Part shown: piece by piece, positions 1 to 61,680 of the stretch
How positions within the stretch are numbered: position 1 is the stretch's first letter
Layout of the letters: each line of letters opens with the position of its first letter
The notes under the pieces: model-generated
What the model saw: the letters and a program-made list of their open reading frames with translations, nothing else
What the model was told of the DNA's origin: nothing
Database searches by the model: none
Source: an uncultured Ignavibacteria bacterium
GTDB lineage: Bacteria; Zixibacteria; MSB-5A5; CAIYYT01
NCBI GenBank assembly: GCA_964468475.1
Contig: CAYXUL010000004.1
Coordinates: 1,811 to 63,490 of the forward strand
Length of the DNA stretch: 61,680 nt
Reading direction: 5' to 3'
Translations under genes and position numbers: made by a program

Positions 1-673
1 CGGGATGATTCTTGTAAGCAACATAGGTGTGGGTCATGCCCAGTGGCAAGAATATGCTGTCACGCATGAAATCACGGTAAGGAACGCCCGCTACATTCTC
101 GATCAAATCAGCGAGCAGGACGTACCCGGAGTTGGAGTAGGAAAAGTCAGAGCCGGGTGTGAAAAGCAGGCTGTCTTGTTGATCCAGCAGCTTGACAATC
201 GTTTCATTGGTCAGTCCCTGGCGCTCCTCTCCAAGGATATCATAGTGGTCCGGAAGCCCTGATGTATGAGTGAGCAGTTGCCTGATGGTAACTGCACCTG
301 CGTACTTGGGTACTTCAGCAAGGTAATTGGATGCAGCATCGTCGAAATCCAACTCCCCGTGATCCTTCAGGATCATAATTCCCATTGCCGTGAATGATTT
401 TGCCAGGGAAGCGAGATAGAACTCAGTCTGAGGCGTTATTGGGCTATTTGTTTCCAGATCGGCCAGCCCGTACGTCTTCTCGAAGATCGTCTTCCCGTCG
501 TGCAAAACCGCAATCACACCTCCGGGTCCATTCGCCGGCCAGGACTCTTCTGCAAGTGAGTCCAGGGCGCGTGCTGGTTCTGCCCTTTGGGCTGCGGTTA
601 CCGTTTGCGCAGAAAGAAGTCCGCAGTGGAGGTAGACTATCACTAGTATTGATGTCAGTATGGCTCGGGACAT
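1..673 (-). CDS. serine hydrolase, beta-lactamase/transpeptidase-like family (C-terminal part lies beyond the window edge)
   Basis: Absent from the ORF track because it is open at the window edge. Reverse-strand translation from ATG at 673 gives MSRAILTSILVIVYLHCGLLSAQ (signal peptide) ... FYLASLAKSF (SxxK) ... FSYSNSGYVLL (YxN). Track ORFs 5..262(+), 394..681(+) and 444..689(-) are other frames of this gene. Confidence 0.75.
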   Translation of the reverse strand, partial: MSRAILTSILVIVYLHCGLLSAQTVTAAQRAEPARALDSLAEESWPANGPGGVIAVLHDGKTIFEKTYGLADLETNSPITPQTEFYLASLAKSFTAMGIMILKDHGELDFDDAASNYLAEVPKYAGAVTIRQLLTHTSGLPDHYDILGEERQGLTNETIVKLLDQQDSLLFTPGSDFSYSNSGYVLLADLIENVAGVPYRDFMRDSIFLPLGMTHTYVAYKNHP

Positions 674-934
674 ATCCTTGACCTTTCATTTGAGTCCAAT
701 CTGGTCTAGGGAAGGTACGAGTATGTCTGCTTCGAGTTGCGCAATAGTGAGCCGCCCGCTCGATTTAGTAGCAGATAATTCAGTTCACGTAGTATTTCTG
801 CCGTTCACGAACCACAACTTAAGCCGGGACCACGACCACGAAACAAATTCTGAGCAATTCCGAGATATCCTGGAGGGATGCCTTGATCCCAAGAGAGCAC
901 GACTAGGTGACAAACTGCAGCAGGACGATTTCCT

Positions 935-1666
935 TCACTCGACTTTCTCAGCCAGCATGATCGCATTCGTTGAAAGACGGCCGACGAGGGGTAGTCTCTT
1001 GGCAAAGAAATCGAATTCGGCGAAGTGGCTTGAAAGTCGTTCACTTCCGGTCAATCGATAGACCAGCGGCGACAACACGTGGAAGCGTGCGCGCTTTTTC
1101 ACGACAAAGCCATTAGCTTCGAGGATTGAGATAATGTACGGCTCCGAGTAGAACCAAAGGGTCACCTCGCGCTTCCCGTACCGGGTGAGCATGCGGCTTT
1201 GGCTGGCACCGTAGCCCTCGCGACCCCAATACTCTGCGCTCTCGCTTCTCTCAAACTCAAGGAGCAGGAGACCGCCCGGTTTGAGAGCACGGGCAGATTC
1301 TTCGATCACTGCAGCCGCGTCACAGTAGTTAATCACCGAACCCACGCAGACGCACATATCAAACGACTGATCCTGGAAGGGAAGCTTCTCGGTATTGCCA
1401 AGGACGGCACCGTTGACGCCGTGAAGCGAGTTGTTAGCCAGGTCAAGGTGAATGTGGCAGGCAGCGGAGATGTCGTAAGAGTTTCCTCCCGAACCCTGGT
1501 TGAGCACGGTTTGCCAGTCTCTGCTGTGTCCATTGCCGGCATAGCGCCGAACATACCGGCGAATGCGGTGATACGTTTTCCGGTGCCATGAGTCTACCCA
1601 GCAGCCGTTGAGGTTGTTGTACTGATCACGGATGGAGTTGATATCAGCGCGAGCTTCTGCACACAC
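935..1666 (-). CDS. class I SAM-dependent methyltransferase
   Basis: 243-aa ORF. VLNQGSGGNS (motif I-like Gly-rich loop), FDMCVCVGSVINY and ALKPGGLLLLEF are typical of the Methyltransf_11/25 fold. Confidence 0.7.
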   Translation of the reverse strand: MCAEARADINSIRDQYNNLNGCWVDSWHRKTYHRIRRYVRRYAGNGHSRDWQTVLNQGSGGNSYDISAACHIHLDLANNSLHGVNGAVLGNTEKLPFQDQSFDMCVCVGSVINYCDAAAVIEESARALKPGGLLLLEFERSESAEYWGREGYGASQSRMLTRYGKREVTLWFYSEPYIISILEANGFVVKKRARFHVLSPLVYRLTGSERLSSHFAEFDFFAKRLPLVGRLSTNAIMLAEKVE

Positions 1667-1928
1667 TGTTTGATCCTGTCTCTATGACGTAAATGTTGAT
1701 CCGAGCCTTCGCGGCGCTGCTGCGCATGCGCGAGCAGAGTCTCCGGCGTTCGGGATTCTCTCGAATAGGCGTGCCCGAACTGTTCCAACCGCGAAGTTCT
1801 TGTACAATGAATTCTATGCAGGAAATTCGATTTTGCCAAGCGAAATTTCGGAGAAAATCGAGCCCTTCGGTCTCAATAAGTAGTGCTTTGTAAATGCGGA
1901 TGAGAGCGTCGCCAAGCCCCCGAGCCTT

Positions 1929-2426
1929 CTACTCGGGGGTTGTGCCGGAGGCAAGATTTTTACTGCGCTCCATCGATTGCAGAGCCAGGTACTTATCACC
2001 GAACTTGTCCATGGCGTCGATTTCGTTGTCGTACTGATCGTAATGGCGTTCTTCGTCGAGCACGAGTTCCTCGAAAATCTTCTTCGATGCTGAATCGGCG
2101 TTGGCGGAACACTCGTTGGCCCACTTATTGTAGTCTTTTGCGCTGCCCTCTTCCATAGACCTTCCTTTTTCCAGCATTTTGCGGACATCGGAGATTGGCT
2201 CGACTTCATTTGCGACACTCATCTTCACATCGCCACCAAGGAAGAGGATACGCTCAGCCAGCTTTTCGACGTGCAGCATCTCCTCGATAGCCGTCTTCTT
2301 GAATAGGGCGGCCAGCAAGTCATATCCCTGGTCATCGCAGAGGAAATGGAAATACATGTACTGGTGAACTGCCGCCAGCTCATCACCGACAGCTTTGTTC
2401 AACAACTCCTGACTTTTTTCGTGCAT
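1929..2426 (-). CDS. bfr: bacterioferritin
   Basis: 165 aa. LNKAVGDELAAVHQYMYFHF, EEMLHVEKLAERILFLGG and LDEERHYDQ are collinear with E. coli Bfr ferroxidase-centre residues, and the heme-ligand Met position is kept. Confidence 0.8.
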   Translation of the reverse strand: MHEKSQELLNKAVGDELAAVHQYMYFHFLCDDQGYDLLAALFKKTAIEEMLHVEKLAERILFLGGDVKMSVANEVEPISDVRKMLEKGRSMEEGSAKDYNKWANECSANADSASKKIFEELVLDEERHYDQYDNEIDAMDKFGDKYLALQSMERSKNLASGTTPE

Positions 2427-2650
2427 CTTATACTCCTTTACGCTCCGACAGCCGGCTCAGCGACTTCTTAAAATGAGTGCAGGCGTCGGCCGGATAAGCC
2501 ATTTACAGCTTCCAATCATGTTGTAAAATTCGTCTTCGTAATCATAGCTAGTCTTGTCCAGCTAGATGAAGACTCTGTTAGGGAGATAAAACGCAGTAAG
2601 CTCGGGAGAAGCAAGCTATTTCGGGAAACCGGATTGCCGCCGTCGGAAAA

Positions 2651-3025
2651 TCAGACTTTCTCCAACGGATCGCGGGAATACTCGCCAAGCATCAGAGGGT
2701 TATCGTCAGGATCGGAAAAAGCGATGAACTTCATGAAACCGGGCGCCTCCATGACCTCACCGGAGAATTCGACACCTCGCGCTTTAAGATCGGCAACGCT
2801 CTTCTCGATATCGGTGGTGCGGAAAATGATAAGCGCGTTTGCGGGATCGCTCTCCTTTAGAGTTTTGCCTCCCGGCGAAACCGTAAAACGAACCGACCCT
2901 GCACGAAATGCAAATGAATTGTCGTGCTCTTCGACGATATCAAAGCCAAGCGTTTCTATATAGAAATCTCTCGCCTTTCCAACTTCCGAGACATTGAGAA
3001 CGATGTGTGCGCATTCCAAGTCCAT
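2651..3025 (-). CDS. VOC (glyoxalase/bleomycin-resistance/dioxygenase) family protein
   Basis: 124 aa. HIVLNVSEVGKARDFYIETLGF ... FSDPDDNPLML is the classic VOC beta-alpha-beta-beta-beta pattern. Confidence 0.75.
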   Translation of the reverse strand: MDLECAHIVLNVSEVGKARDFYIETLGFDIVEEHDNSFAFRAGSVRFTVSPGGKTLKESDPANALIIFRTTDIEKSVADLKARGVEFSGEVMEAPGFMKFIAFSDPDDNPLMLGEYSRDPLEKV

Positions 3026-3072
3026 ATCTTACTCCTTATCGGTTCACGGTGCGTCTGTCTGTGGCGGTTCGC

Positions 3073-3657
3073 TCAAATTTCCCGGTCAGCGAGAACCCGC
3101 TCAATCCGCCGGTCAGGCACCAGCCAGATCAACGCTACCAGAATGTAGATGCCTATTGAGACCCAGTGTTGCCAGAAAGCAAGAACGATGGCGATAGCGT
3201 AGAGGATCGGGGACAATTTGCCTTTCCAGTCGCCCCTGATGGCTCTTTTCAATAGCGAATCGGGCCCTTGCGCAGCAATGATTCGCTGCTGCAGGATGAA
3301 GTAAGCCAGCGCGGCCATAATCAGTACCACGCCATAAACTGCGGTAGGTCGGGGCGCAAACTGGTTTTCTCCCATCCAGCCGGTCACGAAAGGTACCAGC
3401 GAGAGCCAGAACAACAGATGCAAATTCGCCCACAGAATCGGTCCGGTAACCTCGCGGCAAGTGTGCATCATGTGATGATGGTTATTCCAGTAAATAGCGA
3501 GGTAGACGAAGCTCAGGACGTAGCTGAGGAAAACGGGAAGCAGAGGCTTAAGTGCTTCCAGAGAGGCGCCATGCGGCACCTTAAGCTCCAGCACCATGAT
3601 GGTGATAATAATAGCCAGCACGCCGTCGCTGAATGCCTCTAGTCTGTTCTTGCCCAA
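3073..3657 (-). CDS. TMEM175/DUF1211-family membrane protein (putative K+ channel)
   Basis: 194 aa and about 6 TM segments. The N-terminal RLEAFSDGVLAIIITIMVLEL carries the RxxxFSD signature of the family. Confidence 0.75.
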   Translation of the reverse strand: MGKNRLEAFSDGVLAIIITIMVLELKVPHGASLEALKPLLPVFLSYVLSFVYLAIYWNNHHHMMHTCREVTGPILWANLHLLFWLSLVPFVTGWMGENQFAPRPTAVYGVVLIMAALAYFILQQRIIAAQGPDSLLKRAIRGDWKGKLSPILYAIAIVLAFWQHWVSIGIYILVALIWLVPDRRIERVLADREI

Positions 3658-3783
3658 TTGTAACTCAGTCGAATTGATCGTCTAATGTGAACTAAGTAGA
3701 TACCTGTTTAAGTTTACAAATTCAAGTTGCCCAGATCAATGGGAAAGCTCCGGCGCACTCCGAAGGAGCCCGAGCTTGATCTG

Positions 3784-5172
3784 TTAGGCATTCTCCCGAA
3801 GTTTTCCCCGCGCCAGCGAAGCGAAGACTCCTCCCAGGCAGAGCACTGCAAAAACAACGAAGGCTACGTGGAGGCTGCTAACGAAAGCCTCGACGCTCTC
3901 CGGAGTGACTTCCGCTTTCCCGAGATAGAGCGCCATAATGAGCATAACAATTCCCATCGAGAACATCATTCCAACCTGGCGCACCATGCCCAGCATCGCG
4001 CCGGCAACGCCATAGTAGCGACGATCCACTGAACTCATTACTGCATTCGTATTCGGCGACGAGAATAGTCCAAAACCGATTCCCAGCACTACCAGGCAGA
4101 ATATGACATAGACAACCGACGTATCTACGCCCACAAAGACCATGAGGATCAGGGCGACAACGCTGGTCGCCATCCCCAGTGAAGCCAGTGTGCGTGGCTC
4201 GATTCGATCGGACAACTTTCCCGCATACGGTGACAGCGCCGCCTGCAGAATCGGTTGAGCTACCAGGACTGCCCCCGCTATTTCGGGCGAGAACCCCTTG
4301 GCGTTTTGCAGGTAGATGCTCAGCATAAATGCCACCGCAAAGGTCGCCGCGTAGGTGATTAGGGCAGCGAGAATTGAAAATGCGAATACGACGTTGTACC
4401 GAAACAGATCAATGTTAAGTACCGGGCTTTCTACTCGCATCTCGTATGTCACGAATCCGGCCAAACCAATGAGTCCAACAATGAGCAGCACAATCGCCGG
4501 CCCACCGGGCAGGGTGGAAAAGCCGTACATTGCCACTAAGAGCGACACGGCAAGCAGCAGCGAGCCTACCCAGTCGAATCTGCTGCCTTTCGCCTCGGCC
4601 CAATCACCCCTGAGAAGCACCATAGAAATCGTCAGCATGAAAGCGCCCAGCGGTAAATTGAGCCAGAAGATAAAACGCCAACTCAGGCTGCCCGTTATCA
4701 GCCCGCCAATGAACGGTCCGGTCGAGAGACCAAGGTAGACCGCTGCAATTGTCAGCCCGATAGCTTTGCCGCGCTGCTCCGGCGGCACCACTGAGATCAG
4801 GATTGGCATTGCGGTGGCGAAAACCATTGCTGCGCCTAATCCCTGAAAGACTCGATAGACAATTACCGTTGTTCCTGACTGCGCAGTGGCATTCAGCACC
4901 GAAGCAACCGTCAGCACAAAAAGGCCGATGACAAAAATCTTTTTTCGACCGACTATATCTGCCAGGCGGCCGAACGGAACCAGCAGGCTCGCGGCAGCGA
5001 GCAAATAGGCAGTGTTTATCCAGCCGAGAGCCACGGCGCTCAGCCCGAATTCTGAGCCTATGGAGGGCAGGGCGACATTAACCGCGGAAGACATAAATGG
5101 CCCAATGAAGGAGGCGGTAATCGCAACCGTCAGGGCAGCTTTCGTAGATGTATTTCCGTTGGAGTTAGTCAT
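3784..5172 (-). CDS. MFS transporter, DHA2 (EmrB/QacA-like, 14-TMS) type
   Basis: The ORF is hydrophobic throughout. GRLADIVGRKKIF (MFS motif A-like). I moved the start to ATG 5172 (MTNSNGNTS...) because the 42 upstream codons of the track ORF are Cys/Arg-rich and not transporter-like. Confidence 0.85.
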   Translation of the reverse strand: MTNSNGNTSTKAALTVAITASFIGPFMSSAVNVALPSIGSEFGLSAVALGWINTAYLLAAASLLVPFGRLADIVGRKKIFVIGLFVLTVASVLNATAQSGTTVIVYRVFQGLGAAMVFATAMPILISVVPPEQRGKAIGLTIAAVYLGLSTGPFIGGLITGSLSWRFIFWLNLPLGAFMLTISMVLLRGDWAEAKGSRFDWVGSLLLAVSLLVAMYGFSTLPGGPAIVLLIVGLIGLAGFVTYEMRVESPVLNIDLFRYNVVFAFSILAALITYAATFAVAFMLSIYLQNAKGFSPEIAGAVLVAQPILQAALSPYAGKLSDRIEPRTLASLGMATSVVALILMVFVGVDTSVVYVIFCLVVLGIGFGLFSSPNTNAVMSSVDRRYYGVAGAMLGMVRQVGMMFSMGIVMLIMALYLGKAEVTPESVEAFVSSLHVAFVVFAVLCLGGVFASLARGKLRENA

Positions 5173-5443
5173 GTTTCTTGTAATCAATACGATACAAAAC
5201 CAAATGCAATATCGGCACCGGAATTTATAATCACGGGCACATTTCCTCCTGTATGTGGCAGCTTTTGCCTCAGAGACTGATGCCGTCTTCCGAATCATTC
5301 AACTAGGGTCATCTGATAGCGGCATCTGCGCGACGATTACCATCTCCTGGTTAAGTTCTCATGGCGAGATGGCGTAATCAGTATAATATTGGGAAGAAGC
5401 TAAACCTGGGGCTTGGACTCGAAAGATTAAGGTCGAACGGAAA

Positions 5444-8400
5444 ATGGTCGAGAATAAGCAGCAAATATTGTCGCGGCTCATGAAAGAGCGCATTCTCGTG
5501 CTTGACGGTGCGATGGGCACGGCTATTCAAGGCCTCAGGTTGAATGAAGACAACTTCCGAGGCACTCGTTTTATCCATCACCCTGTAGACCTCCTGGGCA
5601 ACAATGACTTGCTTTGCCTGACTCGGCCGGAGGCGATCGCAGAAATTCACCGCGGTTATCTGGAAGCTGGTGCGGACATCATCTCCACGAACACCTTCAA
5701 CGGAACGTCAATCTCCCAATCCGATTATCAGACTGCGAATCTGGCCTACGAGATCAATGTTACCGCAGGCAGGATCGCCAGAAAGATGTGTGATAAATTT
5801 ACGGCGCAGAATCCGAGCAAACCTCGATTCGTAGCCGGCTCTCTTGGACCGACGAACAAAACATGCTCACTCTCTCCCAAAGTCAATGATCCCGGCTTTC
5901 GTAACGTGACTTTCGAGGAAATGCGGGACGCTTACCGCGAACAAGCTCGCGGGCTAATTGACGGCGGCGTTGATATCCTCCTGGTTGAGACGATTTTTGA
6001 TACACTCAATGCCAAGGCTGCCATCTTTGCAATCCAGGAACTGTTCGAAAAACGCAACATCGAGCTGCCGCTGTGGCTTTCGGGCACAATTACCGATGCC
6101 AGCGGCAGGACATTATCGGGGCAAACCACGCACGCCTTCTGGATTTCAATCGAGCATGCGCAGCCACTTATTGTGGGGCTCAACTGTGCGCTTGGAGTGG
6201 AGGCACTACGCCCGTATCTTGAAGAGCTATCCCAGCACGCTGACACTTTTGTCTCTGTCTATCCCAACGCAGGTTTGCCCAACGAATTCGGCGAATATGA
6301 CGACACCCCTGAGTACATGGCGCGCATACTGCGAGATTTTGCCGAGAGCGGCTACGTTAATGTTGTTGGAGGATGTTGCGGGACAACTCCGGCACACATA
6401 AAGTCAATTGCAGAGGCTGTTGCCGGGCTGCCGCCGCGACAACTGCCTGAGAAGTCGCGGCTGCCACACTTCAGCGGGCTCGAGCCACTGGTAATACGTC
6501 CCGATTCACTTTTTGTCAATATCGGCGAACGCACCAATGTCGCGGGTTCCCGTCAGTTCGCTCGACTGATTAAGAATGGTCAATTCGAGGAAGCCCTGGA
6601 AGTTGGACGTCTGCAGGTTGAGAGCGGCGCGCAGATGGTGGATGTCAACATGGACGAAGGTATGCTCGACTCGAAATCCGCCATGGTTACCTTCCTCAAA
6701 CTCATTGCATCGGAGCCCGAAATCGCAAGAGTCCCGATTGTTATCGACTCCTCCAGGTGGGAGGTGATCGAAGCGGGGCTGAAGTGCATCCAGGGTAAAG
6801 GCGTCGTCAATTCGATTTCACTGAAGGATGGGGAGAAAGAATTTCTTCGTCGTGCCAGACTGGTGAGACGTTACGGCGCAGCTGCCATCGTAATGGCATT
6901 TGATGAGGAGGGCCAGGCGGACACTTATGAGCGGAAGACTGCAATCTGCCGCCGCGCGTACAAGCTGCTTACCGAAGATGTCAATTTCCCTCCCGAGGAT
7001 ATCATCTTCGACCCGAATATCTTTGCGGTCGCCACGGGAATCGAGGAGCACGACAAGTATGCGGTAGATTACATCCGCGCCTGCAAAACCATCAAGGAGG
7101 AACTGCCGCATGCTCTGGTTAGCGGCGGTGTCAGCAATCTTTCGTTCTCGTTTCGCGGGAATGATGTCGTCCGCGAGGCGATGCACTCGGTGTTCCTGTA
7201 CCACGCTATCAACGCGGGAATGGACATGGGGATCGTAAATGCAGGGCAGTTGGCTATCTACGACGATATTCCTGCTGACGTGCGGGATTCCGTTGAGGAT
7301 GTCGTTCTCAATCGCCGAGCAGATGCCACTAATCGCCTGCTGGCGATGGCGGAGACGGTGTCAGGAAAAGAAATCAAGAGAGAGAAGGATATCTCCTGGC
7401 GGGAGAAAGACGCAACGGAGAGAATCAAACATGCGCTGGTTCATGGAATTGCGGACTATATCGAAGCGGATGTAATGGAATCGCTGACCGAACTCAACGA
7501 TCCCCTCAAGGTGATCGAGGGACCCATGATGAATGGGATGAATGTTGTTGGCGATCTGTTCGGGTCCGGCAGAATGTTTTTGCCACAGGTGGTGAAATCG
7601 GCACGCGTGATGAAGCGGGGAGTCGCAGTTCTCGAACCATTGATGAAGGAGTCGACCGGCAAAGGCAGCGGCTCGAAGGGTGTCATTCTCCTGGCAACAG
7701 TGAAGGGCGACGTTCACGACATCGGCAAGAACATAGTCGGCGTGGTGCTGAGCTGCAACGGCTATAAGGTGATCGATCTCGGCGTGATGGTACCTGCGCA
7801 GAAGTTGCTTGAGGTGGCGCGTGAACAGAATGCTGACATTATCGGCCTTAGCGGGCTGATCACGCCCTCGCTTGAGGAAATGGTGCATGTTGCCGGCGAG
7901 ATGGAGCGGCAGCAATTTGACGTTCCACTTCTGATCGGTGGTGCTACCACCTCAGATGTTCACACCGCTGTTAAAATTGCACCGACCTACAGCGGTATTT
8001 GTGTTCACGTAATCGATGCCTCACGTGCGGCTCCGGTAGTTGGCCAACTGCTGAACAAGAATAAACGTGCGAAATATGCGGAACGCGTGAGTGAAGCGCA
8101 GGAAGGGCTGCGATCACGGCACGAGCAGACTCAGTCAAGAAAGAGCCTGATAACACTCGAAGAAGCGCGCGCGAACAAGCCGCAGCTTGACTGGAAATCA
8201 TACGTGCCCCCAGAGCCCGCCAGCCCTGGAATCACTTGCATTGATGATTACCCGCTGGCTGAATTGAGAACTTTTATCGACTGGACGCCGTTCTTTCAGG
8301 CCTGGGAATTGTCGGGCACTTATCCGCGTATATTCGAGAGTGAGAAGGTTGGCGAGGAAGCGAGGAAGCTGTTTGATGACGCCCAATTGCTTCTAAATGA

Positions 8401-9157
8401 AATCGTGAAAGATCAGCTCCTGCAGGCACGCGCAATTGTCGGGCTTTATCCAGCCGGCTCGCGAGGCGACGACATTGAAATCTACTCTGACCAAACTAGA
8501 TCAGCCGTTTTGCAGCGCTTCTGCTTTCTGAGACAGCAGCGCCGCCTCTCTACAGGCAGACACAACACGTCGCTGGCTGATTTCATCGCGCCTGCCGATA
8601 CTGGAATTGCTGACTATATCGGTCTATTTGCGGTTTCAGCCGGTTTCGGTGCCGAAAAACTGAATGCTCGCTTTGTGGGCGAGAAGGACGATTATAAAGC
8701 GATCATGGTGAAGGTGCTGGCTGATCGCCTCGCCGAGGCGCTGGCTGAACGGATGCATCAGCTTGTCCGAACTGATTTGTGGGGGTATGCTTCCTCTGAG
8801 CGCCTCGACAATGAGGCGTTGATAGCAGAGAAGTATCAGGGAATTCGCCCGGCGCCGGGATATCCGGCATGTCCGGATCATACGCAGAAAATTGATCTGT
8901 TCCGCCTCCTTGAGGTTTCCGACAAGATCGACATCAAACTGACCGAAAATTGTGCCATGTATCCTAATGCATCGGTGAGTGGCTTCTATCTCTCGCATCC
9001 GCAAGCGCGATATATTCAGATCGGGCGTATCGGGCGCGACCAGGTTGAAGATTATGCGGCGCGCACGGGCATGTCTCTTGCCGAGGCAGAGAGGTGGCTG
9101 GCGCCAAACCTGGCCTATGATCCGGCCGAATACAAGGAGCGACCGGTAAAATCGTGA
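5444..9157 (+). CDS. metH: cobalamin-dependent methionine synthase
   Basis: 1237 aa with the full five-module architecture. Hcy-binding module (GGCCGTTP), pterin-binding module, B12 cap and binding module ([11 protein letters not shown] = DxHxxG) and C-terminal AdoMet reactivation domain ([12 protein letters not shown]). Confidence 0.97.
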
Positions 9158-9195
9158 CAATCCACATTACAGGTCATAGAATGAGGTCTTAACAA

Positions 9196-10158
9196 TTGTT
9201 TGTCATTGAGCATCTTGAACGGGCAACGAGCCCGCTATTCAGCTATGAGATCATCCCGCCCCCGCGCGGCAAGAGTGCCAAGGATATTCTCGATATTGTG
9301 GAGCAGCTGTTGCCCTTTGAGCCGCCCTTTATAGATGTGACTGCCCATGGCGCCGAAGCCACCTACGAGGAACTCGATGACGGCACCATCCGGCGCCGGA
9401 TTCGGAAAAAGCGCCCCGGCACGCTGAGCATCTGCGGTATTATCCAGAACCGCTACAAGATCGACACCGTCCCGCACTTGCTCTGTCATGGTTTCACTAA
9501 AGAGGAAACCGAGGATGCCATGATCGAGTTGAACTACCTTGGCATCCATAACGTTCTGGCGATTCGTGGCGACGAGACCAATCACAACGAAACCAATCAC
9601 AATGTCAGCAAACACAACGGAAACGTGAACGCCTATGCCTCCGATCTGGTAAGGCAGTTGAATGATCTCAAGCGGGGGATCTATCTTGAAGATATCGCCA
9701 ACTCGTCACCGATTGAGTTTTGCATCGGTGTAGGCGGATATCCGGAGAAACATATCGAATCTCCAAATCTCAAGACTGATATTGAGTATCTCAAGCGGAA
9801 AGTCGAGTGTGGCGCTGATTATGTCGTCACGCAAATGTTCTTTGACGCCGATGATTTTATCCGCTTCGAGAGACGGTGTCGCGATGCCGGAATTACAGCG
9901 CCGATTATCCCGGGGCTTAAGATCCTCAACACGAAACGACAGCTTCACAGCCTGCCCAAGAACTTCCACGTCAACATCCCGGAACCCCTTGCCGACGAGG
10001 TGATGGAAAGCCCTGAACGCGCCGTCGAGATTGGCATCGACTGGGGAGTCGCTGAATGCGAGAAGCTCCTCAGCCATGGGGCAAAATGCCTTCATTTCTA
10101 CGTCATGAACGATACTGCCTCTGTCAGTGAGGTGGTCGGACGGTTGCGCAAAGCCTGA
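9196..10158 (+). CDS. metF: methylenetetrahydrofolate reductase
   Basis: 320 aa with a TTG start. FSYEIIPPPRG, TCHG-like LLCHGF, LAIRGD and YPEKH match the MetF TIM-barrel pattern. The gene lies 38 nt downstream of metH. Confidence 0.9.
   Translation: MFVIEHLERATSPLFSYEIIPPPRGKSAKDILDIVEQLLPFEPPFIDVTAHGAEATYEELDDGTIRRRIRKKRPGTLSICGIIQNRYKIDTVPHLLCHGFTKEETEDAMIELNYLGIHNVLAIRGDETNHNETNHNVSKHNGNVNAYASDLVRQLNDLKRGIYLEDIANSSPIEFCIGVGGYPEKHIESPNLKTDIEYLKRKVECGADYVVTQMFFDADDFIRFERRCRDAGITAPIIPGLKILNTKRQLHSLPKNFHVNIPEPLADEVMESPERAVEIGIDWGVAECEKLLSHGAKCLHFYVMNDTASVSEVVGRLRKA
9574..9603 (+). repeat. in-frame 15-bp tandem duplication inside metF
   Basis: GAGACCAATCACAAC / GAAACCAATCACAAT encodes ETNHN-ETNHN, inside a His/Asn-rich loop. 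Confidence 0.8.
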
Positions 10159-10307
10159 ACGACCTCCCGACGAAGCTCTGAAAACTGCCCCAGGCTAATC
10201 CTGGGCAGAAAGACGCGAAAAATCGAGTAAATTGTCTTGACAGGCCATCGCGCATTCCTACCTTACTAAGTAGACTCTGTTATCCAGTATAAAAGAAAGG
10301 ATCCCAC

Positions 10308-13160
10308 ATGCGCTGCGTGTTAACGCTTCTGGCTTGTCTCTTGATGGTGCAAACGAGTTGGGCTACGATTATAAATGTCCCTGTTGACTACGCCTCTATC
10401 AGTCAAGCGGTGGATGTCGCGCTCGATGGTGACACTGTGCTGGTGGCGCCGGGCAATTACACCGACAGGATTGATTTTGGAGTCAAGGGCATAACTCTGC
10501 TGTCAAGCAATGGCCCGGAATATACTCAGCTCACTCCGCAGGCGACAGATTTTCTGATAAACGTCGGTGCTACAGGGAGCATCTCAGCAATGATATCTGG
10601 GTTCTCTGTGTCACAGGGCCGGGCAAGTAACCTCATTAAACTGATGGGCGCAGAGGGCGCTGTAGTCGAGAATAATCGATTTTATGATCTGACAATTGAC
10701 GAGTCACTAATTCTCTGCAACTCATCGAATGTGGTTATCCGAAAGAATGTCTTCGCCTTTAATACTGTGGGTCACGCCTGCATTGGCCTGCTCGGTGATG
10801 AAAATCAAGTCATCAACAATACGTTTTATCATAATCACCGCGGTTTCTATTCTCAAGGAGCGGGCAACATCGCGATCAACAATATCGTTGCCTATAATGA
10901 CGAGTATGGGATCTATGGATCGTTCAATGGTTCGATTGGCGACCTCGACTACAACTGCGTGATCGGAAACTCACCCGACTATGACTATTATGCGAGTGCG
11001 GGACCACACTCGCTGTCCGTAGATCCTCAGTTAGAGTCCCCGGATGCCTACGACTTTTCACTGAGTGCTGACTCACCCTGCATTGACGCGGGAAATCCCG
11101 CGGAAGAGTATCTCGATGAGGATGGCACTCGCTCAGATATTGGCGCCCTATCCTACATTCATCACTACCCGCTTGCAGTGCAAGTGAAGGTCGGAGACCT
11201 GGATTACGATCACGTTCTCGATAGCCTGCCTACCATCTCCTGGCAATTTAACAACAACGACGACCTGCCGCAAACCGCTTGCGAAATCGAGGTCGGTACT
11301 GATTTGGATTTCTCAGTAGCTGAGATGTGGAATAGCGGGGAAATAACTACTTCAGATCACGGAGTCCAATATGCCGGATCACCGCTGCAGAGAAACACTA
11401 TCTATTTTGGGCGCATCCGTGTCAGTGACGAGAATGGCTTCGGTGGATGGACCGTCTTTAGATTCCACCGAAATAGCCTGCCCGAACCCCCCAGCCCGTA
11501 TTCTCCGGAAGCCTTCACCGCACATTCGATTTTGGATGTTGTCCTCGTGGTGACCAACGGAAGCGATGCAGAAGGGGATCCGCGAACCTATGACTTCGTA
11601 GTTTACAGCGATGTTGGATTAACTGACATAGCCGCCGAAATCAGCGGGTTACCAGAAGAGAACTCTGAGACCTCAACTGGCAGGCTTTCCGGGCTGCAAG
11701 GCGACCAGCAATACTGGTGGCGGTGCCGGATCTTCGACGGCTTGGAGTTTTCCGACTGGTCGCAAGTCTCGGCCTTCCAAACGCGAAACCCCAGAACCTA
11801 TCGGGTTCCCAATGACTTTGACTTCATACCGCAAGCCATTGACTTCGCAGTTCACCAGGATACAATCATGGTCGAGCCGGGAGCATACAATGAGCCCATT
11901 GATCTCAAGGGCAAGAGCATTGTGATCAAGTCGGCGCAAGGGCCGGAGGTAACTACTCTCACCACCGCCGGAGCCCATCCGAATACTTTCATCCTGCTGA
12001 ACACCAGCGACGTCGCCAGCGCAGAATTATCCGGTTTTACAATTATCAGCGAGGCCTCTCAATACGGAATCGAAATCCCCGACGGATCACTTGTCAGAAT
12101 TGATAACAACCGTCTCATTGGCGCACGACTCGGAAACGAAGTCATCTGGTCGAAAGGAGCTTCGGTTCTAATCGACCACAACGTTTTCTCGGATTGTTTG
12201 GTGGGCCACGCCTGTATCGGCGTGACCTCCGGCGTAACATCAATAATTAACAATACGTTTTTCAACAATACCGGAGGCTTCTTCTCACAGCTGAACTATA
12301 CAATCGCGAAAAACAACATCATCGATCGATCGAGCAGCTACGGCATCTCGGGCTTCTACTCTTATCTCAACTACAATGATGTTTACGACAACGAGCCCAA
12401 TTTCGCCGGTGGCGCCTTCGCCGGTGGGTACAGCATCTCGCAGGACCCGCTCTTCCGGAATGAACTGGAAGGTGATTTTCAGCTAATGCCGAACTCGCCA
12501 TGTATCGACATGGGTGACCCCATTCCGACGTACAACGATCCCAACGGCACTCGCAACGATATGGGAGCGTATCCCTTTGATGAAATAGCGCCATATCCGT
12601 TCTCACTGCTGGAGCCCCAGAGCCAACTGGACACGCCTTTTACCGACCTACGGCCGACTTTCAGCTGGGAGCCGACCACAACTAACGATTCAACCGATGT
12701 TGTTTACTACACTCTGCAGGTCGCGCCTGATAGTCTTTTCAGCTTTGTCATGGAAGCGGACAGCCTGACCGAAATGACTGCTCAGGCGCCTGAACAGCTC
12801 GATTGGGGAACTCGCTATTGGTGGCGAGTGCTGGCAAGTGGCCCGCTGAATCTGACAACTGCCTCATCGGAGGTGGGTACGTTCCGCACCATGACCCTTG
12901 GGGATGCCAACAACAGCGCACGGCTTGATATTTCCGACGCAGTCTTTCTCATCAACTACGTTTTCGCTAACGGGCCCGCTCCTCAACCGGCGATTGCGGG
13001 CAACCTGAACTGCGACGACAGGATCAACATGTCCGATATCGTATATCTGGTGAATTACATGTTCATCTCCGGTCCGAAACCGTGCTCTGATTGGCCGACG
13101 GCGTCGCCCACAGTTGATAAGCAACAGATAGGAGAGCTCCAGCTTCCGAAGCTGCGTTAG
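10308..13160 (+). CDS. secreted parallel-beta-helix repeat protein, internally duplicated, with FN3-like modules and a C-terminal dockerin-like domain
   Basis: Signal peptide MRCVLTLLACLLMVQTSWA. There are two copies of a ~280-aa module (VPxD...QAxD...DT(V/I)xVxPGxY; NNR...GHACIG...INNTF...SPCIDxGxP...GTRxDxGA). Each copy is followed by FN3-like segments ending in YWWR. The tail is DISDAVFLINYVF / NMSDIVYLVNYMF. Confidence 0.7.
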   Translation: MRCVLTLLACLLMVQTSWATIINVPVDYASISQAVDVALDGDTVLVAPGNYTDRIDFGVKGITLLSSNGPEYTQLTPQATDFLINVGATGSISAMISGFSVSQGRASNLIKLMGAEGAVVENNRFYDLTIDESLILCNSSNVVIRKNVFAFNTVGHACIGLLGDENQVINNTFYHNHRGFYSQGAGNIAINNIVAYNDEYGIYGSFNGSIGDLDYNCVIGNSPDYDYYASAGPHSLSVDPQLESPDAYDFSLSADSPCIDAGNPAEEYLDEDGTRSDIGALSYIHHYPLAVQVKVGDLDYDHVLDSLPTISWQFNNNDDLPQTACEIEVGTDLDFSVAEMWNSGEITTSDHGVQYAGSPLQRNTIYFGRIRVSDENGFGGWTVFRFHRNSLPEPPSPYSPEAFTAHSILDVVLVVTNGSDAEGDPRTYDFVVYSDVGLTDIAAEISGLPEENSETSTGRLSGLQGDQQYWWRCRIFDGLEFSDWSQVSAFQTRNPRTYRVPNDFDFIPQAIDFAVHQDTIMVEPGAYNEPIDLKGKSIVIKSAQGPEVTTLTTAGAHPNTFILLNTSDVASAELSGFTIISEASQYGIEIPDGSLVRIDNNRLIGARLGNEVIWSKGASVLIDHNVFSDCLVGHACIGVTSGVTSIINNTFFNNTGGFFSQLNYTIAKNNIIDRSSSYGISGFYSYLNYNDVYDNEPNFAGGAFAGGYSISQDPLFRNELEGDFQLMPNSPCIDMGDPIPTYNDPNGTRNDMGAYPFDEIAPYPFSLLEPQSQLDTPFTDLRPTFSWEPTTTNDSTDVVYYTLQVAPDSLFSFVMEADSLTEMTAQAPEQLDWGTRYWWRVLASGPLNLTTASSEVGTFRTMTLGDANNSARLDISDAVFLINYVFANGPAPQPAIAGNLNCDDRINMSDIVYLVNYMFISGPKPCSDWPTASPTVDKQQIGELQLPKLR

Positions 13161-13389
13161 AAAATAGAATCCGTGCTATCGAAGCCGGTTGTACGCACGC
13201 GCTCCCCAATTCCGGTTTCATTATCGAGATAACCAGAAATTTCGTATCTCCCAAGTTCAGGGTAACTTCAGTGTTTCCCGAGACTGCTGCAGTCTTATGA
13301 ATCACCTTAACTCCTTAATTTATAAGTAGAAACGTCGATAGTCCAAGAAACGATTGGACAGGTGCTTGTGAAAAAAGTATCTTATTGGT

Positions 13390-14781
13390 ATGATTAAGGT
13401 TTCTGATGCTGCAGATGTAATCAATCCGCTACTGATTCAGCCCGGAAGCGTGATTTACTGTGCGGGAAACGCAGCTACGCCTCAGGTCTTGCTGGAGCAG
13501 CTTGCCGCCGACCTGGCAATCAAGCACGTTGATATGTACGCCGTCTTGCCTCTGGGGGAACGGATCGCGCCTCTCTTTTCCCAGGAGCGCTGCCGCGAGT
13601 TGACGCACAGAGTGATCTTCAATAGCAAGATTACCCGCGAGGCAGTCAATAACGGCTGGGCCTTTTATCATCCGCTGCACCTGTCAGAGATCCCCCGCTA
13701 CGTGCACAGCCACATGCACCCCAATGTCGTGCTGCTATCAGTAAATGGTCCCGACCGCGCCGGAAATTACTCACTGGGTACTACAGTTGAGGGTGTGCTG
13801 ACGGCAATTCAGTACGCCAACAAGCACGGTGGCATCGTGATCGCCGAGCGCAATGAGCGTATGCCGTTTGTGCTGGGCACGACGGTACCGGAGAGTGCCA
13901 TCGATTACATCATCGATGTTGACTATCCACTGCCGGCAAGTCCAGTGCCTGAACCCGACAATGTTGCCAGCCGCATCGGGGAGATTATTGCTTCGCTCTA
14001 CATTCAGGATGGCTCAGGAAATGAGCCTGGGTCGACGCTGCAGTACGGTATCGGAGAGGTACCGGAGGCGGTCACGGATGCCATTTTGAAGAAGGGGGTT
14101 CGAGATTTGTCGATTCACACCGAGTTGCTGGCGGATGCTATGGTGCGGCTCATAACCAAAGGCGTCGTCACCAATCGCTGGAAACAGCATCTCAATTTCT
14201 CAGTTGCTTCGATCTTTCTCGGAGAGACTCAGGAAACGTACGAGTGGCTGCACTACAACAGCTCAGTGCAGAGCCGGCCTTCGAATTATACCAATAGCGT
14301 TTTTAAGATCTCAGAACAGCCACGCATGGTGGCTATCAACAGCGCCATCGGCGTTGATTTGCACGGCAACATCTGGGCCGATTCACTCGACGCGCGCAAG
14401 ATCTATTCGGGGGTCGGCGGGCAATCGGACTTCATTCGTGGTGCGCAATATTCCGAGGGTGGCGTCGCGATTATTGCTTTGAAATCTATGACCAAACAGG
14501 GGATATCCAAGATCGTAGACCGCTGTCCAGCAGGCATTACCACAACCGCAACCCCGTTCGACAAAGTGATCATTGTTACCGAATATGGCGCCCTTGATCC
14601 CCGCGGCCTCAGTTTGGGTGAGAGGGCGGTGGCAATCGCTCATCTGGCGCACCCGAAGGTGCAGGATAACCTGCTTAGAATAATCACCGATAGCTCCGAA
14701 TTCCATAAGCCGGAAACCACCACCGGAAAGACCCCCGGTTTCACCCCTTACGATGAAGCCATCAAGTTCATGAGCGATTGA
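13390..14781 (+). CDS. acetyl-CoA hydrolase/transferase family protein (4-hydroxybutyrate CoA-transferase-like)
   Basis: 463 aa. GVGGQSDFIRGA and LQYGIGEVPEAV are signatures of the AcetylCoA_hydro/transf family. Confidence 0.85.
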   Translation: MIKVSDAADVINPLLIQPGSVIYCAGNAATPQVLLEQLAADLAIKHVDMYAVLPLGERIAPLFSQERCRELTHRVIFNSKITREAVNNGWAFYHPLHLSEIPRYVHSHMHPNVVLLSVNGPDRAGNYSLGTTVEGVLTAIQYANKHGGIVIAERNERMPFVLGTTVPESAIDYIIDVDYPLPASPVPEPDNVASRIGEIIASLYIQDGSGNEPGSTLQYGIGEVPEAVTDAILKKGVRDLSIHTELLADAMVRLITKGVVTNRWKQHLNFSVASIFLGETQETYEWLHYNSSVQSRPSNYTNSVFKISEQPRMVAINSAIGVDLHGNIWADSLDARKIYSGVGGQSDFIRGAQYSEGGVAIIALKSMTKQGISKIVDRCPAGITTTATPFDKVIIVTEYGALDPRGLSLGERAVAIAHLAHPKVQDNLLRIITDSSEFHKPETTTGKTPGFTPYDEAIKFMSD

Positions 14782-14839
14782 CTCTGGGAAGTCTGCGGCT
14801 CTGCCGCTGATTGCAAAGCCATTTCTCTTTCGAAGCGCA

Positions 14840-16087
14840 CTACTGTAGGATAATACGCCAGAGCTTGTCGGCAATAGTCCTGAACGTGAAATCGCGCATT
14901 ACGAGTTTGTGGCCGTTCTCCCCGAATGAGTCCGCCATCCCACGATTCTCAGCCAGTTGCCGGGCCTTGGCGGCCAGGTCACCCTGATCCTCAGGTTCAA
15001 ATGCCAATCCGCACGGTGTTTCATCGATGAAAATACGCTTGGCCTCTCCTTCGACCCCCAGCAACAGTGGTTTCTTCATGACGAGCAGCTCGAATATCTT
15101 GGAAGGAATGGCACCCGTGAACAGCTTATGCCTCGCAAGCGGCACCACTCCCGCATCGATTGCATTGAGAACGTCAGGCATTTCGTTTTTCGGTACAGGA
15201 TTTTCGAACATAACATTTGTGACCCCGATTTTCTCTTTGAGGCGCAGCAACTCTTCGCGACAAGGTCCCGTCCCCAGGAGCAGGAACTTGATTTGCGGCC
15301 GGCCGCTGAGTTGTTGTGCAGCGCGCAATATAGTCTCAAGCTTCTGCGCATGTCCGAGGATTCCCGCATACAGGATGATGAAGTCATCTTCCCCAAAACC
15401 GAACTGACTCCGCCACGCATTTCGCTCGCGGGCCGCATCCTGCGCGCCAGTCTCATCTAAATAGCCCTGATAAAGCTCCATATCAATTCCGTTCGGGAGC
15501 CAGTACACTTCTTCTCTCCCCGTTCGCCGCTTGATGTCATCGACAATGAAATTCGTTTGTCCGGTGATCAGATCAGAATGGCGATAGGCATACATTTCTA
15601 ATTTACCTGCCAATGACAGCACCAAGCGATTGCGCACCAGCCCGAGTTGCCGGGCGCTCTCCGGCCAGAGATCAGAGACATTGAACACCAGTCGAGCACC
15701 GTGCCTCCATTTCAGCAGAATCGCGGTGATCGCTAGCGACAGGGGTGGCGACTCGCAAATAATCAAGTCGCAATGTGGAACTCGGCTCATTCCCAGCAGC
15801 ACAGAACTAAATGTAAAGCTGAGATAGTTCAACATCCTCCGTAATATTGTCAATTTCTGCGAACAATAAACATAACTGCGGTAAACCTCTAACCCGTCCC
15901 TTTCCTCGTGATCGAACCACTTGCCCTCGTACTCCTGGTGCACCTTCATCTCCGGATAGTTAGGCATGGCGGTCAGCACCTTGACGTCTGCACCCTTCTT
16001 CAGCAATCTGACGGCCAAACCGTGCAGTCGATTCTGCGGCGCGCCGATCTCGGGGGGGAAATACTGACTTAGAAACAGAATTCTCAT
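14840..16087 (-). CDS. glycosyltransferase family 4 (WcaI-like)
   Basis: MRILFLSQYFPPEIGAPQNR is the canonical GT4 N-terminus, and there is a C-terminal EX7E-type region (GVEGEAKRIFIDE). The start is moved to ATG 16087. The longer track ORF (to 16363) would overlap the divergent gene starting at 16256. Confidence 0.85.
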   Translation of the reverse strand: MRILFLSQYFPPEIGAPQNRLHGLAVRLLKKGADVKVLTAMPNYPEMKVHQEYEGKWFDHEERDGLEVYRSYVYCSQKLTILRRMLNYLSFTFSSVLLGMSRVPHCDLIICESPPLSLAITAILLKWRHGARLVFNVSDLWPESARQLGLVRNRLVLSLAGKLEMYAYRHSDLITGQTNFIVDDIKRRTGREEVYWLPNGIDMELYQGYLDETGAQDAARERNAWRSQFGFGEDDFIILYAGILGHAQKLETILRAAQQLSGRPQIKFLLLGTGPCREELLRLKEKIGVTNVMFENPVPKNEMPDVLNAIDAGVVPLARHKLFTGAIPSKIFELLVMKKPLLLGVEGEAKRIFIDETPCGLAFEPEDQGDLAAKARQLAENRGMADSFGENGHKLVMRDFTFRTIADKLWRIILQ

Positions 16088-16255
16088 CTTACCACGCGTG
16101 ACTCGGAGAGTTTGCACATAATCACGGCGAATATAAGTTTGTCTGGGGGAAGCGGCAACCAATGCTTCAGCAGGTCGAAGGGAATCAAGTAATGAAACTG
16201 TCAATCTTCGACTCGGAATTTCGTATAATTCGGAACTGAAAGGAACAATCCACCT

Positions 16256-17902
16256 ATGAATGCTGCCGAGCTCTTTGTGAAATGTCTGGAAACCGAGGGC
16301 GTCGAATACGTATTCGGGCTGCCGGGCGAGGAGAACGCACGTCTGATGATGGCGCTCGATCAATCACCGATCAAGTTCGTGCTCACTCGCCACGAGCAGG
16401 GTGCGGCCTTTATGGCTGACTCCTACGGTCGCCTTACCGGCAAGGCGGGAATTTGCCTGGGCACGCTGGGTCCCGGCGCTACCAACCTGATGACCGGTGT
16501 TGCCGACGCCAACCTGGACCGCTCGCCGCTGGTAGTTATCACCGGCCAGGCGGATTTCCGGCGACAACACAAAGAGTCGCACCAGAACATGGATGTGGTC
16601 AGGATGTTTCAGGCGGTGACCAAGTGGGCCTCACCGGTGCTTCACCCCGATACCATTCCCGAAGTTGTCCGCAAGGCCGTCAAGCTGGCTGAAACCGAGA
16701 AACCGGGCGCGTGCCATATCGAGTTGGCCGAAGACATCGCCGCGCAGGAATCAGACTGCAAGCCAATCCCACCCATTCGGGTGCGCCGCGCCGTGCCTGA
16801 CGACAAAATCGTCGATCAGGCAATGGAAGTTCTGCGAAGCGCAAAACGGCCGGTAATTCTGGCGGGTAACGGCGCTATTCGCAAACGTGCCGCCAGGCAA
16901 TTACGCCAGTTTGTTGAGGCGACCGGCATCAGCGTTATTAGCACCTTTATGGGTAAGGGTGCTATCCCGCGCCACTCTGAGCAGTGCTTGTTTACAATCG
17001 GGCTACAATCACAGGATCTGGTTGCCTGTGCGATCGAAGCCGCCGATGTCGTCATCACGCTCGGCTACGATCTGGTCGAGTATCATCCGCGCTTCTGGAA
17101 TGGCAGCATAAACAAGAAGATCATTCACATCGATTTCCTGCCGGCGGAAGTTGATGAACATTATCGCATCGATGTTGAAATTGTCGGTGATCTGGCGCAT
17201 ACGCTCTGGATGTTCAATGAGCGAGTTGCCAGGAAGCCGTTGAGTTTTGATATTCGGCAGCACAAGTCAGTGCGGCAGGGAATGATCGAGGATTTCGAGG
17301 AATACAAAGACGATGACACCAGCGGCGACATCAAACCGCAGAAGGTGCTCTGGGATGTCCGAGAAGCGATGGGTTCGAATGACATCGTGCTCTCTGACGT
17401 CGGCGCTCATAAAATGTGGATCGCGCGCTATTATCACTGCGATGAACCAAACACTTGTCTGATCCCCAATGGTTTCTGCTCAATGGGATTCGCCTTCCCG
17501 GGAGCTATCGCCGCCAAACTGGTACATCCGGAGCGACGAATCCTCGCAATCTGTGGCGACGGGGGATTTTTGATGAACGTTCAGGAAATGGAGACAGCAC
17601 GACGTCTCGGCACCAAAATCGTGGTGATGGTGTGGGTGGACGGAGGATATGGTTTGATTTCGTGGAAACAGGATGCACAGTTCCAGCGCCACTCCAATCT
17701 TTCTTTCGGGAATCCTGACTTTGAAAAGCTGGCGGACTCATTTGGCTGGAAATCGTTCATTGTTGACAAGTCGCGTGATTTGAAGAAGTCTCTTGATAGT
17801 GCATTCACCTGCGATGCTCCGGCCCTCGTAGTGATACCGATTGATTATCGCGAGAACTTGAAGCTGACCGAGCGACTTGGAAAGATTGTTTGCCCCATCT
17901 AG
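16256..17902 (+). CDS. thiamine-diphosphate enzyme, acetolactate synthase (catabolic AlsS-like) large subunit family
   Basis: 548 aa. VFGLPGEEN, LGPGATNL, and a ThDP-binding GDGGF...N motif (ICGDGGFLMNVQE). Confidence 0.85.
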   Translation: MNAAELFVKCLETEGVEYVFGLPGEENARLMMALDQSPIKFVLTRHEQGAAFMADSYGRLTGKAGICLGTLGPGATNLMTGVADANLDRSPLVVITGQADFRRQHKESHQNMDVVRMFQAVTKWASPVLHPDTIPEVVRKAVKLAETEKPGACHIELAEDIAAQESDCKPIPPIRVRRAVPDDKIVDQAMEVLRSAKRPVILAGNGAIRKRAARQLRQFVEATGISVISTFMGKGAIPRHSEQCLFTIGLQSQDLVACAIEAADVVITLGYDLVEYHPRFWNGSINKKIIHIDFLPAEVDEHYRIDVEIVGDLAHTLWMFNERVARKPLSFDIRQHKSVRQGMIEDFEEYKDDDTSGDIKPQKVLWDVREAMGSNDIVLSDVGAHKMWIARYYHCDEPNTCLIPNGFCSMGFAFPGAIAAKLVHPERRILAICGDGGFLMNVQEMETARRLGTKIVVMVWVDGGYGLISWKQDAQFQRHSNLSFGNPDFEKLADSFGWKSFIVDKSRDLKKSLDSAFTCDAPALVVIPIDYRENLKLTERLGKIVCPI

Positions 17903-17953
17903 TCTATAATCCATGCTAACAGGATTCAGAGATTAGCGAAGGAGAAATGAGAA

Positions 17954-19387
17954 ATGCTGAAGGAGAAGTACCCATATTACCTGGCCAACAAACCAGTACA
18001 GGCAAATACCGACCTTGAAGTAACCAATAAGTACACCGGAAAGGTGGCCACGCGTGTCGCAATGGCAGACTCGGGTGCCATTGATGAAGCCATCACTAAG
18101 GCGGAAGCATCCCTCGATAAGATGCGAAAATTGCCCGCCTACAAACGACAGCAGGTACTTTACCATTGCGTCGAGCGCTTTACCGAACGCTTTGATGAAT
18201 TGGCGGAATCGCTGTGCATCGAGGCAGGCAAGCCAATCAGAGACAGCCGTGGCGAAGCTACCCGCCTGATCGACACTTTTCGCATCGCCGCCGAAGAATC
18301 AGTGCGAATCACAGGCGAAGTACTTCCTCTCGATATCTCGGCTCGCGCTCACGGTTACTCAGGTATGTGGAAACGAGTACCAATAGGAGTATGTTCCTTC
18401 ATTTCGCCCTTCAATTTTCCGCTCAATCTGGCAGCTCACAAGGTGGCGCCGGCCCTGGCAGTCGGTTGCCCCTTCGTGCTCAAGCCGGCGAGCCTGACAC
18501 CGATCGGAGCCCTGATAATCGGTGAAGTACTGGCGGAAACAGATTTGCCGGAAGGAGCCTTCTCCATACTGCCGTGTCACCGCGAAGGTGCCGCTCTCTT
18601 TACCGAGGATCCTCGCCCGAAGCTGCTGAGCTTCACGGGATCTCCGGAAGTCGGCTGGCGGCTCAAGGCAAAGGCAGGCAAAAAGAAAGTCATCCTTGAG
18701 CTGGGCGGCAATGCCGGCTGCATCGTCGATGAGGACGCGGATATTGATGACGCTGTCGCGCGCATAATCATCGGCGCTTTCTATCAGTCAGGTCAAAGCT
18801 GCATCAGCGTGCAGCGAATCCTGATACATGAGAGGGTTTATGACCAGTTCAAAGAGAAGCTGGTAGCTGAAACCAAGAAGCTTAAGATGGGTGACCCGAT
18901 GAAAGAAGAGACATTCATCGGACCAATGATCTCGGAAAAGGAAGCGTCGCGACTGCACGGCTGGATCAAATCGGCACTCGATGCCGGAGGCAAACTGCTT
19001 TGCGGCGGCAACCGCGAGGGCACGATGCTGGAAGCGACGTTGCTTGAGGATGTCCCGGCGGATCAGGATCTGTGCGCCCAGGAAGCCTTCGGACCGGCGG
19101 CAATTCTCTCGAAGTTTTCGGATTTTGATGAGGCGCTACGGGTCGTAAATGACAGCAAATTCGGTTTGCAGGCAGGGGTGTTTACGCGCGATCTCTATAA
19201 GGCGCATAAGGCATGGAATGAACTGGAAGTCGGCGGCGTGATAATCGGTGATGTGCCCTCATGGCGCGTCGATCACATGCCGTATGGCGGCGTGAAAGAC
19301 AGCGGCCTGGGACGCGAAGGCATCCGCTGGGCTATTGCTGATATGTCTGAAGAACGACTGATGGTTATTCGCGACAAGGACGCTTAG
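17954..19387 (+). CDS. NAD(P)+-dependent aldehyde dehydrogenase family protein
   Basis: 477 aa. FPLNLAAHKVAPALA, catalytic Glu in ELGGNA and catalytic Cys in GQSCIS. Confidence 0.9.
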   Translation: MLKEKYPYYLANKPVQANTDLEVTNKYTGKVATRVAMADSGAIDEAITKAEASLDKMRKLPAYKRQQVLYHCVERFTERFDELAESLCIEAGKPIRDSRGEATRLIDTFRIAAEESVRITGEVLPLDISARAHGYSGMWKRVPIGVCSFISPFNFPLNLAAHKVAPALAVGCPFVLKPASLTPIGALIIGEVLAETDLPEGAFSILPCHREGAALFTEDPRPKLLSFTGSPEVGWRLKAKAGKKKVILELGGNAGCIVDEDADIDDAVARIIIGAFYQSGQSCISVQRILIHERVYDQFKEKLVAETKKLKMGDPMKEETFIGPMISEKEASRLHGWIKSALDAGGKLLCGGNREGTMLEATLLEDVPADQDLCAQEAFGPAAILSKFSDFDEALRVVNDSKFGLQAGVFTRDLYKAHKAWNELEVGGVIIGDVPSWRVDHMPYGGVKDSGLGREGIRWAIADMSEERLMVIRDKDA

Positions 19388-19395
19388 CCAGCCAG

Positions 19396-19986
19396 CTAGT
19401 GCTCACCTCTTCTGAATACTGCGATGGCATGATAGAGGGCGGTACCGAGCGCTCTGACCGCCTGCTGTCGCTTTTCATCATTCATCGAGCCGTCAGCGGC
19501 GAATTCATCCTTAGCTCTGCGGATTGAAATTTGCTCAGGCAGCACTTTCACCCTGATATTGCTCAAGATCCGGCGATATTCCTGAATAGCGCGCACGCCT
19601 CCCCATTGGCCGGTCGAAGCGGTCATAACAACCGCGAACTTGTCGAGAAAGCACTCCAGGCCCGGTCTTCCCGGCTGCGGACGCGACACCCAGTCAATCG
19701 TATTCTTCCACACTCCCGAAATTGAGCTGTTGTACTCGGGACACGACATCAGCAGACCGTCATTTTCAAGAAACAAATCTCGCAGCTTTACAGCATTTTC
19801 GGGTAGCCCCTGTTCAGTTTCAAGATCGCCATCGTAAAGCGGCAGCCGATACTCCCTGAGATCAATGAGGGTGACTTCGGCGCCTGCTTCGCGGGCACCC
19901 TCGACCGCTATGGAAAGTAGTTGCTTGTTGAATGACGCTTGCCGGGTGCTGCCGGCGAAGGCGAGAATTCTAACCTTATCAGACAT
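19396..19986 (-). CDS. NADPH-dependent FMN reductase family oxidoreductase
   Basis: RILAFAGSTRQASFNKQL and CPEYNSSISGVWKNTIDW are typical of FMN_red. The start is set at ATG 19986 (MSDKVRIL). Confidence 0.8.
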   Translation of the reverse strand: MSDKVRILAFAGSTRQASFNKQLLSIAVEGAREAGAEVTLIDLREYRLPLYDGDLETEQGLPENAVKLRDLFLENDGLLMSCPEYNSSISGVWKNTIDWVSRPQPGRPGLECFLDKFAVVMTASTGQWGGVRAIQEYRRILSNIRVKVLPEQISIRRAKDEFAADGSMNDEKRQQAVRALGTALYHAIAVFRRGEH

Positions 19987-20101
19987 ATCGAGTGAATATC
20001 CTTTCAACCTGCTTTTCGTGATCAGCAAACATGGAGTCTGTCAAGAGATACGAGTTCGAACAGCGCTACTGTTGAGTTGATGCGGTCAGGGCAGGTTCAG
20101 G

Positions 20102-20138
20102 ACAATACAGAAATGTGAAAGCGACAGCGACTTTCACA
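20102..20138 (-). terminator. candidate terminator of the OMP gene
   Basis: On the minus strand, an 8-bp stem TGTGAAAG / CTTTCACA (9-nt loop) is followed by TTTCTGTATTG. It lies ~50 nt after the stop at 20187. Confidence 0.4.
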
Positions 20139-20186
20139 GCCGCTGCCGCATTCGGAATGAAGAACAGGGAAGTGGGTGCTGTTCGT

Positions 20187-20879
20187 TTAGAACATCACTC
20201 CTGCGGAAAGATGAACGGTGAAGTTCTTATAGTCCAGTCCGCTGTGGCCGTCGCTGTCCAGAACCGGAATATCGCCTTTGCCGTTTGCGATAGCATCGGC
20301 AATTTCCTTGTCCGACAGGTCTCTGAACAACTTGGTCAGGCCGATATCGGTACGAAAATCGATGATGAAGCGGGTTGGACCTGAGCCCAGTTCAAGGCCC
20401 GCGCCAATAACGGTACTGAAGTCGTATTTCTGCAGGTTGGCGATTCCAATGGATGAACCGGAAGCGGTGATCGCCGAACTCACCGGCACAGAGATCGCCG
20501 GTCCGACATTAAAGACTGTACTCACGGTTGAGGCGCGGCTGAGTTTTACGCTGACAAGCAATGGGAATTCAGCGTAGTCGACCTTACCGGTTGCATCGAC
20601 ATAGTAACCAACGAACGGATTGTAGACGCTTATTTGCGTCCCTTTCTGCACATACATTGCTTCCGGACGAATGCTGATATTCTCGTTGACGGGGAAGTCA
20701 AGGAACATTCCGCCAATGAAGCCGTTACGGTAACCGGTATTGGCGGCGTCGTTGCCCCAAACTGTTGCGATCGATCCGCCACCCATGATCCCGACTCCGG
20801 CCAGCGCCGGGGCCGCTGCGACTGTCATGAAGGCCAGGGCCATTATCAGGCCTCTGAATTTGTTGTGACTCGTGAACAT
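20187..20879 (-). CDS. outer-membrane beta-barrel (porin-family/OMP_b-brl) protein
   Basis: 230 aa. It has a signal peptide ending in PALA, alternating hydrophobic beta-strand periodicity and a terminal aromatic residue (...LSAGVMF). Confidence 0.7.
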   Translation of the reverse strand: MFTSHNKFRGLIMALAFMTVAAAPALAGVGIMGGGSIATVWGNDAANTGYRNGFIGGMFLDFPVNENISIRPEAMYVQKGTQISVYNPFVGYYVDATGKVDYAEFPLLVSVKLSRASTVSTVFNVGPAISVPVSSAITASGSSIGIANLQKYDFSTVIGAGLELGSGPTRFIIDFRTDIGLTKLFRDLSDKEIADAIANGKGDIPVLDSDGHSGLDYKNFTVHLSAGVMF

Positions 20880-21111
20880 TATTTTCTCCTCGGTTCAGTT
20901 GAGTTTGTTTATTGCTTTCACTCCGGAACGCAGCAAAACTCGACTAAACCGATCACTGTTTTGGGAGATTTTTCGCAAAAACTCTCGCAAATTCGCGCTT
21001 TGATCAGGGAATTATTGGGTTAAATTAACCGATGAAGAGGCTAATCGCGCCTGCTGCACTGACTTACCGAGATTGCTTCCGCGACACCGTCAATCTCTGA
21101 AGAGAGCTAAT

Positions 21112-21690
21112 ATGACTGACAAAGAACTTGCCGAAGTAACGCAACTGCTACAGGATCTCGCCGGGGGCGACCGTAGCGTAGTTGATTCGCTCTTTCCCAT
21201 TGTCTACAGCCAGTTGCGTCGGCAGGCGCAGGGTCAGCTGCGGGGAGAACGCAAGGACCATACGCTCAATGCTACCGCGCTGGTGCATGAAGCCTATCTC
21301 AAGCTAATCGACCAAACACGGGTAGAATGGCAAAACCGCGCTCATTTCTTTGCAATTGCTGCTCAGGCGATGCGTCGTATTCTAATCAACTACGCGAACC
21401 AGCGCCTTGCACAGAAGCGAGGTGGCGGAGCCGTGATTGCCACGTTTGACGAGGGACTTGTTGCACGCGAATCGCGTGCGGAAGAGCTGATTGCGCTGGA
21501 TCAGGCCCTTGAACGCTTGCGCGAACTGAACGAGCGACAAAGCAAGGTCGTTGAGTACCGTTTCTTTGGCGGCCTGACTCAGGAGGAAATTGCTGCAGTG
21601 CTTGATGTCTCTGAGCCTACCGTCCGTCGAGACTGGCGGCTGGCACGAGCCTGGCTAAGCCGTGAACTCAAGGAGCAATTCCCCGAGTGA
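21112..21690 (+). CDS. ECF-type RNA polymerase sigma factor (Sigma70_ECF/PF07638-like)
   Basis: TQLLQDLAGGDRSVVDSLFPIVYSQLRRQAQGQL...HTLNATALVHEAYLKL is the hallmark N-terminus of this ECF clade. Region 4 HTH is LTQEEIAAVLDVSEPTVRRDW. The start is set at ATG 21112. Confidence 0.85.
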   Translation: MTDKELAEVTQLLQDLAGGDRSVVDSLFPIVYSQLRRQAQGQLRGERKDHTLNATALVHEAYLKLIDQTRVEWQNRAHFFAIAAQAMRRILINYANQRLAQKRGGGAVIATFDEGLVARESRAEELIALDQALERLRELNERQSKVVEYRFFGGLTQEEIAAVLDVSEPTVRRDWRLARAWLSRELKEQFPE

Positions 21691-21752
21691 ATTCTCCGAA
21701 GACTCCGCTATCTGAAAACTGATGATCTATCCTAAAATCATATTGCCCGGCT

Positions 21753-24326
21753 ATGGACTCTAAGAAATGGGAATTGGTTCAGGCTATTTTCGATGCCGCC
21801 GCCGAACTGAACCCTGACCAGCGTGAACAATTCCTGAAGCAGCAGTGCGGAAACGATTCTGAGCTTGAGGCGGAAGTAAAATCGTTGCTCGCTGCGGATG
21901 AAAAGCAACACTCTATGCTCGACGGATTGGCGGTGGACTATGTGTCGCCGGTTGAGTCCGTAGAGTACGAGGGACGGCAGATCGGGCCGTACACGCTGGA
22001 GAGACTGATCGGCAGCGGCGGAATGGGACTGGTGTTTCTCGCGTCCCGCGCGGACGGCCAGTTCAAGCGTAGCGTAGCGCTGAAGCTAATCCGTGATGGC
22101 AGCCTCACACAGGAAATCAGGCTCCGTTTTGATGCCGAGCGCCAAATTCTGGCGCGTCTCGATCACCCCAATATCGCAAGGCTCTTTGACGGGGGATTCT
22201 CCGATACTGGCTATCCCTACTTCACGATGGAGTATGTGGACGGCAAACCGATCGATCAATACTGTCGCGAACATAATCTGCCGATTGAGGATCGTCTCAG
22301 CCTCTTCCTGCAAGTCTGTGCCGCGGTTGAGTACGCCCAGAACAAGGCTGTGATTCATCGTGATCTTAAGCCGACAAACATTCTGGTGACGGCAAATCTC
22401 GAAGTTAAACTGCTCGATTTCGGTATCGCCAAGCTGATCGCCGAGGATGCCACGCACGCCATGACCGAGCTTACGCGCACGGGGATGAGGGTGATGACTC
22501 CTGCTTATGCCGCGCCCGAGCAAATCAGGGGAGAAGCCATCTCGGCGGCGACCGATGTCTATTCGCTGGGTGTTATCCTTTACGAGCTGCTTACGGATCA
22601 GCGTCCGTTTCCCACCGGCAACCGCTCTCAGCAGGAACTGGAGCAGGCAATCTGCTCAACAGATCCGATCAAGCCGAGCGTGGCTGTAGTTACCGACACG
22701 CAGAACGTCCTGGCCGGAGAGCGGCCGACTTTCAGCCATGAGCACGATGATACTCTGAACACGCCGATGTTGCACCGACGCAGCCGCAAATTGCGCGGTG
22801 ACCTTGACAATATCTGCCTGATGGCCCTGCGCAAAGAGCCTGAGCGTCGTTACCAGAATGCTACCGAGCTGATTGCCGACATTCAACGACATCGTGATGG
22901 TCTGCCGGTCAAGGCACGAGCATCAACATTCGGATACCGCGCGCAGAAGTTTCTCCGTCGAAACAAGCTCGCTGTAGCCACCGGTGCCGCCGCCGTCCTG
23001 GTCCTGGCCTTCATCATTGGCTTCTATACAATCAAACTTACCGGCGAACGCGATCTGGCGCAACAGGAGAGCCTCAAAGCCACTGCTGTCTCAAATTTTC
23101 TTACGCGGCTGTTTCAGGTTGCCGATCCCGGCCAAACTCGCGGCGAATCAGTAACAGCGCGGGAGCTTCTCGACCAGGGTGTGGAGCGGATCGACTCAGA
23201 TCTCAAGGATCAGCCGGAGATTCGCGCTCAATTGCTCAACGTCATTGGCGGTGTTTACTACAACCTTGGGATGTATGACGAATCGGCACATCTGCTCAAT
23301 CGCAGCGCTGATCTTTACGACAGTCTCGGAGGTAAGACCCTCGCGGAGGTATCGGCCCTTCACAGCATGGCCAATGCAGTCGACGCCGCCGGCAACAGCG
23401 ACTCAGCACTGGTTCTTTTCCGGGTAGCCTTGTCGAAGTTCGCGGCTTTGCCAGAAGATGCTGCGACTTTGCTCGAACAGGCCGGTACCAAAACCGATAT
23501 GGCGGTCATTTACCGGCATCAGGGTGAGTATGCCGCCGCGGAATCGCTCTATCTCCAGGGTTTGGAAGTCAGACGCAAGCAACTCGGGGAGATGAATGAG
23601 GATGTCGCCCACAGCCTGAATCACGTCGGCCGCCTCTATTACAACCAGGGAGAGTATGATCGAGCCAGGCCATATCTTCGGGAAGCGCTCTCGATTCGAG
23701 AGAAGCTGCTGGGACCGCTCAACCCTGCCACCCTGGCCAGCTTTGGAGCGGTAGCCGGTTTGTTCAGCAAACAGGGCGAGGATGATTCTGCGCGCGTATA
23801 CTACGGCAAAGCGTTGGCGGGATTTCTGAAAGTGATGGGACCGGAGCATCCTTATTCAGCGGCGTGTATGAGTTCTTATGGAAGGGCGCTATTTGACGTG
23901 GGGGAGATTGACTCCGCCGAGTACTGGTTGAATCGCGGTCTGGAGGAGTCACACAAACTCTATCCGCCCGAGCATATCAGCCTGTCATATCCATTACTTG
24001 GGCTGGGCGAAGTCTCGATCGCGCGCAAGAAGTATATCGAAGCAGAGGATTATCTGAAGCGCGCGCTGGAGATCAGAAAGGCGAGCCTCCCGGCGGATCA
24101 CGTCGATGTCGCTGCCGTGCAGCTTGACCTTGGGATCGCCTTAATCGGTCAGACGCGCTTTGCCGATGCACGCGATATCCTGGAAACTTGCCTGAATACG
24201 TTTATGACACGACGGGGGCCCGACGATCAGAACACACAAAAGACACTCCATCAACTGGCAATAGTCTATTATCAACTGGGCGAGTCAGGTGAACTCGCCC
24301 GTGTGAGCGATCTTATCAAAGAATAG
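21753..24326 (+). CDS. Ser/Thr protein kinase with one TM segment and a C-terminal TPR array
   Basis: Hanks kinase motifs GSGGMGLVF, VALK, HRDLKPTNILV, DFGIAK and APE. TM segment is LAVATGAAAVLVLAFIIGFY. The last ~400 aa contain repeated TPR-like units (A..L...A..Y...G.Y..A). Confidence 0.9.
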   Translation: MDSKKWELVQAIFDAAAELNPDQREQFLKQQCGNDSELEAEVKSLLAADEKQHSMLDGLAVDYVSPVESVEYEGRQIGPYTLERLIGSGGMGLVFLASRADGQFKRSVALKLIRDGSLTQEIRLRFDAERQILARLDHPNIARLFDGGFSDTGYPYFTMEYVDGKPIDQYCREHNLPIEDRLSLFLQVCAAVEYAQNKAVIHRDLKPTNILVTANLEVKLLDFGIAKLIAEDATHAMTELTRTGMRVMTPAYAAPEQIRGEAISAATDVYSLGVILYELLTDQRPFPTGNRSQQELEQAICSTDPIKPSVAVVTDTQNVLAGERPTFSHEHDDTLNTPMLHRRSRKLRGDLDNICLMALRKEPERRYQNATELIADIQRHRDGLPVKARASTFGYRAQKFLRRNKLAVATGAAAVLVLAFIIGFYTIKLTGERDLAQQESLKATAVSNFLTRLFQVADPGQTRGESVTARELLDQGVERIDSDLKDQPEIRAQLLNVIGGVYYNLGMYDESAHLLNRSADLYDSLGGKTLAEVSALHSMANAVDAAGNSDSALVLFRVALSKFAALPEDAATLLEQAGTKTDMAVIYRHQGEYAAAESLYLQGLEVRRKQLGEMNEDVAHSLNHVGRLYYNQGEYDRARPYLREALSIREKLLGPLNPATLASFGAVAGLFSKQGEDDSARVYYGKALAGFLKVMGPEHPYSAACMSSYGRALFDVGEIDSAEYWLNRGLEESHKLYPPEHISLSYPLLGLGEVSIARKKYIEAEDYLKRALEIRKASLPADHVDVAAVQLDLGIALIGQTRFADARDILETCLNTFMTRRGPDDQNTQKTLHQLAIVYYQLGESGELARVSDLIKE

Positions 24327-24390
24327 AACCTAAGGCTGGCACTTTATCGCCGCTTGACAGGCTGCATTTCGTTCCCGATTCTAAAAGCTT

Positions 24391-25143
24391 ATGTCCAACA
24401 ATAAGGCAGATCGGTACGGAGGAGCGCGCTTCCCGGAAACTCGACATTCCGCGCTGCGTGCGATTAAGAGTGGAGCCGGCAAACAAAAGCGGCTCGCGCT
24501 GGCAGTGATTACTTCAGCCTATTGGCCGGCAGTGTACAAATACCTGCGGTTGCGATGGCATCGCGATCCGGAGTCAGCCGCTGACCTGACACAATCGTTC
24601 TTCTTAAGTGCCCTTGAGAAGGATTACTTCGCTGACTATGACCCCGAGAAAGCGCGATTCCGCACCTTCATTCGACTCTGTGTTGATCGTTATGTGGCCA
24701 AGTTCGACCGCGCTGCGTCAAGGCTGAAGCGCGGTGGTGATGCAGAACATCTCTCGCTGGACTTTGCCGGGATTGAAGCTGAAATGAGTCGAGGTGCCGC
24801 CAACCCTGAATCTCCGGAAGCGTTTTTCGAAGCCGAGTGGATGCGCACACTGCTGGAGTCCTCGATCGAGCAACTCAAGGCGGAGGCCACAGCAAAGGGA
24901 AAGGGAATACCTCTGCAGGTTTTCGAGCAGTACGATCTCGAGCCGGCAGGAGGCGACGAACGTCCAACGTACCGGGATTTGGCGGAACGACACAGCGTCT
25001 CGGTGGAGACAATTACTAATTATCTCGCCGCAATGCGCCGCGACTTCCGACGCATAATCCTGGAACGCCTGCGGGAGATGACGGCAAATGAAGAGGAGTT
25101 TCGTGTGGAGGCGAGAGTCGTCCTGGGGGCAGATCCTGAATGA
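24391..25143 (+). CDS. sigma-70 family (ECF-like) sigma factor
   Basis: Region 2-like DLTQSFFLSALEKDYF...FRTFIRLCVDRYVAKFDR...KRGG. Region 4-like YRDLAERHSVSVETITNYLAAMRRDF. The linker between them is unusually long. Confidence 0.7.
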   Translation: MSNNKADRYGGARFPETRHSALRAIKSGAGKQKRLALAVITSAYWPAVYKYLRLRWHRDPESAADLTQSFFLSALEKDYFADYDPEKARFRTFIRLCVDRYVAKFDRAASRLKRGGDAEHLSLDFAGIEAEMSRGAANPESPEAFFEAEWMRTLLESSIEQLKAEATAKGKGIPLQVFEQYDLEPAGGDERPTYRDLAERHSVSVETITNYLAAMRRDFRRIILERLREMTANEEEFRVEARVVLGADPE

Positions 25144-26216
25144 GTTGGCTTTCAGACGATAGCATGAAGCATCTGCGTTCGGTAGTGGATTTACCCGATC
25201 TTTCCAAAACTCATTACAAGTTAATCGAGAGAATCGCGTCGGGTGGCATGGCAACAGTCTACAAAGCTGAAGACACCCGCCTCAAACGCCCGGTTGCGAT
25301 CAAGGTGCTGAGCAGTACCAACTTCACCGATGAATTCATCGCGCGAATGACGCAGGAAGCTCACCTGATCGCCGAACTCGAACACCCCGGAATTGTCCCG
25401 ATTCACGACCTTGGCACGCTTCCTGATGGACGGGTCTACTACGTGATGAAGCATGTAGAAGGCACCACTCTTGAAGAACTCATTCACCGCGAACCAGAAA
25501 TATCTGTGCGACTGCGAATTTTGCAGAAGGTCATTGAGGCAGTGAGCTTCGCTCATTCGAAGCATATCATCCATCGCGATTTGAAACCCGCAAATATCAT
25601 GATCGGTGCCTTCGGCGAAGTGCTGGTGATGGATTGGGGAATCGCAGCGCAGCTGAATACCGCAGAGAGGCCCCGTCAAACAGCCATTGGGAAGGCAGTC
25701 GATTTCATCATGGAGCATGTCGAGCAGGTACAGCAGCCGGATATTGAAACCGCTCACGGCACCGTGCTGGGAACACCGGCTTTCATGTCGCCGGAGCAGG
25801 CCAGGGGGGAAACCGATGTGATCGATAATCGGTCAGATATCTACTCATTGGGCGCGGTGCTCTATTTTCTCCTCACTGACCAGGCACCGTTTCAGGGTAC
25901 AGATGCAAAAGTAATTGCCGAGCGAGTGCTCATGGGTGACTTTATTCCGCCGCGACAATTGGAACGATCGCTGTCCAAACAGCTTGAGGCAATTTGTTTG
26001 AAAGCAATGTCATTGCAGGCTGCTGATCGCTATCAGCAAGTTTCCGAGCTTGGCAAAGACCTAACAGATTGTCTCGACGGCAAGCCGGTGGCTGCCTATC
26101 GTGAGAATTTCTTCGAGCGCTCCGGCCGCTGGGTCGCCAACAACCAGTTCATTGTCCTTCTACTGGTAGCTTATGTAGTCGTGAGATTTCTCATACTAGT
26201 CCTGATGGGACACTAA
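25140..26216 (+). CDS. Ser/Thr protein kinase, C-terminally membrane-anchored
   Basis: GGMATVYKA, VAIK, HRDLKPANIMI, DWGIA and SPEQ. C-terminal TM is FIVLLLVAYVVVRFLILVLM. The start overlaps the stop of the sigma gene (ATGA). Confidence 0.9.
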   Translation: MSWLSDDSMKHLRSVVDLPDLSKTHYKLIERIASGGMATVYKAEDTRLKRPVAIKVLSSTNFTDEFIARMTQEAHLIAELEHPGIVPIHDLGTLPDGRVYYVMKHVEGTTLEELIHREPEISVRLRILQKVIEAVSFAHSKHIIHRDLKPANIMIGAFGEVLVMDWGIAAQLNTAERPRQTAIGKAVDFIMEHVEQVQQPDIETAHGTVLGTPAFMSPEQARGETDVIDNRSDIYSLGAVLYFLLTDQAPFQGTDAKVIAERVLMGDFIPPRQLERSLSKQLEAICLKAMSLQAADRYQQVSELGKDLTDCLDGKPVAAYRENFFERSGRWVANNQFIVLLLVAYVVVRFLILVLMGH

Positions 26217-26289
26217 AGGATTCTAATCGGGTGGGTAATAGAGTGATAGAGATGCTTGTGGATCTGGAACATGGAAGGAGAGATGCCTG

Positions 26290-26673
26290 ATGTCCAATAT
26301 TTCAAAACCGCTGCTGGGACTGATCCTGGGCGCGATTTTAGGCAGCTTTGACGGCTTATCGAGCTTGGTCTCGGCTCCCGAAGTTGCCCCTATGCTTGCC
26401 AGTATTGTGATTGGGTCGACTATCAAGGGGATGATTGCCGGTGTCATCATCGGCTTTGTAGCCAGGAAGACCGATTCCCTCGCCCTTGGTCTCGCAGTCG
26501 GTTTAGTCGTTGGTCTGGCGCTTGCTTTCGCGGTGGCGGCAATGCCCGCCGACAACCAGGGCACGCACTACTGGCTGGAGATAATGATTCCGGGCTCTCT
26601 GGTAGGGCTGATTCTGGGATACGCTACGCAACGATATGGCAGAAAGCCGGCCCGGCATCAGGTTGGGCAGTAA
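26290..26673 (+). CDS. small Gly/Ala-rich integral membrane protein, unknown function
   Basis: 127 aa with four predicted TM helices. I recognise no family. Confidence 0.5.
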   Translation: MSNISKPLLGLILGAILGSFDGLSSLVSAPEVAPMLASIVIGSTIKGMIAGVIIGFVARKTDSLALGLAVGLVVGLALAFAVAAMPADNQGTHYWLEIMIPGSLVGLILGYATQRYGRKPARHQVGQ

Positions 26674-26725
26674 TCGCACGACAAATCAACAATCCAATAA
26701 CGTGATTTTACAGGAGAAACGACAA

Positions 26726-27076
26726 ATGGCACAGCCGGTAGTACATTGGGAAGTATCAGTAAATGACTATGCCAAAGGCATCGAGTTTTACAGCAAGTTA
26801 TTCAACTGGGATTTTCAGAAATTCGAGGGTGCTGACTACTCAGTCGTAGCGGCAGCGGGCGAGAAGTCTATCGGTGGCGGCATCGGTCCGGTTCAGAAAG
26901 GGCAGAAGCCGACCGTGACTTTCTACGTACAGGTCGACGATTTACAAGCCTATCTCGATAAAGCAGAGAGTCTCGGAGGCAAGACCATCGCACCCCCAAC
27001 TCCGATACCGGGTGTGGGCTCCAGTGCAATGTTTGCCGATCCTGATGGCAATTTGATCGGCCTGTTCAGCAGCTAG
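26726..27076 (+). CDS. VOC/glyoxalase-family protein
   Basis: The start is set at ATG 26726, which is preceded by AGGAGA at 26712-26717. VHWEVSVNDYAKGIEFYSKLFNW ... FADPDGNLIGLF. Confidence 0.75.
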   Translation: MAQPVVHWEVSVNDYAKGIEFYSKLFNWDFQKFEGADYSVVAAAGEKSIGGGIGPVQKGQKPTVTFYVQVDDLQAYLDKAESLGGKTIAPPTPIPGVGSSAMFADPDGNLIGLFSS

Positions 27077-27111
27077 GTCACCTCAGACAGAGAGAATTGT
27101 TTCGTACGACA

Positions 27112-27135
27112 CGGGCAAGGCGCGGTGCCTGCCCG
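27112..27135. terminator. hairpin between convergent genes (possible bidirectional terminator)
   Basis: CGGGCA(A)GGC-gcggt-GCCTGCCCG gives 9 bp with a one-nt bulge. Only a short T run follows. Confidence 0.35.
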
Positions 27136-27137
27136 TT

Positions 27138-27677
27138 TCACTTATCCGGAGGGAAATCTCGCAGAATTTTCTCGACTGCCTTATCGACGTGCTTGCGAGT
27201 TGACTGCGGAGAAGAAATCACTCCGGCTCTCGAACCTCTCCAGATCAACTGTCTTGACCGGGCATCTATAATGTCTATCACCAGTGTTCCCGACTTGTAG
27301 GACCTCTCTGGCAGCCGGCGCTTACCATACCATTTTCGCGGGCCGTAGGAATATCCCCATCTGTGAACGTTGACTTTTCCGTTCTCCCCGCCATGATAGG
27401 CGACCAGCAAATCTGCGCTTGCAGGGTTTTGTTGCCGGAAGCCTTTAGTGGTGAGTTCACGTGTGATCGACGCTTCGATTTGCAAAACCGCGGGAGGGTT
27501 TTGGTCGAGAAGACTATTCGGATTCGCTGTTGGCCTTTCCAGCAGAGCAAAAGAGCGGTAACCGAGGAAATTCGCGACTGGATCTGAGTCGCTGCCTACA
27601 GATGCGGTAGAGCAAGACCAGATTAGTGACGGAATTAGCAGCAGCAATAAAAGCCTGGGATTGAGAGCTGATTTCAA
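27138..27677 (-). CDS. DUF4136-type lipoprotein
   Basis: Signal peptide plus Cys (LIWSC). ADLLVAYHG and GTLVIDIIDARSRQLIWRG match the DUF4136 pattern. Confidence 0.7.
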   Translation of the reverse strand: MKSALNPRLLLLLLIPSLIWSCSTASVGSDSDPVANFLGYRSFALLERPTANPNSLLDQNPPAVLQIEASITRELTTKGFRQQNPASADLLVAYHGGENGKVNVHRWGYSYGPRKWYGKRRLPERSYKSGTLVIDIIDARSRQLIWRGSRAGVISSPQSTRKHVDKAVEKILRDFPPDK

Positions 27678-27780
27678 TGTAATAGCTCCATTTCGATGTC
27701 CGGCTGGCGCTTCAGATCGCGCCGGCAGAGGAAATGCAAATAGTGTTGCATTTTGAACCAGAAAATCTTAAGTCTGAGAT

Positions 27781-27815
27781 AATCCGTCGGTGAGAAACCG
27801 ACGGATTTTTCTTCT
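27781..27815 (+). terminator. orphan Rho-independent terminator (no annotated plus-strand gene upstream)
   Basis: A 10-bp perfect stem AATCCGTCGG / CCGACGGATT with loop TGAGAAA, followed by TTTCTTCT. Confidence 0.6.
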
Positions 27816-28058
27816 AATGAAGTATATCGGCTCCGAATGGGAGCAGACTTATACCAGTAAAGCAATTCCCGGCGTGACGTGTGACGTCAGTGCGAGCTAA
27901 ACAGCGAGGCAATACTGCCGAAACAATACTATGGAAGGTAGAGTTCGGGTTCAGCTATTGCACAGAGGAGTTCATGGACTGCACACCATGTAATGAATCG
28001 AATCACCTCCAAAGATTTGCGCTACCGCAGGACGATAACGCAAACAGGAGGTGTTAAA

Positions 28059-28619
28059 ATGTTAAAATCACTACTCAAACCACACCATCTGCTCACTATT
28101 GCTGTTGCCCTGTTCTGCTTCGCGATGATCTTCACCATGGATGTCAAGGCTGACGACAGCATTACTATCCGCCGCGATTTCCAGGGTGGAAAGCAGTTCA
28201 CCGTCGAGCAGCCAAATTCAATTCTGGCAAAATGGAGCATGGCATTAGATGGTGTTGCCACCGAGTACATTTTGACCTACAAAGGCTTGAGAGGCGCCGA
28301 TTCGATAGACGTCGAGTCGAAAGTAATCGAGCGCACCGTAGCCGGAAAGGTCCTGCGGACAATCAGTACCGATGACAATGTTCTGGCGGTAAACCAGTTC
28401 GGCGACATGATCTATAAGGTTGAATCGCTCACCTTTGCCTTCCGTCAGAATAAAGGCATTCTGACTTATGAGATCCTGTCCGACTGGAGTCGCAGTTACT
28501 CGAACCTGGCTTCCAATGCGCACACGTGCAACCGGGGCCACGAGTACGTCAACAGCGAGGGTGACGGCTGTCCGATCTGCAACGGCGCGGCGCTGGCGGC
28601 CCAGAATCAGGAGAAGTAG
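28059..28619 (+). CDS. hypothetical secreted protein with a C-terminal CxxxH...CxxC knuckle
   Basis: AGGAGG lies 9-10 nt upstream of ATG 28059. Signal peptide MLKSLLKPHHLLTIAVALFCFAMIFTMDVKA. C-terminus HTCNRGHEYVNSEGDGCPICNG. A strong terminator follows. Confidence 0.5.
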   Translation: MLKSLLKPHHLLTIAVALFCFAMIFTMDVKADDSITIRRDFQGGKQFTVEQPNSILAKWSMALDGVATEYILTYKGLRGADSIDVESKVIERTVAGKVLRTISTDDNVLAVNQFGDMIYKVESLTFAFRQNKGILTYEILSDWSRSYSNLASNAHTCNRGHEYVNSEGDGCPICNGAALAAQNQEK

Positions 28620-28711
28620 GAGAGTACTAACCACCGCTACGAAGAATTGACAAATCTCCACATAGGCTGCATACAGAAGTATACCAGTCAAGAAATCAGC
28701 ATTGACCTCAA

Positions 28712-28756
28712 CGCTCCCGTCGACTAAATTCATCGACGGGAGCGATCTTTATTTAC
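28712..28756 (+). terminator. Rho-independent terminator
   Basis: A perfect 12-bp stem CGCTCCCGTCGA / TCGACGGGAGCG with a 9-nt loop, followed by ATCTTTATTT. It is downstream of the 28059..28619 gene and insulates it from the PAAR gene. Confidence 0.7.
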
Positions 28757-28909
28757 GTATAAACTGCAAATCCGATCTGGATAGAAGCGCGGTGCGATTT
28801 ATCCGAACCATCTAAGCACTTATCCGACAAATAGATCGAAATGGTTAAGCGAACGCTAGGGCGCCGTGTATTCCGCCCTAAAGCTAATCAACATAGGTAA
28901 CAAGTAGTT

Positions 28910-30016
28910 ATGGGTAAGCCGGCAGCAAGAGTAGGGGACATGACCAGCCACGGTGGCGTTATCGCCGTAGGATGTCCTACGGTGCTTATTGGGGGAATGC
29001 CAGCCGCCAGGGTCGGCGATATGCACACCTGCCCAATGGTTTCTCCCGGCCCGGTACCACACGTCGGCGGCCCCGTTTCGCTGGGATCGACCGGAGTTCT
29101 TATCGCCAATATGCCCGCCGCGAGAATGGGGGACATGTGTGTCTGCACAGGACCGCCCGACTCAATAGCTGCGGGGTGCCCAACTGTGTTGATCGGCGAA
29201 ACCGGCGCCGGAGGAGGCGCTGGTGGCGGCAGCGGCAGTGCAAAGTCAGTGGCCGCCGGGGAGGCCTCGTCCGACGATTCCACCGCAGCTTCAGAATCCG
29301 GCGGCGGAGATAATGACAGCGATAGTGATGAGGGGCACTTCCTTCATACCGATTTTGTCGATAAGGCCGGATTTCCGATTACCGGCGTCAATTTCAAGCT
29401 GAAGCTCCCCGATGGCTCTGAGTCCTCCGGTCCGATGACCGGCACAGTTAAACAGGACGTCGAAAAAACTGGCAACTACGATATCGAACTTCACGGCGTA
29501 ATCAACGCGCAGTGGTCAAAAGAACGCGCTAAAGTGGGCGATAGCGTGACGATGTCGGCTGAGGCAGTGGGCATAGATGACGGAACGGAAGCTACTCTCG
29601 AACTCAGCGTGTATGACCCGAATTACGCCACGCGTACGATAAAATCGTTCAAAGTCTCGATTAGCGGCGGCAAAGTCCAGCATGATTGGAAAGTAGAGTT
29701 AGATCAGGCTTACTTGCAGATTCAGGATGAGAAATCGGAGTCAGCTAACTATTCATCACCTCTCTTCTTCTTCAAGGTGAAGGCTGGAGAATCCGAAACA
29801 CGTTCCGGTTTTCTTACCATCCTCGACGACTTCGAATTCAATCTAAAGGATAAAGACGGCAATCCGCTGGGGGACAAGAAGTACCGTCTCTACGCTTGCA
29901 CCGGCGAAATCAGGGAGGGCACCCTTGACGGCAACGGACACGCCAAGGAAACCGATGTCCCCGCCGGGCGCGTGCAGGTGTTCGTCGACATCAAAGATGA
30001 AAAATTCAACAACTGA
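28910..30016 (+). CDS. PAAR-domain protein with Gly/Ser/Asp linker and a ~225-aa C-terminal extension of unknown function
   Basis: There are three PAAR repeats, KPAARVGD, MPAARVGD and MPAARMGD, each followed by a Cys/His and CPTVLIG. The linker GETGAGGGAGGGSGS...DNDSDSDEG comes next, then a beta-rich region. Confidence 0.9.
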   Translation: MGKPAARVGDMTSHGGVIAVGCPTVLIGGMPAARVGDMHTCPMVSPGPVPHVGGPVSLGSTGVLIANMPAARMGDMCVCTGPPDSIAAGCPTVLIGETGAGGGAGGGSGSAKSVAAGEASSDDSTAASESGGGDNDSDSDEGHFLHTDFVDKAGFPITGVNFKLKLPDGSESSGPMTGTVKQDVEKTGNYDIELHGVINAQWSKERAKVGDSVTMSAEAVGIDDGTEATLELSVYDPNYATRTIKSFKVSISGGKVQHDWKVELDQAYLQIQDEKSESANYSSPLFFFKVKAGESETRSGFLTILDDFEFNLKDKDGNPLGDKKYRLYACTGEIREGTLDGNGHAKETDVPAGRVQVFVDIKDEKFNN

Positions 30017-30034
30017 TGAAAGGCAAGCGCGCAA

Positions 30035-33000
30035 GTGACTAACGGTGGCACCTCAGGAAATGGTTCGCAGGATATTCAAGCGACATTCAGCAGCCTGCTG
30101 AATCGTGTCGGCGCCACTACGGGCTGCCTTGCCAATATTTGGCACCGATTGATCAATATCGGCTTCATTGAGATGGAGGATGTACTCTTTCATCTCAACA
30201 GTTGCGTGATGATGCCTGCCCGGCCGGAAGGCAAGTCATCTACCCAGGGAGACGAAGACGACGATACTGACCCCGGCGATACCGAGCGTGGCGAAGCCCA
30301 GGCAGCGGTAAGTGGACTCAGTGCGATTGCGCTGGCCTTCAAGCAATTCGAATTCGATGCCGGCACGACTCTGCTGATCGCGGGCCACACCGATACTTCC
30401 GGCGGCGCGAAGATGAACTTCGAGCTTTCAGAGTTGCGAGCGCTCAATGTGCTGTTGCTCATGGAGGGCAATCGTCGCGACTGGGCATTGGGTGCGGCAG
30501 AACGACATCGCATCGAAGATTACCAGCAGATAATGAAATGGATCAAGCACAACACCCGCTGGGGCTGGGATTGTGATCCTGATAAAGTTGATAATATCTG
30601 GGGCGATAAGACCAGCGGTGCGACGCAAAGATTTATCGATGCCTACAATGACTGGGTTGATAGCGGCGATGCGCCCGATGTCGCCGCCAAGATCGCGCCC
30701 GATATGCACAGCCGCATCAGAAACGACGGTCAGCATAAGTGGCCGATGGAAATGTGGCAGGCTGTGTTTGATGTCTATAATGACGAGCTGGCTGCTATCC
30801 TGAGAGTGGATCGAGACGGACTCAATGGCCAATATCGCACCAAGCTGCACTGGGCCAACGACGAGAAGAAATACGTTTCGTGCGGTGAGTCATTTCCCAT
30901 CGACGATGCCGAGCGCGACAATTATCGATCGCAGCAAAATCGTCGCGTGGAGTTGCTGTTCTTTGACGAGGGCGACGCTCCCCCCGTAATCAATTGCCCG
31001 GGACACCGCGACACGGTTCACACTGCCGAAGAGTGCCCGATCTGGCATCATCTTCACTATATCCCGGTCTATATCGATCCGAACGACCTGAACGCAGTCG
31101 GTTACCACTTGAAATTCGTCTACTTTGATCGAGTATATCAGGCGCTTAAACCGGTACCGGAAGGGCTGCAGATAAAAGTATTTGAGAATGGCACTGATGA
31201 AATCAACGCGCGTCTCAGTTACTCGAATGGTGTGTATCTGGTAAAGGTTCAGCAAGATGATTCGCGTACCGATCTACAGTTCACCTTTGAAACCGCCAAC
31301 AAGTGGATCTACTCGGCTGACTCGTCGACTGATCCGGTCATAGTCGAAAAGACTCCTGCAGAAATCGCGGCAATGCCGTTCATCGAGCGCATCAAGTACT
31401 ATGATCTGCCCACAGGCTGGTCGTCCCGCAATTACTGGACTCGTTACGACGGCAACATGAACACCGGCGGCATCTTCCGCGAAGTGATGGAGAACACCAA
31501 ACAGTACAAACCTTTTGGTGGTAATGTCACCAGTTCCAACGCCCCGATGATCTTTTCTCTTGATGACATCGTGCTGTGCGCCAATAATCGTTCGCAGGTG
31601 ATTCGCGATCAGAATTCAGCCGGGGCTTCCTTTCCGGCCGCAAATCCGCTGAACAATAACTCTCGCTACACGCTCTTCCATCTCGACTATTCCACCAACG
31701 AGAGTTACGGCAGCGAGAACAAGAACCTGCGCAAGCTGAAGATCCACAACCCCGATCCGAATCTGCCGCAAACCACAAACACGCAATTTACCCGTAACCA
31801 TATCACGGATGTGCCCGGCAATGCGCGGTTGGTCTATTTCTGTAACGGCTTTTACGATGTCTTCGACAAGCGTACCACCACCGGCGACACCGGGTTCAAT
31901 TTTGCCTCCGGTCATGTCGCCGGAGCCAGAATGGCGCTGCTAAATGACTCCGATATTCACGTCACCGAGCACTTGATTGGCTCTAACGCCGCCAACGTCA
32001 CCGCCGGGTTCTGCTTCAACAATGTTGGCGGTAACTACGATCTGCACTACCTGCACAACTGCGGTGATCTTGATGGCAAGCCATTGGAATACCTCCTCAT
32101 TCACTGGTCGGGGCGCATACAGGCGGACACCACCGCAGGCACGACCGTGACCGCCAACGATGTGACCAACCATCGCAACCCCGGTTTTGCCAACGCCAAC
32201 GAACGGATGAATCGAAAGAACTATCTCTTTGTCAAGGATTCCGGCGGCAATGACATTATTATTCGACCCCACTGGTTCATGGAATACAAGAATAATACCA
32301 ATGGCGGTCAGCATAAGGCGTTGATCACGGTGGTAGATAGCGGCAGCTGGATGTTACCCGCAACGGCGCACTTCCGCAAAGCGGCCTATCAGACCGAGCC
32401 TAACCGTTTTGGGGCTCACGATCCGGATAATACTCGACAAGATACCAACGGCCAGACCAATGAGCCGCTGGCCAACTGCCACGAGATGGGCCACGCACTG
32501 GGTAACGGTGACGAGTATCTTTACAGCGCCAGCGACTCGGCCGGTGCTAGTTGGGGCGGCGTCCCGGCCTATGCCCAGCCCAACACTCCAGAGGGTGGGC
32601 CATACTCCGGAGATACTCTCGCCCTCATGAACAGGAACCGCGCCTGGCGTATGCGGCACTTGTGGAAGTTTGTTTGCTGGCTGCATGATCGCTCCGCCGC
32701 GGGCAGCACACTCCATCCCTTTTTCCATGGAACACGATTTAAAATTACCCTACCCACCACCAGCGGCTCGCCGCACAACTACAGGCTACCCGAAGCCAGC
32801 CGCAACATCTTCCTGCCAACTCGCAAGGGAACCAATATTGACACCGGCGACGATTCGAAGGTTGACCTGATGCTCTTCCGCCTCGGAGATGAGGAGTATG
32901 CTCGTCTGATCAAGTCAGGCATCACCTTCAACGGCATCCTCGCCGTGCGCACCAAATTTGCTGTCAAGTTCATCAATGGTTCAGGGGCGGCAAACCAGTG

Positions 33001-33400
33001 GACGACGGCGCGCAAGCGTTCCTGGGTACAGGCTCTGAATAACGACTACAAGAACATGTGTAACGGCAACGGCGGTAAATTCCGCCTTGAAGCCAGCGGG
33101 GCCAACGATTTCAAGAATGTCTTCGCCTGGTTTGCACCACATTTCAAGGAATACACGGGAGGCGCGCCGGGTGATTCGCATATAAATGTCGAAGTCACTT
33201 ACGATACCGGTGGCGACTTCTCTTCCTCCGGCAACGAGCTGGATGTCAAACGTGACGTAAATAATGCGCGCATCATCCGCTATTGCTGGGGTCTCGACAG
33301 CGGCACCGGAAACCTCACCAAGGACAACTTCACAGCAATCGAAGGTTGGATGGCAAGGGCCGACGTTGCCAACGGCACCTTTGATATGAAGAATCTATGA
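30035..33400 (+). CDS. large leaderless protein with a split OmpA-C-like peptidoglycan-binding domain and a C-terminal HExxHxxGxxD metallopeptidase motif
   Basis: 1121 aa with a GTG start 18 nt after the PAAR stop. LLIAGHTDTSGGAKMNFELSELRA (30371 onward) and NRRVELLFF (30938 onward). HEMGHALGNGD at 32480-32512. No signal peptide is visible. Confidence 0.8.
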   Translation: MTNGGTSGNGSQDIQATFSSLLNRVGATTGCLANIWHRLINIGFIEMEDVLFHLNSCVMMPARPEGKSSTQGDEDDDTDPGDTERGEAQAAVSGLSAIALAFKQFEFDAGTTLLIAGHTDTSGGAKMNFELSELRALNVLLLMEGNRRDWALGAAERHRIEDYQQIMKWIKHNTRWGWDCDPDKVDNIWGDKTSGATQRFIDAYNDWVDSGDAPDVAAKIAPDMHSRIRNDGQHKWPMEMWQAVFDVYNDELAAILRVDRDGLNGQYRTKLHWANDEKKYVSCGESFPIDDAERDNYRSQQNRRVELLFFDEGDAPPVINCPGHRDTVHTAEECPIWHHLHYIPVYIDPNDLNAVGYHLKFVYFDRVYQALKPVPEGLQIKVFENGTDEINARLSYSNGVYLVKVQQDDSRTDLQFTFETANKWIYSADSSTDPVIVEKTPAEIAAMPFIERIKYYDLPTGWSSRNYWTRYDGNMNTGGIFREVMENTKQYKPFGGNVTSSNAPMIFSLDDIVLCANNRSQVIRDQNSAGASFPAANPLNNNSRYTLFHLDYSTNESYGSENKNLRKLKIHNPDPNLPQTTNTQFTRNHITDVPGNARLVYFCNGFYDVFDKRTTTGDTGFNFASGHVAGARMALLNDSDIHVTEHLIGSNAANVTAGFCFNNVGGNYDLHYLHNCGDLDGKPLEYLLIHWSGRIQADTTAGTTVTANDVTNHRNPGFANANERMNRKNYLFVKDSGGNDIIIRPHWFMEYKNNTNGGQHKALITVVDSGSWMLPATAHFRKAAYQTEPNRFGAHDPDNTRQDTNGQTNEPLANCHEMGHALGNGDEYLYSASDSAGASWGGVPAYAQPNTPEGGPYSGDTLALMNRNRAWRMRHLWKFVCWLHDRSAAGSTLHPFFHGTRFKITLPTTSGSPHNYRLPEASRNIFLPTRKGTNIDTGDDSKVDLMLFRLGDEEYARLIKSGITFNGILAVRTKFAVKFINGSGAANQWTTARKRSWVQALNNDYKNMCNGNGGKFRLEASGANDFKNVFAWFAPHFKEYTGGAPGDSHINVEVTYDTGGDFSSSGNELDVKRDVNNARIIRYCWGLDSGTGNLTKDNFTAIEGWMARADVANGTFDMKNL

Positions 33401-33416
33401 TAGAAGGAACTCTACG

Positions 33417-34520
33417 ATGACCGAACTATACAGTCGCTTCTTTGCCAACCCTTTGCGCAACGGGATGATTGATATAGTCTCAGACGCAGTCGGCAAACTC
33501 GCCTGGTCTCGCAAAATCGGCGATATTGAGTCTGATTCGGCGAATGTGCGACTGTTGCTGTCGGGCGAAGACTATGTCATAGCCGATAACCTCTCAGAGT
33601 TGGTGTGTGTGAAGCGAAACGGGGACATTGCCTGGCGGCGACCGTGTTGGTACTCGAGTCAAACCGCATTGCAGGATGGGGTGCTTTATTTCACCGATCC
33701 GGAGCGTAACGACTTCATGCAGGCAGTTGATGCGAACAACTCGGTCACGCGCTCAGGGGAGAGGTTCTGGGGTATGGTCGACAACGCCTACCTGACACTG
33801 TTCGAACCGGGTGCCGATGAGACATTCTGCCAGGTTCAATTGGTGCACGACCCGCACAACGAACCACCGCTGATGATGTGCTATCGCGAGGATCGCTCCA
33901 GCCCGGGAATGCGCTGGTCAGTGGATCTCGAATGCGAGGGCAGCCCGATAATTCCGTTGCTCAACCGCGCTCAGAAGCGACTGGTTACTTCGACGCGAAC
34001 GGAGATCGTTGTACTTGACACTGAATCTGTTATTCCGGAGCCCGCTCCGGCAGCGCGATTTCCGTTTCCACTTCACGAAGCGACCCATTGGGTGAGTTCA
34101 GCCGATGATGGTCGCCTTTTCTGGTGTGGTACCGGTGAGCAGGGCGCAACGCTGGGAATTACTGATTTTGCCGGCGAAATGCAGTGGCGATATGAGAAGG
34201 GACTTGCCGGACGCGCGATTGCACCTCCGGTAGTCGGCAAGGAGTTGATCTGGCTTGTGACCGATCAAGCGGCCTATGCTTTTAAGGACGGAAAGCTGGC
34301 CTGGAAATATGATGCGGGTAAGACGACATTGACCTTCGCTACGGCCGTGGTCAACGACACCCTGTTGCTGTGCGGCATTGACCGGCTCATCCGGCTGGAC
34401 TCCGATGGGCTAACGGAATTTGACCTCAAGTTCGAGGAGCCGCTGTCGGCGCCACCCGTTGTTGATGCTTCCGGACAGATATATATCGCCAGCCGGGGAA
34501 TAATATATGCCTTTGTGTAA
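33417..34520 (+). CDS. hypothetical protein, PQQ/BamB-like beta-propeller repeats suspected
   Basis: 367 aa with no signal peptide. It has recurrent G.(L/I)Y(F/I)...G.L(A)W(K/R) strands (GVLYFTD, GKLAWKYDAG, GQIYIASRGIIYAF). Confidence 0.55.
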   Translation: MTELYSRFFANPLRNGMIDIVSDAVGKLAWSRKIGDIESDSANVRLLLSGEDYVIADNLSELVCVKRNGDIAWRRPCWYSSQTALQDGVLYFTDPERNDFMQAVDANNSVTRSGERFWGMVDNAYLTLFEPGADETFCQVQLVHDPHNEPPLMMCYREDRSSPGMRWSVDLECEGSPIIPLLNRAQKRLVTSTRTEIVVLDTESVIPEPAPAARFPFPLHEATHWVSSADDGRLFWCGTGEQGATLGITDFAGEMQWRYEKGLAGRAIAPPVVGKELIWLVTDQAAYAFKDGKLAWKYDAGKTTLTFATAVVNDTLLLCGIDRLIRLDSDGLTEFDLKFEEPLSAPPVVDASGQIYIASRGIIYAFV

Positions 34521-35364
34521 GCGACCGGGTTGCGTTATCATGATGCTGGCAGGAATGACAATGATGCTTACTGCTGCCTGCAGGCAAGAGGTGGTACCCA
34601 AAGTGGAAGCGTTTAGATTTAGTTTTGGACTAAAATATAGCGTGGTCAGGGATGGGGACTACTGCGCAATTGAGCAGCGCGATATCTGGACCGACTCGCA
34701 GATCGCGCCGCCGGCCGACTTCGACGAAGCGCCGTATATCATGCTGATCAGCAAAAAGGAATGCGCGGCAATCCTGAGTCAGGTAGATGAGATTGACTGG
34801 ACGAAGTATACGGACTTGAGTGATGCTGATTTTGAGACAACGCCACCCGGAATGCAGCATCGCGAGCGACTCTATGTCAAGATTGGCGACGATGTCAAAG
34901 TTGACTGGATCAAGGACTTTCAAAAGCTTCAACCAAGCCTGCGCGAACCACTTGAAGCGACTCAGCAACTCATCGGCAACATAGCGGTCGAGCGTGAAGG
35001 TAAGCTAATACCGCCCGATAGCCTGCAGCTGTCGTTGAGTGTGACGGAGCATGGAACGACGAACAGGTGGAGCGTGACTCGCGAAGGCGGTAAAGATGAA
35101 CTTTCCGCCAATGGCAAGACAGCGGAATTGTCACCCGACAGCTTCAATGATCTCTGGAGTCAAATTCTCGATTTGCGTTTATTCGGTGCTGAGTATGCTC
35201 CCCTCGATTCAACGCAAGAAAAAAATCGAATAGATGAGCTCGCGGTGAATATCAATGGCAAGGAACTGGTCAATTTCAGCTTCAACACACCCTATGAAAA
35301 CCAATCACGGGTCGAGGAACTACACAACCTGTTATCGTTGGCCGCAAAGAATGTGAAGAAATAG
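34507..35364 (+). CDS. hypothetical lipoprotein
   Basis: 285 aa. Lipobox MMLTAAC. It overlaps the previous gene by 14 nt. I recognise no family. Confidence 0.6.
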   Translation: MPLCKRPGCVIMMLAGMTMMLTAACRQEVVPKVEAFRFSFGLKYSVVRDGDYCAIEQRDIWTDSQIAPPADFDEAPYIMLISKKECAAILSQVDEIDWTKYTDLSDADFETTPPGMQHRERLYVKIGDDVKVDWIKDFQKLQPSLREPLEATQQLIGNIAVEREGKLIPPDSLQLSLSVTEHGTTNRWSVTREGGKDELSANGKTAELSPDSFNDLWSQILDLRLFGAEYAPLDSTQEKNRIDELAVNINGKELVNFSFNTPYENQSRVEELHNLLSLAAKNVKK

Positions 35365-35389
35365 CACTAATCAGGATGGAATAGAAGAT

Positions 35390-35815
35390 ATGACGAAAAC
35401 CAACAACAGCTTCAAACTGCAGCTACCGGATGGCTGGGAGGATCGCTCGATCTACACTTTCATGGGCCCGGAAGCTTTCGGCATGCAGCATATGTTGAAT
35501 CTTGTCATCGACGATCAAATCGGTGATCACACACTCGAATCCTTCGCGACGCAACGAGTACAGATGATGAAGGACGCGATGCCGGACGCGACAACCCTCA
35601 AGGAGGGCGAAAGATCACTCGCCAGCGGCATGCCTGTTTACGAGTGGGTGTACAAGACGCATCCCACTGACGACAAAGCTCGCTTCCACAAGACATACTT
35701 CATGATCGTCGGTGGCCGCGGATTCACTTTCAACGCCGTCTTCAGCAAGTCATCGATGAAGACCATCGGCGTGGAAGTGGAAGAGATGGTAAATTCATTT
35801 TTGCCGATGAAGTGA
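35390..35815 (+). CDS. DUF1795/DcrB-superfamily protein (Eag-type effector chaperone-like)
   Basis: 141 aa. The N-terminus FKLQLPDGWEDRSIYTF is the characteristic opening strand pattern of DUF1795 proteins. Size and position at the end of a PAAR island fit this call. Confidence 0.65.
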   Translation: MTKTNNSFKLQLPDGWEDRSIYTFMGPEAFGMQHMLNLVIDDQIGDHTLESFATQRVQMMKDAMPDATTLKEGERSLASGMPVYEWVYKTHPTDDKARFHKTYFMIVGGRGFTFNAVFSKSSMKTIGVEVEEMVNSFLPMK

Positions 35816-35927
35816 CAACTGCGTGGGTTCTTCTTCGAGAGCGCTTCTCAAGAGAACGATTCACGAGCAACAGGGGTCACCACACCGGTTAGGGTGAGCT
35901 ATTACGTTTTCCGAGCCCGTCATATCC

Positions 35928-37157
35928 TCATTTCTTATGACACTGTATGCACAGGTCCATGTCGGGATCAAAGGCTAGATAGTACTCGTGTCCGGAGCCA
36001 TGCATCTTGTGGCAACTGAGGCAGTTCATCGGCTTACCGTTTCTCGGGTCGATTACCTTCTCGCCCATCGGATGTGAATTCTTGTGCGCATCCTCGTGGC
36101 AGGAGTTGCACAGATCGGTCACGTTATCATTAGCTAGGTATCTGGCGTTGTTTGCGCCGTGCGGCGTATGGCAGATTGTGCAATCCTGTCCCGGGTGAGT
36201 GATATATTCCGATTTCTCCTTTGATGGCACATCAGTGAAGTGGCACTTCATGCAGAGGTTCTTCTGGTCAGAACTCAACAGAGTCGAAGCGTTTGACGCG
36301 TGCGGATTGTGACAATTCAGGCACGAGCCGTCCGCCTTCAAATGAAATGAGTACTTGAGATGGCTGCTCTCTTTGATGTCATCGTGACAGCCGTAACAGA
36401 TTTTGTCGACCTCACCGCTAATTGCGAACGAGCCACCGGCGGTAGCGCTCTTCGAATGACAGCTGCCACATTCCCCCGCTTCAAACGGCGGGTGCTGGTT
36501 GGCCATTAGCAATGCGCGATTCTTTGATGAGTGCGGGTCGTGACAGGCAGTGCAGTCAGCTGAGGAGAGATCATAGCCTTTATGAGTCTTCTTAAAGGAT
36601 GCGTCGTTGTCGTGGCAGTCGAAGCAAACCGTCGGCACCGCTTTCTTGAGCAGTCCGGTATACTTTGAGCCGTGCGGGACATGACAGTCTGAACATTCCT
36701 TCGCCTCTACCGGTGGATGCACATTCGCGCGAGCCAGCCACTCTTTCACATTCTCGTGGCAAGATGCGCAGAGTGTTTCCGGTGATTGCTTGAGCACGTG
36801 GTTGAAATCAGAAGCGTGCGGATCGTGACACGAAAGGCACTCACCGTTTGCTACCGGCTGATGTACATTGGCAAGTTCAGTTTGATCCTTTATCTCATCG
36901 TGGCACTGAAAACAAGTTGCCTGAACGCTACTGTTGAGTAATGACGCGTGTCGCGATGCGTGCGGATTGTGACAGTTTGAGCATTCACCAGAGGCGAAAG
37001 CACCGTGCACGTGCTTCTTATTTTGCAGTTCCTGAATATCATCATGGCAGTTATAGCAGACAGCCGGCTGATCAACAGTGACGACTTGCGCGCTACCGAT
37101 ATTAGCGGCGGTCGCGATGAGCCAGAGCGATGCAATAATTAAAATAAAACGTGTCAT
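35928..37157 (-). CDS. multiheme c-type cytochrome, 16 CxxCH motifs (doubled-CxxCH repeat type)
   Basis: 409 aa with a signal peptide. I counted 16 CxxCH. The repeating unit is CxxCHD...VH.P...G.C..CH.PH.S....LL. Confidence 0.95.
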   Translation of the reverse strand: MTRFILIIASLWLIATAANIGSAQVVTVDQPAVCYNCHDDIQELQNKKHVHGAFASGECSNCHNPHASRHASLLNSSVQATCFQCHDEIKDQTELANVHQPVANGECLSCHDPHASDFNHVLKQSPETLCASCHENVKEWLARANVHPPVEAKECSDCHVPHGSKYTGLLKKAVPTVCFDCHDNDASFKKTHKGYDLSSADCTACHDPHSSKNRALLMANQHPPFEAGECGSCHSKSATAGGSFAISGEVDKICYGCHDDIKESSHLKYSFHLKADGSCLNCHNPHASNASTLLSSDQKNLCMKCHFTDVPSKEKSEYITHPGQDCTICHTPHGANNARYLANDNVTDLCNSCHEDAHKNSHPMGEKVIDPRNGKPMNCLSCHKMHGSGHEYYLAFDPDMDLCIQCHKK

Positions 37158-39139
37158 CAGCGATCACCTTCTTTCTTTGCCGGTTCGGTGTGGCAGGCGT
37201 CGCACATCCTCTCAGAGAAAGGTGCGTGGCTGTTGCTGAGCATTAGACCACGATCCTCGGAAGCATGCGGATCGTGGCACTTGCGGCAGTCAATTTGTGA
37301 GCCGGTCAATCCCAGGTGTTTGTCTTTGAAGGCGGAATCATCGCCATCGTGACAGTCGAGGCAGGTTGCCGGAACGTCCTGTATCAGCAGTGAAGCATAT
37401 TCGCTCGAATGGGGCTGGTGACAGGTGCTGCACTCTTCCTCGGCGGGTGGATGCGCCTTATAGTTTGCCATCATCGTGTCAATGTCAACGTGGCAATTAA
37501 GGCAGAGACGTGGCTGTTTATCGAGCAGGAGATTGCCCAGCTTTCCCGAATGAGGCGTATGACATTCGGTGCAATTGCCTTCCTCCACCGGAGCGTGCAT
37601 GCTTGTTGTTGCGGCCGGTTCGACGATGTCATCATGACACGTGCCGCACAGTTCTTTGGGGGTAGCTGTAAGCAGATTTGGCACTTCGCCGGCGTGGACG
37701 ACGTGACAGATATCGCAATTTCTTTCCTTGAAGGGGGGATGCTGAATGATTGCGAGGCTATCGGCGTAGAGATCGCTGTGACATTTTTCGCAGAGATCAT
37801 TCTTTGCCGCGCGTAGCAGTGGAGCCGTCTGTGAAGCGTGCGGATTGTGGCACTCTACACATTGTCCCTGCTTAATCGGCATATGCACGCTCTTCTCGGC
37901 GAGCCAATCCACGCCCTCGTCGTGGCAATCCCCGCAAAGTTCCGACTGGGGCTTCTTGATAAGATTCGCATACTGCGAACCATGTGGTTTATGGCAATCC
38001 GTGCACTCACCGTCAACGAATGGCGGGTGCGTGCTGGGGAAATCCATTGCTTCTGCTTTGTCGTCATGACAGGTGAGGCACAGCTCTTTGCTGTCAGCTA
38101 CCAATAGCATCTTTTTGGCCATGCCATGAGCGTTGTGGCAGGTGCTGCAATCCTCCTCGGCGGGTGCGTGGCGTGATGCCATTACCAGCTCGTCCTGAAC
38201 ATCACTGTGACACTCAAGACAAAGTTGCTTCTCCGGTTCGATCAACAGCGCGTTTTCTTTCGATCCGTGCGGGTTGTGGCAGCTGGTGCAACTGCCCGCC
38301 TCGACTGGTGCGTGGCTACCCTCGGGAGCAACATCAGCCTTGTCGTGGCAGGTCAGACAGAGCGCATCGGCATCATCAGTCAGTTCAAAAGGCGTGGCAG
38401 AGTCGGGCGCATTGTGGCAACTTTCACACTCGCCACCTTCAACGGGCGCGTGTATTGATGCCCGGAACAGGAATTTTGAATCTGATGAGTGCGGCGAATG
38501 GCACTTGCCACAATCCTGATCTTCCAGGGCGTATCCACCGTGCGCCTGCTTGTAGTCGGCTGGTTGATGACAATCGCGGCATAGATCATTAGCAGGCTTC
38601 TTCAGTAAGCCGGCGTATGCACTGCCGTGGACTTCGTGACAGGCAAAGCAGTTGTCCTTCATTGGCTCATGAACAAACTTACCCTCGAATTCCTTGCGAT
38701 CGTGGCAGTCGAAGCATATCTCCGACGCTGTCTTCTTCAGAAGCGCTTCATTATCTGAAGCGTGGGGGTCGTGGCACTTCTCGCAGCGGCCCTGTTTCGC
38801 AGGCGCATGAATGACACTGGCGTCCATGCCCAGTTTGGCCTTATCGTGGCACTCGTAGCAGAGCTGGGCGCCGCTCTCCTTGAGCCGCAGCATTCCTACC
38901 AGTCCATGCGGTTTGTGGCAGGCCACACAGTCTTTGTCGCCGAACGGTTTGTGTTTGTTGGAGCCCGGGAAGTCCTTTACGTCATGACACTCGGTGCAAT
39001 TGCCCTTTGATGAGAAGCGCTTGCCACGTTTGATCTGACCGCTTGCATCCGAAGTAAGGAATATCAGCGTAGCGGCGCAGATGAGCAGCACCAATAGAGG
39101 GAGTGAGTTGCCAACCCATCTGAGCTTACCAGACCACAT
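37157..39139 (-). CDS. multiheme c-type cytochrome, 26 CxxCH motifs (13 tandem diheme units)
   Basis: I counted 26 CxxCH. The start is set at ATG 39139 (MWSGKLRWVGNSLPLLVLLICAATLIF signal/anchor). The stop overlaps the next gene's ATG (TGATG). Confidence 0.95.
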   Translation of the reverse strand: MWSGKLRWVGNSLPLLVLLICAATLIFLTSDASGQIKRGKRFSSKGNCTECHDVKDFPGSNKHKPFGDKDCVACHKPHGLVGMLRLKESGAQLCYECHDKAKLGMDASVIHAPAKQGRCEKCHDPHASDNEALLKKTASEICFDCHDRKEFEGKFVHEPMKDNCFACHEVHGSAYAGLLKKPANDLCRDCHQPADYKQAHGGYALEDQDCGKCHSPHSSDSKFLFRASIHAPVEGGECESCHNAPDSATPFELTDDADALCLTCHDKADVAPEGSHAPVEAGSCTSCHNPHGSKENALLIEPEKQLCLECHSDVQDELVMASRHAPAEEDCSTCHNAHGMAKKMLLVADSKELCLTCHDDKAEAMDFPSTHPPFVDGECTDCHKPHGSQYANLIKKPQSELCGDCHDEGVDWLAEKSVHMPIKQGQCVECHNPHASQTAPLLRAAKNDLCEKCHSDLYADSLAIIQHPPFKERNCDICHVVHAGEVPNLLTATPKELCGTCHDDIVEPAATTSMHAPVEEGNCTECHTPHSGKLGNLLLDKQPRLCLNCHVDIDTMMANYKAHPPAEEECSTCHQPHSSEYASLLIQDVPATCLDCHDGDDSAFKDKHLGLTGSQIDCRKCHDPHASEDRGLMLSNSHAPFSERMCDACHTEPAKKEGDR

Positions 39140-39176
39140 ATCAATATCCTTTCTCACCACTCCCCGAGTCCTTTCC

Positions 39177-40811
39177 CTACCGGCTCTCACCCAGGTAGCG
39201 GTCAATGGCCTTGTCGAAGTAAGTGATCTCAGAGTGATCCTTCAGCACTGCGAGTGCCTTGTCGAGAAGGCTGTTGAATTGGCGTTGAAACATGATCTGC
39301 CGAATTGCGAGTTCGACTTCATCAAGTGACTTGAGTCGGCCCTGCTTCTTGTCAAGCAACCTGAAGATTATCCAGCCATCGGAGGTTGGAAAAGGACGAC
39401 TGGATGCCCCAATTTGCAGGGAGTCGAGATTGTCACGGATTTCCTCCGGAAACGCATTGAGCGTTGTCCAGTCGGTCTTTTCCATCACGCGCGGATCTCC
39501 GGTGACGAAGCGATCAGTCACGTAGTCGAAGTCACTGCCATCCTTAAGCAGTTGATAAGCGCTGTCTGCGCCGGCTTTGTCAGCGATGATGATACTGCGA
39601 AGTTGTAGCTTGCCCGGCTCACGGAAATCATCCTGGTGCTCGTTGTAGTATTTGGTGAATTCATCGCGGTTGAATGTTATCTGCGAGACGACGGTTTCCT
39701 TGAGGTAGATCTCCACCAGGGCGCTATCGCGAGTCTTGTCAAGCGCCGCGACAACTTTCGGGTCATTCTCAAGACCTGCGGCAACCCCTGACTGCAGTAG
39801 CGCCTGCTGTTGCAGCCACTGATCGATTGCTGCAGTCACAAGCGAATCCTTTGGGGCATTGGCGGCGTTCATCGCCAGCCGGGCTGTGGCCAGTCGCAAC
39901 TCGCTGTCAGTGAGCTTGCCGGTCTCACCGATGGTAGCGACGACATCATTGGTACCGATAAGGAATGTTGAATCCAGGACCGCCTCAGCATCAGAAGCAA
40001 TTGCCTTCGCGCGTTCGTTGTTGCGAGTGACTCCCAGTTGCTGCTCCAGGGAATCGACAAACGCCAGCCAATCGGCCTTTTGCTTATTGATTTTAAGCAC
40101 GCTGCGAATGTAGTTTTGCAGAGACGGCAGCTCTGTCTCGTCGGCGGGCGTTACCTGATCTACACGCATGAGCACGTAGGCATCATGGTAGGGAAACGGC
40201 CCGATCAACTGACCTTCTTTGGGGTCAGGCAGGTGAGTCCTCAGTTCATTCTCAATCTCTGCATAGTACATTAAACTGTGCGCGCCGCCCTGATAGCGGT
40301 GCACGTCGACTGAATTGGTCTTTGCGAGACTGTCCATCGGCGCTCCGGCGGCGATCATCTGCCTCAGGGAATCCGCTTTGCTACGGCTCAAAGTCGCAAT
40401 AGTTCTGATCTGAACTTTGAAGTACTTCTTGTCAAAGTAGTCCTTGATCTCGTCGTCGCTGACCTTTTTGTTAAACTTGTAATAGTTTTTCGCAAAACAC
40501 CGCTCGACATTCTTATCGCGTTCCCGCTCCATGAACTTCAGGAACGAGTCTTCGTCGGCCATACCGATAGCATTGGCTTCCTGTATGATGAGCCTGTCAT
40601 TTACGAGCTTATCCACGAGTTTGCGATAGTCAAATTTCATTTTCGAGTTGTTGCTCATAGAATCGTGAATCGTGGAAAAGATATCGTCGACGTCCGTTGT
40701 CGTGATCGAATCGCCGTTGACTACAGCCAGCACCTCCTGCGCCAGCGCTCTGCTACCGTCGACTATGAGCAAACCGAGGAGCAGTGTGAGTAAAATCCTG
40801 AAGCCTTGCAT
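39177..40811 (-). CDS. SurA-like periplasmic chaperone / parvulin-type peptidyl-prolyl isomerase
   Basis: The start is set at ATG 40811 (MQGFRILLTLLLGLLIVDGSRALA). The SurA_N-like opening is VLAVVNGDSITTTDVD. There are two rotamase-like segments (QIRTIATLSRSKADSL..., LQLRSIIIADKAGADSAYQLLKDGSDF). Confidence 0.75.
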   Translation of the reverse strand: MQGFRILLTLLLGLLIVDGSRALAQEVLAVVNGDSITTTDVDDIFSTIHDSMSNNSKMKFDYRKLVDKLVNDRLIIQEANAIGMADEDSFLKFMERERDKNVERCFAKNYYKFNKKVSDDEIKDYFDKKYFKVQIRTIATLSRSKADSLRQMIAAGAPMDSLAKTNSVDVHRYQGGAHSLMYYAEIENELRTHLPDPKEGQLIGPFPYHDAYVLMRVDQVTPADETELPSLQNYIRSVLKINKQKADWLAFVDSLEQQLGVTRNNERAKAIASDAEAVLDSTFLIGTNDVVATIGETGKLTDSELRLATARLAMNAANAPKDSLVTAAIDQWLQQQALLQSGVAAGLENDPKVVAALDKTRDSALVEIYLKETVVSQITFNRDEFTKYYNEHQDDFREPGKLQLRSIIIADKAGADSAYQLLKDGSDFDYVTDRFVTGDPRVMEKTDWTTLNAFPEEIRDNLDSLQIGASSRPFPTSDGWIIFRLLDKKQGRLKSLDEVELAIRQIMFQRQFNSLLDKALAVLKDHSEITYFDKAIDRYLGESR

Positions 40812-40815
40812 TAAT

Positions 40816-41946
40816 CTACCTCTGCACCGTTTCGTGTTGAATAGTCTTGTTGCTGGAGACTCCCGTGCGCCGTTCCCGCACGAGCCGCTTCCACATCGTC
40901 TCCACCAGTGATTGCGTTGTCCTGCCGATTGAATATTCTCTCCCCGAGCCGAACAGGGCGTTGACCGTGGCGCCGTTTCGCTGGTCGTTGACAGCAGAGA
41001 GTACAACTCCGCTCTGGGGGTCGGTGAGACGCAGACTCAAGCCGACTACCGGCCCCGCCTGGGAAACTCGGCCCCGTAACGGCAAGAACTCAAAAACTGT
41101 GCCGCTCACCAAAGCAGTGACATTCAGGCTGTCCGACAGTTCTTTCATGCCAACCTCGGTTGCCGATCCTATATAGAGCTGCCGGCTGCGGGTCAAAATG
41201 CGAGTCACATCACCGGGCTCAGCGACCGGGTATCCCAGCTGCCATACCTCGGCAAGTAGCAGATCTGATACCACGTCGCCCGCGGTCAGATAAAGTGTCG
41301 AATGATCGCAGGGGATTACCGCGAGCTTGCCGCTCTGCAGCAGCTTTCTGGCCTGCTTGCTGACTTTCGGCACTTTGAAGTTTGAGCCGGCGAAATGAGA
41401 ATCAAAATCCTTCATCAGCTCCCGAATTACTCTCGATGTTACTTTGCTCATTGAAGACGTCTCACCAATCCCCAGAAGCCCGCCGTAATCTTCTCCCGCT
41501 GCCGAGACGCACTTGGCCCAAACGACTTCCAGGGAGCGGCAGTCGTAGACCCTCAGGCAGAGTGACAATTCGGGTAGCTCTCCCGGTTGGTAGATTTCGA
41601 TTGCGCCGGTGACAACGAATCTGACACCGAGCCCTTGATTCAGTTCAGACGCTGCCACGGAGTTAACCACTCCCACGAGTCGCAGCCTATTCGAGCGCAT
41701 GAAGTCTCTGAGTGAATCACCGGTAATTAGATTACAGCGTTGCTCCAACTCGGACTTCACCGCGGATTCAACCGAATCGCGGGCTTCATTGAATTCGCTG
41801 TAGTTGGCCAACGGCACCAGCGCAAACCTTGTGGCAGCACTCTCAATTGTTGCTTTGGCCCCGGGGGCAAAAACAAGAATAAATAGAGCACATATCATCA
41901 AGATTGCGCTGTAGTCTCTTAGCATTGTTCTTGTGTCGTCAGCCAT
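40816..41946 (-). CDS. periplasmic/OM-associated protein with two tandem CsgG/LpoB/TolB-N-like domains
   Basis: 376 aa with an N-terminal hydrophobic anchor. Two repeats follow the pattern (F/L)A(L/V)(V/I)P...(spacing)...(V/A)L(V/I).G(T/A)(V/I), matching the neighbouring lipoprotein. Confidence 0.55.
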   Translation of the reverse strand: MADDTRTMLRDYSAILMICALFILVFAPGAKATIESAATRFALVPLANYSEFNEARDSVESAVKSELEQRCNLITGDSLRDFMRSNRLRLVGVVNSVAASELNQGLGVRFVVTGAIEIYQPGELPELSLCLRVYDCRSLEVVWAKCVSAAGEDYGGLLGIGETSSMSKVTSRVIRELMKDFDSHFAGSNFKVPKVSKQARKLLQSGKLAVIPCDHSTLYLTAGDVVSDLLLAEVWQLGYPVAEPGDVTRILTRSRQLYIGSATEVGMKELSDSLNVTALVSGTVFEFLPLRGRVSQAGPVVGLSLRLTDPQSGVVLSAVNDQRNGATVNALFGSGREYSIGRTTQSLVETMWKRLVRERRTGVSSNKTIQHETVQR

Positions 41947-41961
41947 CTTTTGACTTCAGTC

Positions 41962-42585
41962 TCAGTCGATTAGTGTATCGATAGTTTTGCGCACGCAACG
42001 TCGCGCAACTTCGCTATAGGAGCGCTGTTCCGTTCCGAAGAGCGATGACAAAAACGTGCGACTGCCCTCAGTGTCGGTAGCCGACCACACGATTTGTCCT
42101 TCCTCAGTCTCCATCATGCGGACATCGAGAGTTACAACTGTGGCCGGGCCGCCACTCGAGCGATTATTGGTCGACTCATTGACAGTGCCGATAATAAGTG
42201 CCTGCACGCCCAGCGTCTTACCCAGTTCCTTAATCTGATCCACCGTGAGCAGGTCTTTGCGCGGCAGCGTATATTTTCCCAGCGCCTTGATTACTTCTCC
42301 CGGCTCCACAATGTCGAATGCTTCCGCTGCCAGCAACTCTGTCATAAACAAGTGCGTCAGTCGTGGTCCTGCGCCTTGATCATTGGAAAGATTTTCAAAC
42401 GGAACTATCGCGACCCGTTCTACATAGGCGAAATTGTAATCCCGGTTCAGGAACACTGTTGGTTTGACTGTCGAGCAGCCGGAGAGCAAAAGTGCAAAAA
42501 GAACAGCAAGCGAGATGACTGCCGGGAGAGTCGCGTGAACAGTCTTCGCGGTAAGTCGGAGTTGATTCTTAGTAGTGTATTTCAT
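41962..42585 (-). CDS. lipoprotein, DUF799/LpoB/CsgG-like fold suspected
   Basis: Lipobox LLSGC. VAIVPFENLSNDQGAG ... LGVQALIIGTVNE ... VTLDVRMMETEEGQIVWSA is the pattern shared by CsgG, LpoB, PelC-like and TolB-N-like ring lipoproteins. Confidence 0.65.
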   Translation of the reverse strand: MKYTTKNQLRLTAKTVHATLPAVISLAVLFALLLSGCSTVKPTVFLNRDYNFAYVERVAIVPFENLSNDQGAGPRLTHLFMTELLAAEAFDIVEPGEVIKALGKYTLPRKDLLTVDQIKELGKTLGVQALIIGTVNESTNNRSSGGPATVVTLDVRMMETEEGQIVWSATDTEGSRTFLSSLFGTEQRSYSEVARRCVRKTIDTLID

Positions 42586-44696
42586 TAGAATCCCGTCCTG
42601 ATTCCGATCCTGAAGGACATCGTTGAAACTCCACCGGTGCCGGTAAGATCATTTTCTTGAACTGTACCGGTAAGCGTGGTACGACGCGTCAGGCTATAGT
42701 CAATTTGCGCTCCGTAACGCTCAGTACGAGAACCGGCATCGAAACTAAGCAGATAGGCGCTGGCGCTGGTGCTGACTTTTGGAGTCATGCGCCAGGTGAA
42801 GATAAAGTTCTGTGTCAGGCTGCGAACCAGAGCGTCCTCGATACTGTTGATATTGCCGCGCAGTTGCATATTTTCGCTGATCATGTAGGTGAACCCCAGC
42901 AGGTACTCTTTTCTGACGATCAGTCCCACTTCGTTCTCAGTGGTCTCACGGTAGCGATAGCTGGCCTGGCCTTCAAGCCACTGAGTCAGGCTGCCGATCA
43001 GGTAGGCCCGATATGACCAGCTATCCAGCTGTCGCGCGACCTGATTCAGCCTCGTTCGATTCAGTCCCACTTCCTGATTTAACTTCAGTTGAGGAAATAG
43101 ATCCGCACCCGCTCTTACAAAAGCGTTGTAGAACTCTTCCGACCGGAAACTGCTGATATAGTTGGCTCTGGCGTACGCTGAAGCCGTCAAATCGAGAGTT
43201 CTGATCGGAAGATACTCAAGCGAGTACCCTCCCGAGGTCGAGCGGTTTACTTCGATCATTGTGTTCTTGATATCGAGGAGGGCGAGCTCGCCTTGAATGG
43301 TCTGATGAAGATTGTCACTGATCTTATGACGAATGGATGAATTGAAGTAAGCCTCCCTGCGTCCCGGATCCTGCGCATTGCCCGGCTCGTCCCGAAGTGT
43401 GACATTTACATTGGACGACAGGTTACTTGAAAGGTGCACGGTGTTAGTAAGATCGATTTCATGGAAGAAGTTGTCGAGGGACAACTTGCTGGTTTGATTC
43501 ACATGCACAAATGCCTGCATTTCGGTTACAAACACCGAGTCGCTCAAATTGAAGCCGCTATTGACTACCTTGATGTAGCGTGTGGTAGTCTTATCGAATG
43601 AGATTTCATAGCGACTGAAACCGGGGCTGAAAACCGACTGGGCCCTACCCTGGCTTTGCCAGAACACGGCATCCTCCGAAGTAAATACCGTCCAGGCTAC
43701 CGAGTTGTCCGAAGGGACATCTGTGTAGATGTAGAGCATGTCGACGTCGCGCGCCGAACCAAGATCGGCGCCAATATTCCAGCCAGTGTTCCCGTCGCCG
43801 ATATTTATCGGCGGTACCGTTTCGCTGGTAACATCGCCGTCTGCCAAAGCGAGCACCGTATCAAGACCACCGGTCTCAGGCGACTCGTCACGAGCCGCCA
43901 GCCCGGCGAAAATCGGGATTTCACGTGGGATCGAGCCACCTGTCAGGTTCTCGTCCGTCTGTACCCGATAGTCGCCTCGGTAGCTAATCGACGACCGTAC
44001 GCTGCCGCCAATCCAGTTGAGTGATTGCTGTAACCGCAGTGAGTGATGCGTTGTCGAGCTGCGCAACTCGCGGGACCAGTCATCGGTTACGCGTCGTTTG
44101 AATGAATATTGGACCGAGGATCGCAGGGAATTATAGCCCGTCCCCAGTTCCAGAATTTGATCGCGGGTATCACGGTCGCTGCGATCTACCTGATTGTATC
44201 TTTTCTCATACCCCAAGTTGGCCTTCACATAGGGATAATTGGGAACCTGCGACTTGATTGTAACGCTGGCGATTTGCGTAACCAGTTCGATGCTTCGGTC
44301 GTTACTCTTGGTTTCCTGGTACTGACCGAGGCCGGTAACGGAAAAGGCCCGCTGCCGCCAATAGGCTTCAACGCTGGGCTGCAATTCAGAACGCCAGTTG
44401 TTTGGCCCGTCGCTCTGAGTAACGCCCACGTTGTAGTAGCGCAAGGAGGTGCGTCCCAGCAGATTCTTGCTGAATTGTTGCTGCCAGCCCAGCACGTACT
44501 CCTGGTCGAGATTCTCTCGTTTCTGGACATCGGTTTCTGACTGAAAGAAGCCGACTCGCAGCCGTCCCGATAGATTCTGTGAAATCCGTGCTTGTACTGA
44601 ACCGGCAAGAAGGAGGGTGACCGCGAAAGCGGATATGGCAGTGGTAGGCAGTCCCGTCCAAACCTTCTGTCGTTTTACTCGTTTCAATTCTCTCAA
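42585..44696 (-). CDS. large outer-membrane beta-barrel protein with an inserted F5/8-type-C (discoidin)-like domain
   Basis: 703 aa with a TTG start and a signal peptide ending in SVQA. Amphipathic beta-strand periodicity at both ends. C-terminus is ...FRIGIRTGF (terminal Phe). The central insert is residues ~255-398. The stop overlaps the next ATG (TAATG). Confidence 0.8.
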   Translation of the reverse strand: MRELKRVKRQKVWTGLPTTAISAFAVTLLLAGSVQARISQNLSGRLRVGFFQSETDVQKRENLDQEYVLGWQQQFSKNLLGRTSLRYYNVGVTQSDGPNNWRSELQPSVEAYWRQRAFSVTGLGQYQETKSNDRSIELVTQIASVTIKSQVPNYPYVKANLGYEKRYNQVDRSDRDTRDQILELGTGYNSLRSSVQYSFKRRVTDDWSRELRSSTTHHSLRLQQSLNWIGGSVRSSISYRGDYRVQTDENLTGGSIPREIPIFAGLAARDESPETGGLDTVLALADGDVTSETVPPINIGDGNTGWNIGADLGSARDVDMLYIYTDVPSDNSVAWTVFTSEDAVFWQSQGRAQSVFSPGFSRYEISFDKTTTRYIKVVNSGFNLSDSVFVTEMQAFVHVNQTSKLSLDNFFHEIDLTNTVHLSSNLSSNVNVTLRDEPGNAQDPGRREAYFNSSIRHKISDNLHQTIQGELALLDIKNTMIEVNRSTSGGYSLEYLPIRTLDLTASAYARANYISSFRSEEFYNAFVRAGADLFPQLKLNQEVGLNRTRLNQVARQLDSWSYRAYLIGSLTQWLEGQASYRYRETTENEVGLIVRKEYLLGFTYMISENMQLRGNINSIEDALVRSLTQNFIFTWRMTPKVSTSASAYLLSFDAGSRTERYGAQIDYSLTRRTTLTGTVQENDLTGTGGVSTMSFRIGIRTGF

Positions 44697-44712
44697 AAGT
44701 CTCCACTTAACA

Positions 44713-44742
44713 GGGCACCCGACCCGACTGGGTCGGGCGCCT
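44713..44742 (-). other. GC-rich intercistronic stem-loop immediately downstream of the omcS-like gene
   Basis: GGGCACCCGACCC-gact-GGGTCGGGCGCC(T). An 8-bp perfect core is extended by 3-4 bp after one mismatch. It sits in the 111-nt gap before the barrel gene and has no clear U-tract. Confidence 0.5.
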
Positions 44743-44807
44743 GTTTGTGCCCTAAAACGATTTCAAGGTCAGAAGGGCTATAAGATTCGGTAACTTCGGC
44801 TCAGCCG

Positions 44808-45863
44808 TTAGAACGGCATCTCGTCGCCGGCATCCTTCACGTGGCACTTGTTGCACAGTGAGCGCTGGTTCGGGTTGTTGTATGGATCCGGGATCGCATA
44901 CGAACCGGACTCAACTCCATCCTCGTCGAGGAAGGTGACATTCATATCCCAACGGGTAGCGTCGGGAGCTGATGTCGCGTGTGCACGGTGACAGGTGATG
45001 CAGGAAACCTGGCTGCTAGCCGTCGGTCCGGCGGTAGACGTAGTCGTATTGGCCGGGTCTTCAAACGGAACCTCTGCAAGATACGCCGTAGCCTGAGTCC
45101 CACCGGTCTGGTCCACAGTGCCGTTGTACAGGTTATAAGCATTGGCAATAGTGCCGCCTATAGTCACACCGGACGGGTGGATCAGCTTGGTGCCGTTGTT
45201 GTGGAAGTCGCCGTGGCAGTTTCCGCACCACGCACTCATACCACCTTTGTAGGCGGTGTGGCTGGTCTGGCTCTCCGAACCGGAGTTAATGCTGATTCCC
45301 TCGGCATCGGGAGCCGCATTGGTGAAGGAATACAGGCCGTCCTGAACCGAGGCAATGCCATAAAGCAGACGGAAATTGGTGTTTCCGTGCGGGTCGTGGC
45401 AACTGGTGCACTCAAGGTTGGCAGCCGGGAAGGTACCCCCCGGAGCCGTAGTCAGTGTACCATCGGGGCCGGAACCCATGCTGGGAGCGTTGACATTATG
45501 GCCGGCAAAGGAACCTGGAATAGGATTGCTTGCTCCGGCATGGCCGTCGTTAATGTTGTCTTCAGAAAGAAAGACAAAATTACCGCCACCCTTCTCCGGG
45601 GGCGGAGCCAGCGGGTCAGCTCCCCACACGGCACCATGACTGGTGGCATGGCAGGAGAGACACACGTCGGAAGCAGAAGCATACTTCAGCAAATAAGCAT
45701 TGCCGTTCGGGTTAGACGCATCCACTAATGCGCCGTCTTGGCTGTTGTGCATCGTATGACAGCCGCTGCAGTGGGCTACGCCGGCATCGTGGAACCCCAT
45801 CGCTACGCCGCTGAAGAGAATCGGTAGCGAGAGAGCTACTGCGATGATTAGAAGCTTACGCAT
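44808..45863 (-). CDS. omcS: OmcS-family hexaheme c-type cytochrome (candidate filament/nanowire subunit)
   Basis: 351 aa with 6 CxxCH. Blocks are collinear with my recollection of G. sulfurreducens OmcS. These are G|FHDAGVAHCSGCHTMHNS (OmcS FHSGGVAECEGCHTMHNS), TLTTAPGGTFPAANLECTSCHDPHG (OmcS TLTTAPGGTFPANQLHCSSCHDPHG), GMSAWCGNCHGDFHN, GTQATAYLAEVPFED, VSCITCHRAHAT and QRSLCNKCHVKD. Confidence 0.8.
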   Translation of the reverse strand: MRKLLIIAVALSLPILFSGVAMGFHDAGVAHCSGCHTMHNSQDGALVDASNPNGNAYLLKYASASDVCLSCHATSHGAVWGADPLAPPPEKGGGNFVFLSEDNINDGHAGASNPIPGSFAGHNVNAPSMGSGPDGTLTTAPGGTFPAANLECTSCHDPHGNTNFRLLYGIASVQDGLYSFTNAAPDAEGISINSGSESQTSHTAYKGGMSAWCGNCHGDFHNNGTKLIHPSGVTIGGTIANAYNLYNGTVDQTGGTQATAYLAEVPFEDPANTTTSTAGPTASSQVSCITCHRAHATSAPDATRWDMNVTFLDEDGVESGSYAIPDPYNNPNQRSLCNKCHVKDAGDEMPF

Positions 45864-45925
45864 AGTTAAAAAACCTCCGAGATTTACTCACTTAAAAGAG
45901 CTAGAATAAAAGGGGTTAAGCTTGG

Positions 45926-47002
45926 TTAGCGCATCACCTCCTTTGCAGAATTTTCTGGCAGTTGTGGTGGAAGAGAACTTTGAACAGGTCCATTTTCTGA
46001 GGTGCTATCCGGCCCATTCTCCAGCGAATCAAGCCGCTGCCTGATGAAATCCGGTAAGTCACAAACCTGAACGCGATTCATGAAGCGCTGCGAAATATAC
46101 AAACGCCCTTGGTTATCATGATCAATATAGGCAGGATGGTAAAAATCCCCCGGTTTCACTCCCATACCGCCGAACTCGCCCAGGAACTGCCCATTGGTTG
46201 AATAACACACTACTGCAAATCGATGTTTGTCCAGAACGGCAGCGATCTTGTGGTCAATGATCGTTACGTCGCTGGGGAAATTCAGCTCACCCGCCAGGTT
46301 TCCCCGTATTCCGAACGCCCGCACAAACTGGCCGCCTACGTCGTAGACGTAAACCTGTCCGAGCATCGGCGCCGGAAGGTAGAGGTGGTTGCCATCAATC
46401 TCGGGCTGTCCCAATATGGATTCCCTCCTTGACTTCTCGGTCAGGTCTCCCAGGACAGCAAATTGAGATTGGAATTTCCCTTCGGTATTGATCACGACAA
46501 CACTGAGATCAGCCCCGTTGACAACATAGATCAAATCGTTTTCTGAAATATTCATGGAAAGCGGCGCAAACCGGAAGCCCTCCGGAGTGTCGGAGAGTTC
46601 CAGCTGACCCAGCAGAAGTCCGTCATAGTCTACTTTGAAAATATGTGCGCCATCGGCCGTTGTACCGAGAACATAGATGTACCCGCGTGAATCAACTACC
46701 ACCGAGCCCACGTTGCGAAAGACATCTTTGCCGCCAAATTCGAACAGGTAAACACCGGCAGTATCTAAAACAACGACACGATTATTGCCCGGATCTGTCA
46801 CAAAGACTTCGCCGGCGCGCCGGTCAATAAATACATTCTCAGGCCTCAGGAAACCGTTGCCGGCCCCCGGCATCTCCAGCAAGCGCACGAATTCGGTCCT
46901 CACCGACAGGTCATCCCTGCTCTGTGCAAAGCTGGGGGCCGAACAGACAGTAACTGCCAAAAGCAAGGCAGCCACCGAAATGGACAAAGAATCGAGGTCC
47001 AT
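45926..47002 (-). CDS. NHL-repeat beta-propeller protein, secreted
   Basis: The start is set at ATG 47002 (MDLDSLSISVAALLLAVTVCSAPSFAQ). It has repeated NHL-type blades (VFVTDPGNNRVVVLDTAGVYLFEFG, IYVLGT..., LYISQRFMNRVQV). Confidence 0.8.
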   Translation of the reverse strand: MDLDSLSISVAALLLAVTVCSAPSFAQSRDDLSVRTEFVRLLEMPGAGNGFLRPENVFIDRRAGEVFVTDPGNNRVVVLDTAGVYLFEFGGKDVFRNVGSVVVDSRGYIYVLGTTADGAHIFKVDYDGLLLGQLELSDTPEGFRFAPLSMNISENDLIYVVNGADLSVVVINTEGKFQSQFAVLGDLTEKSRRESILGQPEIDGNHLYLPAPMLGQVYVYDVGGQFVRAFGIRGNLAGELNFPSDVTIIDHKIAAVLDKHRFAVVCYSTNGQFLGEFGGMGVKPGDFYHPAYIDHDNQGRLYISQRFMNRVQVCDLPDFIRQRLDSLENGPDSTSENGPVQSSLPPQLPENSAKEVMR

Positions 47003-47094
47003 CCGTGGGCAGAACTTCCGTTGTGTATGATTACTAAGCCAACCCATGCTGTCTGTTAAAAAGTCCTCAAGCGAAACCACCTATTCGCTTTACA

Positions 47095-47112
47095 TAGTGA
47101 ATTGATTCACAA
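47095..47112. promoter_or_regulatory. Rex/CRP-type palindromic operator candidate, TAGTGAA-TTGA-TTCACAA
   Basis: It matches TTGTGAA-N4-TTCACAA at 13 of the 14 arm positions. It lies ~100 nt upstream of ATG 47002 and 95 bp (centre to centre) from the other site. Confidence 0.5.
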
Positions 47113-47189
47113 GGAAAGTTCAAAAAAACAGCAGAACGCCCTAAAAAACTAATCTATAAAGGCTAACGTGGAAATCGCCACCTAACTCG

Positions 47190-47207
47190 TTGTGATTTTT
47201 TTCACAT
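47190..47207. promoter_or_regulatory. Rex/CRP-type palindromic operator candidate, TTGTGAT-TTTT-TTCACAT
   Basis: The core TGTGA-N6-TCACA is perfect (47191-47206). It lies ~196 nt upstream of the NHL/omcS-like operon start (47002, minus strand). Confidence 0.55.
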
Positions 47208-47447
47208 GAGCAGGTAAAGCTTGAGCTGCAAGGCGAGACTATTTTGTACAATGAACTAACCCTGAAATCGACTTATATTCGTTCGGCGATATGATAGACA
47301 ATTAGCTCGGGAAAGCAAGCGAAAAAAAGTACCTTTTTGTATCTTTTTTGGAATTCTGCTTTAATCAGGAATGATTTGTCCCTGTAATTTGCGAAGTTTC
47401 AAGCGCTTCTGTTTTGAAGTCAGGGCGTGTGGAGAGCTGATGAGTCG

Positions 47448-48284
47448 CTACCGACTCGACATTGCGAAGCCGTCCGAGCCATCGTGCCCCATATCGTGGC
47501 AGTCGGTACAAAGGCCTGCTTGAATGCCTTTGCTGAGGAGATACTTCTCTCCTGAAATCAGTGAGTGACACGTTTGGCACTCGATTTTGCCGTCGATCGT
47601 CACGACAGTGCTGGGGATCTGGTCGCGCAGCTTCAGCGTCGAGCCCGGCTTGCGATAGCCAGGGATCAGCTCGATCGAAAATGGGTGAGTTGCTGACACG
47701 TGAAAGCGTGGAAAATCCTCAAGTTGACTGGCATGAGCAGGAAGTCGACCGTCACGATTGTGGCAGGAAAGGCAGAATTCTGACGGGTTTGCTGCAAAAT
47801 TGCCTGTCGTGTCGCTATGGATAATCTCCGCGGCCAGCCTGTGTCCGGGACTGACTTCAGGAGAACTGGAATCACGGTGACAATCGAGACAAATGTCGAC
47901 ACCGCGAATCGCTACCGCAAGCGCTCCGGTGGTCTCGCCGATAACCAGTTTCTCCGGATGATGGAACGAATGGCAGGTCAAACAATTAGCGTTTGCGCCG
48001 GAGTGAAATGGTCCGGATTTTCCCTCGGTCAGGTTGCTGGTCTGGTGACAGCTCAGGCAATCCCTGCTGCTGGGCATGGCACTGAGGTCATCAGCACTCC
48101 CGGACATGCTGGCCTTGCTGGCCTGCATTCGGTGACAGGTACGGCACTCGACAGCGTTGTGCGCAGGAACCGGATTTTCTTCCGCGTCGCCTTCCGGCAG
48201 CCCCCAACCAAAATAGAGAAGCCCGATCATCAAGATCAGAACCGCAGCAGCAACCAGGGAACGAGAATCAAGCTGTAGGCGCAT
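47448..48284 (-). CDS. membrane-anchored heptaheme c-type cytochrome
   Basis: 278 aa. N-terminal TM is SLVAAAVLILMIGLLYFGWGL. I counted 7 CxxCH. Confidence 0.9.
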   Translation of the reverse strand: MRLQLDSRSLVAAAVLILMIGLLYFGWGLPEGDAEENPVPAHNAVECRTCHRMQASKASMSGSADDLSAMPSSRDCLSCHQTSNLTEGKSGPFHSGANANCLTCHSFHHPEKLVIGETTGALAVAIRGVDICLDCHRDSSSPEVSPGHRLAAEIIHSDTTGNFAANPSEFCLSCHNRDGRLPAHASQLEDFPRFHVSATHPFSIELIPGYRKPGSTLKLRDQIPSTVVTIDGKIECQTCHSLISGEKYLLSKGIQAGLCTDCHDMGHDGSDGFAMSSR

Positions 48285-48477
48285 ATTAGGTTTATCGTCA
48301 ACGCCATAAACCGCTATCAGTCTTCACCGATTTTGTCTGTGTCGAAATGAAAAGCACAAGGGGGTGAAATTTGCACACTGCTATGGAATTGAACGGGAGC
48401 TCACAGCCAGGGCGGGTATCGCATTCGCTGTGAAGTTGTGGTGATCGACTCAGGCCATTCCGGCAGCGCAAGGCAAA

Positions 48478-49200
48478 CTATGATTGGTCGCGATCACTTT
48501 CCTGAGCCCCTTCCGGTACGAACTTATATCCGGCTCCCCGCATCGTGAGAATGTACCTGGGGTTGGCAGGGTCGGGTTCGAAAATCTTGCGCAGCCGCAG
48601 GATGAAATTATCAATCGTGCGGGTAGAGGGATAAACATGATACCCCCAGACAGCATCGAGAATCATATCGCGTGAGACGACTTCATTCTCGTGCTCCGAG
48701 AGAAACTTCATCGTCATACATTCCTTCTGCGACAGCTCGGTCTCCCCGCTGGGTCCAACCGCCTGGTAGGTCTTGAAATCCACCCAATTATCGGCAAAGA
48801 CATAGCGCGACTCATCTTTCTCCACCGTGCTGTACCACACTTGTCGTCTGAATATCGCTGCCACCCGCAGCAGCAGTTCCTGCAGATCAAACGGCTTGGT
48901 GAGATAGTCATCGCCGCCGGAAAGGAAGCCTTCAACGCGATCCGATTGCCGATCGCGCGCTGTCAGGAAGAGAATCGGTATTCTTCCGCCGGCTTTACGA
49001 ATTTGGCGGCACACTTCCAGGCCGTCTTTGCCGGGAATCATGATATCCAGGATGATCAAATCGAATTGACCGTCACGATACATTTGCAGCGCTGCGTTAC
49101 CGTCAGTGGCAACCCCAACATCATATCCTTCCGCCTCAAGATTCAATACTAAACCCTCGGCGATATGTTCTTCGTCCTCAACTACCAGAATCTTCTTCAT
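48478..49200 (-). CDS. OmpR/PhoB-family response regulator
   Basis: The start is set at ATG 49200 (MKKILVVEDEEHIAEGL). Receiver Asp is in LIILDIMIPGKDG. The winged-helix end is MRGAGYKFVP. Confidence 0.9.
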   Translation of the reverse strand: MKKILVVEDEEHIAEGLVLNLEAEGYDVGVATDGNAALQMYRDGQFDLIILDIMIPGKDGLEVCRQIRKAGGRIPILFLTARDRQSDRVEGFLSGGDDYLTKPFDLQELLLRVAAIFRRQVWYSTVEKDESRYVFADNWVDFKTYQAVGPSGETELSQKECMTMKFLSEHENEVVSRDMILDAVWGYHVYPSTRTIDNFILRLRKIFEPDPANPRYILTMRGAGYKFVPEGAQESDRDQS

Positions 49201-49225
49201 GTTGTTCTCACAAGTCCTCAGCCGG

Positions 49226-50509
49226 CTAAGCGGCGTTCTCACTCGGCAGTTTAATCACGAAAGTAGTTCCTTTATCTTGCCCCTCCGATTCGATCATCAC
49301 GCTACCCCCATGCTCCCGCACAATCTGCTTGACGAGGAACAAACCGATCCCGGTACCCTTTACCGAACGAGTCTTTTCCTCACCGGTCCGATAGAAGCGT
49401 TCGAACACTTGCTCCTGCTCATGCCGAGCAATACCAACGCCATTGTCGCTGAACCGCAACTCACAGCCGGAATTGGCTCGCTGCAGAGACACTGACAAGC
49501 TCCTGCGTCCCGGTGGAGAATATTTGATGGCATTATCCGCCAGCGCTGTAACTACCCGGCGCAGGGCGTGGTAATCTGTTTTCGCATATATATCGGGTTC
49601 GATGGCTGTAGTCAACTTCAGATCGTACCTTTGAAACATCGGTTTCAGTTCGTCGAGATACTCCTGAAGGTCGGCGCTTAGGTTGGTGCGTACACGTTTC
49701 ATCTTTCGCGACTGCTGGCTCAACCGACCCGCTTCCAGCACGTTGTCAACCAGTCCCTCGAGTCGCTGACAATCTTCAACCATCTTGGGAATGAAAGTCT
49801 TTGATTTCTCTTCAGGAACCCGACCACTCGAAAGCGTTTCCAGGTAAAGTTTGATTGAGGCCACCGGTATCTTCAGCTCATGCGTCACCGCCTGGATGAA
49901 ATTCTCCTGTTGCTGCTTCATTCGCTCGGTCTGTCTCAGAGCGCGGAAAATCATAAATGCGCCCAGCAGCATCAGCAACACGAAGAAGGAACCTTCGGAT
50001 GCAAACATTATTACGTGCCGGTGTGCCTCATCTTCCAGCTTACCGAGTACTTTGGGCCGGAGTTTCAAATCCTGCGGGCTAAACGGGTCATCTTTCAGCT
50101 CACCTCTCAACGCAGATTCATTAACTGCGAGGTCCGGCGCAAACCGCTCAAGCAGGGTCGCTGGATAGTCCCGATCCAGCCACACCAGCGCACTGCCGCC
50201 ATCGATAGTGTTGACATGCAGATACCAGGTCGTGTCGATTTTGCCCACATTCCAGACAACCTCCCCCTCCTTATTCATTACCGTGGCGCCGAGCACCGGG
50301 CGATGAAGCGATTCAGATGACAAATTGGAGGTTCGCAGCCGATCCTGACCGGCGAGATACACAGAATATGTGGGGCGTAGCTCATTGTATTCCTGGTTCA
50401 GGTGGAAGGCTGTGATAGCCGCTGTTTGGCCGGCCTGCTGCTTGTGGAGTTTGAGCTGCTCTTCAGCGGAGTTCACCTGAAAATAAATCCACCACGAAAT
50501 CTGCCCCAT
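49226..50509 (-). CDS. sensor histidine kinase (HisKA + HATPase_c) with a periplasmic sensor domain
   Basis: H-box AVTHELKIPVASI, N-box DNAIKYSP and G-box GTGIGLFLVKQIV. The first TM helix appears to start upstream of the first ATG (see findings). Confidence 0.9.
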   Translation of the reverse strand: MGQISWWIYFQVNSAEEQLKLHKQQAGQTAAITAFHLNQEYNELRPTYSVYLAGQDRLRTSNLSSESLHRPVLGATVMNKEGEVVWNVGKIDTTWYLHVNTIDGGSALVWLDRDYPATLLERFAPDLAVNESALRGELKDDPFSPQDLKLRPKVLGKLEDEAHRHVIMFASEGSFFVLLMLLGAFMIFRALRQTERMKQQQENFIQAVTHELKIPVASIKLYLETLSSGRVPEEKSKTFIPKMVEDCQRLEGLVDNVLEAGRLSQQSRKMKRVRTNLSADLQEYLDELKPMFQRYDLKLTTAIEPDIYAKTDYHALRRVVTALADNAIKYSPPGRRSLSVSLQRANSGCELRFSDNGVGIARHEQEQVFERFYRTGEEKTRSVKGTGIGLFLVKQIVREHGGSVMIESEGQDKGTTFVIKLPSENAA

Positions 50510-50698
50510 GCCGAAGATGGCCAGGGCGAAAAAAATAGCGAGCGCGGAGCCATGCGGCTGTTTCAGTCTGCCAAAGAGTTTTCTGATTACGCACCTCCGC
50601 GGGTGTCAATTGAAATTTCGATGTCGTATCTCGTTCTGGCAAATTCGACTGTAGTGCCAGATGCCAGGGTCATTGCAGACAAGATACCAGGCTGAGAA

Positions 50699-51754
50699 CT
50701 AGATTTCGTCACCATGCGTCTGCGACTGCTCGCCGAGAATTTGCTCTCGTCGTTTTTGGGCGATCGTCTGCAGATCGACCGTGTGATCAAACTCGTCGAC
50801 AATTTCGCGCCCGAGGATTTCTTCCAGCACATCCTCCAGGGTGATCACACCAGAGAGCCCGCCATATTCATCGATCACGACGAACATGTGCTCCCTGCGT
50901 TCGAGAAACATCTTCAATACCCGGTTAAGCCGCCATTTGTCGAGAACAAAATGTACCGGCTTCATTATTTCACTGAGTCGAACATCGTAACGATCCTGAG
51001 CGACTGCGGCCAGGATATCGCGCCTGTGGACAATTCCGCCGATATCCTCGTTGTCCTTAAAATAGACCGGTATGCGGCTGTAACTTACCAATCGTTCATT
51101 CTTTGCGGCATCCGCCACTGTCGAGTCGTGGCTCAACGTGAACAGAACCGTCCGTGGCGTCATCACCTGCCGCACGCGTGCATCGCGCAGTGCCAGGATG
51201 TTTTGAATCACCTCCATTTCATCCTTTTCGATCACGCCGCGACGTAAACCCATCTTGGCCATCACCAGGATCTCCTCGGGCGAAACTTCACCTTCCGTAT
51301 CCTTGCTTTGGAAAAACCTGGTGACGAAACTGGCTCCCCACACAAACGGCATGAATATCCATACCATCACCAGCAGCGGGCGGGCGATTACGGGGGCAAG
51401 CTCGCGCGCGAACACTACGCCCACGGTTTTGGGGATAATCTCAGAGAAGAATAGTATGACAAAGGTGAGCACTCCGGAAAAGATACCCACCCAGGCGCTC
51501 CCCAGAGCCTTGGCGGCAATGGCGCCTGCAATTGCCGCACCGGCGGTGTTGGCGATCGTATTCAGGGTCAAGATAGCGGTGATAGGGCGATTGACCTTCT
51601 TGCGCAGCCTCTTGAGGATTCGCCCGGAGGCATGCTTCTCGTCCGCGAGAGCTTCAACGCGACTGAGCGGCACCGAATAAAGCACCGCCTCGAAGAGCGA
51701 ACACATTGCGGAAATCAGCACTACTGCGACAACGGTACCTATTAATTCTACCAC
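50699..51754 (-). CDS. CNNM/DUF21 transmembrane domain plus CBS-pair protein (CorB/hemolysin family)
   Basis: 351 aa. The DUF21 N-terminus is followed by a CBS pair (VMTPRTVLFTL..., ...VVIDEYGGLSGVITLEDVLEEI). It ends without the CorC_HlyC domain. Confidence 0.85.
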   Translation of the reverse strand: MVELIGTVVAVVLISAMCSLFEAVLYSVPLSRVEALADEKHASGRILKRLRKKVNRPITAILTLNTIANTAGAAIAGAIAAKALGSAWVGIFSGVLTFVILFFSEIIPKTVGVVFARELAPVIARPLLVMVWIFMPFVWGASFVTRFFQSKDTEGEVSPEEILVMAKMGLRRGVIEKDEMEVIQNILALRDARVRQVMTPRTVLFTLSHDSTVADAAKNERLVSYSRIPVYFKDNEDIGGIVHRRDILAAVAQDRYDVRLSEIMKPVHFVLDKWRLNRVLKMFLERREHMFVVIDEYGGLSGVITLEDVLEEILGREIVDEFDHTVDLQTIAQKRREQILGEQSQTHGDEI

Positions 51755-51989
51755 TGGATTTGAATCTCCGCCCCCAGCGCCCTTTGAACCGATATAATTG
51801 ACGGCCTTACTCCGTTTACGAGTATTGTACTATATCTACCGCCTGCGTAGTTCATGACCGCCGGTGAATATACGGGCTGGTCAGGAATAACTCCACATTA
51901 AAAAAGCCCGAGGACCCAGCTTAGCCACAAAACAAAGTTTGCACCGAATTTGTCAGTAACCTATTTTGGAGCCGAGGTAAGCATGTGAC

Positions 51990-52910
51990 ATGCGCGACTT
52001 GAAACGCGAGATAGACCAAAGTCCCGAAATTAACCCTCACGAGGCGATGCGCGCCGGATTGCGGGTCACCTGGTGGGGAATGGCCGTTAACCTCTGCCTT
52101 GCCGCTTTGAAATTCGCCGCAGGTATTCTGGGCAACAGCCAGGCGCTGGTCGCAGATGCTGTGCACTCACTCTCTGATCTGTTCTCCGATGTCGTCGTTC
52201 TGCTCGGTTTGCGTTGGGGACGCAAGGGGGAGGACGCCGATCACCACTACGGTCATGGACGCATCGAAACGCTCAGCACCCTGGTTGTCGGTTTCCTGCT
52301 TATAGCTGTTGGCGTTGGCATCATTTATTCCGCCATTGCTTCGATTTATCATCACGAGTCCTCCCCCCCCGGAGTTCTGGTGCTCCTCGCGGCTCTGGTC
52401 AGTGTCATAGCCAAAGAAGTGCTCTATCGCTACACCATGGCAGTCGGTCGGAGAATCCGCAGCCTGGCTATCGTAGCCAACGCCTGGCACCACCGCTCCG
52501 ATGCTCTCAGCTCTGTTGCTGTGCTCATTGGAGTTGGCGCTGCTTATTTGAATCCCGCCTGGAATATCGCGGATTCGATTGCTGCGATTGTGGTTTCAGG
52601 CTTCATTTTCAAAGTCGGTATATCTCTGACGTGGGGTAGTTTGCGCGAAGTCGTCGACACCGCCCCGGACCGCGAAATTCTTAAGAAGATCGAAGCGAAG
52701 GCATTTGACATCGAAGGTGTCGAGAATGTGCACGACTTGCGTGCTCGCTATTCCGGCTCGGAAATCTTCGTGGAGCTACATATCATTGTGAATCCTGACC
52801 TGACCGTCCGGGAAGGACACGAGATTGCCACCGCAGTAGAAAATCGACTACGCAGCAAAATGCAGGGCGTCACCCGCGTCATTGTCCATGTCGACCCGGA
52901 GATGGACTAG
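51990..52910 (+). CDS. cation diffusion facilitator (CDF) family transporter
   Basis: 306 aa. ALVADAVHSLSDL and NAWHHRSDALSS (HxxxD metal sites in TM2/TM5). The C-terminal cytoplasmic domain ends in VIVHVDP. Confidence 0.9.
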   Translation: MRDLKREIDQSPEINPHEAMRAGLRVTWWGMAVNLCLAALKFAAGILGNSQALVADAVHSLSDLFSDVVVLLGLRWGRKGEDADHHYGHGRIETLSTLVVGFLLIAVGVGIIYSAIASIYHHESSPPGVLVLLAALVSVIAKEVLYRYTMAVGRRIRSLAIVANAWHHRSDALSSVAVLIGVGAAYLNPAWNIADSIAAIVVSGFIFKVGISLTWGSLREVVDTAPDREILKKIEAKAFDIEGVENVHDLRARYSGSEIFVELHIIVNPDLTVREGHEIATAVENRLRSKMQGVTRVIVHVDPEMD

Positions 52911-53160
52911 CACTAACTGGTTGTTCGTCCAACGAAGCCTGGGCTCACAAACACCTCGCCAACAATTAACTCATTCATAACACTACGCTGCATTAAGGTA
53001 ATGACTTAAACGTAGCAGTAACTATAGGCCAGAAAAGTGACTGGGGCTGGTCCCTCCGAGGATGCTTGTGAGCATCTTCATGAAATCCCTCTTCAGCAGA
53101 AACTTATTGTACCGCTAACGTACCGCTAGCAGAAGATCTGAATTATCGCTCGCGTCGGGC

Positions 53161-53511
53161 ATGACCACAGGCTCGGTGAACGAGAACCCGGTTTACGCGG
53201 TGGCGGACCTTGATGGCTGCGGCACGATCCGGTGCAGCATGAACCCGGCGTTCAGTATCAGCTTGTCAGACGCTCCGGCGGATCACCCGTTCTTCGATTC
53301 AGCCGTATACGCAGGCACTTTCAACGGTACTGCTGATTCGTTGAACAACTGGACGGCTCTCTACGCCGCGGGATTCCTGGACGGTGGTTCGGTACCAGAG
53401 CTCCTCTGCGACGACGCAGTCTGTAGTGGTGCTTACTCCTTTGGCGATGCCGTATATATGATTAACTACATCTTCGGAGGCGACCCGGCTCCGAAATGTT
53501 CATGTAGATAG
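53161..53511 (+). CDS. hypothetical; possible remnant of a dockerin-like-tailed secreted protein
   Basis: 116 aa with no signal peptide. The C-terminus FGDAVYMINYIFGGDPAP resembles the tail of the 10308..13160 protein. A 12-codon ORF MKSLFSRNLLYR* at about 53090 looks like a severed leader. Confidence 0.3.
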   Translation: MTTGSVNENPVYAVADLDGCGTIRCSMNPAFSISLSDAPADHPFFDSAVYAGTFNGTADSLNNWTALYAAGFLDGGSVPELLCDDAVCSGAYSFGDAVYMINYIFGGDPAPKCSCR

Positions 53512-53678
53512 CTCGAAAAAGGGGAAAAGACACCTCATCCGACCTTACTTTCCACCTAGAACACCGGTAGCGGCCTCCGGGTGCTACCCGTCTCATTTTG
53601 TGGGGAAGAAACCAACCTAAAATCGCCGGATTTCCGCAAGCAGAATTTGCTTAACGAGTTAACATAATGGGATAAGTT

Positions 53679-53696
53679 TTGTGAAGTATATCACAA
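53679..53696. promoter_or_regulatory. Rex/CRP-type palindromic operator candidate, TTGTGAA-GTAT-ATCACAA
   Basis: TTGTGA-N6-TCACAA is perfect. It lies ~185 nt upstream of the FeS/NrfD/13-heme operon. Confidence 0.55.
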
Positions 53697-53809
53697 TAAC
53701 TGCCGATAAAGAGAATGGGGAAAATCGGACAATGATGCTATTTTATCCTTGACAATTGGAGGTTAAAGTAGCATTAATTGTCTGGATTTGCGGGTGAGTA
53801 GCGGAGACT

Positions 53810-53827
53810 TTGTGAAAAAAATCACAA
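53810..53827. promoter_or_regulatory. Rex/CRP-type palindromic operator candidate, TTGTGAA-AAAA-ATCACAA
   Basis: TTGTGA-N6-TCACAA is perfect, and the 8-bp arms are CTTTGTGA/TCACAAAG. It lies ~55 nt upstream of ATG 53874. Confidence 0.55.
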
Positions 53828-53873
53828 AGTACTCGCTATCCGTTGGAACTATTTTGGAATCGAGGTGAGCATA

Positions 53874-54782
53874 ATGGGTTTCACGCGCAGAGACCTGCTG
53901 AAATGGGCCGCAGTCGGCACGGTGTCGGCGGCTGCCGGTTCCGCTATGGCCGAAGACGACGAATTTGTCGCCAACTGCGACGACAACTACGGTGTACTGG
54001 TAGATACCGTCGTTTGCATTGGTTGTCGCAAATGCGAATGGGCCTGCAATAATGAACACAAATTGAAAAATGCCGATTTGGAGTCTTTTGAGGATAAGTC
54101 GGTATTCGAACACCACCGTCGCCCGACCGACGACGCATATACGGTCGTCAATCGGTTCTGGGCTCCCGAACAGAATGACAAGGCTTATACGATCAAGGTT
54201 CAGTGCATGCACTGCAATTACCCGGCCTGTGTGTCGGCTTGTATCGTGGGGGCGCTTAGCAAGAGCAACATCGGACCTGTGGACTATGATGCCTGGAAAT
54301 GTATCGGCTGCCGCTATTGTATGGTTGCCTGCCCGTTCCAGGTACCGGCCTACGAGTATCAGGAGGCGCTGAAACCCCGGGTACGAAAATGTACTTTCTG
54401 CAAGGAGCGCCTGACCGAAGGTCGTCGCCCCGCCTGTGTATCGATCTGTCCTAACGAAGCTCTTACCTTTGGTACCCGGGATGAACTTATCGAAGTTGCT
54501 CGCGAACGAATCAGGTCGCATCCCGGAAAATACGTTGATCATATTTTCGGTGAGAATGAGATCGGTGGAACCAGCTGGCTTTACCTGGCGGCGACCGATT
54601 TCACAAACACCGAGTTGCCGACTCTCGATTCTGAAAACATCCCTCATCGAACCGAGAGAATACAGCACGGCATCTTCAAATCATTCATCCCGCCAATTGC
54701 TCTTTACGGATTGCTGGGATTGATCATGCAGTCGAAGCCAGACAACGAGGAGAAGGAGGAAGAAGATGTCAGTGCATCATGA
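53874..54782 (+). CDS. Tat-exported 4x[4Fe-4S] ferredoxin subunit (HybA/NrfC/DsrO/PsrB-like)
   Basis: Twin-arginine leader MGFTRRDLLKWAAVGTVSAAAGSAMA. There are four Cys clusters (CIGCRKCEWAC, CMHCNYPACVSAC, CIGCRYCMVACP, CTFC...CVSICP). ATG 53874 is preceded by GAGGTGA. Confidence 0.9.
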   Translation: MGFTRRDLLKWAAVGTVSAAAGSAMAEDDEFVANCDDNYGVLVDTVVCIGCRKCEWACNNEHKLKNADLESFEDKSVFEHHRRPTDDAYTVVNRFWAPEQNDKAYTIKVQCMHCNYPACVSACIVGALSKSNIGPVDYDAWKCIGCRYCMVACPFQVPAYEYQEALKPRVRKCTFCKERLTEGRRPACVSICPNEALTFGTRDELIEVARERIRSHPGKYVDHIFGENEIGGTSWLYLAATDFTNTELPTLDSENIPHRTERIQHGIFKSFIPPIALYGLLGLIMQSKPDNEEKEEEDVSAS

Positions 54783-56019
54783 TATTCCTGCCCCCATCCA
54801 GAAGCCGTTTTTCACCAGAGGAACCCTCATTGTCGCCTTGGTGGCGGCATTAGGTCTCGGGGCTTATATTTATCGGCTCGTATTCGGCCTGCAAAGCGCC
54901 ACCAACCTCAACAATCAATACCCCTGGGGAATCTGGATTGCAATTGATGTGGCATCCGGCGTAGCGCTCGCAGCCGGCGGCTTTACAACTGCGGCGCTGG
55001 CTGACATCTTCCACAAGGAGAGGTATCACGTAATCGTCAGGCCGGCTTTGTTGACTGCAATGTTGGGCTATACATTCGTTGTCATCGGTCTGCTGGCTGA
55101 TCTGGGTCGCTACTATAATGTCTGGCATCCGATGATTCCGACCATGTGGCAGGGCAATTCGGTGCTGTTTGAGGTCGGTATGTGCGTGATGATCTATCTA
55201 ACAGTGCTCTACATCGAGTTCCTGCCGATCGTAGCCGAGCGCTTTGTCGGTCGCGTACACCTTCCCGGGCCGCTCCGGCTACTGAACGGCATCATTGATA
55301 CTTTTCTGAGAGTTTCTCGCAAGTTTCTGGGTCGCTTCATTTCGATCTTCATTATTGCAGGCGTGGTTCTCTCCTGTATGCATCAGTCGTCTCTCGGTAC
55401 GTTGATGGTGATTGCTCCCACCAAGATGCACCCGCTCTGGTACACGAGTTTTTCACCACTCATGTTTCTGCTCTCGGCGATTGCAGTTGGATTTCCGATG
55501 GTAATCTTCGAGTCGATTCTGTCAAGCCGCTCCTTTGGCCTGAAACCGGAGACTGGAGTGCTGGCGTCGATTGCCCGCTATACGCCTTTGCTTCTGGGCG
55601 TCTATCTTGGAGTCAAGATTGTTGATTTGACGATTCGGGAAGCATGGTCCTATGTCCTGGCTTTCGACTACTATTCACTCATGTGGATAGCGGAGATCAT
55701 GCTGGGTGTTGTGATTCCGATCATTATCCTGTCATCCCGGCGTCTCCGCCACAACTTGAACTGGCTGTTTACCAGCGCGGCTCTGGTCATTTTTGGCGTC
55801 GTGTTCAACAGGATCAATGTTTTCCTCGTTGCCTATAAACCACTTTACTCAACCACGACCTATTTCCCCTCGATCTTTGAGCTGGCTGTAACTGCCGGCC
55901 TGATTGCGACCCTGGTCCTCGTTTACAGATTCCTGGTATTGAACTTGCCGGTCATATCTTCCCCCAGAATCGAGAGCGGATCCAGGCCCGAAACCATGAG
56001 TGCTTTCAAGACGGCGTGA
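54766..56019 (+). CDS. NrfD/PsrC-family polytopic membrane subunit (quinone-interacting)
   Basis: 417 aa and about 10 TM helices. WGIWIAIDVASGVALAAGGF is typical of the NrfD family. It overlaps the FeS gene by 17 nt. Confidence 0.9.
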   Translation: MSVHHDIPAPIQKPFFTRGTLIVALVAALGLGAYIYRLVFGLQSATNLNNQYPWGIWIAIDVASGVALAAGGFTTAALADIFHKERYHVIVRPALLTAMLGYTFVVIGLLADLGRYYNVWHPMIPTMWQGNSVLFEVGMCVMIYLTVLYIEFLPIVAERFVGRVHLPGPLRLLNGIIDTFLRVSRKFLGRFISIFIIAGVVLSCMHQSSLGTLMVIAPTKMHPLWYTSFSPLMFLLSAIAVGFPMVIFESILSSRSFGLKPETGVLASIARYTPLLLGVYLGVKIVDLTIREAWSYVLAFDYYSLMWIAEIMLGVVIPIIILSSRRLRHNLNWLFTSAALVIFGVVFNRINVFLVAYKPLYSTTTYFPSIFELAVTAGLIATLVLVYRFLVLNLPVISSPRIESGSRPETMSAFKTA

Positions 56020-56030
56020 GGTGCGCAAAC

Positions 56031-57170
56031 ATGAAGAGAAGACACGTGACATTAACTTTCTTGTTTACAGCGGCAGTCGTGATTTTGCTCTCAGCGGGCG
56101 GCGCCTCCGCGCAGGATCACAAGGATTTTCCCTCGCTCGATTGTACGAAGTGCCACACTTGCAACGATCCTACTATTGACGAACCCTGTCTCAAACCATG
56201 TCCGCGTATTCAATCGGCTCATGAGACGGCCAAGCACAGCCTTACGGAAGCTCCCGACAGCATGCTGCTGAATTCGCTGGAAAATCTTTACGAGCCGGTG
56301 CGTTTTAATCACAAACTGCATGCTTCGATGGCGGAGATGGGCGCCGACTGCGCCACTTGCCATCATTACAGTCCACCTGGTGAAATTCAACCGTGTAGCG
56401 ACTGTCACAGTCAGACGGCTGAGTCAACTGATCTGTCGAAGCCGAACCTGAAGGGTGCCTATCATCGACAGTGCCTCTCCTGCCATCGTGAATGGAGCCA
56501 CGACACCAAGTGTGTTGTCTGCCATATTCCACGCGAAGGCGGTGCCATTGCCGAATCGATTTCCGACCCAACTGACATTATGGGTACCAGGCACCCGGTG
56601 ATCACGGAGCCGGTCAAGAGAGTATACACGACACCTTATAAGCCGGGGCCGATCGTCACTTTCCATCATATGGAGCATATCGAATTGTTCAACCTGCGCT
56701 GCGTAGACTGCCACAAGAAAGAAGATTGCGGCTATTGCCACGATCTTGAGCAGAAGACAATAGTCAAGAAGACACAGGCGCAGGTACATGCCGTTTGCAA
56801 CGATTGCCATGCCGACGATCGTTGTGCTAAATGCCATGACAACCGGGAGCGACCGGCATTTGTTCATGCCGACACCGGGTGGCCCATGAATCGTTTCCAT
56901 CGTGGGCTCGAGTGTCGAGCCTGCCACCCAACCGGTACTCGCATTGCGAAACTCAACACCGACTGCAATGCCTGTCACTCCGGATGGAACGAGACTAATT
57001 TCAGCCATGCAATCACCGGTCTTCTACTCGATGAGACACACTCTGAAATAGAGTGCGAGACTTGCCATCTCAAACGTAACTTCGCGGTCAAACCGGTGTG
57101 CACGGAGTGCCATGATGATGGCCGCACCTACGACGAAACTCCGCCGGGAGAATTTGTCAAGGTGAGATAA
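56031..57170 (+). CDS. periplasmic multiheme c-type cytochrome, 13 CxxCH motifs
   Basis: Signal peptide MKRRHVTLTFLFTAAVVILLSAGGASA. I counted 13 CxxCH. The start is at ATG 56031 (GAGGTG upstream). The GTG at 56016 used by the track is the alternative. Confidence 0.9.
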   Translation: MKRRHVTLTFLFTAAVVILLSAGGASAQDHKDFPSLDCTKCHTCNDPTIDEPCLKPCPRIQSAHETAKHSLTEAPDSMLLNSLENLYEPVRFNHKLHASMAEMGADCATCHHYSPPGEIQPCSDCHSQTAESTDLSKPNLKGAYHRQCLSCHREWSHDTKCVVCHIPREGGAIAESISDPTDIMGTRHPVITEPVKRVYTTPYKPGPIVTFHHMEHIELFNLRCVDCHKKEDCGYCHDLEQKTIVKKTQAQVHAVCNDCHADDRCAKCHDNRERPAFVHADTGWPMNRFHRGLECRACHPTGTRIAKLNTDCNACHSGWNETNFSHAITGLLLDETHSEIECETCHLKRNFAVKPVCTECHDDGRTYDETPPGEFVKVR

Positions 57171-57224
57171 GCGCAAAGTCGGCCATGCAATCGGGCTGAC
57201 TTCGACCTCCTAATGGTTGGTAGT

Positions 57225-57264
57225 GGGCGCCTGCTCAAACGCACAGGCGCCCGCTTCTTTTCTC
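57225..57264 (+). terminator. Rho-independent terminator
   Basis: A perfect 9-bp GC stem GGGCGCCTG / CAGGCGCCC with a 10-nt loop, then GCTTCTTTTCTC. It lies 55 nt after the 13-heme cytochrome stop. Confidence 0.7.
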
Positions 57265-57267
57265 GGA

Positions 57268-57756
57268 TCACTTTCCTTTGCATTTGAAGATGCGCGGAGT
57301 CAGCGCACCGGCGGATTTTCGGTATTCGGTATAGTGAGGAAACTTCTTTGAGAGTAAGCTCTCCTCGAATCGAAGCTTGACGGCATAGAACAGCGCTATC
57401 ACCGCAGCAAGCGCGAAGTTCAACCACTGCGCGTGATAAAGCGCCACCCCCCAGAGCAGCAGAATTACGCTCAGGTAGAGAGGGTGCCGAATCCAGCGAT
57501 AGATTCCGCCAGTTATTAGCTCGGCATCATCGCGAGGCCGGGGGGATGGGTTGATCAGATAGCTGTGATTCTTCCGCCTGTGAGCTGCGATCGCAACCGC
57601 TCCCACTACCAAGCCACCGACGGCCAGCAGACCTGCAGCCAGATCTCTCGCCAGGGATCTACTGGCAGCAGGAGTCAGCAGGACTGCAATCAGAAACGCC
57701 GCAAGTAGTAACCATTGCAGCGACATGAAGAATCCGATCTTCGCGCTCTCCGACAT
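57268..57756 (-). CDS. isoprenylcysteine carboxyl methyltransferase (ICMT/PEMT) family membrane protein
   Basis: LITGGIYRWIRHPLYLSVILLLWG and FEESLLSKKFPHYTEYRK. Confidence 0.8.
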   Translation of the reverse strand: MSESAKIGFFMSLQWLLLAAFLIAVLLTPAASRSLARDLAAGLLAVGGLVVGAVAIAAHRRKNHSYLINPSPRPRDDAELITGGIYRWIRHPLYLSVILLLWGVALYHAQWLNFALAAVIALFYAVKLRFEESLLSKKFPHYTEYRKSAGALTPRIFKCKGK

Positions 57757-57765
57757 TGGCAGCCC

Positions 57766-57999
57766 TTATTTGCGGAAGAAATTGAGAATTACCGTAAGCA
57801 AAATGCTAAGCAGGATTGAGGTGACAATCGGTATATATATCGTCACGTTCTTCTTGCGGATAATCAGATCTCCCGGGAGCTTTCCCAGCAACGGAATTTT
57901 GTCTCCGAACAGGAAAATCACGCCGATAACGATAAAGATCGCCCCGGCAATGATCATGAACTTTCCAAAAGGCTGCACCGCAAACTCTCCAGCTGACAT
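57766..57999 (-). CDS. DUF2905-family small membrane protein
   Basis: 77 aa. LGKLPGDLIIRKKNVTIYIPIVTSILLSILLT matches the DUF2905 pattern. Confidence 0.7.
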   Translation of the reverse strand: MSAGEFAVQPFGKFMIIAGAIFIVIGVIFLFGDKIPLLGKLPGDLIIRKKNVTIYIPIVTSILLSILLTVILNFFRK

Positions 58000-58109
58000 T
58001 CACGCGTATCAACTATACGTGAAACAAGATTGCGTTCTCAATCTATAGCGCAATTTCCCGATTTGAGGACATCATAGCTGCATCGTGAAGCAGAAAGTTT
58101 GCGCCTAGA

Positions 58110-58127
58110 TAGTTAAAAATTTCACAA
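58110..58127. promoter_or_regulatory. weaker Rex-like site, TAGTTAA-AAAT-TTCACAA
   Basis: 12 of 14 arm positions match. It lies ~110 nt upstream of hbd-ackA. Confidence 0.3.
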
Positions 58128-58236
58128 ATTCATTGAGAGGTCGATATTATATACGTATATTCGCGCGTGGAAATTTCAGGCTAATACGACTGCGAGAGTA
58201 TCGTATTCTGACAGAGCTGGAATGAAAGAGGACAAA

Positions 58237-59136
58237 ATGGCTTTGAATAAAATTATCATAATTGGCGCCGGAACGATGGGGCAGGGAATCGCGCGAACCA
58301 TCGCCGAAACCGGCACCGAAGTAATTCTGTGTGACCTGAGTGCGGATATCCTTGAACACTCGCTGCAGTTTCTTTCTGACTCTCTCGACCACGAGATCGA
58401 GAAATGGGGAATTACCGCCTCTGAGAAGAAAGCAATCCTGGCGCGAATCACTACCACAACCGACTATGATGAACTGAAAACTGCCGATCTCGTAATCGAA
58501 GCTGTCGACGAAGATCGCGACAAGAAGCGCAAGTTGTTCGAGCGAATCGACAAGATCTGCCCGCGCGAGACGATCTTCATCTCCAACACGTCGACGATCT
58601 CGATTTCCGATCTGGCTGCGGCCTCTACGCGGCCTCACAAAGTGATCGGCATGCATTTCCTCAATCCGGTTCATAAGGTTCCTCTGGTCGAGTTGGTGCG
58701 AGGTTTGCGCACTTCCGATGAGACGGTGGAATTCACGCGCGAGTTCGCTTCACGACTGAACAAGCGTCCGATCGAAGTCAATGAATATCCCGGCTATGTC
58801 ACTACACGTATCATCGTGCCGCTTCTCAATGAGGCTATGCATGTGCTAATGGAGGGCATCGCGACAGCGGACGATATCGACGCTGCCATGAAGCTGGGAT
58901 TCGGCTTCAACATGGGCCCGCTGGCGTTGGCCGATATGATGGGGCTCGATGAGGTGATGAGCATGATGGAAAATCTGCTGCGCGAGTTATCCGAGCACAA
59001 GTACAATCCCTGCCCGCTGCTTCGTAAGCTGGTGCGTGCTGGACATCTCGGTGTCAAGACAGGTCAGGGTTTTTTCAAGTATGATGCTGAGGGCGTAAAG
59101 ATCGAGGAGGCCGTTCGTGAAAATATTAGTGCTTAA
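58237..59136 (+). CDS. hbd: 3-hydroxybutyryl-CoA dehydrogenase
   Basis: IIIIGAGTMGQGIA Rossmann motif, NTSTISIS, IGMHFLNPV and the C-terminal 3HCDH domain. The start is set at ATG 58237. Confidence 0.9.
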   Translation: MALNKIIIIGAGTMGQGIARTIAETGTEVILCDLSADILEHSLQFLSDSLDHEIEKWGITASEKKAILARITTTTDYDELKTADLVIEAVDEDRDKKRKLFERIDKICPRETIFISNTSTISISDLAAASTRPHKVIGMHFLNPVHKVPLVELVRGLRTSDETVEFTREFASRLNKRPIEVNEYPGYVTTRIIVPLLNEAMHVLMEGIATADDIDAAMKLGFGFNMGPLALADMMGLDEVMSMMENLLRELSEHKYNPCPLLRKLVRAGHLGVKTGQGFFKYDAEGVKIEEAVRENISA

Positions 59137-60313
59137 CTGCGGCTCTTCCTCGGTCAAGTATCAGCTTTTCGAGATGGAGAACCACTTCTGTCTCGCCAAA
59201 GGCACCGTCTCTCGTATTGGCATGTCAGGTGCGGTGCTCAAACACAAACCGCACGACCGGCCGGAAATTACGATTTCTGCGGAAATGCTCGACCATATCG
59301 TAGCAATCGAGCATGTGGTCGCGATCCTGCTGTCACCCAACCACGGCGTGATTAAGGATCGCTCCGAAATCATCGCCGTAGGACATCGCGTGGTTCACGG
59401 CGGCGAACGCTTCACCGAGTCGGCCTTGATCGACGACGATGTTATGCAGGAGTTGCGCAACCTGATAGATCTTGCACCACTCCATAATCCGCATAACATC
59501 ACCGGCATCAAAGCGACGTTGAAGAATCTTCCCGGTGTCCCCAACGTTGCCGTGTTCGATACGGCCTTTCATTATCGCATGCCTGAGCATGCCTACATTT
59601 ATCCCGTCCCTTATGTCCTTTACAAGAAATACCGTATCCGTCGCTACGGCTTTCATGGAATGAACCATCATTATGTCTCGCAGCGTGCCGCGGAGATGCT
59701 GGGCACGACGCGAGATAAATTGAAAATGATTACCTGTCATCTCGGCAACGGCGCGTCAATGTCTGCCGTCGATAACGGCGTCTCGGTCGATACTACGATG
59801 GGTTTCACGCCTCTTGAAGGTCTCATGATGGGCACCCGCTGCGGTGACATCGACCCGGCGATTATCCTCCACATGATTGGGCGCGAAGAGCTGTCGTTGC
59901 ATGAAGCCAACACCATGATGAATAAGCATTCGGGATTGATCGGCGTAAGCGGAGTCTCCTCCGACATGCGCGAAGTCATCGAGGCTAAGGAGGAAGGCAA
60001 CAAGCGCGCTAAGCTGGCGTTCGACATCTACTGCTATCGCGTGAAAAAATACATCGGCGCCTATGCCGCGGCGATGGGCGGTTTAGATGCGGTGGTGTTC
60101 AGCGCCGGTATCGGCGAGAACTCCGCTGAAGTGCGTGCGCAAAGCACTTCTGACCTGCAGTTCCTCGGCATCGATCTCGACGAAAGCAAGAATGCAGACG
60201 CGGTTGGCAAAGAGGCCGTTGTCAGCAAGGATGACTCCCGCGTCAAAGTGATTGTCGTGCCCGCGAACGAAGAACTGGTGATCGCGCTCGATACGATGGA
60301 ACTTGTCGGTTAG
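59117..60313 (+). CDS. ackA: acetate kinase
   Basis: MKILVLNCGSSSVKYQLF, VGHRVVHGG, RYGFHGMNH and CHLGNGASM. The GTG start overlaps the end of hbd by 20 nt. Confidence 0.95.
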   Translation: MKILVLNCGSSSVKYQLFEMENHFCLAKGTVSRIGMSGAVLKHKPHDRPEITISAEMLDHIVAIEHVVAILLSPNHGVIKDRSEIIAVGHRVVHGGERFTESALIDDDVMQELRNLIDLAPLHNPHNITGIKATLKNLPGVPNVAVFDTAFHYRMPEHAYIYPVPYVLYKKYRIRRYGFHGMNHHYVSQRAAEMLGTTRDKLKMITCHLGNGASMSAVDNGVSVDTTMGFTPLEGLMMGTRCGDIDPAIILHMIGREELSLHEANTMMNKHSGLIGVSGVSSDMREVIEAKEEGNKRAKLAFDIYCYRVKKYIGAYAAAMGGLDAVVFSAGIGENSAEVRAQSTSDLQFLGIDLDESKNADAVGKEAVVSKDDSRVKVIVVPANEELVIALDTMELVG

Positions 60314-60395
60314 AACCGACCCTGCCACCGCGCCTGACAATCGCCTTCGCTCAACTATTGCACTCCCGCGTAACGGCAGCTTTATTGTTATATAT

Positions 60396-61142
60396 ATGAC
60401 CTGGTACAAAACCTTCTACACTGAAGCATTCATTCCTGTTGTCGGCTATCCTTCGCCGGAAGAGACTGATCGACAGGTGAATTTTATCGCACGTGCACTC
60501 AAACTTCGCGTGGGAGCGCATGTGCTCGATCTTTGCTGCGGTTTGGGACGGCACGCAAAAGGATTGGCCGCGACTCACGGTCTTTATGTAACCGGGCTCG
60601 ACTTGTCGAAAGAATATCTCGAGCTGGCGCGCACGCGGTTTCGGCATGACAACGTCGAATATGTTGAAGGCGACATGCGTGAGATCGGCATGGTGGGAAA
60701 ATTCGATGCTGTCATCAATATGTTCACTTCCTTCGGTTTCTTCGAGGAAGATGCGGAAAATCAAAAAGTCCTCAATTCCGTCGCCAAAGCATTGAAACCG
60801 GGTGGGCTCTTCCTTCTCGATGTGGAAAACAAATTCTATTTCGTGGCCGTGTCGGTGCTGCGTGATCGCAAATTCAAGGTAGATACCGCACCGGGAGAGT
60901 GGATCGAATGCGAGCACTCCTACGATATGATAAAAGAGCGCGAGAGGATGTCCGCCAACATGTATCGCGAAGGCAACCTCGTCTTCAGAACCGGTTATGA
61001 CATCAGGCTCTACAGCATCTCAGAATTGAGCCAGATGATCGCTAAGGCAGGCATGAAGATTGAAAACATCTGGGGCGATTATGACATGTCGAACTGCGAC
61101 GCGACGAGTCGTCGCGTGATTCTGCTCGCCAGAAAAGCATAG
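60396..61142 (+). CDS. class I SAM-dependent methyltransferase
   Basis: VLDLCCGLGRH (motif I), FDAVINMFTSFGFF and ALKPGGLFLLD. The start is set at ATG 60396. Confidence 0.8.
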   Translation: MTWYKTFYTEAFIPVVGYPSPEETDRQVNFIARALKLRVGAHVLDLCCGLGRHAKGLAATHGLYVTGLDLSKEYLELARTRFRHDNVEYVEGDMREIGMVGKFDAVINMFTSFGFFEEDAENQKVLNSVAKALKPGGLFLLDVENKFYFVAVSVLRDRKFKVDTAPGEWIECEHSYDMIKERERMSANMYREGNLVFRTGYDIRLYSISELSQMIAKAGMKIENIWGDYDMSNCDATSRRVILLARKA

Positions 61143-61192
61143 GGCAGATACCGTCTCTCAAGTCTCCCTGGAACTTGACAATTCCAATAATC

Positions 61193-61672
61193 TCAAAGAC
61201 CAAAGCCTTCGTCGGCAAGTGTTGCACAATGGACAAATGAAGCTGGCTTTAGAAGGCTATTATTGTCGACGATTTCGAAGATTCCGCTGACAAGGAAAGA
61301 GCTGGCCCTACTAGCGATTAAAACTCTGTAAGACTTGTTTTGCATGTGTAGCCAAATGAGGGAGCTGTCGGGGCAGTCATTCACCTGTATCCGCAGGAGA
61401 TTTCTTTCGGGCTCAGAAACGTCGGCGCACCGCGGAGGTACGACAGTAACGGAATCGATGTCGGCCTTGGAGGCGATCTTCAGCTCGTATGTTGCGGCTG
61501 AGACATTTTTGAACCTTGCGATGATCGTTGAGTCTGGTATTCGATTCGGGTTGATCCGAATGTGATCCTTGTACACTTGTGGAAATCGAAGAGGAGACGG
61601 GCTAGAATCAGTTTCTGACTGACCTTCGGTGCGAAGATTATCTGTCTCTATTCTGAGTTGAGATTTGGGCAA
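61193..61672 (-). CDS. hypothetical protein (may extend past the window edge)
   Basis: The support is the ORF alone. There are no recognisable motifs. Confidence 0.3.
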   Translation of the reverse strand: MPKSQLRIETDNLRTEGQSETDSSPSPLRFPQVYKDHIRINPNRIPDSTIIARFKNVSAATYELKIASKADIDSVTVVPPRCADVSEPERNLLRIQVNDCPDSSLIWLHMQNKSYRVLIASRASSFLVSGIFEIVDNNSLLKPASFVHCATLADEGFGL

Positions 61673-61680
61673 AGTCTCAG

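Follow-up and report, generated by a model that had tools for sequence, protein, structure and literature searches.

In the EagT6–Tse6 and SciW–Rhs pairs, a gene next to that of the PAAR-linked effector codes for a cytoplasmic protein of the DUF1795 fold. The known Eag chaperones bind transmembrane segments at the N-terminus of their clients, in which these helices lie between prePAAR and PAAR (PMC7773334). PAAR proteins can also recruit cargo through C-terminal extension domains, as in the PAAR-TTR class of Shneider et al. (2013), here taken as it is summarised in PMC6899460. In the H2-T6SS of Pseudomonas aeruginosa, VgrG2b has a C-terminal metallopeptidase domain that is paired with the immunity protein PA0261 (Tpe/Tpi family; PMC6899460). 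Finally, SalCis10 is the tip protein of an eCIS (PMC13266070).

Here we describe an operon of five tightly packed plus-strand genes in the window, by which we mean the whole 61.7-kb stretch of DNA that was analysed. The genes encode a PAAR protein, a leaderless 1121-aa protein that we call BIG, a beta-propeller protein, a 285-aa lipoprotein and a DUF1795/Eag-like protein. We propose that the region is an auxiliary T6SS module for effector loading, immunity and chaperoning, detached from the main cluster, and we put the probability of this reading at roughly 0.7. As in EagT6–Tse6 and SciW–Rhs, a cytoplasmic DUF1795-fold protein is encoded next to a PAAR-linked putative effector. Unlike in known Eag clients (PMC7773334), the PAAR domain is intact, and neither the PAAR protein nor BIG has transmembrane helices.

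Like VgrG2b (PMC6899460), BIG would be a spike-delivered HExxH zinc peptidase working in the target periplasm. Each lies beside a TTR/beta-sandwich adaptor element, and each is neutralised, by proposal in the case of BIG, by an immunity protein that is periplasmic or a lipoprotein and whose gene lies shortly downstream. Unlike VgrG2b, BIG is a separate, PAAR-borne cargo without a VgrG fusion, it has an additional OmpA-like peptidoglycan-binding domain and a snapalysin-like HExxHxxGxxD motif, and it is paired with a beta-propeller as putative immunity protein. The structure of the VgrG2b effector domain (6h56) was absent both from a PDB search with the BIG profile at E <= 1 and from the 50 fold matches listed for BIG.

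Layout and boundaries of the locus

The ORF list bears out the five genes of the initial annotation, with intergenic gaps of 18, 16, -14 and 25 nt (Table 1). The strong terminator that it had placed on the left was also confirmed: a perfect 12-bp stem (CGCTCCCGTCGA/TCGACGGGAGCG) encloses a 9-nt loop and is followed by a T-rich tail, with a folding energy of -26.4 kcal/mol (z = -4.3). A simple scan overlooked this element solely owing to the scan's loop-length limit. The start of the island, however, had been set too far to the left, at what is in fact the start of a separate upstream gene that the terminator divides from the PAAR operon.

The product of this upstream gene, up189, is a small protein without a Pfam match, whose C-terminus holds a zinc-knuckle-like motif (C-x2-GH...CPxC). 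It lies directly 5' of PAAR in 15 related loci belonging to three locus types. Kinship to the tandem secreted-protein arrays of two other loci (L045 and L079) was rejected, with an hhalign probability of 0.7%. Housekeeping genes surround the locus. An upstream Ser/Thr kinase (25140-26216) was considered as a T6SS regulator and set aside: its 25-33% identity to kinases inside T6SS clusters is generic, and an unrelated kinase in the window reaches the same level. As a separate observation, many loci have a kinase gene linked to the module.

Table 1. Features of the PAAR operon and its upstream boundary (positions in the window)
Feature	Position	Strand	Details
Small secreted protein up189	27993..28619	+	ORF; probable start M23 at 28059; signal peptide
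Intrinsic terminator	28712..28756	+	ends upstream gene; PAAR operon begins beyond
PAAR spike-tip protein	28910..30016	+	368 aa; Pfam PAAR_motif (PF05488), E 8.5e-24
PAAR cone	28910-29200	+	aa 1-97; AF2 pLDDT above 90
Disordered Gly/Ser linker of PAAR protein	29207-29323	+	aa 100-138
Three beta-sandwich domains of PAAR protein	29336-29989	+	aa 143-360; AF2 and Foldseek
BIG, putative leaderless cargo effector	30035..33400	+	1121 aa; GTG start
OmpA-like domain of BIG	30152-30964		aa ~40-310; with helical insert
Zinc-binding motif of BIG, HEMGHALGNGDEY (HExxHxxGxxDxY)	32480..32518	+	aa 816-828; invariant
Beta-propeller protein	33417..34520	+	367 aa; PQQ_2/BamB-like, E 4.7e-7
Lineage-specific lipoprotein	34507..35364	+	285 aa; signal peptide aa 1-25, Cys25; ends ...LTAAC
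DUF1795/DcrB-fold protein	35390..35815	+	141 aa; Pfam DcrB, E 1.7e-6

Proteins encoded by the operon

The PAAR protein (AF2 model, pLDDT 86) carries the sequence AARxxDxxxH at its N-terminus. Its cone belongs with the PF05488 spike-tip proteins, and VgrG adjoins in relatives. The matches in the PDB, SalCis10 (2.6e-24) and a T6SS PAAR protein (8gra; 5.7e-13), together with the AF2 model indicate an intact PAAR domain without an insert. Foldseek of the model returned tandem MG/Ig-like domains, and the C-terminal part is homologous to free-standing proteins of ~290 aa in T6SS loci (hhalign E 6.5e-40). These C-terminal beta-sandwich domains are probably a cargo adaptor. The PAAR-TTR class is alike in having a cone followed by beta-sandwich/TTR-like domains; the window protein differs in having three such domains in tandem, set apart from the cone by a disordered linker of 40 residues, and its type of system differs in having a paralogue made of the C-terminal domains alone, which sits before a second, variable cargo slot. 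No description of such a paralogue was found in a limited look at the literature.

Besides its OmpA-like domain, BIG has beta-sandwich domains and, at aa ~705-900, a metzincin-like protease module. The Pfam match to OmpA (PF00691; E 1.1e-4, 22.9 bits) falls under the gathering score of 27.2, but the family profile aligns with OmpA-like domains of PDB structures over both their halves, and the stretches GHTDtSG..NFxLSxxRA and CGESFP..NRRVE align to Pal/OmpA structures. Within the domain, Asp120 is nearly invariant and Arg135 invariant across the family; in PF00691 this Asp/Arg pair is the one that binds diaminopimelate. BIG also has the HExxHxxGxx(H/D) zinc site of metzincins: residues H816, E817, H820, G823, D826 and Y828 show no variation across 108 homologues, and a candidate Met-turn is provided by Met865 (32627-32629), which is nearly invariant. 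Profile searches of the PDB gave a weak match to snapalysin (1c7k/4hx3; E 0.7), and the AF2 model of BIG (pLDDT 91.7, pTM 0.84) gave weak fold matches to snake-venom metzincins/adamalysins (TM 0.33-0.34, E 0.3-0.45). A fold search with the whole protein found no match at E < 1e-3, and the matches obtained are at the level of domains only (OmpA-like, Ig-like and weakly metzincin). Neither a signal peptide nor a transmembrane segment was detected in the family (maximum KD19 of BIG, 1.0-1.5). The initial view of a leaderless protein with a peptidoglycan-binding-type domain and a zinc-protease motif is upheld. We collected 274 full-length homologues, 33-59% identical across several phyla, and the family comprises 343 clusters at 50% identity (E <= 1e-30). 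Some sources label its members 'OmpA family protein', and no description of the family was found in the literature searched.

The propeller gene follows that of BIG in 61 loci and co-varies with it, and we regard its product as a candidate cognate immunity partner. A lipoprotein-type signal is present in 54 of 70 distinct propeller family members. The propeller of the window, in agreement with the initial annotation, has no signal peptide and its ORF is not extendable upstream; in this form it therefore cannot provide immunity in the periplasm. The lipoprotein, likewise correctly recognised from its signal peptide and lipobox, has no Pfam match and is confined to loci with a leaderless propeller (the window, L003, L004, L016, L017 and L101). 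It evolves fast, being 44% identical to its counterpart in a relative that reaches 70-80% identity in the flanking genes, and is possibly a periplasmic immunity or accessory protein. For the last gene, the DUF1795/DcrB-type, Eag-like assignment stands: the DcrB match scores 28.6 bits against a cut-off of 27.2 and is shared by 33 of 35 family members, and EagT6 and SciW are the sole PDB matches of the family profile. The protein lacks a signal peptide and is a candidate Eag-like cytoplasmic chaperone. No prePAAR client with N-terminal transmembrane helices was found, neither the PAAR protein nor BIG having a transmembrane segment.

T6SS linkage in relatives and evolution of BIG

The absence of contractile-machine genes from the window, reported earlier, was confirmed: tblastn with 155 core proteins of related loci found no T6SS core gene (E <= 1e-3), and Pfam scans revealed no contractile-machine gene among 20 further large ORFs and no Afp/PVC-type eCIS gene. 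Nor does any T6SS core gene lie within 10 kb of the module in 13 syntenic relatives. The initial annotation had suggested comparing neighbourhoods, and this comparison showed that the same module recurs in T6SS clusters. PAAR is immediately 5' of BIG in 52 of 58 loci. Among the 34 BIG loci whose flanks extend for 8 kb or more in either direction, 19 have T6SS core genes within 10 kb. The PAAR–BIG–propeller–DcrB set occurs in or beside T6SS clusters of Zixibacteria, Ignavibacteria, Fibrobacterota, Krumholzibacteriota and others. In two loci (L017 and L101), the window-type set with leaderless propeller and lipoprotein adjoins ClpV-TssB-TssC-TssD-VgrG-TssE-F-G-K. An independent sample, gathered through the sheath gene TssC instead of BIG, gave the order PAAR, cargo, immunity protein, DcrB, PAAR-C-terminal-domain-only protein, variable cargo and ClpV-TssBC; the best 120 matches of the TssC homologue search were all 74-88% identical. 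Four TssC loci followed up in search of a T6SS in the lineage of the window belonged to other genomes.

The clusters in Zixibacteria and allies are of T6SSiii type, with a PF17541/DUF5458 TssC and a PF17642 TssD as well as ClpV, VgrG and TssE/F/G/K. They share sheath and tube families with the T6SSiii of Bacteroidota (PMC10781749), but are found beyond classical Bacteroidota, and the flanks examined yielded no homologue of TssN/O/P/Q/R. The literature searched gave no description of T6SSiii-type clusters in Zixibacteria and allied phyla. The same module also occurs in another architecture, of Ignavibacteria type, which has canonical Hcp (PF05638) and TssF/G families.

Of the 27 informative TssC loci, about 19 (about 70%) have BIG in the slot after PAAR, and the rest have unrelated proteins there; in one locus (L123), the OmpA-like part of BIG is retained and the C-terminus is different. 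At the chromosomal site of the window, two sister groups are equally distant by their flanking genes (Aldedh 70 vs 74%, kinase 54 vs 53%, cytochrome 58 vs 58%), whereas BIG is 59% identical in one and 38-40% in the other, and the propeller 43% identical in one and undetectable in the other. This pattern indicates that BIG and the propeller are exchanged as one cassette at a fixed site. Other proteins combine the N-terminal half of BIG with Metallophos domains, or its protease half with other peptidoglycan-binding or TTR-like modules, and some genomes carry two divergent copies of BIG. Alternative cargo, cassette exchange and domain shuffling thus show BIG to be exchangeable and to co-vary with the adjacent putative immunity gene, as is expected of an effector. 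Judged by its sequence evolution, BIG behaves as an effector and not as machine hardware, and for these same three reasons we rejected the idea that it is a membrane-complex or other core component. Counting against the effector reading, BIG is more widespread and better conserved than is usual among effectors.

Proposed delivery scheme and its rivals

In the scheme that we propose, the PAAR protein would top a VgrG spike, and its linker and three C-terminal beta-sandwich domains would grip leaderless BIG, with the DUF1795/Eag-like protein steadying a component ahead of loading. Firing would carry BIG into the periplasm of a neighbouring cell, where its OmpA-like domain may dock on peptidoglycan and its metzincin-like zinc protease may cut an envelope target, with toxic effect. 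The gene after BIG would guard the producer: its propeller product is a periplasmic lipoprotein in most relatives, and in the sub-lineage of the window, where the propeller is leaderless, the extra lipoprotein gene probably provides periplasmic protection. We infer that the T6SS itself is encoded elsewhere in the window's genome. Of the two options raised in the initial annotation, the first, in which the locus is a distal effector/immunity module and its T6SS is encoded elsewhere, is supported by the linkage in relatives, the effector-like behaviour of BIG and the Eag matches. No evidence was gained for the other, an uncharacterised PAAR-dependent system.

As a kind of system the module is ordinary, but the BIG family, which is frequent in little-known phyla, is uncharacterised. 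It would define a large T6SS effector family that combines a predicted peptidoglycan anchor with a metzincin-like protease, and it supplies a rule for annotating BIG-type proteins listed as "OmpA family/hypothetical". The PAAR C-terminal beta-sandwich domains and their free-standing paralogue suggest a means of cargo recruitment. The linked clusters also reveal that Zixibacteria, Ignavibacteria, Fibrobacterota and allied uncultured phyla, in which interbacterial antagonism is barely studied, possess T6SS weaponry.

BIG could instead be a conserved spike-borne enzyme that breaches the cell wall or anchors to it, with the propeller and DcrB proteins as assembly partners and no role as a toxin; the phage T4 tail spike, which bears a lysozyme domain, offers an analogue. 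Such an enzyme would fit the full-length conservation over several phyla at 33-59% identity, the fixed place between VgrG/PAAR and the remaining cluster, the hold on the slot in most TssC-centred loci, the predicted peptidoglycan binding and the lack of TssJLM or TssN-R membrane-complex genes in the flanks examined. We nevertheless judge it unlikely, because about one third of otherwise identical T6SS clusters have unrelated proteins in the slot, BIG and the propeller were swapped together between equally related genomes, the domains are shuffled with other enzymatic modules, two divergent copies coexist in some genomes, and the partner protein, a periplasmic lipoprotein, is of the type usual for immunity.

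It is quite improbable that in the lineage of the window the module no longer serves a T6SS, whether because it works with another, eCIS-type contractile machine, acts independently of T6SS or is a relict cassette. All of its genes are intact with their catalytic residues retained, and it has been kept at one site in at least 13 species-level genomes, which argues for function. The best solved match of the PAAR domain is indeed the eCIS tip SalCis10, but this similarity is limited to the generic PAAR cone, and the machines linked in relatives are always T6SS with ClpV and TssBC, never eCIS. The 61.7 kb of the window and the flanks of 13 syntenic genomes are free of T6SS genes, and the second copy present in some of those genomes is likewise detached; yet T6SS effector islands distant from the main cluster are common. 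We hold it very improbable that the lineage lacks any T6SS and that the PAAR–BIG–propeller–lipoprotein–Eag set depends on a contractile particle of another kind or on no contractile machine; were this so, the loss of the propeller signal and the new lipoprotein would mark a re-wired scheme of delivery and immunity.

Scarcely credible is a housekeeping role for BIG as an OmpA-family peptidoglycan anchor that neighbours PAAR by chance, a reading that the initial annotation had itself set against its interpretation and that the 'OmpA family protein' labels of homologues and the surrounding housekeeping genes might suggest. It is contradicted by the lack of export signals or membrane segments in the family and by the PAAR gene found immediately upstream in nearly all loci, and in the loci examined the BIG family is restricted to PAAR/T6SS contexts.

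The PAAR cassette and its surroundings

Simple ORF calls recovered five plus-strand genes, led by the PAAR gene and closed by the DUF1795/DcrB-type gene, with the gaps of 18, 16, -14 and 25 nt that the initial annotation had described. The terminator reported on the left is also real, but the island start placed at 28059 belongs to a separate upstream gene; the terminator closes that gene, and the PAAR operon therefore begins at 28910.

Features of the cassette and its neighbourhood in the window
Feature	Position	Strand	Basis or content
Protein with beta-helix/NosD repeats, 950 aa	10308-13160		right-handed beta-helix/NosD repeats, Rha78A-like Ig domain, weak dockerin match
Two Ser/Thr kinases and sigma-like gene	21753-26216		one kinase with TPR repeats
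Small secreted protein gene, separate, upstream of the PAAR operon	27993/28059-28619	+	ORF call
Terminator	28712-28756	+	12-bp perfect stem, 9-nt loop, T-rich tail, z = -4.3
PAAR protein, 368 aa	28910-30016	+	Pfam PAAR E 8.5e-24
BIG (large cargo candidate), 1121 aa, GTG start	30035-33400	+	OmpA sub-threshold; weak M6-type metalloprotease match spanning the HExxH region (Pfam/NCBIfam)
Propeller, 367 aa	33417-34520	+	PQQ_2/BamB-like propeller E 4.7e-7 (Pfam/NCBIfam)
Lipoprotein, 285 aa	34507-35364	+	signal peptide ending in lipobox-like LTAAC; no family match (Pfam/NCBIfam)
DcrB-like protein, 141 aa	35390-35815	+	DcrB/DUF1795 E 1.7e-6, above cut-off
Convergent cytochrome operon	35928-47080	-	multihaem cytochromes of 409 and 682 aa, many CxxCH motifs; SurA-like PPIase; beta-propeller protein; proteins without assigned function

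Base composition is uniform along the window, and the neighbours of the cassette are chromosomal housekeeping genes (MetH, MTHFR, aldehyde dehydrogenase and acetate kinase), together with two Ser/Thr kinases, a sigma-like factor and, converging from the right as annotated, the multihaem cytochrome operon. The reported absence of contractile-machine genes was upheld: tblastn with 155 T6SS core-protein queries from related loci found no match in the window at E <= 1e-3, which makes the cassette an orphan over the 61.7 kb of the window.

The kinases and sigma-like gene, 2.7-7 kb upstream of the cassette, keep synteny with it in relatives. In T6SS clusters, too, the module is found with kinases, whose similarity to those of the window is only generic (25-33%). 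The cytochrome operon, reminiscent of an extracellular electron-transfer cluster, is kept beside the cassette in 13 genomes. The 950-aa protein is likely to be secreted and to act on polysaccharides, with no relation to the cassette.

Related loci and linked secretion systems

At least 274 homologues of BIG were retrieved, most of them covering its full length, at ~33-80% identity. An exhaustive search of representatives gave 343 clusters matching BIG at E <= 1e-30, and a scan of species-representative genomes located relatives in 143 stretches; named sources include Zixibacteria, Ignavibacteria, Chitinivibrionales/Fibrobacterota, Krumholzibacteriota, GN15, Gemmatimonadota and Aminicenantes. 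We clustered the genes of 84 BIG loci, and a PAAR-BIG-propeller-DcrB set recurred both here and in loci centred on TssC. PAAR lies immediately 5' of BIG in 52/58 loci with enough upstream sequence, and across the 84 loci the propeller follows BIG in 61 and a DcrB-like gene is found in 51.

Three main layouts were distinguished. Type A, Ignavibacteria-like, reads Hcp-TssE-TssF-TssG-ClpV-VgrG-PAAR-BIG-propeller-[~290-aa protein]-x-DcrB-FHA/SLT-PP2C-kinase. Type B, from Zixibacteria and allies, reads PAAR-BIG-propeller-DcrB-[~290-aa protein]-x-ClpV-TssB-TssC-TssD-VgrG-TssE-TssF-TssG-TssK, with sheath and tube of the T6SSiii-type families PF17541 and PF17642. Type C, comprising the window and 13 syntenic genomes, has aldehyde dehydrogenase, sigma-like gene, kinase and small secreted protein, then PAAR-BIG-propeller-(lipoprotein)-DcrB and the convergent cytochrome operon; T6SS genes are absent within 10 kb of these loci. 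Of the 34 loci whose flanks both extend 8 kb or more, 19 have T6SS core genes, nine are type C and six are other orphans. At L017 and L101, the window-type set, with leaderless propeller and lipoprotein, adjoins a complete type B core.

The PAAR-BIG module is joined to two T6SS architectures, one (L008-L015) with canonical Hcp (PF05638), TssF and TssG families plus FHA/SLT, PP2C and kinase, the other (L001, L017, L101) with T6SSiii-type TssC and TssD. The machines linked to type B share sheath and tube families with the Bacteroidota T6SSiii (PMC10781749), whereas homologues of its TssN-R membrane complex, like those of TssJLM, were not seen in the type B flanks examined. In some type B clusters (L165 6942-9514; L169 6948-9525), ClpV is split into two adjacent genes of ~490 aa (N-domain and D1) and ~366 aa (D2), compared with a single ~840-aa gene in others (L166, L168). 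Type B clusters end with TssK, a ~308-aa protein without family match and a ~735-aa GTPase-like protein with a weak DO-GTPase2 match (L101 18253-21424; L166, L168).

Because the first survey was conditioned on BIG, a second sample was gathered through TssC. Almost all TssC loci whose upstream sequence is long enough follow a common plan: PAAR with C-terminal domains, a first cargo (slot 1), a small partner protein and DcrB, followed by a ~300-aa protein made up of PAAR C-terminal domains only, a second cargo position (slot 2), ClpV-TssB-TssC and the remaining core genes. In about 19/27 informative loci, slot 1 is occupied by BIG and propeller; unrelated proteins fill it in others (L093/L094/L095/L156, L141, L142, L149, L165, L169). 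Slot 2 consists of a variable large protein and a small protein with a signal peptide; its proteins carry LysM, Metallophos and BACON domains. The free-standing ~290-aa protein of PAAR C-terminal domains that precedes slot 2 (L001 15170-16057; L002 14396-15259; many others) may represent a new T6SS adaptor family.

BIG as a candidate effector

We consider it fairly likely (probability about 0.72), from sequence comparison, that the cassette serves a T6SS as an auxiliary module for PAAR cargo, made up of effector, immunity and chaperone genes and belonging to a widespread, uncharacterised family. The first interpretation in the initial annotation, a distal T6SS effector/immunity module, is thus supported by the T6SS core genes in 19/34 related loci and by the effector-like evolution of BIG.

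BIG could be either an effector or a part of the machine; replacement, cassette exchange and domain shuffling point to an effector. Other cargo occupies the BIG slot in otherwise identical clusters, and one locus, L123, retains the OmpA-like part of BIG (profile positions 33-304) with a different C-terminus. The type C genomes form two groups, equally far from the window by their flanking genes (aldehyde dehydrogenase 70 vs 74% identity, kinase 54 vs 53%, cytochrome 58 vs 58%), but BIG is 59% vs 38-40% identical to that of the window, and the propeller 43% vs undetectable. It follows that BIG and propeller changed as a unit, by exchange or by divergence, while their site stayed fixed, an argument that rests on the identity table, the NJ tree being crude. 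In many proteins the similarity is confined to BIG residues ~14-512, with a calcineurin-like phosphoesterase at the C-terminal end (P0400, P0428). In others it covers just residues ~411-1000, and the N-terminal part is a different OmpA + PG_binding_1 module (P0398) or consists of CarboxypepD_reg/TTR-like repeats and CBM5/12 modules (P0440, P0448). Such replacement, exchange and shuffling, as read from these alignments, is polymorphic-toxin behaviour.

The BIG model is confident (pLDDT 91.7, pTM 0.84), and no whole-chain relative was among the PDB fold matches listed. The annotated peptidoglycan-binding-type domain stands as an OmpA-like domain (aa ~40-310) with both signature halves, a long helical insert, a nearly invariant Asp120 and an invariant Arg135, though the Pfam match itself is sub-threshold. 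The zinc-protease motif also held: HEMGHALGNGDEY (aa 816-828) is invariant across 108 homologues and Met865 nearly so. HExxHxxGxxD with a downstream Met is what we take to be a snapalysin-type metzincin signature; database matches to such metzincins are weak. No family member has a signal peptide or membrane segment.

In its AF2 model (pLDDT 86), the PAAR protein starts with a cone (aa 1-97), which a disordered Gly/Ser linker (aa 100-138) joins to three beta-sandwich domains (aa 143-360) resembling tandem macroglobulin/Ig-like domains. The best match of the cone is the eCIS tip SalCis10 (E 2.6e-24), with a T6SS PAAR next. Homology links the C-terminal domains to the free-standing ~290-aa proteins (hhalign E 6.5e-40); the last domain has weak sequence matches to the VgrG2b TTR region, and some homologues carry CarboxypepD_reg (PF13620) or the prealbumin-like fold domain SpaA.

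By analogy, the nearest characterised counterpart is the VgrG2b C-terminal domain with PA0261. That domain is a spike-borne HExxH metallopeptidase beside a TTR domain; its toxicity is exerted in the periplasm and is countered by an immunity protein that is periplasmic or a lipoprotein (PMC6899460). A profile search of the PDB and the fold matches listed gave no detectable homology between it and BIG.

Proposed mechanism and partner proteins

We infer a route that runs from PAAR loading through self-protection. PAAR would be seated on the VgrG trimer, its tethered beta-sandwich domains would hold BIG, and the Eag-like protein would stabilise a component ahead of loading. Sheath contraction would then carry BIG into the periplasm of a neighbour, where the OmpA-like domain would fix it to peptidoglycan and the protease would cut an envelope substrate. 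A periplasmic partner encoded downstream would provide self-protection.

The initial annotation had named a DUF1795/DcrB-type protein, and the likeness to Eag/DUF1795 chaperones is real: EagT6 and SciW are the sole solved structures that the family profile matches. The protein has no signal peptide. However, N-terminal transmembrane helices, the defining feature of known Eag clients (PMC7773334), are missing in the window cassette.

A lipoprotein-type signal begins 54/70 distinct propellers; the other 16 are leaderless and comprise those of all six loci with an extra lipoprotein gene plus ten more. The lipoprotein is 44% identical in a relative whose neighbouring genes are 70-80% identical. 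Since loss of the export signal by the propeller of the window sub-lineage would have been accompanied by gain of a fast-evolving lipoprotein, we favour the lipoprotein over the leaderless propeller as candidate periplasmic immunity protein; the propeller may act as a cytoplasmic inhibitor. The propeller/lipoprotein pattern (33417-35364; L017, L101) looks like a re-partitioning of the putative immunity function.

The small upstream protein is secreted, has a C-terminal zinc-knuckle-like motif (C-x2-GH...CPxC), no Pfam match and a terminator of its own; it is conserved directly 5' of PAAR in 15 loci of three locus types. Upstream of the PAAR cassette in L045 (1712-4979) and L079 are tandem arrays of at least five paralogous ~190-aa secreted proteins; kinship with the small upstream protein of the window was rejected (hhalign probability 0.7%), and the arrays may constitute an orphan immunity gene array.

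Follow-up and report, generated by a model that had tools for sequence, protein, structure and literature searches.

Does the hexaheme cytochrome gene that lies among genes for a large outer-membrane barrel, PelC-like proteins, a chaperone and multiheme cytochromes in an uncultured bacterium belong to a dedicated machinery for a cytochrome filament, or does it merely adjoin an export system of another kind? The window analyzed here comprises 61.7 kb, and all features described below are located on its minus strand. The nine minus-strand ORFs of the initial annotation were confirmed at their coordinates, and its junction lengths and its count of 55 CxxCH motifs proved exact on recheck. The motifs are distributed over four cytochrome genes (7+6+26+16; ORFs 47448-48284, 44808-45863, 37157-39139/39205 and 35928-37157, respectively) and are absent from the other five of the nine genes. 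The closest relative is locus L078, and the starts of the NHL propeller (47002), the PPIase (40811; 544 aa) and the 26-heme cytochrome (39139; 660 aa) are supported by the gene calls in this locus, whose product sizes agree. With these starts the junctions are 62 nt, 111 nt, a 1-nt overlap, 15 nt, 4 nt, 37 nt and a 1-nt overlap.

The region is in all likelihood (probability about 0.8) an osc-type (omcS-companion) cluster, which encodes an OmcS-family subunit together with dedicated biogenesis and wiring proteins. The osc cluster of Geobacter sulfurreducens (GSU2494-GSU2505) was described by Shen et al. (2025, Cell Chem Biol 32:239), as cited in PMC13194489 and bioRxiv 10.1101/2025.10.22.684050. 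In PMC13194489, folding is assigned to OscH, secretion to OscE/F/G and morphology to OscD, and oscI (GSU2495) and oscJ (GSU2494) are both listed as periplasmic cytochromes. A porin-like mounting model and the presence of large barrels in most OmcS/OmcE regions have also been reported (bioRxiv 10.1101/2025.10.22.684050). The initial annotation had read the genes as machinery by which a polymer of cytochromes is exported, assembled and anchored, with periplasmic cytochromes, which is the same proposal as that made for the G. sulfurreducens cluster. This fiber-export reading is supported but not new, because the osc cluster had already been published with it; the window would accordingly hold a complete osc-type copy in an uncultured bacterium, of a system that is itself already known.

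As judged from its sequence, the hexaheme protein (44808-45863) is a true homologue of OmcS, in agreement with its first description as OmcS-like. It matches OmcS (PDB 6EF8/6NEF) end to end in a phmmer search of the PDB (E=4.1e-43), the alignment is full-length and collinear, and the mature protein begins with FHDAGVAHC, aligned to residue 1 of OmcS, within the common motif FHxxGVAxCxGCHTMHNS. None of the six CxxCH motifs has been lost, nor any of the six invariant distal histidines (OmcS H2, H16, H110, H147, H257, H335), and in an alignment of 101 sequences 12 of 12 axial histidines are conserved. The identity with OmcS-clade homologues amounts to about 34-36%, and the mature protein of 328 residues is about 80 residues shorter than OmcS (407), with the loops near OmcS residues 152-199 and 368-392 mostly deleted. 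Within the cluster, conservation is highest for the subunit, with identities of 60-85% compared with 24-65% for the barrel. The AF2 model of the subunit has a pLDDT of 38. The role of the protein as the polymerizing filament subunit of this bacterium is presumed from these similarities.

The downstream 703-aa protein (42585-44696) was correctly recognized as a large outer-membrane barrel and is designated OscE-type. Its AF2 model (mean pLDDT 85.5) comprises about 28 strands arranged as 11+17, with a discoidin/CBM32-like jelly-roll insert at residues 256-397, after strand 11. Among its relatives, Pfam detects F5_F8_type_C_2 in 9/14 and Porin_4 in 5/14, and the family, which comprises 1021 representative clusters, has a profile that aligns end to end with the ORFs at the E position of the Geobacteraceae Geomobilimonas, Geomonas and Citrifermentans. 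In a secondary source, 75.7% helix and 1% sheet are given for OscE; these values are at odds with a barrel fold and could stem from mislabeling.

The barrel gene is followed by two genes for PelC-like proteins. The OscF-type outer-membrane lipoprotein (41962-42585; 207 aa) contains an LSGC lipobox whose cysteine (Cys37) is invariant in 14 homologues; its Pfam matches to CsgG and LpoB are both sub-threshold, and its family profile retrieves PelC from the PDB (9h80_C, E=1e-9; 5t11, E=1.8e-7) as well as GNA1162 and LpoB. The deposited entry 5t11 contains 12 chains. The OscG-type protein (40816-41946) consists of two tandem PelC-like domains (profile vs. PelC, E=4.4e-14), and hhalign relates its C-domain to the OscF type with 99.6%, its N-domain to the OscF type with 98.8% and both domains to each other with 99.6%. 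The initial classification as CsgG/LpoB/PelC-like ring lipoproteins, one of them a two-domain paralogue, thus stands with respect to protein class and paralogy, and with respect to lipoprotein status for the 207-aa protein. This status is doubtful for the paralogue, because a canonical lipobox was not found in the OscG-type protein of the window clade, which may therefore not be a lipoprotein itself. OscG-type lipoboxes are seen in Geomonas, Citrifermentans and some MAG homologues (L022, L056, L037, L068). The homology to PelC and the location next to an outer-membrane barrel gene suggest a periplasmic ring or funnel under the porin, for which we infer stoichiometry and barrel contact by analogy with PelC only.

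The remaining genes of the series also correspond to osc components. SurA_N and the parvulin domains Rotamase_2/Rotamase/Rotamase_3, together with PDB matches to Cbf2 (E=8.5e-10), SurA and PrsA, identify the product of 39177-40811 as an OscH-type periplasmic SurA/PrsA-like parvulin PPIase, in line with its earlier annotation as a SurA/parvulin chaperone. The OscI-type 26-heme periplasmic cytochrome (37157-39139) contains 13 Paired_CXXCH_1 stretches, and the DmsE-family decaheme model scores 316 bits over six stretches; its OscJ-type 16-heme counterpart (35928-37157) contains eight paired stretches. Most loci harbor the 26-heme gene in the same place, and the 16-heme gene follows it in L031, L051, L062, L073, L078-L080, L082, L090, L092 and others. 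The six-bladed NHL propeller at the upstream end (45926-47002; PDB NHL repeats, E=4e-22; Pfam DUF5128) is orthologous to the propeller of about 320 aa that is located 5' of omcS homologues (23-27% identity, E down to 6e-23). It is not orthologous to the OscD-size propeller of about 475 aa, and none of that size was found anywhere in the 61.7-kb window.

Further upstream, the presence of a membrane-anchored heptaheme cytochrome (47448-48284) was substantiated by seven CxxCH motifs and a single N-terminal hydrophobic anchor (LVAAAVLILMIGLLYFGW), in which a cleavage site is not obvious. Pfam yields c7/c3/NapC-NirT-like matches, a c7 gene occupies the equivalent position in L078, L081, L082, L087, L089 and L093, and the protein is probably the inner-membrane-tethered electron entry point. 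Pfam and synteny with L078 identify an adjoining OmpR-type response regulator (Response_reg + Trans_reg_C; 48478-49242) and a histidine kinase (HisKA + HATPase_c; 49226-50509). The corresponding pair lies directly upstream of the heptaheme gene in L078, and in L081 a gene with Response_reg + Trans_reg_C, truncated at the end of the locus, is located about 7 kb upstream of the heptaheme gene. The kinase is a candidate for the sensor of the cluster, with a putative regulatory role. The 111-nt gap 3' of the subunit gene harbors a GC-rich stem-loop with a 16-bp stem (44709-44745; MFE -47.4 kcal/mol, z=-3.5). Hairpins of equal strength are located directly 3' of the subunit gene in L078, L080, L081 and the Geomobilimonas locus L017, and a function as intra-operon attenuator or mRNA stabilizer is possible.

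The organization of the cluster is conserved over several phyla. Among 77 OmcS-anchored genome loci, 49 contain at least one of E/F/G/H and 27 the complete set D-E-F-G-H, with D S (S) D2 E F G H c26 c16 as the usual gene order. Conversely, an OmcS-like gene is located just upstream of the barrel in all 15 informative barrel-anchored metagenome loci, i.e., those in which the sequence extends for more than 2 kb upstream. The order recurs beside OmcS homologues in Geobacteraceae, Anaeromyxobacter, Nitrospirota, Acidobacteriota, Gemmatimonadota and Zixibacteria, and MAGs of Acidobacteria, Gemmatimonadota and Zixibacteria show the same arrangement. As dozens of independent loci repeat it, and these belong to several phyla, it is not a product of chance. 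The barrel, the PelC-like proteins and the PPIase thus co-occur with omcS-type genes in both directions, and the early caveat that part of the module might be conserved can be extended: the module is conserved, not new.

Homology and synteny from the window, combined with functional steps inferred from the published Geobacter work, lead to the following model. The subunit would leave the cytoplasm via Sec and receive its six hemes in the periplasm, where the OscH-type parvulin may aid its folding or hold it in an assembly-competent state. The OscE-type barrel would provide the passage through the outer membrane and the mounting point, and the OscF- and OscG-type proteins would lie on its periplasmic side, where they probably form a ring or funnel comparable to PelC under PelB. 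Subunits would polymerize at or beyond the barrel, and the His16 equivalent (His39 of the precursor) would ligate heme 5 of the adjacent subunit, resulting in a continuous heme chain. The heptaheme and the OscI/J-type 26- and 16-heme cytochromes are envisaged to link the inner membrane and the base of the filament by electron transfer, and the NHL propeller, the post-subunit hairpin and the upstream two-component system may modulate assembly and expression.

The composition of the cluster also invites other explanations. The barrel might form an Mtr/Pcc porin-cytochrome conduit that sheathes a multiheme cytochrome, e.g., the 26-heme protein with its MtrA/DmsE-like units, with the OmcS-like protein as a surface terminal reductase or oxidase that is not exported by the barrel. 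Large outer-membrane barrels are likewise co-encoded with periplasmic multiheme cytochromes in MtrCAB/Pcc, the barrel of the window is co-transcribed with such cytochromes, and the 26-heme protein has the DmsE-family score given above. Since the top match of the barrel by TM-score is MtrB (6r2q_B; TMq 0.39/TMt 0.42), an Mtr-like sheath role is conceivable, but values around 0.4 denote a weak match, and in sequence the barrel resembles neither MtrB nor PccB-type porins. The initial statement that the non-heme genes do not resemble classic Mtr/Pcc modules therefore holds for the sequence and is qualified by the fold. The surface cytochrome belongs to the OmcS type and not to that of MtrC/OmcA, Mtr/Pcc modules lack PelC-like proteins and a SurA-like chaperone, the informative loci invariably link the barrel to an OmcS-like gene, and OscE/F/G have been assigned to OmcS secretion in Geobacter (PMC13194489), all of which renders the conduit explanation unlikely. 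A conduit role and an OmcS-export role of the barrel are compatible with each other.

Use of the osc-type machinery in reverse, with electrons taken up from Fe(II) or from partner cells, or for another purpose, namely a surface layer of cytochromes that do not form filaments, is very improbable. The direction of electron flow (reduction vs. uptake) is not fixed by sequence, and OscD, which is tied to filament morphology in Geobacter, is missing from the window; but the conservation of all heme ligands including the inter-subunit His16 equivalent argues against such a use, and the exceptional conservation of the subunit is consistent with a tightly packed polymer. It is extremely improbable that a Pel-type module for exopolysaccharide or polymer export (barrel, PelC-like ring and galactose-binding domain) merely adjoins the cytochrome genes. 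PelC is indeed the closest solved homologue of the OscF- and OscG-type proteins, with E=1e-9 to 4e-14 for the OscF type and both OscG-type domains (Pseudomonas PelB-PelC; 9H80, 5T11), and the domain inserted into the barrel is similar to galactose-binding discoidin/CBM32 domains. However, genes for glycosyltransferases, PelB-type TPR, Wza and Wzx/Wzy were not found in the cluster or its flanks, the Pfam match to CsgG is below threshold, and the initial annotation had reckoned with an unrelated export system lacking omcS linkage, whereas the linkage found is two-way and spans phyla. The barrel differs from PelB by its roughly 28 strands, its discoidin-like insert and the lack of a TPR domain, and the cargo would be a heme protein instead of a polysaccharide, without Pel synthesis genes.

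The osc-type reading is best appreciated in comparison with the nanowire clusters of Desulfuromonadia, a class to which the host of the window does not belong. Its nearest named relatives are Zixibacteria, and it is most likely a member of this group or of an adjacent lineage. The omcE clusters of Desulfuromonas soudanensis and Geobacter likewise combine a nanowire subunit with a large beta-barrel, beta-propeller lipoproteins and multiheme cytochromes (bioRxiv 10.1101/2025.10.22.684050), but their subunit is the tetraheme OmcE, which is unrelated in sequence to OmcS, and the minimal cluster as listed is devoid of PelC-like genes and a PPIase. A genome scan seeded with G. sulfurreducens OmcS returned no match above 69% identity, and the comparison with the G. 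sulfurreducens Osc proteins themselves is based on sizes and gene order. In contrast to that cluster, the window contains a single subunit gene without OmcT/OscC paralogues, no second propeller of OscD size and an OscG-type protein without canonical lipobox, and its clade has a conserved upstream membrane-anchored heptaheme gene and HK/RR pair. Both clusters share the upstream NHL propeller and the succession of hexaheme subunit, OscE, OscF, OscG, OscH, OscI (26-heme) and OscJ (about 16-heme), with proteins of 701 vs. 703 aa (OscE; G. sulfurreducens vs. window), 169 vs. 170 aa (OscF; mature in the window), 367 vs. 376 aa (OscG), 548 vs. 544 aa (OscH), 627 vs. 660 aa (OscI) and 372 vs. 409 aa (OscJ).

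The cluster in the window (35928-48284, minus strand) consists of nine co-directional open reading frames, all at the coordinates proposed in the initial annotation, that encode a heptaheme protein, an NHL propeller, an OmcS-like hexaheme subunit, a large outer-membrane barrel, the proteins F and G, a PPIase and two multiheme cytochromes with 26 and 16 hemes (c26 and c16). The starts of the NHL gene (47002), the PPIase gene (40811) and the 26-heme gene (39139) are supported by product sizes that match those of the gene calls in L078, the closest relative among the homologous loci used for comparison. With these starts, the junctions from the NHL gene to the gene for c16 measure 62, 111, -1, 15, 4, 37 and -1 nt, as first noted. 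A recount of the CxxCH motifs returned the same 55, namely 16 in c16, 26 in c26, six in the subunit and seven in the heptaheme protein, and zero in the five remaining genes.

The proposed relationship of the hexaheme subunit (44808-45863, minus strand) to OmcS is borne out by a match over its whole length to the OmcS structures (6EF8/6NEF; E=4.1e-43). FHDAGVAHCSGCHTMHNS, the N-terminus predicted for the mature protein, lines up with residue 1 of OmcS, which is longer by about 80 residues. In an alignment of 101 sequences (the subunit, 99 six-heme homologues and OmcS) all six CxxCH motifs show no or almost no variation, and the same holds for six additional histidines. The latter, the distal histidines, are H2, H16, H110, H147, H257 and H335 in OmcS and H25, H39, H122, H159, H229 and H295 in the window, and the subunit therefore possesses the full ligand set for six bis-His hemes. 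The CHTMHNS motif is conserved alongside the equivalent of His16, a residue that, in the OmcS structures published in 2019, reportedly coordinates heme 5 in the adjacent subunit. The conservation of this histidine in the sequence fits polymerisation but demonstrates neither it nor cross-subunit ligation. An AF2 model of the subunit (32 homologues) was unusable (pLDDT 38). Across the loci L078 to L102 the subunit is 60-85% identical, compared with 24-65% for the barrel, 25-57% for G and 22-59% for the PPIase on the same contigs, which indicates that the subunit is under strong constraint, and not that the whole cluster was recently transferred.

The barrel (703 aa; 42585-44696, minus strand) was modelled by AF2 with a mean pLDDT of 85.5 (14 homologues) and comprises 11 + 17 long beta-strands (about 28), split by an all-beta domain of about 140 residues at positions 256-397. 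The window barrel itself has no match in Pfam or NCBIfam; Pfam detects F5_F8_type_C_2 (galactose-binding/discoidin) in nine and Porin_4 in five of 14 family members, and the barrel profile retrieves only marginal CBM32 and galactose-oxidase matches among PDB sequences (E 0.18-1.5). Of the 61 invariant alignment columns of the family, 35 fall within this discoidin/CBM32-like insert (residues ~256-397). The similarity to distant relatives is also concentrated in the insert, and plain BLAST aligns no other part with the barrels of Geobacterales. It is probably the functionally central part of the barrel, and the strand parity of the model suggests that it should sit extracellularly. Word-index protein searches found just 14 relatives of the barrel and seven of G, because both proteins diverge fast. 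An exhaustive profile search expanded the barrel family to 1021 representative clusters (50% identity), almost all of about 700 aa, and the profile matches the open reading frames in the barrel (E) position of Geomobilimonas (9.5e-47), Geomonas (2e-38) and Citrifermentans (2e-13) from end to end.

Downstream of the barrel follow F (41962-42585, minus strand), a lipoprotein with a lipobox cysteine that does not vary across 14 homologues, and G (40816-41946, minus strand). In comparisons of family profiles with the PDB, both match PelC: F hits 9H80 chain C (E=1e-9) and 5T11, an entry deposited with 12 chains, followed by GNA1162 and LpoB, while G reaches E=4.4e-14; 5t10 and 5t0z are further matches of the two proteins. 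The suggested likeness to ring lipoproteins stands as regards PelC and falls as regards membership of the CsgG family. G consists of two PelC-like domains, and hhalign gives probabilities of 98.8% for its N-domain against F, 99.6% for the C-domain against F and 99.6% for the two domains against each other. A lipobox is present in G of Geomonas, Citrifermentans and several MAGs; the G proteins of the window clade carry a signal peptide only. The PPIase (H, 544 aa; 39177-40811, minus strand) is a SurA/parvulin chaperone as supposed, with SurA_N and parvulin domains and a relationship to Cbf2/PEB4, SurA and PrsA. The two large cytochromes are built of 13 (c26) and eight (c16) paired-CxxCH units, and c26 is 34-45% identical to its counterparts in loci of Geobacterales, Anaeromyxobacter and Nitrospirota. 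The NHL protein is a six-bladed propeller, and the heptaheme protein has one N-terminal hydrophobic anchor.

The gene neighbourhoods of omcS homologues show that the barrel, F/G and the PPIase recur beside omcS-type genes across phyla. A forward scan with OmcS residues 200-367 against one genome per species yielded 77 loci (best match 69% identity), which span Geomonas, Geomobilimonas, Citrifermentans, Anaeromyxobacter, Nitrospirota and other lineages. Iterative jackhmmer searches with the window proteins detected a barrel homologue in 46 of them and F/G homologues, in the same order, in 48; a PPIase occupies the same position in 37, and an NHL homologue is present in 59. The gene order is near-constant, with a propeller, the subunit (at times duplicated), a second propeller, the barrel, F, G, the PPIase, c26 and c16, and the loci that lack companions are mostly orphan paralogues or short contigs. 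In the reverse direction, the barrel alignment recovered 23 loci from metagenomes, and an OmcS-like hexaheme gene lies just upstream of the barrel in all 15 whose upstream sequence exceeds 2 kb; the other eight end at or just before the barrel. The nearest relatives of the window subunit stem from MAGs labelled Zixibacteria, Acidobacteria, Gemmatimonadota and Eisenbacteria. L078, whose subunit is 85% identical, has the identical gene order including a histidine kinase, a response regulator and the heptaheme gene upstream, and the module is also found, slightly varied, in L079, L080 and L081.

A Pel-type module for polysaccharide export is rejected, because Pel synthesis genes are absent and the linkage to omcS-type genes is strict; glycosyltransferases occur neither in the cluster nor in its flanks, and the barrel, which is about 28-stranded and has no TPR, lacks the features of PelB with its TPR and 16-strand porin. 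As regards a curli-type CsgG channel, the Pfam CsgG match of F reaches 20.5 bits and stays below the cut-off of 20.8. CsgG is absent among the PDB profile matches of F and G, and no CsgE/F/A/B homologues were found; the sub-threshold match and the missing partners are the reasons for dismissing this reading too. The idea that the barrel serves as an Mtr-like sheath is a weak alternative that would be compatible with the main model. MtrB (6r2q_B) is the best fold match of the barrel by TM-score, though at only 0.39/0.42 in a Foldseek search that returned nothing but generic large barrels (TonB-dependent receptors at about 0.3), and c26 consists of DmsE/MtrA-like units and obtains 316 bits against the DmsE/MtrA-family decaheme model. 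The barrel has no sequence match to MtrB/PccB-type porins.

For the preferred reading, an assembly and anchoring machine for an OmcS-type filament, the analysis establishes homology, architecture, synteny and ligand conservation, and we infer every functional step. The subunit would be exported by Sec, loaded with hemes and folded with the aid of the PPIase chaperone. The barrel may provide the passage through the outer membrane or a mount on it, with F and G below in a PelC-like arrangement, and the subunits would polymerise via His16-type cross-ligation. The heptaheme protein, c26 and c16 could link the inner membrane to the base of the filament; the direction of electron flow cannot be read from the sequence. 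We assign a probability of roughly one in four to the more far-reaching proposal of a class of outer-membrane systems for fibre secretion in its own right, of which clusters of the window type would be the minimal core. This core may comprise the heptaheme protein, NHL propeller, subunit, barrel, F, tandem PelC-like G, PPIase, c26 and c16. A PelC-like ring may lie under the ~28-strand barrel, and the discoidin-like domain, the most conserved element of the barrel and predicted to be extracellular, may nucleate or clamp the folded, heme-loaded OmcS-type polymer.

A highly stable, GC-rich stem-loop directly follows the subunit gene in the window (44709-44745, minus strand; z=-3.5), and others occupy the same position in L078 (11054-11178), L080 (11051-11200), L081 (11066-11187) and the Geobacteraceae locus L017 (10607-10756). 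Their z-scores range from -3.2 to -6.0, their sequences differ and the phyla are distant. It is speculative that this hairpin acts as an intra-operon attenuator or stabiliser that raises the output of the subunit relative to the machinery. Scans for promoters and terminators yielded no enrichment of either class of site over shuffled sequence. In the window as in L078, the heptaheme gene is directly preceded by genes for a histidine kinase and an OmpR-type response regulator (48478-50509, minus strand), which are likely a dedicated regulator of the cluster.

Further neighbours are located on the plus strand. At a distance of 5.6 kb, 53865-57170 encodes a 4Fe-4S protein with a Tat signal (Fer4_11), a membrane subunit of the NrfD type and a c3-type cytochrome with 13 hemes; a plausible function of this NrfC/NrfD/13-heme complex is that of a quinol:periplasmic-cytochrome oxidoreductase feeding the cluster from the quinol pool. 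The other flank (28910-35815) harbors genes for a 368-aa protein with a PAAR domain and then for a protein of 1121 aa that has a weak OmpA-like match, a BamB/PQQ-like protein, a 285-aa protein of unknown function and a DcrB-like protein, and the cluster of L078 is likewise bordered by a DcrB-like gene. The region 21073-26216 contains an open reading frame (21073-21690), a Ser/Thr kinase of 857 aa that carries TPR repeats (Pfam Pkinase + TPR) and, judging from a translated N-terminus, a possible second kinase-like frame; these genes are unrelated to the cytochrome cluster. In L081, from a Zixibacteria HGW MAG, the cluster is immediately preceded by six genes for heme biosynthesis (GluTR, PBG deaminase, HEM4, an aminotransferase, URO-D and HemN-like; 641-7331), in line with its large heme demand.

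The window cluster is of the osc type and hence belongs to a kind of system that is already known, the omcS-companion cluster of Geobacter sulfurreducens (GSU2494-GSU2505) described by Shen et al. 2025 (Cell Chem Biol 32:239). According to PMC13194489, the osc operon includes omcS, omcT and oscC (GSU2501), OscH has a role in the folding of the nanowires, OscE/F/G act in their secretion and OscD in their morphology, and oscI (GSU2495) and oscJ (GSU2494) encode periplasmic cytochromes. The original reading of the window as a system for fibre export, assembly and anchoring agrees with these assignments and is supported. As in osc, a ~700-aa barrel, F, G and the PPIase follow downstream of the subunit, with c26 and then c16 at the 3' end. 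The G. sulfurreducens proteins, taken from the PMC13194489 supplement, were compared by size only, sequence comparisons being with other Geobacteraceae, and the residue counts fit for OscE (701 versus 703 in the window), OscF (169 versus 170 after lipoprotein cleavage), OscG (367 versus 376), OscH (548 versus 544), OscI (627 versus 660) and OscJ (372 versus 409). The same supplement tabulates OscE as 75.7% helix and 1% sheet, which contradicts both the barrel modelled here and the report that most OmcE and OmcS regions contain large beta-barrels (Petersen et al., bioRxiv 10.1101/2025.10.22.684050) and is probably a labelling slip by column swap.

The complete OmcS nanowire module, genetically studied so far only in Geobacter, is also present in uncultured members of the FCB group and neighbouring phyla. 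Zixibacteria, Gemmatimonadota and Acidobacteriota are common in sediments and the subsurface, and the occurrence of the module there supports a wide role of cytochrome nanowires in the cycling of iron and in the transfer of electrons between species. The PelC homology of the OscF/G-type proteins and the discoidin-like insert of the barrel sharpen the structural hypotheses on the channel and suggest how a folded heme protein could cross, or be mounted on, the outer membrane. Under the far-reaching proposal above, the hairpin behind the subunit gene, the PelC-like ring and the discoidin clamp would be universal features that have not yet been described for the Geobacter system.

Several differences set the window cluster apart from osc. 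The window has a single subunit gene without paralogues, its G lacks a lipobox, and the heptaheme gene and the two-component system are conserved upstream in its clade. The gap between subunit and barrel amounts to 111 nt, where osc has the OscD propeller of 473 aa between the subunit genes and OscE; tblastn with four OscD-position proteins (E<1e-3) found none in the whole window, and its NHL protein is of the upstream ~320-aa propeller type rather than of OscD size. Other members of the window clade (L081, L085, L092 and L094) do possess an OscD-type propeller; in the far-reaching proposal, OscD would be dispensable. The main value of the cluster lies in its compact form, which comes from an uncultured lineage and, with one subunit and no OscD, represents a minimal gene set for heterologous reconstitution.

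Follow-up and report, generated by a model that had tools for sequence, protein, structure and literature searches.

The window, that is the whole stretch of 61,680 nucleotides analyzed here, contains an ATG-initiated open reading frame that spans exactly 44808..45863 on the minus strand and is preceded by a strong GGAGG ribosome-binding site. It encodes a 351-amino-acid precursor with six CxxCH heme motifs, in order CSGCH, CLSCH, CTSCH, CGNCH, CITCH and CNKCH. The original prediction had counted six such motifs without giving the strand, and all six are confirmed, as is the observation of an OmcS-family hexaheme cytochrome at this position. It had overlooked that the gene is embedded in a cluster of eleven co-oriented genes (35928..50509). 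The features of the locus are the following, listed from the first gene of the cluster to the last.

49226..50509 and 48478..49242, minus strand: two-component system, a histidine kinase and an OmpR-type response regulator (Pfam)
47448..48284, minus strand: heptaheme c-type cytochrome with an N-terminal hydrophobic anchor (seven CxxCH; Pfam cytochrome c7/paired CXXCH)
45926..47080, minus strand: secreted NHL-repeat/6-bladed beta-propeller protein (Pfam DUF5128/NHL; the true start may be 47002)
44808..45863, minus strand: OmcS-family hexaheme c-type cytochrome (ORF, motifs, OmcS match at E 4e-43, AF2/Foldseek)
45795..45863, minus strand: predicted Sec signal peptide of the hexaheme, residues 1-23 (seen in the sequence)
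45747..45749, minus strand: codon of mature His16 (precursor H39, in CSGCH-TM-H), aligned with OmcS His16
44988..45002, minus strand: fifth heme motif CITCH (precursor C288-H292), equivalent to OmcS C328/C331/H332 by alignment numbering
44711..44743, minus strand: GC-rich hairpin of ~15 bp directly after the hexaheme stop codon (folding of the 111-nt spacer)
42585..44696, minus strand: 703-aa predicted outer-membrane beta-barrel, OscE position (weak Pfam Porin_4 and F5_F8_type_C_2)
41962..42585, minus strand: 207-aa LpoB/CsgG/PelC-like lipoprotein, OscF position (weak Pfam CsgG and LpoB; NCBIfam LpoB)
40816..41946, minus strand: 376-aa secreted protein with two PelC/LpoB-like halves, OscG position (weak PelC, E 0.006-0.014)
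39177..40811, minus strand: 544-aa periplasmic SurA-like chaperone with PPIC-type prolyl isomerase domains, OscH position (Rotamase_2 4.8e-26, SurA_N)
37157..39139, minus strand: 26-heme c-type cytochrome of 660 aa, OscI/GSU2495 position (26 CxxCH, 13 paired-CXXCH domains)
35928..37157, minus strand: 16-heme c-type cytochrome of 409 aa, OscJ position, final gene of the cluster (16 CxxCH, Pfam)

Membership of the hexaheme in the OmcS family, as originally predicted, is supported by the sequence match, the predicted fold and the conserved ligand set. A phmmer search of the PDB with the hexaheme returned 6EF8, a structure of OmcS (GSU2504; PDB 6EF8/6NEF), with an E value of 4.1e-43 and 151 bits, and no other credible match. 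Three collinear stretches were aligned (query 24-163 to OmcS 1-151, 175-327 to 200-367 and 330-344 to 393-407), with identical residues at 136 of 300 aligned pairs (~45%; 43-45% overall), and the protein shares 76 positions with at least 80% of 108 OmcS-type proteins. The six motifs, collinear in the two proteins, align with OmcS C9/C12/H13, C47/C50/H51, C140/C143/H144, C239/C242/H243, C328/C331/H332 and C400/C403/H404, and the blocks around hemes 1, 3, 5 and 6 are nearly identical. The stretches quoted earlier as matching OmcS, FHDAGVAHCSGCHTMHNS, TLTTAPGGTFPAANLECTSCHDPHG, MSAWCGNCHGDFHN, VSCITCHRAHAT and QRSLCNKCHVKD, were all found and are collinear with 6EF8 in the phmmer alignment. The cleavage site was placed by alignment with the mature OmcS N-terminus and by the invariant F-H, and the mature proteins do share this F-H start, as claimed.

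The mature hexaheme has 328 residues and OmcS 407, a shortfall of 79 residues and not the 55 or so first estimated. The main deletions correspond to OmcS 152-199 (48 residues, 11 here) and OmcS 368-392 (25 residues, 2 here); both loops are almost wholly gone, as are smaller insertions. These two deletions, the 79 residues in all and a median identity of 38% to OmcS-type proteins are observations that count against a nanowire. The hexaheme is not a strict orthologue of OmcS: it lies in a separate clade of compact proteins (the compact clade) on a long branch, is 79 residues shorter and is 43% identical to OmcS, which is itself 70% identical to its nearest sampled relative. The hosts differ too, Desulfuromonadia for OmcS and Zixibacteria for the window protein.

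In order to obtain a structural model, we ran AF2 on a diverse alignment of 123 sequences that included representatives clustered at 50% identity. The resulting model, a monomer without hemes, had a pLDDT of 91 and a pTM of 0.89, while 36 closely related sequences gave an unusable model (pLDDT 41). Foldseek of this model against the PDB returned 6ef8_A (E 5.9e-21; TM-score 0.82 query-normalised, 0.67 target-normalised) and no other match. In this model the hexaheme has the OmcS fold. Pfam and NCBIfam contain no OmcS-specific model and give generic matches only (paired CXXCH and cytochrome c3/c7), so one may ask whether the resemblance arises by chance or from the motifs shared among multiheme cytochromes, or whether the ORF is even expressed. 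We consider the probability of this negligible. The similarity extends well beyond the CxxCH motifs, with most of the 136 identities outside them, and together with the phmmer E value of 4e-43 and the TM-score of 0.82 this refutes a chance or motif-only similarity. Moreover, the hexaheme belongs to a family of at least 4,486 homologues (960 representatives at 50% clustering), has the strong ribosome-binding site described above and is 85% identical to its orthologue at a related locus (L078).

We then considered the neighbouring genes. Shen et al. (2025, Cell Chem Biol 32:239) are said to have described an osc nanowire biogenesis cluster in the GSU2505-GSU2493 region. The reference osc clusters used here were the loci of Geomonas oryzae (L068) and Citrifermentans bremense, and genes were given their Osc letters according to their order in comparison with Geomonas and according to the literature, not via the G. 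sulfurreducens proteins. In a contig scan with OmcS-derived patterns, the best match was 73% identical and G. sulfurreducens was not among the results. From the kinase through to the prolyl isomerase, each gene is matched significantly by BLAST to the G. oryzae gene in the corresponding position. The kinase and regulator are 37% (1e-43) and 28% (3e-24) identical to the Geomonas upstream pair, a placement that recurs in many loci, and the NHL propeller is 30% identical (E 4e-28) to the same-position gene of G. oryzae and is present at this position in most loci. At the OscE, OscF and OscG positions next to the hexaheme, which are those of the channel-type components, the Geomonas matches are a 744-aa protein (E 3e-8), a 197-aa GNA1162/LpoB lipoprotein (29%, E 1e-27) and a 365-aa protein (26%, E 3e-18). 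The barrel carries in its centre an F5/8-type-C/CBM32-like domain (CBM32 match at E 0.034) that its Geomonas counterpart also has, and it is 65% identical to that of L078. The 207-aa lipoprotein also matches the PelC chains 5T10/5T11 at E ~0.1, and a Pfam search of the 376-aa protein returned no family. The OscH position is filled by the SurA-like chaperone (E 2e-15 to a 598-aa Geomonas protein; start refined against L078), and the OscI and OscJ multiheme positions are filled downstream. The 26-heme cytochrome, which has the heme number of GSU2495 (PMC12977616), is 36-41% identical to the same-position gene of many loci, and the 16-heme gene occupies the same position in L078-L083 and in many OmcS-type loci.

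By these sequence comparisons, the cluster is a near-complete, collinear homologue of the Geobacteraceae osc (omcS-companion) biogenesis cluster. The two have in common a two-component system, an NHL propeller, a hexaheme, an F5/8-C-like barrel, an LpoB/GNA1162 lipoprotein, a protein of ~365 aa, a SurA/PPIase chaperone, a 26-heme cytochrome and a further multiheme cytochrome, all pairwise homologous, with identities of 22-37% to the Geomonas proteins. They differ in that osc clusters contain two to four hexaheme paralogues whereas the window cluster contains one, and in that the latter has an extra membrane-anchored heptaheme upstream, a candidate electron donor to the system that is conserved in the compact-clade loci L078, L081 and L082 but rare in OmcS-type loci. 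At the OscD position the window cluster also has no propeller of the YncE/lactonase type: the hexaheme and barrel genes lie just 111 nt apart, the NHL propeller lies upstream instead, and tblastn with the 465-aa YncE/lactonase-like lipoprotein of Geomonas found no match in the window. A propeller at the OscD position is present at the compact-clade loci L081-L083. As PMC13194489 reports from Shen et al. 2025, OmcS nanowires depend on the osc cluster for folding (by OscH), secretion (by OscEFG) and shape (by OscD).

The original prediction had put forward a nanowire subunit with some hedging, and this idea is strengthened because the gene is embedded in a collinear osc homologue. The hexaheme is the only candidate cargo, since it is the one hexaheme gene of the cluster. 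We think it probable that a bacterium of the phylum Zixibacteria builds an OmcS-type cytochrome filament with this protein as the only structural subunit. Export beyond the periplasm would follow solely from the neighbouring barrel and PelC-like genes. The signal peptide by itself indicates export to the periplasm only, as would suit a soluble periplasmic electron carrier whose neighbours serve an unrelated envelope function, for example polysaccharide or lipoprotein handling; PelC/LpoB/CsgG-like and CBM32-like similarities are indeed also found in polysaccharide export systems. However, no polysaccharide synthase was found among the cluster genes, the sole structural relative of the hexaheme is an extracellular filament, and the linkage between hexaheme and block is kept in more than 60 loci of at least five named phyla, which makes the soluble carrier improbable. 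The gene order with the 26- and 16-heme cytochromes is likewise found again in dozens of OmcS-type loci, spread over several phyla, and in six loci of the compact clade (L078-L083).

Twelve histidines are near-invariant among 123 diverse members of the family, six of them in the CxxCH motifs. The six others (H2, H16, H99, H136, H206 and H272 in mature numbering, aligned with OmcS H2, H16, H110, H147, H257 and H335) are each conserved in at least 98% of the compact clade, to which the window protein belongs, and of the OmcS-type proteins; they are conserved predicted distal ligands for bis-His ligation, the His16 equivalent included. Exactly twelve near-invariant histidines fit six bis-His hemes and leave no family-wide spare to replace H16. 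We take His16 to be the number of the OmcS cross-subunit ligand, and likewise assume the His332 numbering; our alignment numbering agrees. In OmcS, an N-terminal histidine ligates heme 5 of the neighbouring subunit (PMC7096707), and the CITCH motif at 44988..45002 is by alignment the counterpart of the heme that accepts it. The histidine of HTMH proposed earlier to play this part is indeed kept, as precursor H39 or mature H16, in alignment with OmcS His16. Its description as filament-specific holds in part: the residue is conserved, but family-wide (100% in the compact clade, 98% in OmcS-type proteins) and equally so in the second and third hexaheme copies of multi-copy loci. As a feature of the whole family, His16 is necessary but does not by itself identify a filament former. 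The Geobacter counterparts of these extra copies are not known as wire formers (PMC12977616). The N-terminal arm (residues 21-40) is the second most conserved segment, with 61% cross-clade identity, and the least confident structured part of the AF2 monomer (pLDDT 64), both of which are expected if the arm packs on a neighbour.

Two further histidines, H179 and H198 in mature numbering, are invariant in the compact clade and could in principle re-wire heme ligation. They and the absence of a propeller at the OscD position are further observations that count against a nanowire.

A large barrel beside multiheme cytochromes also marks porin-cytochrome conduits, and the family assignments of the barrel are weak. 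The hexaheme could then be a non-polymerising cell-surface cytochrome serving as the extracellular terminal reductase of such a conduit, in which the ~700-aa barrel would be the porin, the 26- and 16-heme cytochromes the periplasmic wire, and His16 would bind the heme of a partner protein or be unused. The absence of the two OmcS loops from the compact protein would fit this explanation. Among the Geobacter paralogues OmcS alone is proven as a wire and the GSU2501-type hexaheme is without a demonstrated filament, homology alone is said to over-predict nanowires, and the osc cluster may have begun as a plain secretion system (PMC12977616). The ligand count, however, gives heme 5 no family-wide intramolecular sixth ligand, and the arm that bears His16 is among the most conserved segments. 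A PelC/LpoB-like pair with a SurA-type chaperone is more in keeping with machinery for export and assembly than with a static conduit, and experiments have linked a homologous cluster to the production of OmcS wires. We thus regard the conduit as an unlikely explanation, though one to be taken seriously.

Under the filament reading that we prefer, the hexaheme would be exported by Sec and receive its hemes in the periplasm, where the chaperone at the OscH position would keep the loop-rich subunit competent for assembly. The barrel and the two PelC/LpoB-like proteins (OscE, OscF and OscG positions) would carry it across the outer membrane, and the subunits would polymerise head-to-tail outside the cell. 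As happens in OmcS, mature His16 on the N-terminal arm would reach into the adjacent subunit and provide its heme 5 with a sixth ligand, and this cross-ligation would yield a continuous chain of bis-His hemes. The membrane-anchored heptaheme and the 26- and 16-heme cytochromes may supply the base of the filament with electrons from membrane and periplasm, and the kinase and regulator may control expression of the cluster. Physiologically, such a filament would serve extracellular electron transfer, with minerals or partner cells as acceptors or donors; for OmcS itself, the physiological necessity of the wires is debated.

The host is indicated by a linked acetate kinase and by the nearest hexaheme homologues, which both point to Zixibacteria, in agreement with the non-Geobacter lineage suggested at first. 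This phylum, which is uncultured, has been linked before to iron cycling in the subsurface. The clade of the window protein is monophyletic, and its tightly conserved proteins, of ~350 aa, come from MAGs labelled Zixibacteria, Acidobacteriota, Gemmatimonadota and Eisenbacteria. Its internal median identity of ~70% is unusually high, in contrast to the surface cytochromes of Geobacter, which evolve fast. At L078, the 85% identity of the hexaheme points to purifying selection, the other structural proteins of the cluster being 49-72% identical. The compact clade may represent a distinct, minimal OmcS-type nanowire, with a 328-residue subunit devoid of large loops, polymerisation through His16 and heme 5 and, at this locus, no OscD; we put this forward tentatively and would not yet favour it. 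If it were true, the abundance of the clade in metagenomes would make it a major and so far uncharacterised wire type of sediments and aquifers, one that might also be nearer the ancestral form of the OmcS-type system.

Finally, we compared the hexaheme with other known systems. It resembles OmcS in the six conserved non-motif histidines including His16, in the F-H start and in its type of neighbourhood, and the GSU2501/OscC-type proteins in being the sole hexaheme and the nearest to the assembly block; some Geobacter genomes have only a GSU2501-type gene and the eight-gene block (PMC12977616). No assignment to either the OmcS type or the GSU2501/OscC type could be made, as bit scores to block-adjacent and OmcS-like copies showed no consistent preference (151 vs 167 at L017; 174-184 vs 152-172 at L004, L007, L013 and L019) and the compact clade branches outside both. 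For DA_402 of Desulfurivibrio alkaliphilus, an OmcS homologue outside Geobacter, a filament for iron-oxide respiration was proposed from AlphaFold and alignment (Nature 2025, PMC12545173). With its seven motifs, DA_402 reaches a TM-score of 0.56 to OmcS; the window hexaheme, with six motifs and 0.82, is structurally closer, but expression data exist for DA_402 whereas the window protein is known here from its sequence. In OmcE-type clusters, too, a filament cytochrome is accompanied by a large outer-membrane beta-barrel and by a lipoprotein with a beta-propeller, and cross-subunit histidine ligation is used as well; OmcE, however, is a tetraheme protein that resembles the hexaheme neither in sequence nor in fold, and no OmcE-like protein was seen in the window. 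OmcS/osc systems outside Geobacter have already been described as widespread, so the locus is less new than the original prediction implied, and the hexaheme is a good candidate for a non-Geobacter conductive filament, though not the first.

Long-range microbial electron transfer finds its best structural explanation in cytochrome nanowires, and the OmcS-type structures in the PDB all come from one Geobacter protein. The locus offers a minimal test case: its one subunit gene is accompanied by an assembly block that is full apart from OscD, by a dedicated regulator pair and by cytochromes that are candidates for feeding in electrons. Should the compact subunit polymerise, it would set the minimal sequence for an OmcS wire and reveal which loops OmcS can do without, bring Zixibacteria and the other phyla of the compact clade into nanowire biology on an experimental footing, and make a hexaheme with an osc block a better metagenomic marker than a hexaheme alone. 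If it does not, it would serve as a negative control indicating that His16 and the osc block are insufficient.

Concerning expression of the cluster, consensus scans for promoters and terminators around the hexaheme gene gave counts at background, and Rfam and tRNA scans of the whole window gave no matches. For the 111-nt spacer that follows the hexaheme gene, a folding energy of -47.1 kcal/mol (z -3.9) was computed. Its hairpin is conserved in L078 with a compensatory change from C-G to U-A, and other strong hairpins lie at the same position in L080. It is a candidate element that may stabilise or attenuate the transcript and so raise expression of the subunit over that of the assembly genes.

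The hexaheme gene lies on the minus strand (44808..45863), starts with an ATG nine bases 3' of a GGAGG ribosome-binding site and encodes a 351-aa protein with six CxxCH motifs. Pfam and NCBIfam returned generic multiheme matches only, because neither has an OmcS-specific model. When all PDB chain sequences were searched with phmmer, the sole credible match was OmcS, the nanowire subunit of Geobacter sulfurreducens (6EF8/6NEF; E 4.1e-43, 151 bits), aligned in three collinear stretches (OmcS 1-151, 200-367 and 393-407). The blocks that the original prediction had quoted as matching OmcS were all found in the ORF and are collinear in this alignment. Where the two proteins can be aligned, identical residues make up 136 of 300 pairs (about 45%), and since these identities lie mostly outside the heme motifs, a similarity restricted to CxxCH was excluded. 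That the likeness to OmcS arose by chance is poorly supported and extremely improbable. The N-terminus resembles a Sec signal peptide, and predicted cleavage between MRKLLIIAVALSLPILFSGVAMG and FHDAG would give a mature F-H N-terminus as in OmcS; these two residues are invariant within the compact clade, the group of ~350-aa proteins to which the hexaheme belongs. The mature protein has 328 aa vs 407 aa for OmcS, thus it is 79 residues shorter and not about 55 as initially estimated, the main losses being at OmcS 152-199 (48 aa reduced to 11) and 368-392 (25 aa reduced to 2).

HMMER, run exhaustively against 1.84 billion cluster representatives, identified 960 representatives of the family at E ≤ 1e-3, of which 375 reached ≤ 1e-10 and 102 reached ≤ 1e-30. 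AlphaFold2 reached a pLDDT of 41 with 36 close relatives and a confident model with a 123-sequence alignment including family representatives (mean pLDDT 91.0, pTM 0.89), the weak regions being limited to residues 1-10 (pLDDT 64) and the four C-terminal residues. With this model, Foldseek found a single match in the PDB, 6ef8_A (E 5.9e-21, probability 1.00), with a TM-score of 0.82 normalised to the query and 0.67 normalised to OmcS. Judged by this single match, the predicted fold of the hexaheme is that of OmcS, its sole representative among solved structures.

The hexaheme gene is the fifth, counting from a histidine kinase gene, of eleven co-oriented genes (35928..50509, minus strand).

Genes of the cluster, with identity and E-value against the Geomonas oryzae counterpart where tabulated
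49226..50509, minus: histidine kinase; 28% identity, E 3e-24
48478..49242, minus: OmpR-type response regulator; 37% identity, E 1e-43
47448..48284, minus: membrane-anchored 7-heme cytochrome
45926..47080, minus: NHL/6-bladed propeller; 30% identity, E 4e-28
44808..45863, minus: hexaheme; 33% identity, E 1e-59
42585..44696, minus: 703-aa barrel-like protein with an F5/8-C/CBM32-like insert; 32% over the shared central domain, E 3e-8
41962..42585, minus: 207-aa LpoB/CsgG-like lipoprotein; 29% identity, E 1e-27
40816..41946, minus: 376-aa protein; 26% identity, E 3e-18
39177..40811, minus: SurA-N + PPIC-type prolyl isomerase; 22% identity, E 2e-15
37157..39139, minus: 26-heme cytochrome
35928..37157, minus: 16-heme cytochrome

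Scanning genome contigs with OmcS N-terminus patterns yielded 77 reference loci, spanning Geobacterales, Desulfuromonadales, Nitrospirota, Acidobacteriota, Rokubacteria, Schekmanbacteria, Bacteroidota, Myxococcota and others. Despite the OmcS-derived patterns, the G. sulfurreducens locus was not found among these 77, the best match being 73% identical; this part of the reference genome may be missing from the contig collection or masked in it. A tblastn comparison with the window proteins showed that most of the 77 loci share this gene order, and in Geomonas oryzae significant matches to each tabulated gene, from kinase to prolyl isomerase, occupy the corresponding positions. By sequence comparison, the eleven-gene cluster is an omcS-companion (osc) cluster. 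The original prediction had described the context as unlike Geobacter; this holds for the lineage, but the cluster matching the Geomonas osc genes had been overlooked, only unrelated neighbours having been viewed.

According to the account of Shen et al. (2025) given in PMC13194489, OscH (a prolyl-isomerase chaperone), OscE/F/G (a channel) and OscD (a propeller) fold, secrete and shape OmcS nanowires. GSU2495 (OscI) is a 26-heme protein (PMC12977616). In the window, the 207-aa lipoprotein and the 376-aa protein (40816..42585, minus) are alike, and both weakly match LpoB/CsgG/FlgO profiles. The lipoprotein PelC assembles into rings that funnel a polymer towards a barrel in the outer membrane. 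Weak PelC matches were obtained for both window proteins (E 0.006-0.15; 5T10/5T11, 9H80), a weak hint that they have a role in export and may form a ring-shaped funnel beneath the barrel.

To compare heme ligands, we aligned 36 compact-clade members, 108 OmcS-type hexahemes (420-470 aa) from 77 genomes, and OmcS. Motifs 1-3 map to OmcS C9/C12/H13, C47/C50/H51 and C140/C143/H144, and motifs 4-6 to C239/C242/H243, C328/C331/H332 and C400/C403/H404. Outside the motifs, exactly six histidines reach a conservation of 98% or more in each group (OmcS H2, H16, H110, H147, H257 and H335), and the near-invariant histidines of the 123-sequence alignment are the same twelve, the number that six bis-His hemes require. 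Two further histidines, mature H179 and H198, are invariant in the compact clade. We take the distal ligand of heme 5 in OmcS to be His16, paired with His332, which fits the alignment numbering. The hexaheme retains both residues: mature H16 is encoded at 45747..45749, and the His332 equivalent lies in the CITCH motif (44988..45002). Between clades, only one segment is better conserved than the N-terminal block in which H16 lies. For heme 5 of OmcS, it is the adjacent monomer that supplies the distal ligand (PMC7096707, PMC9473688). The HTMH histidine, proposed earlier as filament-specific, is thus conserved, but where a locus has several hexaheme genes, H16 is equally conserved in the second and third of them; judged by this conservation, it is a family trait and therefore no discriminator of filament formers.

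The hexaheme is probably an OmcS-type filament subunit assembled by osc-like machinery. The data directly support the family and lineage to which it belongs, its predicted fold, its set of heme ligands and the homology of its cluster, whereas its export and polymerisation, the path of the electrons and the physiological role are inferred. On this reading, the machinery would export and assemble the subunits into a filament, mature H16 of one subunit ligating heme 5 of the next. The main rival, a non-polymerising surface cytochrome belonging to a barrel-based conduit, fits the published warning that OmcS itself is the only proven wire (PMC12977616); we consider it unlikely. A periplasmic carrier is poorly supported and very unlikely.

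The hexaheme's compact clade is monophyletic and sits on a long internal branch, with a median identity of 70% within the clade and of 38% (maximum 45%) vs the OmcS-type proteins. The clade is large: at least 4,486 homologues were found at E ≤ 1e-5, the best 120 all being of ~350 aa and 66-85% identical. Among the sources named for them are Zixibacteria, Acidobacteriota, Eisenbacteria and Gemmatimonadota, although these MAG labels may be imprecise. The core block is kept in 6/6 compact-clade loci examined (L078-L083). Three of them encode, between hexaheme and barrel and exactly as in Geomonas, a YncE/lactonase-type propeller of 465-478 aa at the OscD position (L081 11185..12621; L082 11191..12612; L083 11216..12613). 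It is absent from the window, where hexaheme and barrel are separated by a spacer only (44697..44807), and from L078, L079 and L080, which looks like a lineage-specific loss. The window also has one hexaheme gene, in contrast to the two or three carried by many OmcS-type loci.

Directly after the hexaheme stop codon, the 111-nt spacer (folding z -3.9) holds a strong GC hairpin of ~15 bp (44711..44743, minus). It is kept in L078, the nearest relative (11057..11175), with a compensatory C-G to U-A change, and the Gemmatimonadota-labelled L080 has different hairpins at the same spot (11054..11261). The hairpin suggests differential expression of subunit and machinery. Among the structural proteins of the cluster, the hexaheme has the highest identity to its L078 counterpart (85%, the others reaching 49-72%), in contrast to the fast evolution reported for Geobacter surface cytochromes (PMC12977616). 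Over all cluster proteins, identity is highest for the response regulator (91%) and the hexaheme and lowest for the heptaheme cytochrome (49%), followed by the 376-aa protein (57%).

The OmcS/osc system of the window is no conceptual surprise, because OmcS homologues outside Geobacter (PMC10954620), an osc machinery called widespread and ancient in the title of Shen et al. (2025), AlphaFold-based filament proposals for Desulfurivibrio OmcS-like proteins (PMC12545173), and iron-reduction and iron-oxidation genes assigned to Zixibacteria in metagenomic surveys (PMC8478452) have already been described. Its compact subunit, the single copy of the subunit gene and the absence of OscD nevertheless mark it as a variant worth studying by experiment.

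The window most likely comes from a Zixibacteria-phylum genome, which the hexaheme gene tracks; the named best matches of the acetate kinase (59117..60313, plus) are almost all Zixibacteria. Metabolism genes for MetH, MetF, CoA-transferase, acetolactate synthase, aldehyde dehydrogenase and acetate kinase (5444..10158, 13390..19387 and 59117..60313, plus) place the cytochrome cluster in a normal chromosomal setting with no obvious mobile element. In L081 (Zixibacteria HGW-1), a hemA, hemC, hemD, hemL, hemE and hemN-like set lies directly upstream of the cytochrome cluster (641..7331). A three-gene module (53865..57170, plus) lies about 8 kb from the osc-type cluster and encodes an HmcB/HybA-like 4Fe-4S protein with a TAT signal, a membrane subunit resembling HmcC/NrfD and a c-type cytochrome with 13 hemes. 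It is a likely quinone-pool oxidoreductase that could supply the osc-type system with electrons, a plausible link in an extracellular electron-transfer chain. A PAAR-motif protein (368 aa), a 1121-aa protein with a weak OmpA-like match only and a BamB/PQQ-like propeller (28910..33400, plus) may constitute a secretion-associated toxin/effector locus. The dockerin-like tails proposed earlier find weak support in a 950-aa beta-helix/NosD-like protein (10308..13160, plus), whose C-terminal dockerin-type match (E 7e-4, 20.1 bits) is below the Pfam cut-off of 22.9. The predicted sigma factor and kinase neighbourhood was found at 21753..26216 (plus), where two Ser/Thr kinase genes, the first encoding a fusion to TPR repeats (857 aa) and the second a protein of 358 aa, flank that of an ECF-type sigma factor of 250 aa.

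What the first reader, a model, noticed from the sequence alone, without database searches (positions are those of the whole stretch)
47095..47207. Pair of Rex/CRP-type palindromes in the 445-bp AT-rich region upstream of the omcS-like operon
**Sites.** 47191-47206 is a perfect TGTGA-N6-TCACA. 47096-47111 is AGTGA-N6-TCACA, and in full reads TAGTGAA-TTGA-TTCACAA. Their centres are 95 bp apart, roughly nine helical turns.

**Possible regulators.** The 18-mers fit the Rex (NADH/NAD+ sensor) operator consensus as I remember it, TTGTGAA-N4-TTCACAA. The core also equals the CRP-family consensus.

**Chance expectation.** With equal base frequencies, a perfect 10-position core is expected about 0.06 times in 61.7 kb (61,680 / 4^10). 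I found three perfect cores, all in the two intergenic regions preceding cytochrome operons. I did not scan coding sequence exhaustively.
Basis: partly seen in the sequence, partly recalled or inferred. Interest (0 to 1): 0.7.

Follow-up and report, generated by a model that had tools for sequence, protein, structure and literature searches.

The report
Conserved Rex-type operators before cytochrome operons
Two short DNA palindromes in front of an OmcS-like "nanowire" cytochrome operon are real, evolutionarily conserved binding sites for a regulator encoded elsewhere, most likely the NADH-sensing repressor Rex, which would tie extracellular electron transfer in this uncultured Zixibacteria-like bacterium to the cell's redox state.

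Summary
TGTGA-N6-TCACA occurs exactly three times in the window (0.06 expected).

**The sites are functional.**
- Both boxes upstream of the OmcS-homologue operon are invariant islands in an otherwise diverged spacer, and their 93-96 bp spacing is kept in relatives.
- The same box recurs upstream of orthologous OmcS-type operons in Zixibacteria-like, Calditrichaeota and Acidobacteriota MAGs.
- It also recurs upstream of the HmcB/HmcC-like FeS-NrfD-cytochrome operon in at least 35 of 80 metagenome loci.

**Which regulator.** Forty-two distinct orthologous sites (near-identical loci pooled) give TTGTGAA-W4-TTCACAA, the published Rex consensus. The boxes lie downstream of conserved sigma-70-type promoters (+24 to +48, and +78 and +173), which is repressor geometry rather than CRP-activator geometry. 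A degenerate but conserved box also precedes hbd-ack.

**What is missing.** No Rex or CRP/FNR gene lies in the window or in about 2 Mb of related loci, and the whole genome was not available. The regulator is therefore inferred: Rex about 0.6, a CRP/FNR-family protein about 0.25.

**Verdict.** A new member of a known kind, with new targets and clear experimental tests.

The parts
47190..47207 (-). Promoter-distal Rex-type box of the OmcS-like operon. On the - strand it reads ATGTGAAAAAAATCACAA.
   Evidence: Perfect TGTGA-N6-TCACA core. Its core TGTGAA..AATCACA is invariant in alignment A1 and in 8 further relatives. It starts about +78 from the predicted transcription start. Matrix score 25.5 bits.
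47095..47112 (-). Promoter-proximal Rex-type box of the OmcS-like operon. On the - strand it reads TTGTGAATCAATTCACTA.
   Evidence: One mismatch to the 12-position pattern. TTGTGAA....TTCAC is conserved in relatives, 93-96 bp from the distal box. Matrix score 22.3 bits. Its first 15 bases (TGTGAATCAATTCAC) equal those of the 16-base core of the published candidate Rex box of Caldithrix abyssi (PMC5317091).
47291..47318 (-). Predicted sigma-70-type promoter of the OmcS-like operon. The -35 TTGCTT is at 47318..47313 and the -10 TATCAT is at 47296..47291, with a 16-nt spacer.
   Evidence: Conserved as TTGC(T/C)T-17-TATAAT or TATACT in relatives. It is predicted only; there is no transcription-start mapping.
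47329..47348 (-). Two 10-bp direct repeats (AAAAAGATAC and AAAAAGGTAC on the - strand), 10 nt upstream of the -35. They may be a site for the adjacent OmpR-family response regulator.
   Evidence: Conserved block. The histidine kinase (49226-50509) and OmpR-type regulator (48478-49242) are syntenic in relatives. The function is inferred.
35928..47002 (-). The regulated operon. In order: NHL beta-propeller protein (45926-47002), OmcS homologue (44808-45863), a 703-aa protein of unknown family (42585-44696), lipoprotein-like genes, a SurA-like prolyl isomerase, and two large multiheme cytochromes (37157-39205 and 35928-37157).
   Evidence: The same gene order is found in L004, L005 and L007.
53679..53696 (+). 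Distal Rex-type box of the FeS-NrfD-cytochrome operon: TTGTGAAGTATATCACAA.
   Evidence: Perfect 12 of 12 match. It lies about -98 from the predicted transcription start. It is conserved in the closest relative L169 and weakly in L088.
53810..53827 (+). Proximal Rex-type box of the FeS-NrfD-cytochrome operon: TTGTGAAAAAAATCACAA.
   Evidence: Perfect 12 of 12 match. An orthologous box about 64 nt before the ATG is present in at least 35 of 80 metagenome loci. It starts at +26 from the predicted transcription start.
53749..53778 (+). Predicted promoter of the FeS-NrfD-cytochrome operon: TTGACA, an 18-nt spacer, then ATTAAT.
   Evidence: A perfect TTGACA -35 with a -10-like hexamer after a 16-18-nt spacer (17 nt in most) is found at the equivalent place in 20 of 28 loci.
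53874..57170 (+). Second regulated operon: HmcB/HybA-like FeS protein, HmcC/NrfD-like membrane subunit and a multiheme cytochrome. It is a putative quinol:cytochrome oxidoreductase.
58110..58127 (+). Candidate third, degenerate box (TAGTTAAAAATTTCACAA), 5 nt upstream of the predicted -35 of the hbd-ack operon (58237-60313).
   Evidence: Matrix score 18.1 bits. The element (T/A)(A/T/C)G(T/A)(T/G)AnAAATTTCACAA is conserved in 8 relatives, usually at about -127 from the ATG. The downstream genes are a 3-hydroxybutyryl-CoA dehydrogenase and an acetate kinase.

Best explanation
The two palindromes are operators for a dimeric, globally acting transcription factor encoded elsewhere in the genome. It is most likely the NADH/NAD+-sensing repressor Rex.

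**Proposed mechanism for the OmcS-like operon.**
- The boxes lie in the transcribed leader, about +78 and +173, downstream of a conserved sigma-70-type promoter. That promoter itself carries direct repeats suited to the neighbouring OmpR-type response regulator.
- When NADH/NAD+ is low, the repressor occupies both boxes, which sit about 9 helical turns apart on the same face of the DNA. It then blocks transcription of the 11-kb operon for extracellular electron transfer.
- When NADH accumulates, the repressor leaves the DNA and the operon is expressed.

**Other targets.** The same box at +26, with a second box at about -98, controls the HmcBC-like quinol:cytochrome oxidoreductase operon. A degenerate box next to the -35 probably controls hbd-ack.

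**Shown versus inferred.**
- Shown: the sites exist, are far beyond chance, are conserved, are shared by the operons, and match the Rex consensus.
- Inferred: the promoters, the direction of regulation, the identity of the protein and the NADH response.
For: - **Statistics:** 3 perfect cores against 0.06 expected. All 5 matrix hits in the window are intergenic, and intergenic DNA is 10% of the window.
- **Footprint:** both boxes are invariant in a spacer with 59% mean column identity, and the 93-96 bp spacing is kept in 9 relatives.
- **Cross-lineage recurrence:** 39 perfect cores occur in 1.35 Mb of related loci, where about 1.3 are expected. Nearly all lie upstream of the OmcS-type operon, in MAGs labelled Zixibacteria or Ignavibacteria, in Calditrichaeota L018 and in Acidobacteriota L045, L047, L051 and L056.
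- **Second operon:** a box about -64 from the ATG is present in at least 35 of 80 metagenome loci. All 87 hits of at least 19 bits in 2 Mb sit at these operons, 86 upstream of them and one just downstream of the OmcS-like gene (L070). Weaker hits are 28 intergenic against 5 coding.
- **Motif:** the positions that were not used to select sites give A at position 7 in 35 of 42, T at position 12 in 33 of 42, and an A/T-rich centre. That is TTGTGAA-W4-TTCACAA, the Rex consensus (PMC2883068; PMC5317091, which cites Ravcheev 2012).
- **Geometry:** 20 of 28 FeS-operon loci have a perfect TTGACA -35, and the box starts at +24 to +48 from the predicted start in 20 of the 28. At the OmcS operon the first box starts at +78 to +82 from a conserved promoter. 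In L046 and L057 a further degenerate box overlaps the -10.
- **Targets fit Rex logic.** They are respiratory and electron-sink functions and an NADH-linked dehydrogenase.
- **Precedents:** Rex and a near-identical box exist in the FCB-group bacterium Caldithrix abyssi. Rex-like boxes were predicted upstream of extracellular multiheme cytochrome genes in Calderihabitans (PMC7306483).
Against: - No rex gene was found in the 61.7-kb window or in 176 related loci (about 2.1 Mb), using tblastn and phmmer with a B. subtilis Rex query that was validated against PDB 2VT2. No rex domain appeared in any Pfam scan or neighbour list. The rest of the genome could not be searched, so the existence of Rex in this lineage is unproven.
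- The TGTGA-N6-TCACA core is equally the CRP-family core.
- The promoter-distal boxes carry A rather than T at position 12.
- Operators at +78 and +173 are unusually far downstream for simple steric repression.
- All promoters are predictions. The generic promoter scan found none on the right strand.
- The matrix core positions were used to select the sites, so only positions 7-12 and the outermost positions carry independent information.
Confidence: 0.6

Rival explanations
1. The boxes are bound by a CRP/FNR-family regulator, with a cyclic nucleotide, a redox signal or another effector. This would resemble CRP control of anaerobic respiration and cytochromes in Shewanella. The regulator could act as a repressor, or as an activator of promoters I did not recognise.
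For: The perfect TGTGA-N6-TCACA core is the CRP-family consensus. CRP/FNR paralogues are near-universal, so one is probably encoded somewhere in the genome. The distal boxes read TGTGAA...ATCACA, which departs from the Rex T at position 12. The hbd box is centred near -49.5, a place where an activator could also act.
Against: - The inner positions A7 and T12 and the TT before GTGA are conserved as in Rex boxes.
- The boxes lie downstream of promoters that already have a perfect TTGACA -35 and so need no activator.
- No CRP/FNR gene lies next to any of about 170 loci. The one weak hit, in L102, is antisense to a gene that reads as PhoU-like by eye; that identification was not tested.
Confidence: 0.25
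2. The boxes are bound by a regulator of another or an undescribed family that happens to share the TGTGA/TCACA half-sites. This would be a dedicated regulator of extracellular electron transfer in FCB-group bacteria and Acidobacteriota.
For: No candidate regulator gene was identified. The regulon seen here is narrow: two cytochrome operons and possibly hbd-ack.
Against: The motif matches a well-known consensus at 14 of 18 positions. A dedicated local regulator would be expected next to its targets in at least some of about 170 loci, and none is there. The adjacent OmpR-type regulator is of a family that, by general knowledge, binds direct repeats. The FeS-operon boxes also occur where the neighbour list shows no two-component system (L169); the 80 metagenome loci were not checked for one.
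Confidence: 0.08
3. The palindromes act as RNA hairpins in the long 5' leader, affecting stability, attenuation or translation, rather than as DNA operators.
For: The boxes are predicted to be transcribed. Each can form a 5-9 bp hairpin of -3.3 to -10.4 kcal/mol.
Against: - The stem sequence is invariant, while the loop and flanks vary.
- The upstream box of the FeS operon (-98) and the hbd box lie upstream of the predicted transcription start.
- The whole leader is no more stable than shuffled sequence (z = -0.6).
- There is no Rfam match.
Confidence: 0.03

Closest known systems
Rex operator (ROP) and Rex regulon of Gram-positive bacteria, e.g. Staphylococcus aureus TTGTGAAW4TTCACAA (PMC2883068)
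   Same: The same 18-bp inverted repeat, including A7, T12 and the A/T-rich centre. Boxes often occur in pairs. The targets are respiration and NADH-reoxidising fermentation genes. The geometry is that of a repressor.
   Different: The host is an uncultured Zixibacteria-like (FCB-group) bacterium in which no rex gene has been seen. The targets are an OmcS-type operon for extracellular electron transfer and an Hmc-like complex. The boxes of the OmcS operon lie far inside the leader, at +78 and +173.
Caldithrix abyssi Rex (Cabys_3675), with the candidate box cTGTGAATCAATTCACAt upstream of a rex-[FeFe]-hydrogenase operon (PMC5317091)
   Same: It belongs to a neighbouring FCB-group phylum. The first 15 bases of the box core (TGTGAATCAATTCAC) are identical to those of the window's proximal box. 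A Calditrichaeota locus (L018) also carries boxes upstream of its OmcS-type operon.
   Different: There the regulator gene is adjacent and autoregulated. Here no regulator is nearby, and the targets are cytochromes rather than a hydrogenase.
Predicted Rex boxes (TTGTGA-N6-TCACAA) upstream of three extracellular multiheme cytochrome genes in Calderihabitans maritimus (PMC7306483)
   Same: A Rex-type box in front of genes for extracellular multiheme cytochromes, which were up-regulated under reducing (CO) conditions.
   Different: That organism is a Firmicute and its cytochromes are unrelated. There was no comparative conservation and no OmcS-type operon.
CRP sites (TGTGA-N6-TCACA) of E. coli, and CRP control of anaerobic respiration and cytochromes in Shewanella
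   Same: An identical 10-position core, and a link to respiratory cytochromes.
   Different: The conserved A7, T12 and TT flank fit Rex. The boxes are downstream of consensus promoters rather than at -41.5 or -61.5. No CRP-family gene was found nearby.
Bacillus subtilis cydABCD repression by Rex (YdiH) through operators in the leader, downstream of the transcription start (from memory; not verified here)
   Same: Several Rex boxes downstream of the start site of a respiratory operon that is also under a two-component activator (ResD there, an OmpR-type regulator here).
   Different: A different lineage and different targets. The distances here are larger.

Membership tests
Rex operator / Rex regulon | An 18-bp inverted repeat matching TTGTGAA-N4-TTCACAA | tested here: met
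   The four window boxes have 0-1 mismatches in the 12 outer positions. In 42 orthologous sites, position 7 is A in 35, position 12 is T in 33, and the centre is A/T-rich. The consensus is taken from PMC2883068 and PMC5317091.
Rex operator / Rex regulon | The genome encodes a Rex protein (winged-helix domain plus Rossmann NAD(H)-binding domain) | not testable with these tools
   None was found in the window or in 176 loci (query validated).
Rex operator / Rex regulon | The operator overlaps or lies downstream of the promoter, as expected for repression | tested here: met
   The boxes start at +24 to +48 from the predicted start of the FeS operon in 20 of 28 loci, and 20 of the 28 loci have a perfect TTGACA -35. 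They lie at about +78 and about +173 at the OmcS operon. The promoters are predicted and conserved, but not mapped.
Rex operator / Rex regulon | The targets are respiratory, fermentative or NADH-reoxidising functions | tested here: met
   The targets are an OmcS homologue with multiheme cytochromes, an HmcB/HmcC-like complex, and 3-hydroxybutyryl-CoA dehydrogenase with acetate kinase.
Rex operator / Rex regulon | DNA binding is relieved by NADH | not testable with these tools
   This needs EMSA or DAP-seq with and without NADH and NAD+.
CRP/FNR-family binding site | A TGTGA-N6-TCACA core | tested here: met
   Three perfect cores and one with a single mismatch.
CRP/FNR-family binding site | A site centred near -41.5, -61.5 or similar, upstream of an activator-dependent promoter | tested here: not met
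   The boxes lie downstream of predicted promoters that have a consensus -35. The hbd box is centred at about -49.5. This rests on predicted promoters only.
CRP/FNR-family binding site | A CRP/FNR-family regulator is encoded | not testable with these tools
   None was found in the window or in the loci. The genome-wide content is unknown.

The most novel reading that the evidence does not exclude
The boxes define a regulon conserved across phyla (Zixibacteria-like lineages, Calditrichaeota, Acidobacteriota). In it, one sensor of intracellular redox state switches on OmcS-type cytochrome nanowire operons together with their inner-membrane quinol oxidoreductase. In the more radical version, the sensor is not Rex but an undescribed regulator that shares the Rex/CRP half-site. 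Either way this would be the first predicted master switch for OmcS-type extracellular electron transfer outside Geobacter.
Probability: 0.25. Interest if true: 0.65.

Novelty: new member of a known kind. Interest (0 to 1): 0.5.

Why it matters
OmcS-type cytochrome operons are widespread in uncultured sediment bacteria, and it is not known when they are expressed. A conserved box of Rex type in front of these operons and of their membrane quinol oxidoreductase gives a concrete, testable rule: extracellular electron transfer is de-repressed when NADH builds up.

The box also gives a sequence tag that can be scanned in MAGs and metatranscriptomes to find the rest of the regulon. It would extend the Rex regulon to a new phylum and to a new class of targets.

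Tried and rejected
- **A regulator encoded nearby.** Pfam scans covered all but two of the roughly 51 main window ORFs; the two left out are 41382-41612 (76 aa) and 57766-57957 (63 aa). I also ran tblastn and phmmer with Rex, CRP and FNR against the window and 176 loci. No candidate appeared. The only weak CRP hit (L102) is antisense to a gene that reads as PhoU-like.\n- **A riboswitch or structured RNA leader.** Rfam gives nothing. The leader is not unusually stable (z = -0.6). The hairpins are weak and their sequence is invariant.\n- **The generic promoter scan.** It found nothing useful. The promoters were recovered only by aligning relatives and by a custom scan.\n- **Extra weak matches at 20961 and 53066.** These have 2 mismatches, score below 12 bits with the orthologue-derived matrix, and were dropped.\n- **The neighbouring OmpR-type regulator as the binder of the palindromes.** I rejected this because, by general knowledge, that family binds direct repeats, and the FeS-operon boxes occur where no two-component system is adjacent (L169). 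The direct repeats at 47329-47348 are the better candidate site for it.\n- **Strict helical phasing as a general rule.** It holds for the OmcS operon (93-96 bp). It does not hold for the second operon, where spacings are 97-98, 131, 142 and 145 bp.\n- **Literature on Rex in Zixibacteria or on regulation of OmcS clusters.** Nothing was found.\n- **The last large protein search.** I ran no further search on Rex, because its top-120 listing could not be aimed at this lineage.

Full report
**1. The observation**

The sequence is as described.
- 47191-47206 is TGTGATTTTTTTCACA.
- 47095-47112 is TAGTGAATTGATTCACAA.
- The centres are 95 bp apart.

An exhaustive scan of both strands finds exactly three perfect TGTGA-N6-TCACA cores in the 61,680 bases, at 47191, 53680 and 53811. 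The expectation is 0.06, and none of 100 dinucleotide-preserving shuffles reaches three.

With one mismatch there are six matches against 1.9 expected. The two additional ones lie inside a multiheme cytochrome gene.

Extended to TTGTGA-N6-TCACAA, the two sites at 53679 and 53810 are perfect, and those at 47095 and 47190 have one mismatch. Matches with three mismatches are at chance level.

The spacer is 445 bp. It runs from 47003, next to the true ATG of the NHL gene (47002), to 47447. Its GC is 40.7%, against 53% overall.

**2. The gene context**

The window comes from a Zixibacteria-like bacterium, judging by the names of the closest protein hits.

Downstream of the two boxes, on the - strand, lies an 11-kb gene string:
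- an NHL beta-propeller protein (45926-47002);
- a six-heme cytochrome (44808-45863) that is a real OmcS homologue (PDB 6EF8, E = 4e-43);
- a 703-aa protein of unknown family and lipoprotein-like genes;
- a SurA-like prolyl isomerase;
- two large multiheme cytochromes.

Upstream on the same strand are a small multiheme cytochrome, an OmpR-type response regulator and a histidine kinase. The whole arrangement is syntenic in relatives.

The other two perfect cores precede a + strand operon. It encodes an HmcB/HybA-like FeS protein, an HmcC/NrfD-like membrane subunit and a multiheme cytochrome. This is a putative quinol:cytochrome oxidoreductase.

**3. Conservation of the boxes at the OmcS-like operon**

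I aligned the spacer with those of relatives whose OmcS homologue is 74-85% identical.
- Both boxes are invariant islands in a spacer with 59% mean column identity.
- A wider alignment of 14 loci gives the same picture.
- The spacing between the boxes is 95 bp in the window, 96 bp in L004/L008 and L027, and 93 bp in L005/L049, L007/L009, L011, L053 and L081.

The genome-collection scan returned 79 loci. In the 1.35 Mb of loci held at that point (those 79 plus L001-L007) there are 39 perfect cores, where about 1.3 would be expected. Nearly all sit in the region upstream of the OmcS-type operon.

The lineages with boxes are:
- MAGs labelled Zixibacteria or Ignavibacteria;
- a Calditrichaeota MAG (L018);
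- Acidobacteriota and Thermoanaerobaculia MAGs (L045, L047, L051, L056). In L045, L051 and L056 the box is a perfect TTGTGAA-N4-TTCACAA, and in L047 position 7 is C. It lies about 200 nt before the cytochrome gene match.

Krumholzibacteria and Eisenbacteria loci lack the box.

**4. Conservation at the second operon**

A metagenome scan with the FeS protein returned 80 loci.
- A box starting about 64 nt before the start codon is present at a matrix score of at least 19 bits in 35 of them. More are found at lower scores, and several loci have no upstream DNA.
- In about 2 Mb of fetched loci, all 87 hits of at least 19 bits lie at these two operon types. Eighty-six are upstream of them. The other one lies just downstream of the OmcS-like gene, before the next gene, in a Calditrichaeota locus (L070).
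- Weaker hits (14-19 bits) are 28 intergenic against 5 coding.

In the window itself, the matrix gives five hits of at least 12 bits. All are intergenic, and intergenic DNA is 10.1% of the window.

**5. What the motif says about the regulator**

I collected 42 distinct orthologous sites (near-identical loci pooled; some sites from close relatives are counted separately). The sites were selected on the 12 outer positions, so those positions carry no independent information. The unselected positions do:
- position 7 is A in 35 of 42 sites;
- position 12 is T in 33 of 42 sites;
- positions 8-11 are A/T-rich.

The consensus is TTGTGAA-W4-TTCACAA. This is the Rex box reported for S. aureus (PMC2883068). 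It is also the generalised Rex consensus quoted from Ravcheev et al. 2012 in the Caldithrix abyssi genome paper (PMC5317091).

That paper also shows that an FCB-group relative has a rex gene preceded by cTGTGAATCAATTCACAt. The first 15 bases of that box's core (TGTGAATCAATTCAC) are identical to those of the window's proximal box.

**6. Geometry relative to the promoters**

*FeS operon.* Relatives share a promoter: 20 of 28 loci have a perfect TTGACA -35 followed, after a spacer of 16-18 nt (17 in most), by a -10-like hexamer. The box starts at +24 to +34 in most of the 28 loci and at +45 to +48 in another clade. It starts at +5 in one locus and between the -35 and the -10 in another. In the window the promoter is TTGACA (53749-53754), an 18-nt spacer and ATTAAT (53773-53778). 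The proximal box starts at +26 and the distal box is centred near -98. A terminator-like hairpin at 53578-53590 separates this unit from the preceding ORF.

*OmcS operon.* Relatives share TTGC(T/C)T-17-TATAAT or TATACT. In the window this is TTGCTT at 47318-47313 and TATCAT at 47296-47291. The first box starts at +78 to +82 and the second about 95 nt further on. In L046 and L057 an additional degenerate box overlaps the -10.

A factor that binds downstream of promoters with a consensus -35 is expected to repress. This favours Rex, which is a repressor, over a CRP-type activator. The promoters are predictions supported by conservation, not mapped starts. The generic scan did not report them.

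**7. A possible third target**

At 58110-58127, TAGTTAAAAATTTCACAA (18.1 bits) lies 5 nt upstream of a predicted -35 (TTGAGA, 17 nt, TATATT). The promoter precedes a 3-hydroxybutyryl-CoA dehydrogenase and acetate kinase operon.

The element, (T/A)(A/T/C)G(T/A)(T/G)AnAAATTTCACAA, is conserved in eight relatives although the flanks have diverged. In most of them it sits at about -127 from the ATG.

Its right half is a perfect Rex half-site. Its left half, usually GTTA instead of GTGA, resembles the clostridial Rex variant as I remember it. NADH-linked fermentation genes are classical Rex targets. I treat this as supportive but weaker evidence.

**8. What is missing**

No Rex or CRP/FNR gene is present in the window. 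This rests on Pfam scans of all but two small ORFs among the main ones and on phmmer over every reading frame of at least 90 aa.

None is present in the 176 related loci, about 2.1 Mb. The Rex query was validated against PDB 2VT2. The one weak CRP-like hit is antisense to a gene that reads as PhoU-like.

The regulator is therefore encoded elsewhere, as expected for a global factor. Its identity remains an inference, because whole genomes could not be scanned.

**9. Rival explanations**

- **A CRP/FNR-family protein.** This remains possible because the core is identical, the distal boxes have A at position 12, and the family is near-universal. The inner-position conservation, the repressor geometry and the target set fit Rex better.
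- **An RNA-level role.** This is unlikely. The stems are invariant, two of the boxes lie upstream of the predicted start, the leader is not unusually stable (z = -0.6), and Rfam finds nothing.
- **Chance.** This is excluded by the statistics and the conservation.

**10. Comparison with what is known, and novelty**

- Rex boxes, paired boxes and respiratory or fermentative targets are well known.
- Rex-like boxes upstream of extracellular multiheme cytochrome genes were predicted once, in the Firmicute Calderihabitans (PMC7306483).
- I found no report of Rex, or of any regulator, for OmcS-type operons in Zixibacteria, Calditrichaeota or Acidobacteriota.

The finding is therefore a new member of a known kind. 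It has good comparative support and a clear physiological hypothesis: NADH accumulation de-represses the route for extracellular electron transfer. The conserved direct repeats next to the -35, and the syntenic two-component system, suggest a second, activating input.

**11. Verdict**

| Question | Answer |
|---|---|
| Observation | Confirmed |
| Rex-type repressor operators | about 0.6 |
| CRP/FNR-family regulator | about 0.25 |
| Another regulator | about 0.08 |
| RNA hairpins | about 0.03 |
| Interest | 0.5 |

Noticed in passing
window 47329-47348 (- strand): Two tandem 10-bp direct repeats (AAAAAGATAC and AAAAAGGTAC) lie 10 nt upstream of the predicted -35 of the OmcS-like operon. They are conserved in relatives. 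They are a plausible site for the OmpR-type response regulator (48478-49242) and kinase (49226-50509), which are syntenic with the operon.
   Followed up: partly
window 58110-58127, with L169, L170 and L172-L176 upstream of hbd: A conserved element, (T/A)(A/T/C)G(T/A)(T/G)AnAAATTTCACAA, lies just upstream of the -35 of the operon for 3-hydroxybutyryl-CoA dehydrogenase and acetate kinase. It has a perfect Rex half-site and a degenerate one, so it may be a third member of the regulon.
   Followed up: partly
window 35928-47002 (- strand): The OmcS homologue (65-85% identical across the best 120 of more than 4,600 database hits) sits in a cluster with an NHL beta-propeller protein, a roughly 700-aa protein of unknown family, CsgG/LpoB-like lipoproteins, a SurA-like isomerase and two decaheme-type cytochromes. 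This cluster was seen in full in three close relatives (L004, L005, L007). OmcS homologues themselves occur in MAGs labelled Zixibacteria, Calditrichaeota, Acidobacteriota, Krumholzibacteria, Eisenbacteria, Fibrobacteria and Gemmatimonadota. It resembles the OmcS-associated assembly cluster that I recall from the Geobacter literature, which I could not verify here.
   Followed up: partly
L110, L111 and L115 (metagenome loci): In one clade the FeS-NrfD-cytochrome operon is preceded by an extra 129-aa ORF. Two strong boxes, 145 bp apart, lie upstream of that ORF.
   Followed up: no
L106, L107, L113, L114 and L119, about 45-70 nt upstream of the proximal box: A second conserved block, TAAT(T/C)(G/A)(A/C/G)AACCGATATTATTA, lies in front of the box in one clade of FeS-operon loci. 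My promoter scan places the -10 hexamer (GATATT or TATTAT) inside it and a TTGAC(A/T) -35 just upstream of it. I did not analyse it further.
   Followed up: no
window 21073-26216: A cluster of two ECF-type sigma factor genes (21073-21690 and 24391-25143), each followed by a Ser/Thr protein kinase gene. One kinase carries a long TPR region (21753-24326) and the other is at 25140-26216.
   Followed up: no
window 28910-33400: A protein with a PAAR motif (28910-30016) is followed by a 1,121-aa ORF with no Pfam match.
   Followed up: no
window 37777-37792 and 38413-38428: Two one-mismatch copies of TGTGA-N6-TCACA lie inside the 682-aa multiheme cytochrome gene. They may be a by-product of Cys/His codons (TGT, CAC) in CXXCH motifs rather than regulatory sites; the motif positions were not checked. 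Both score below 12 bits with the site matrix.
   Followed up: partly
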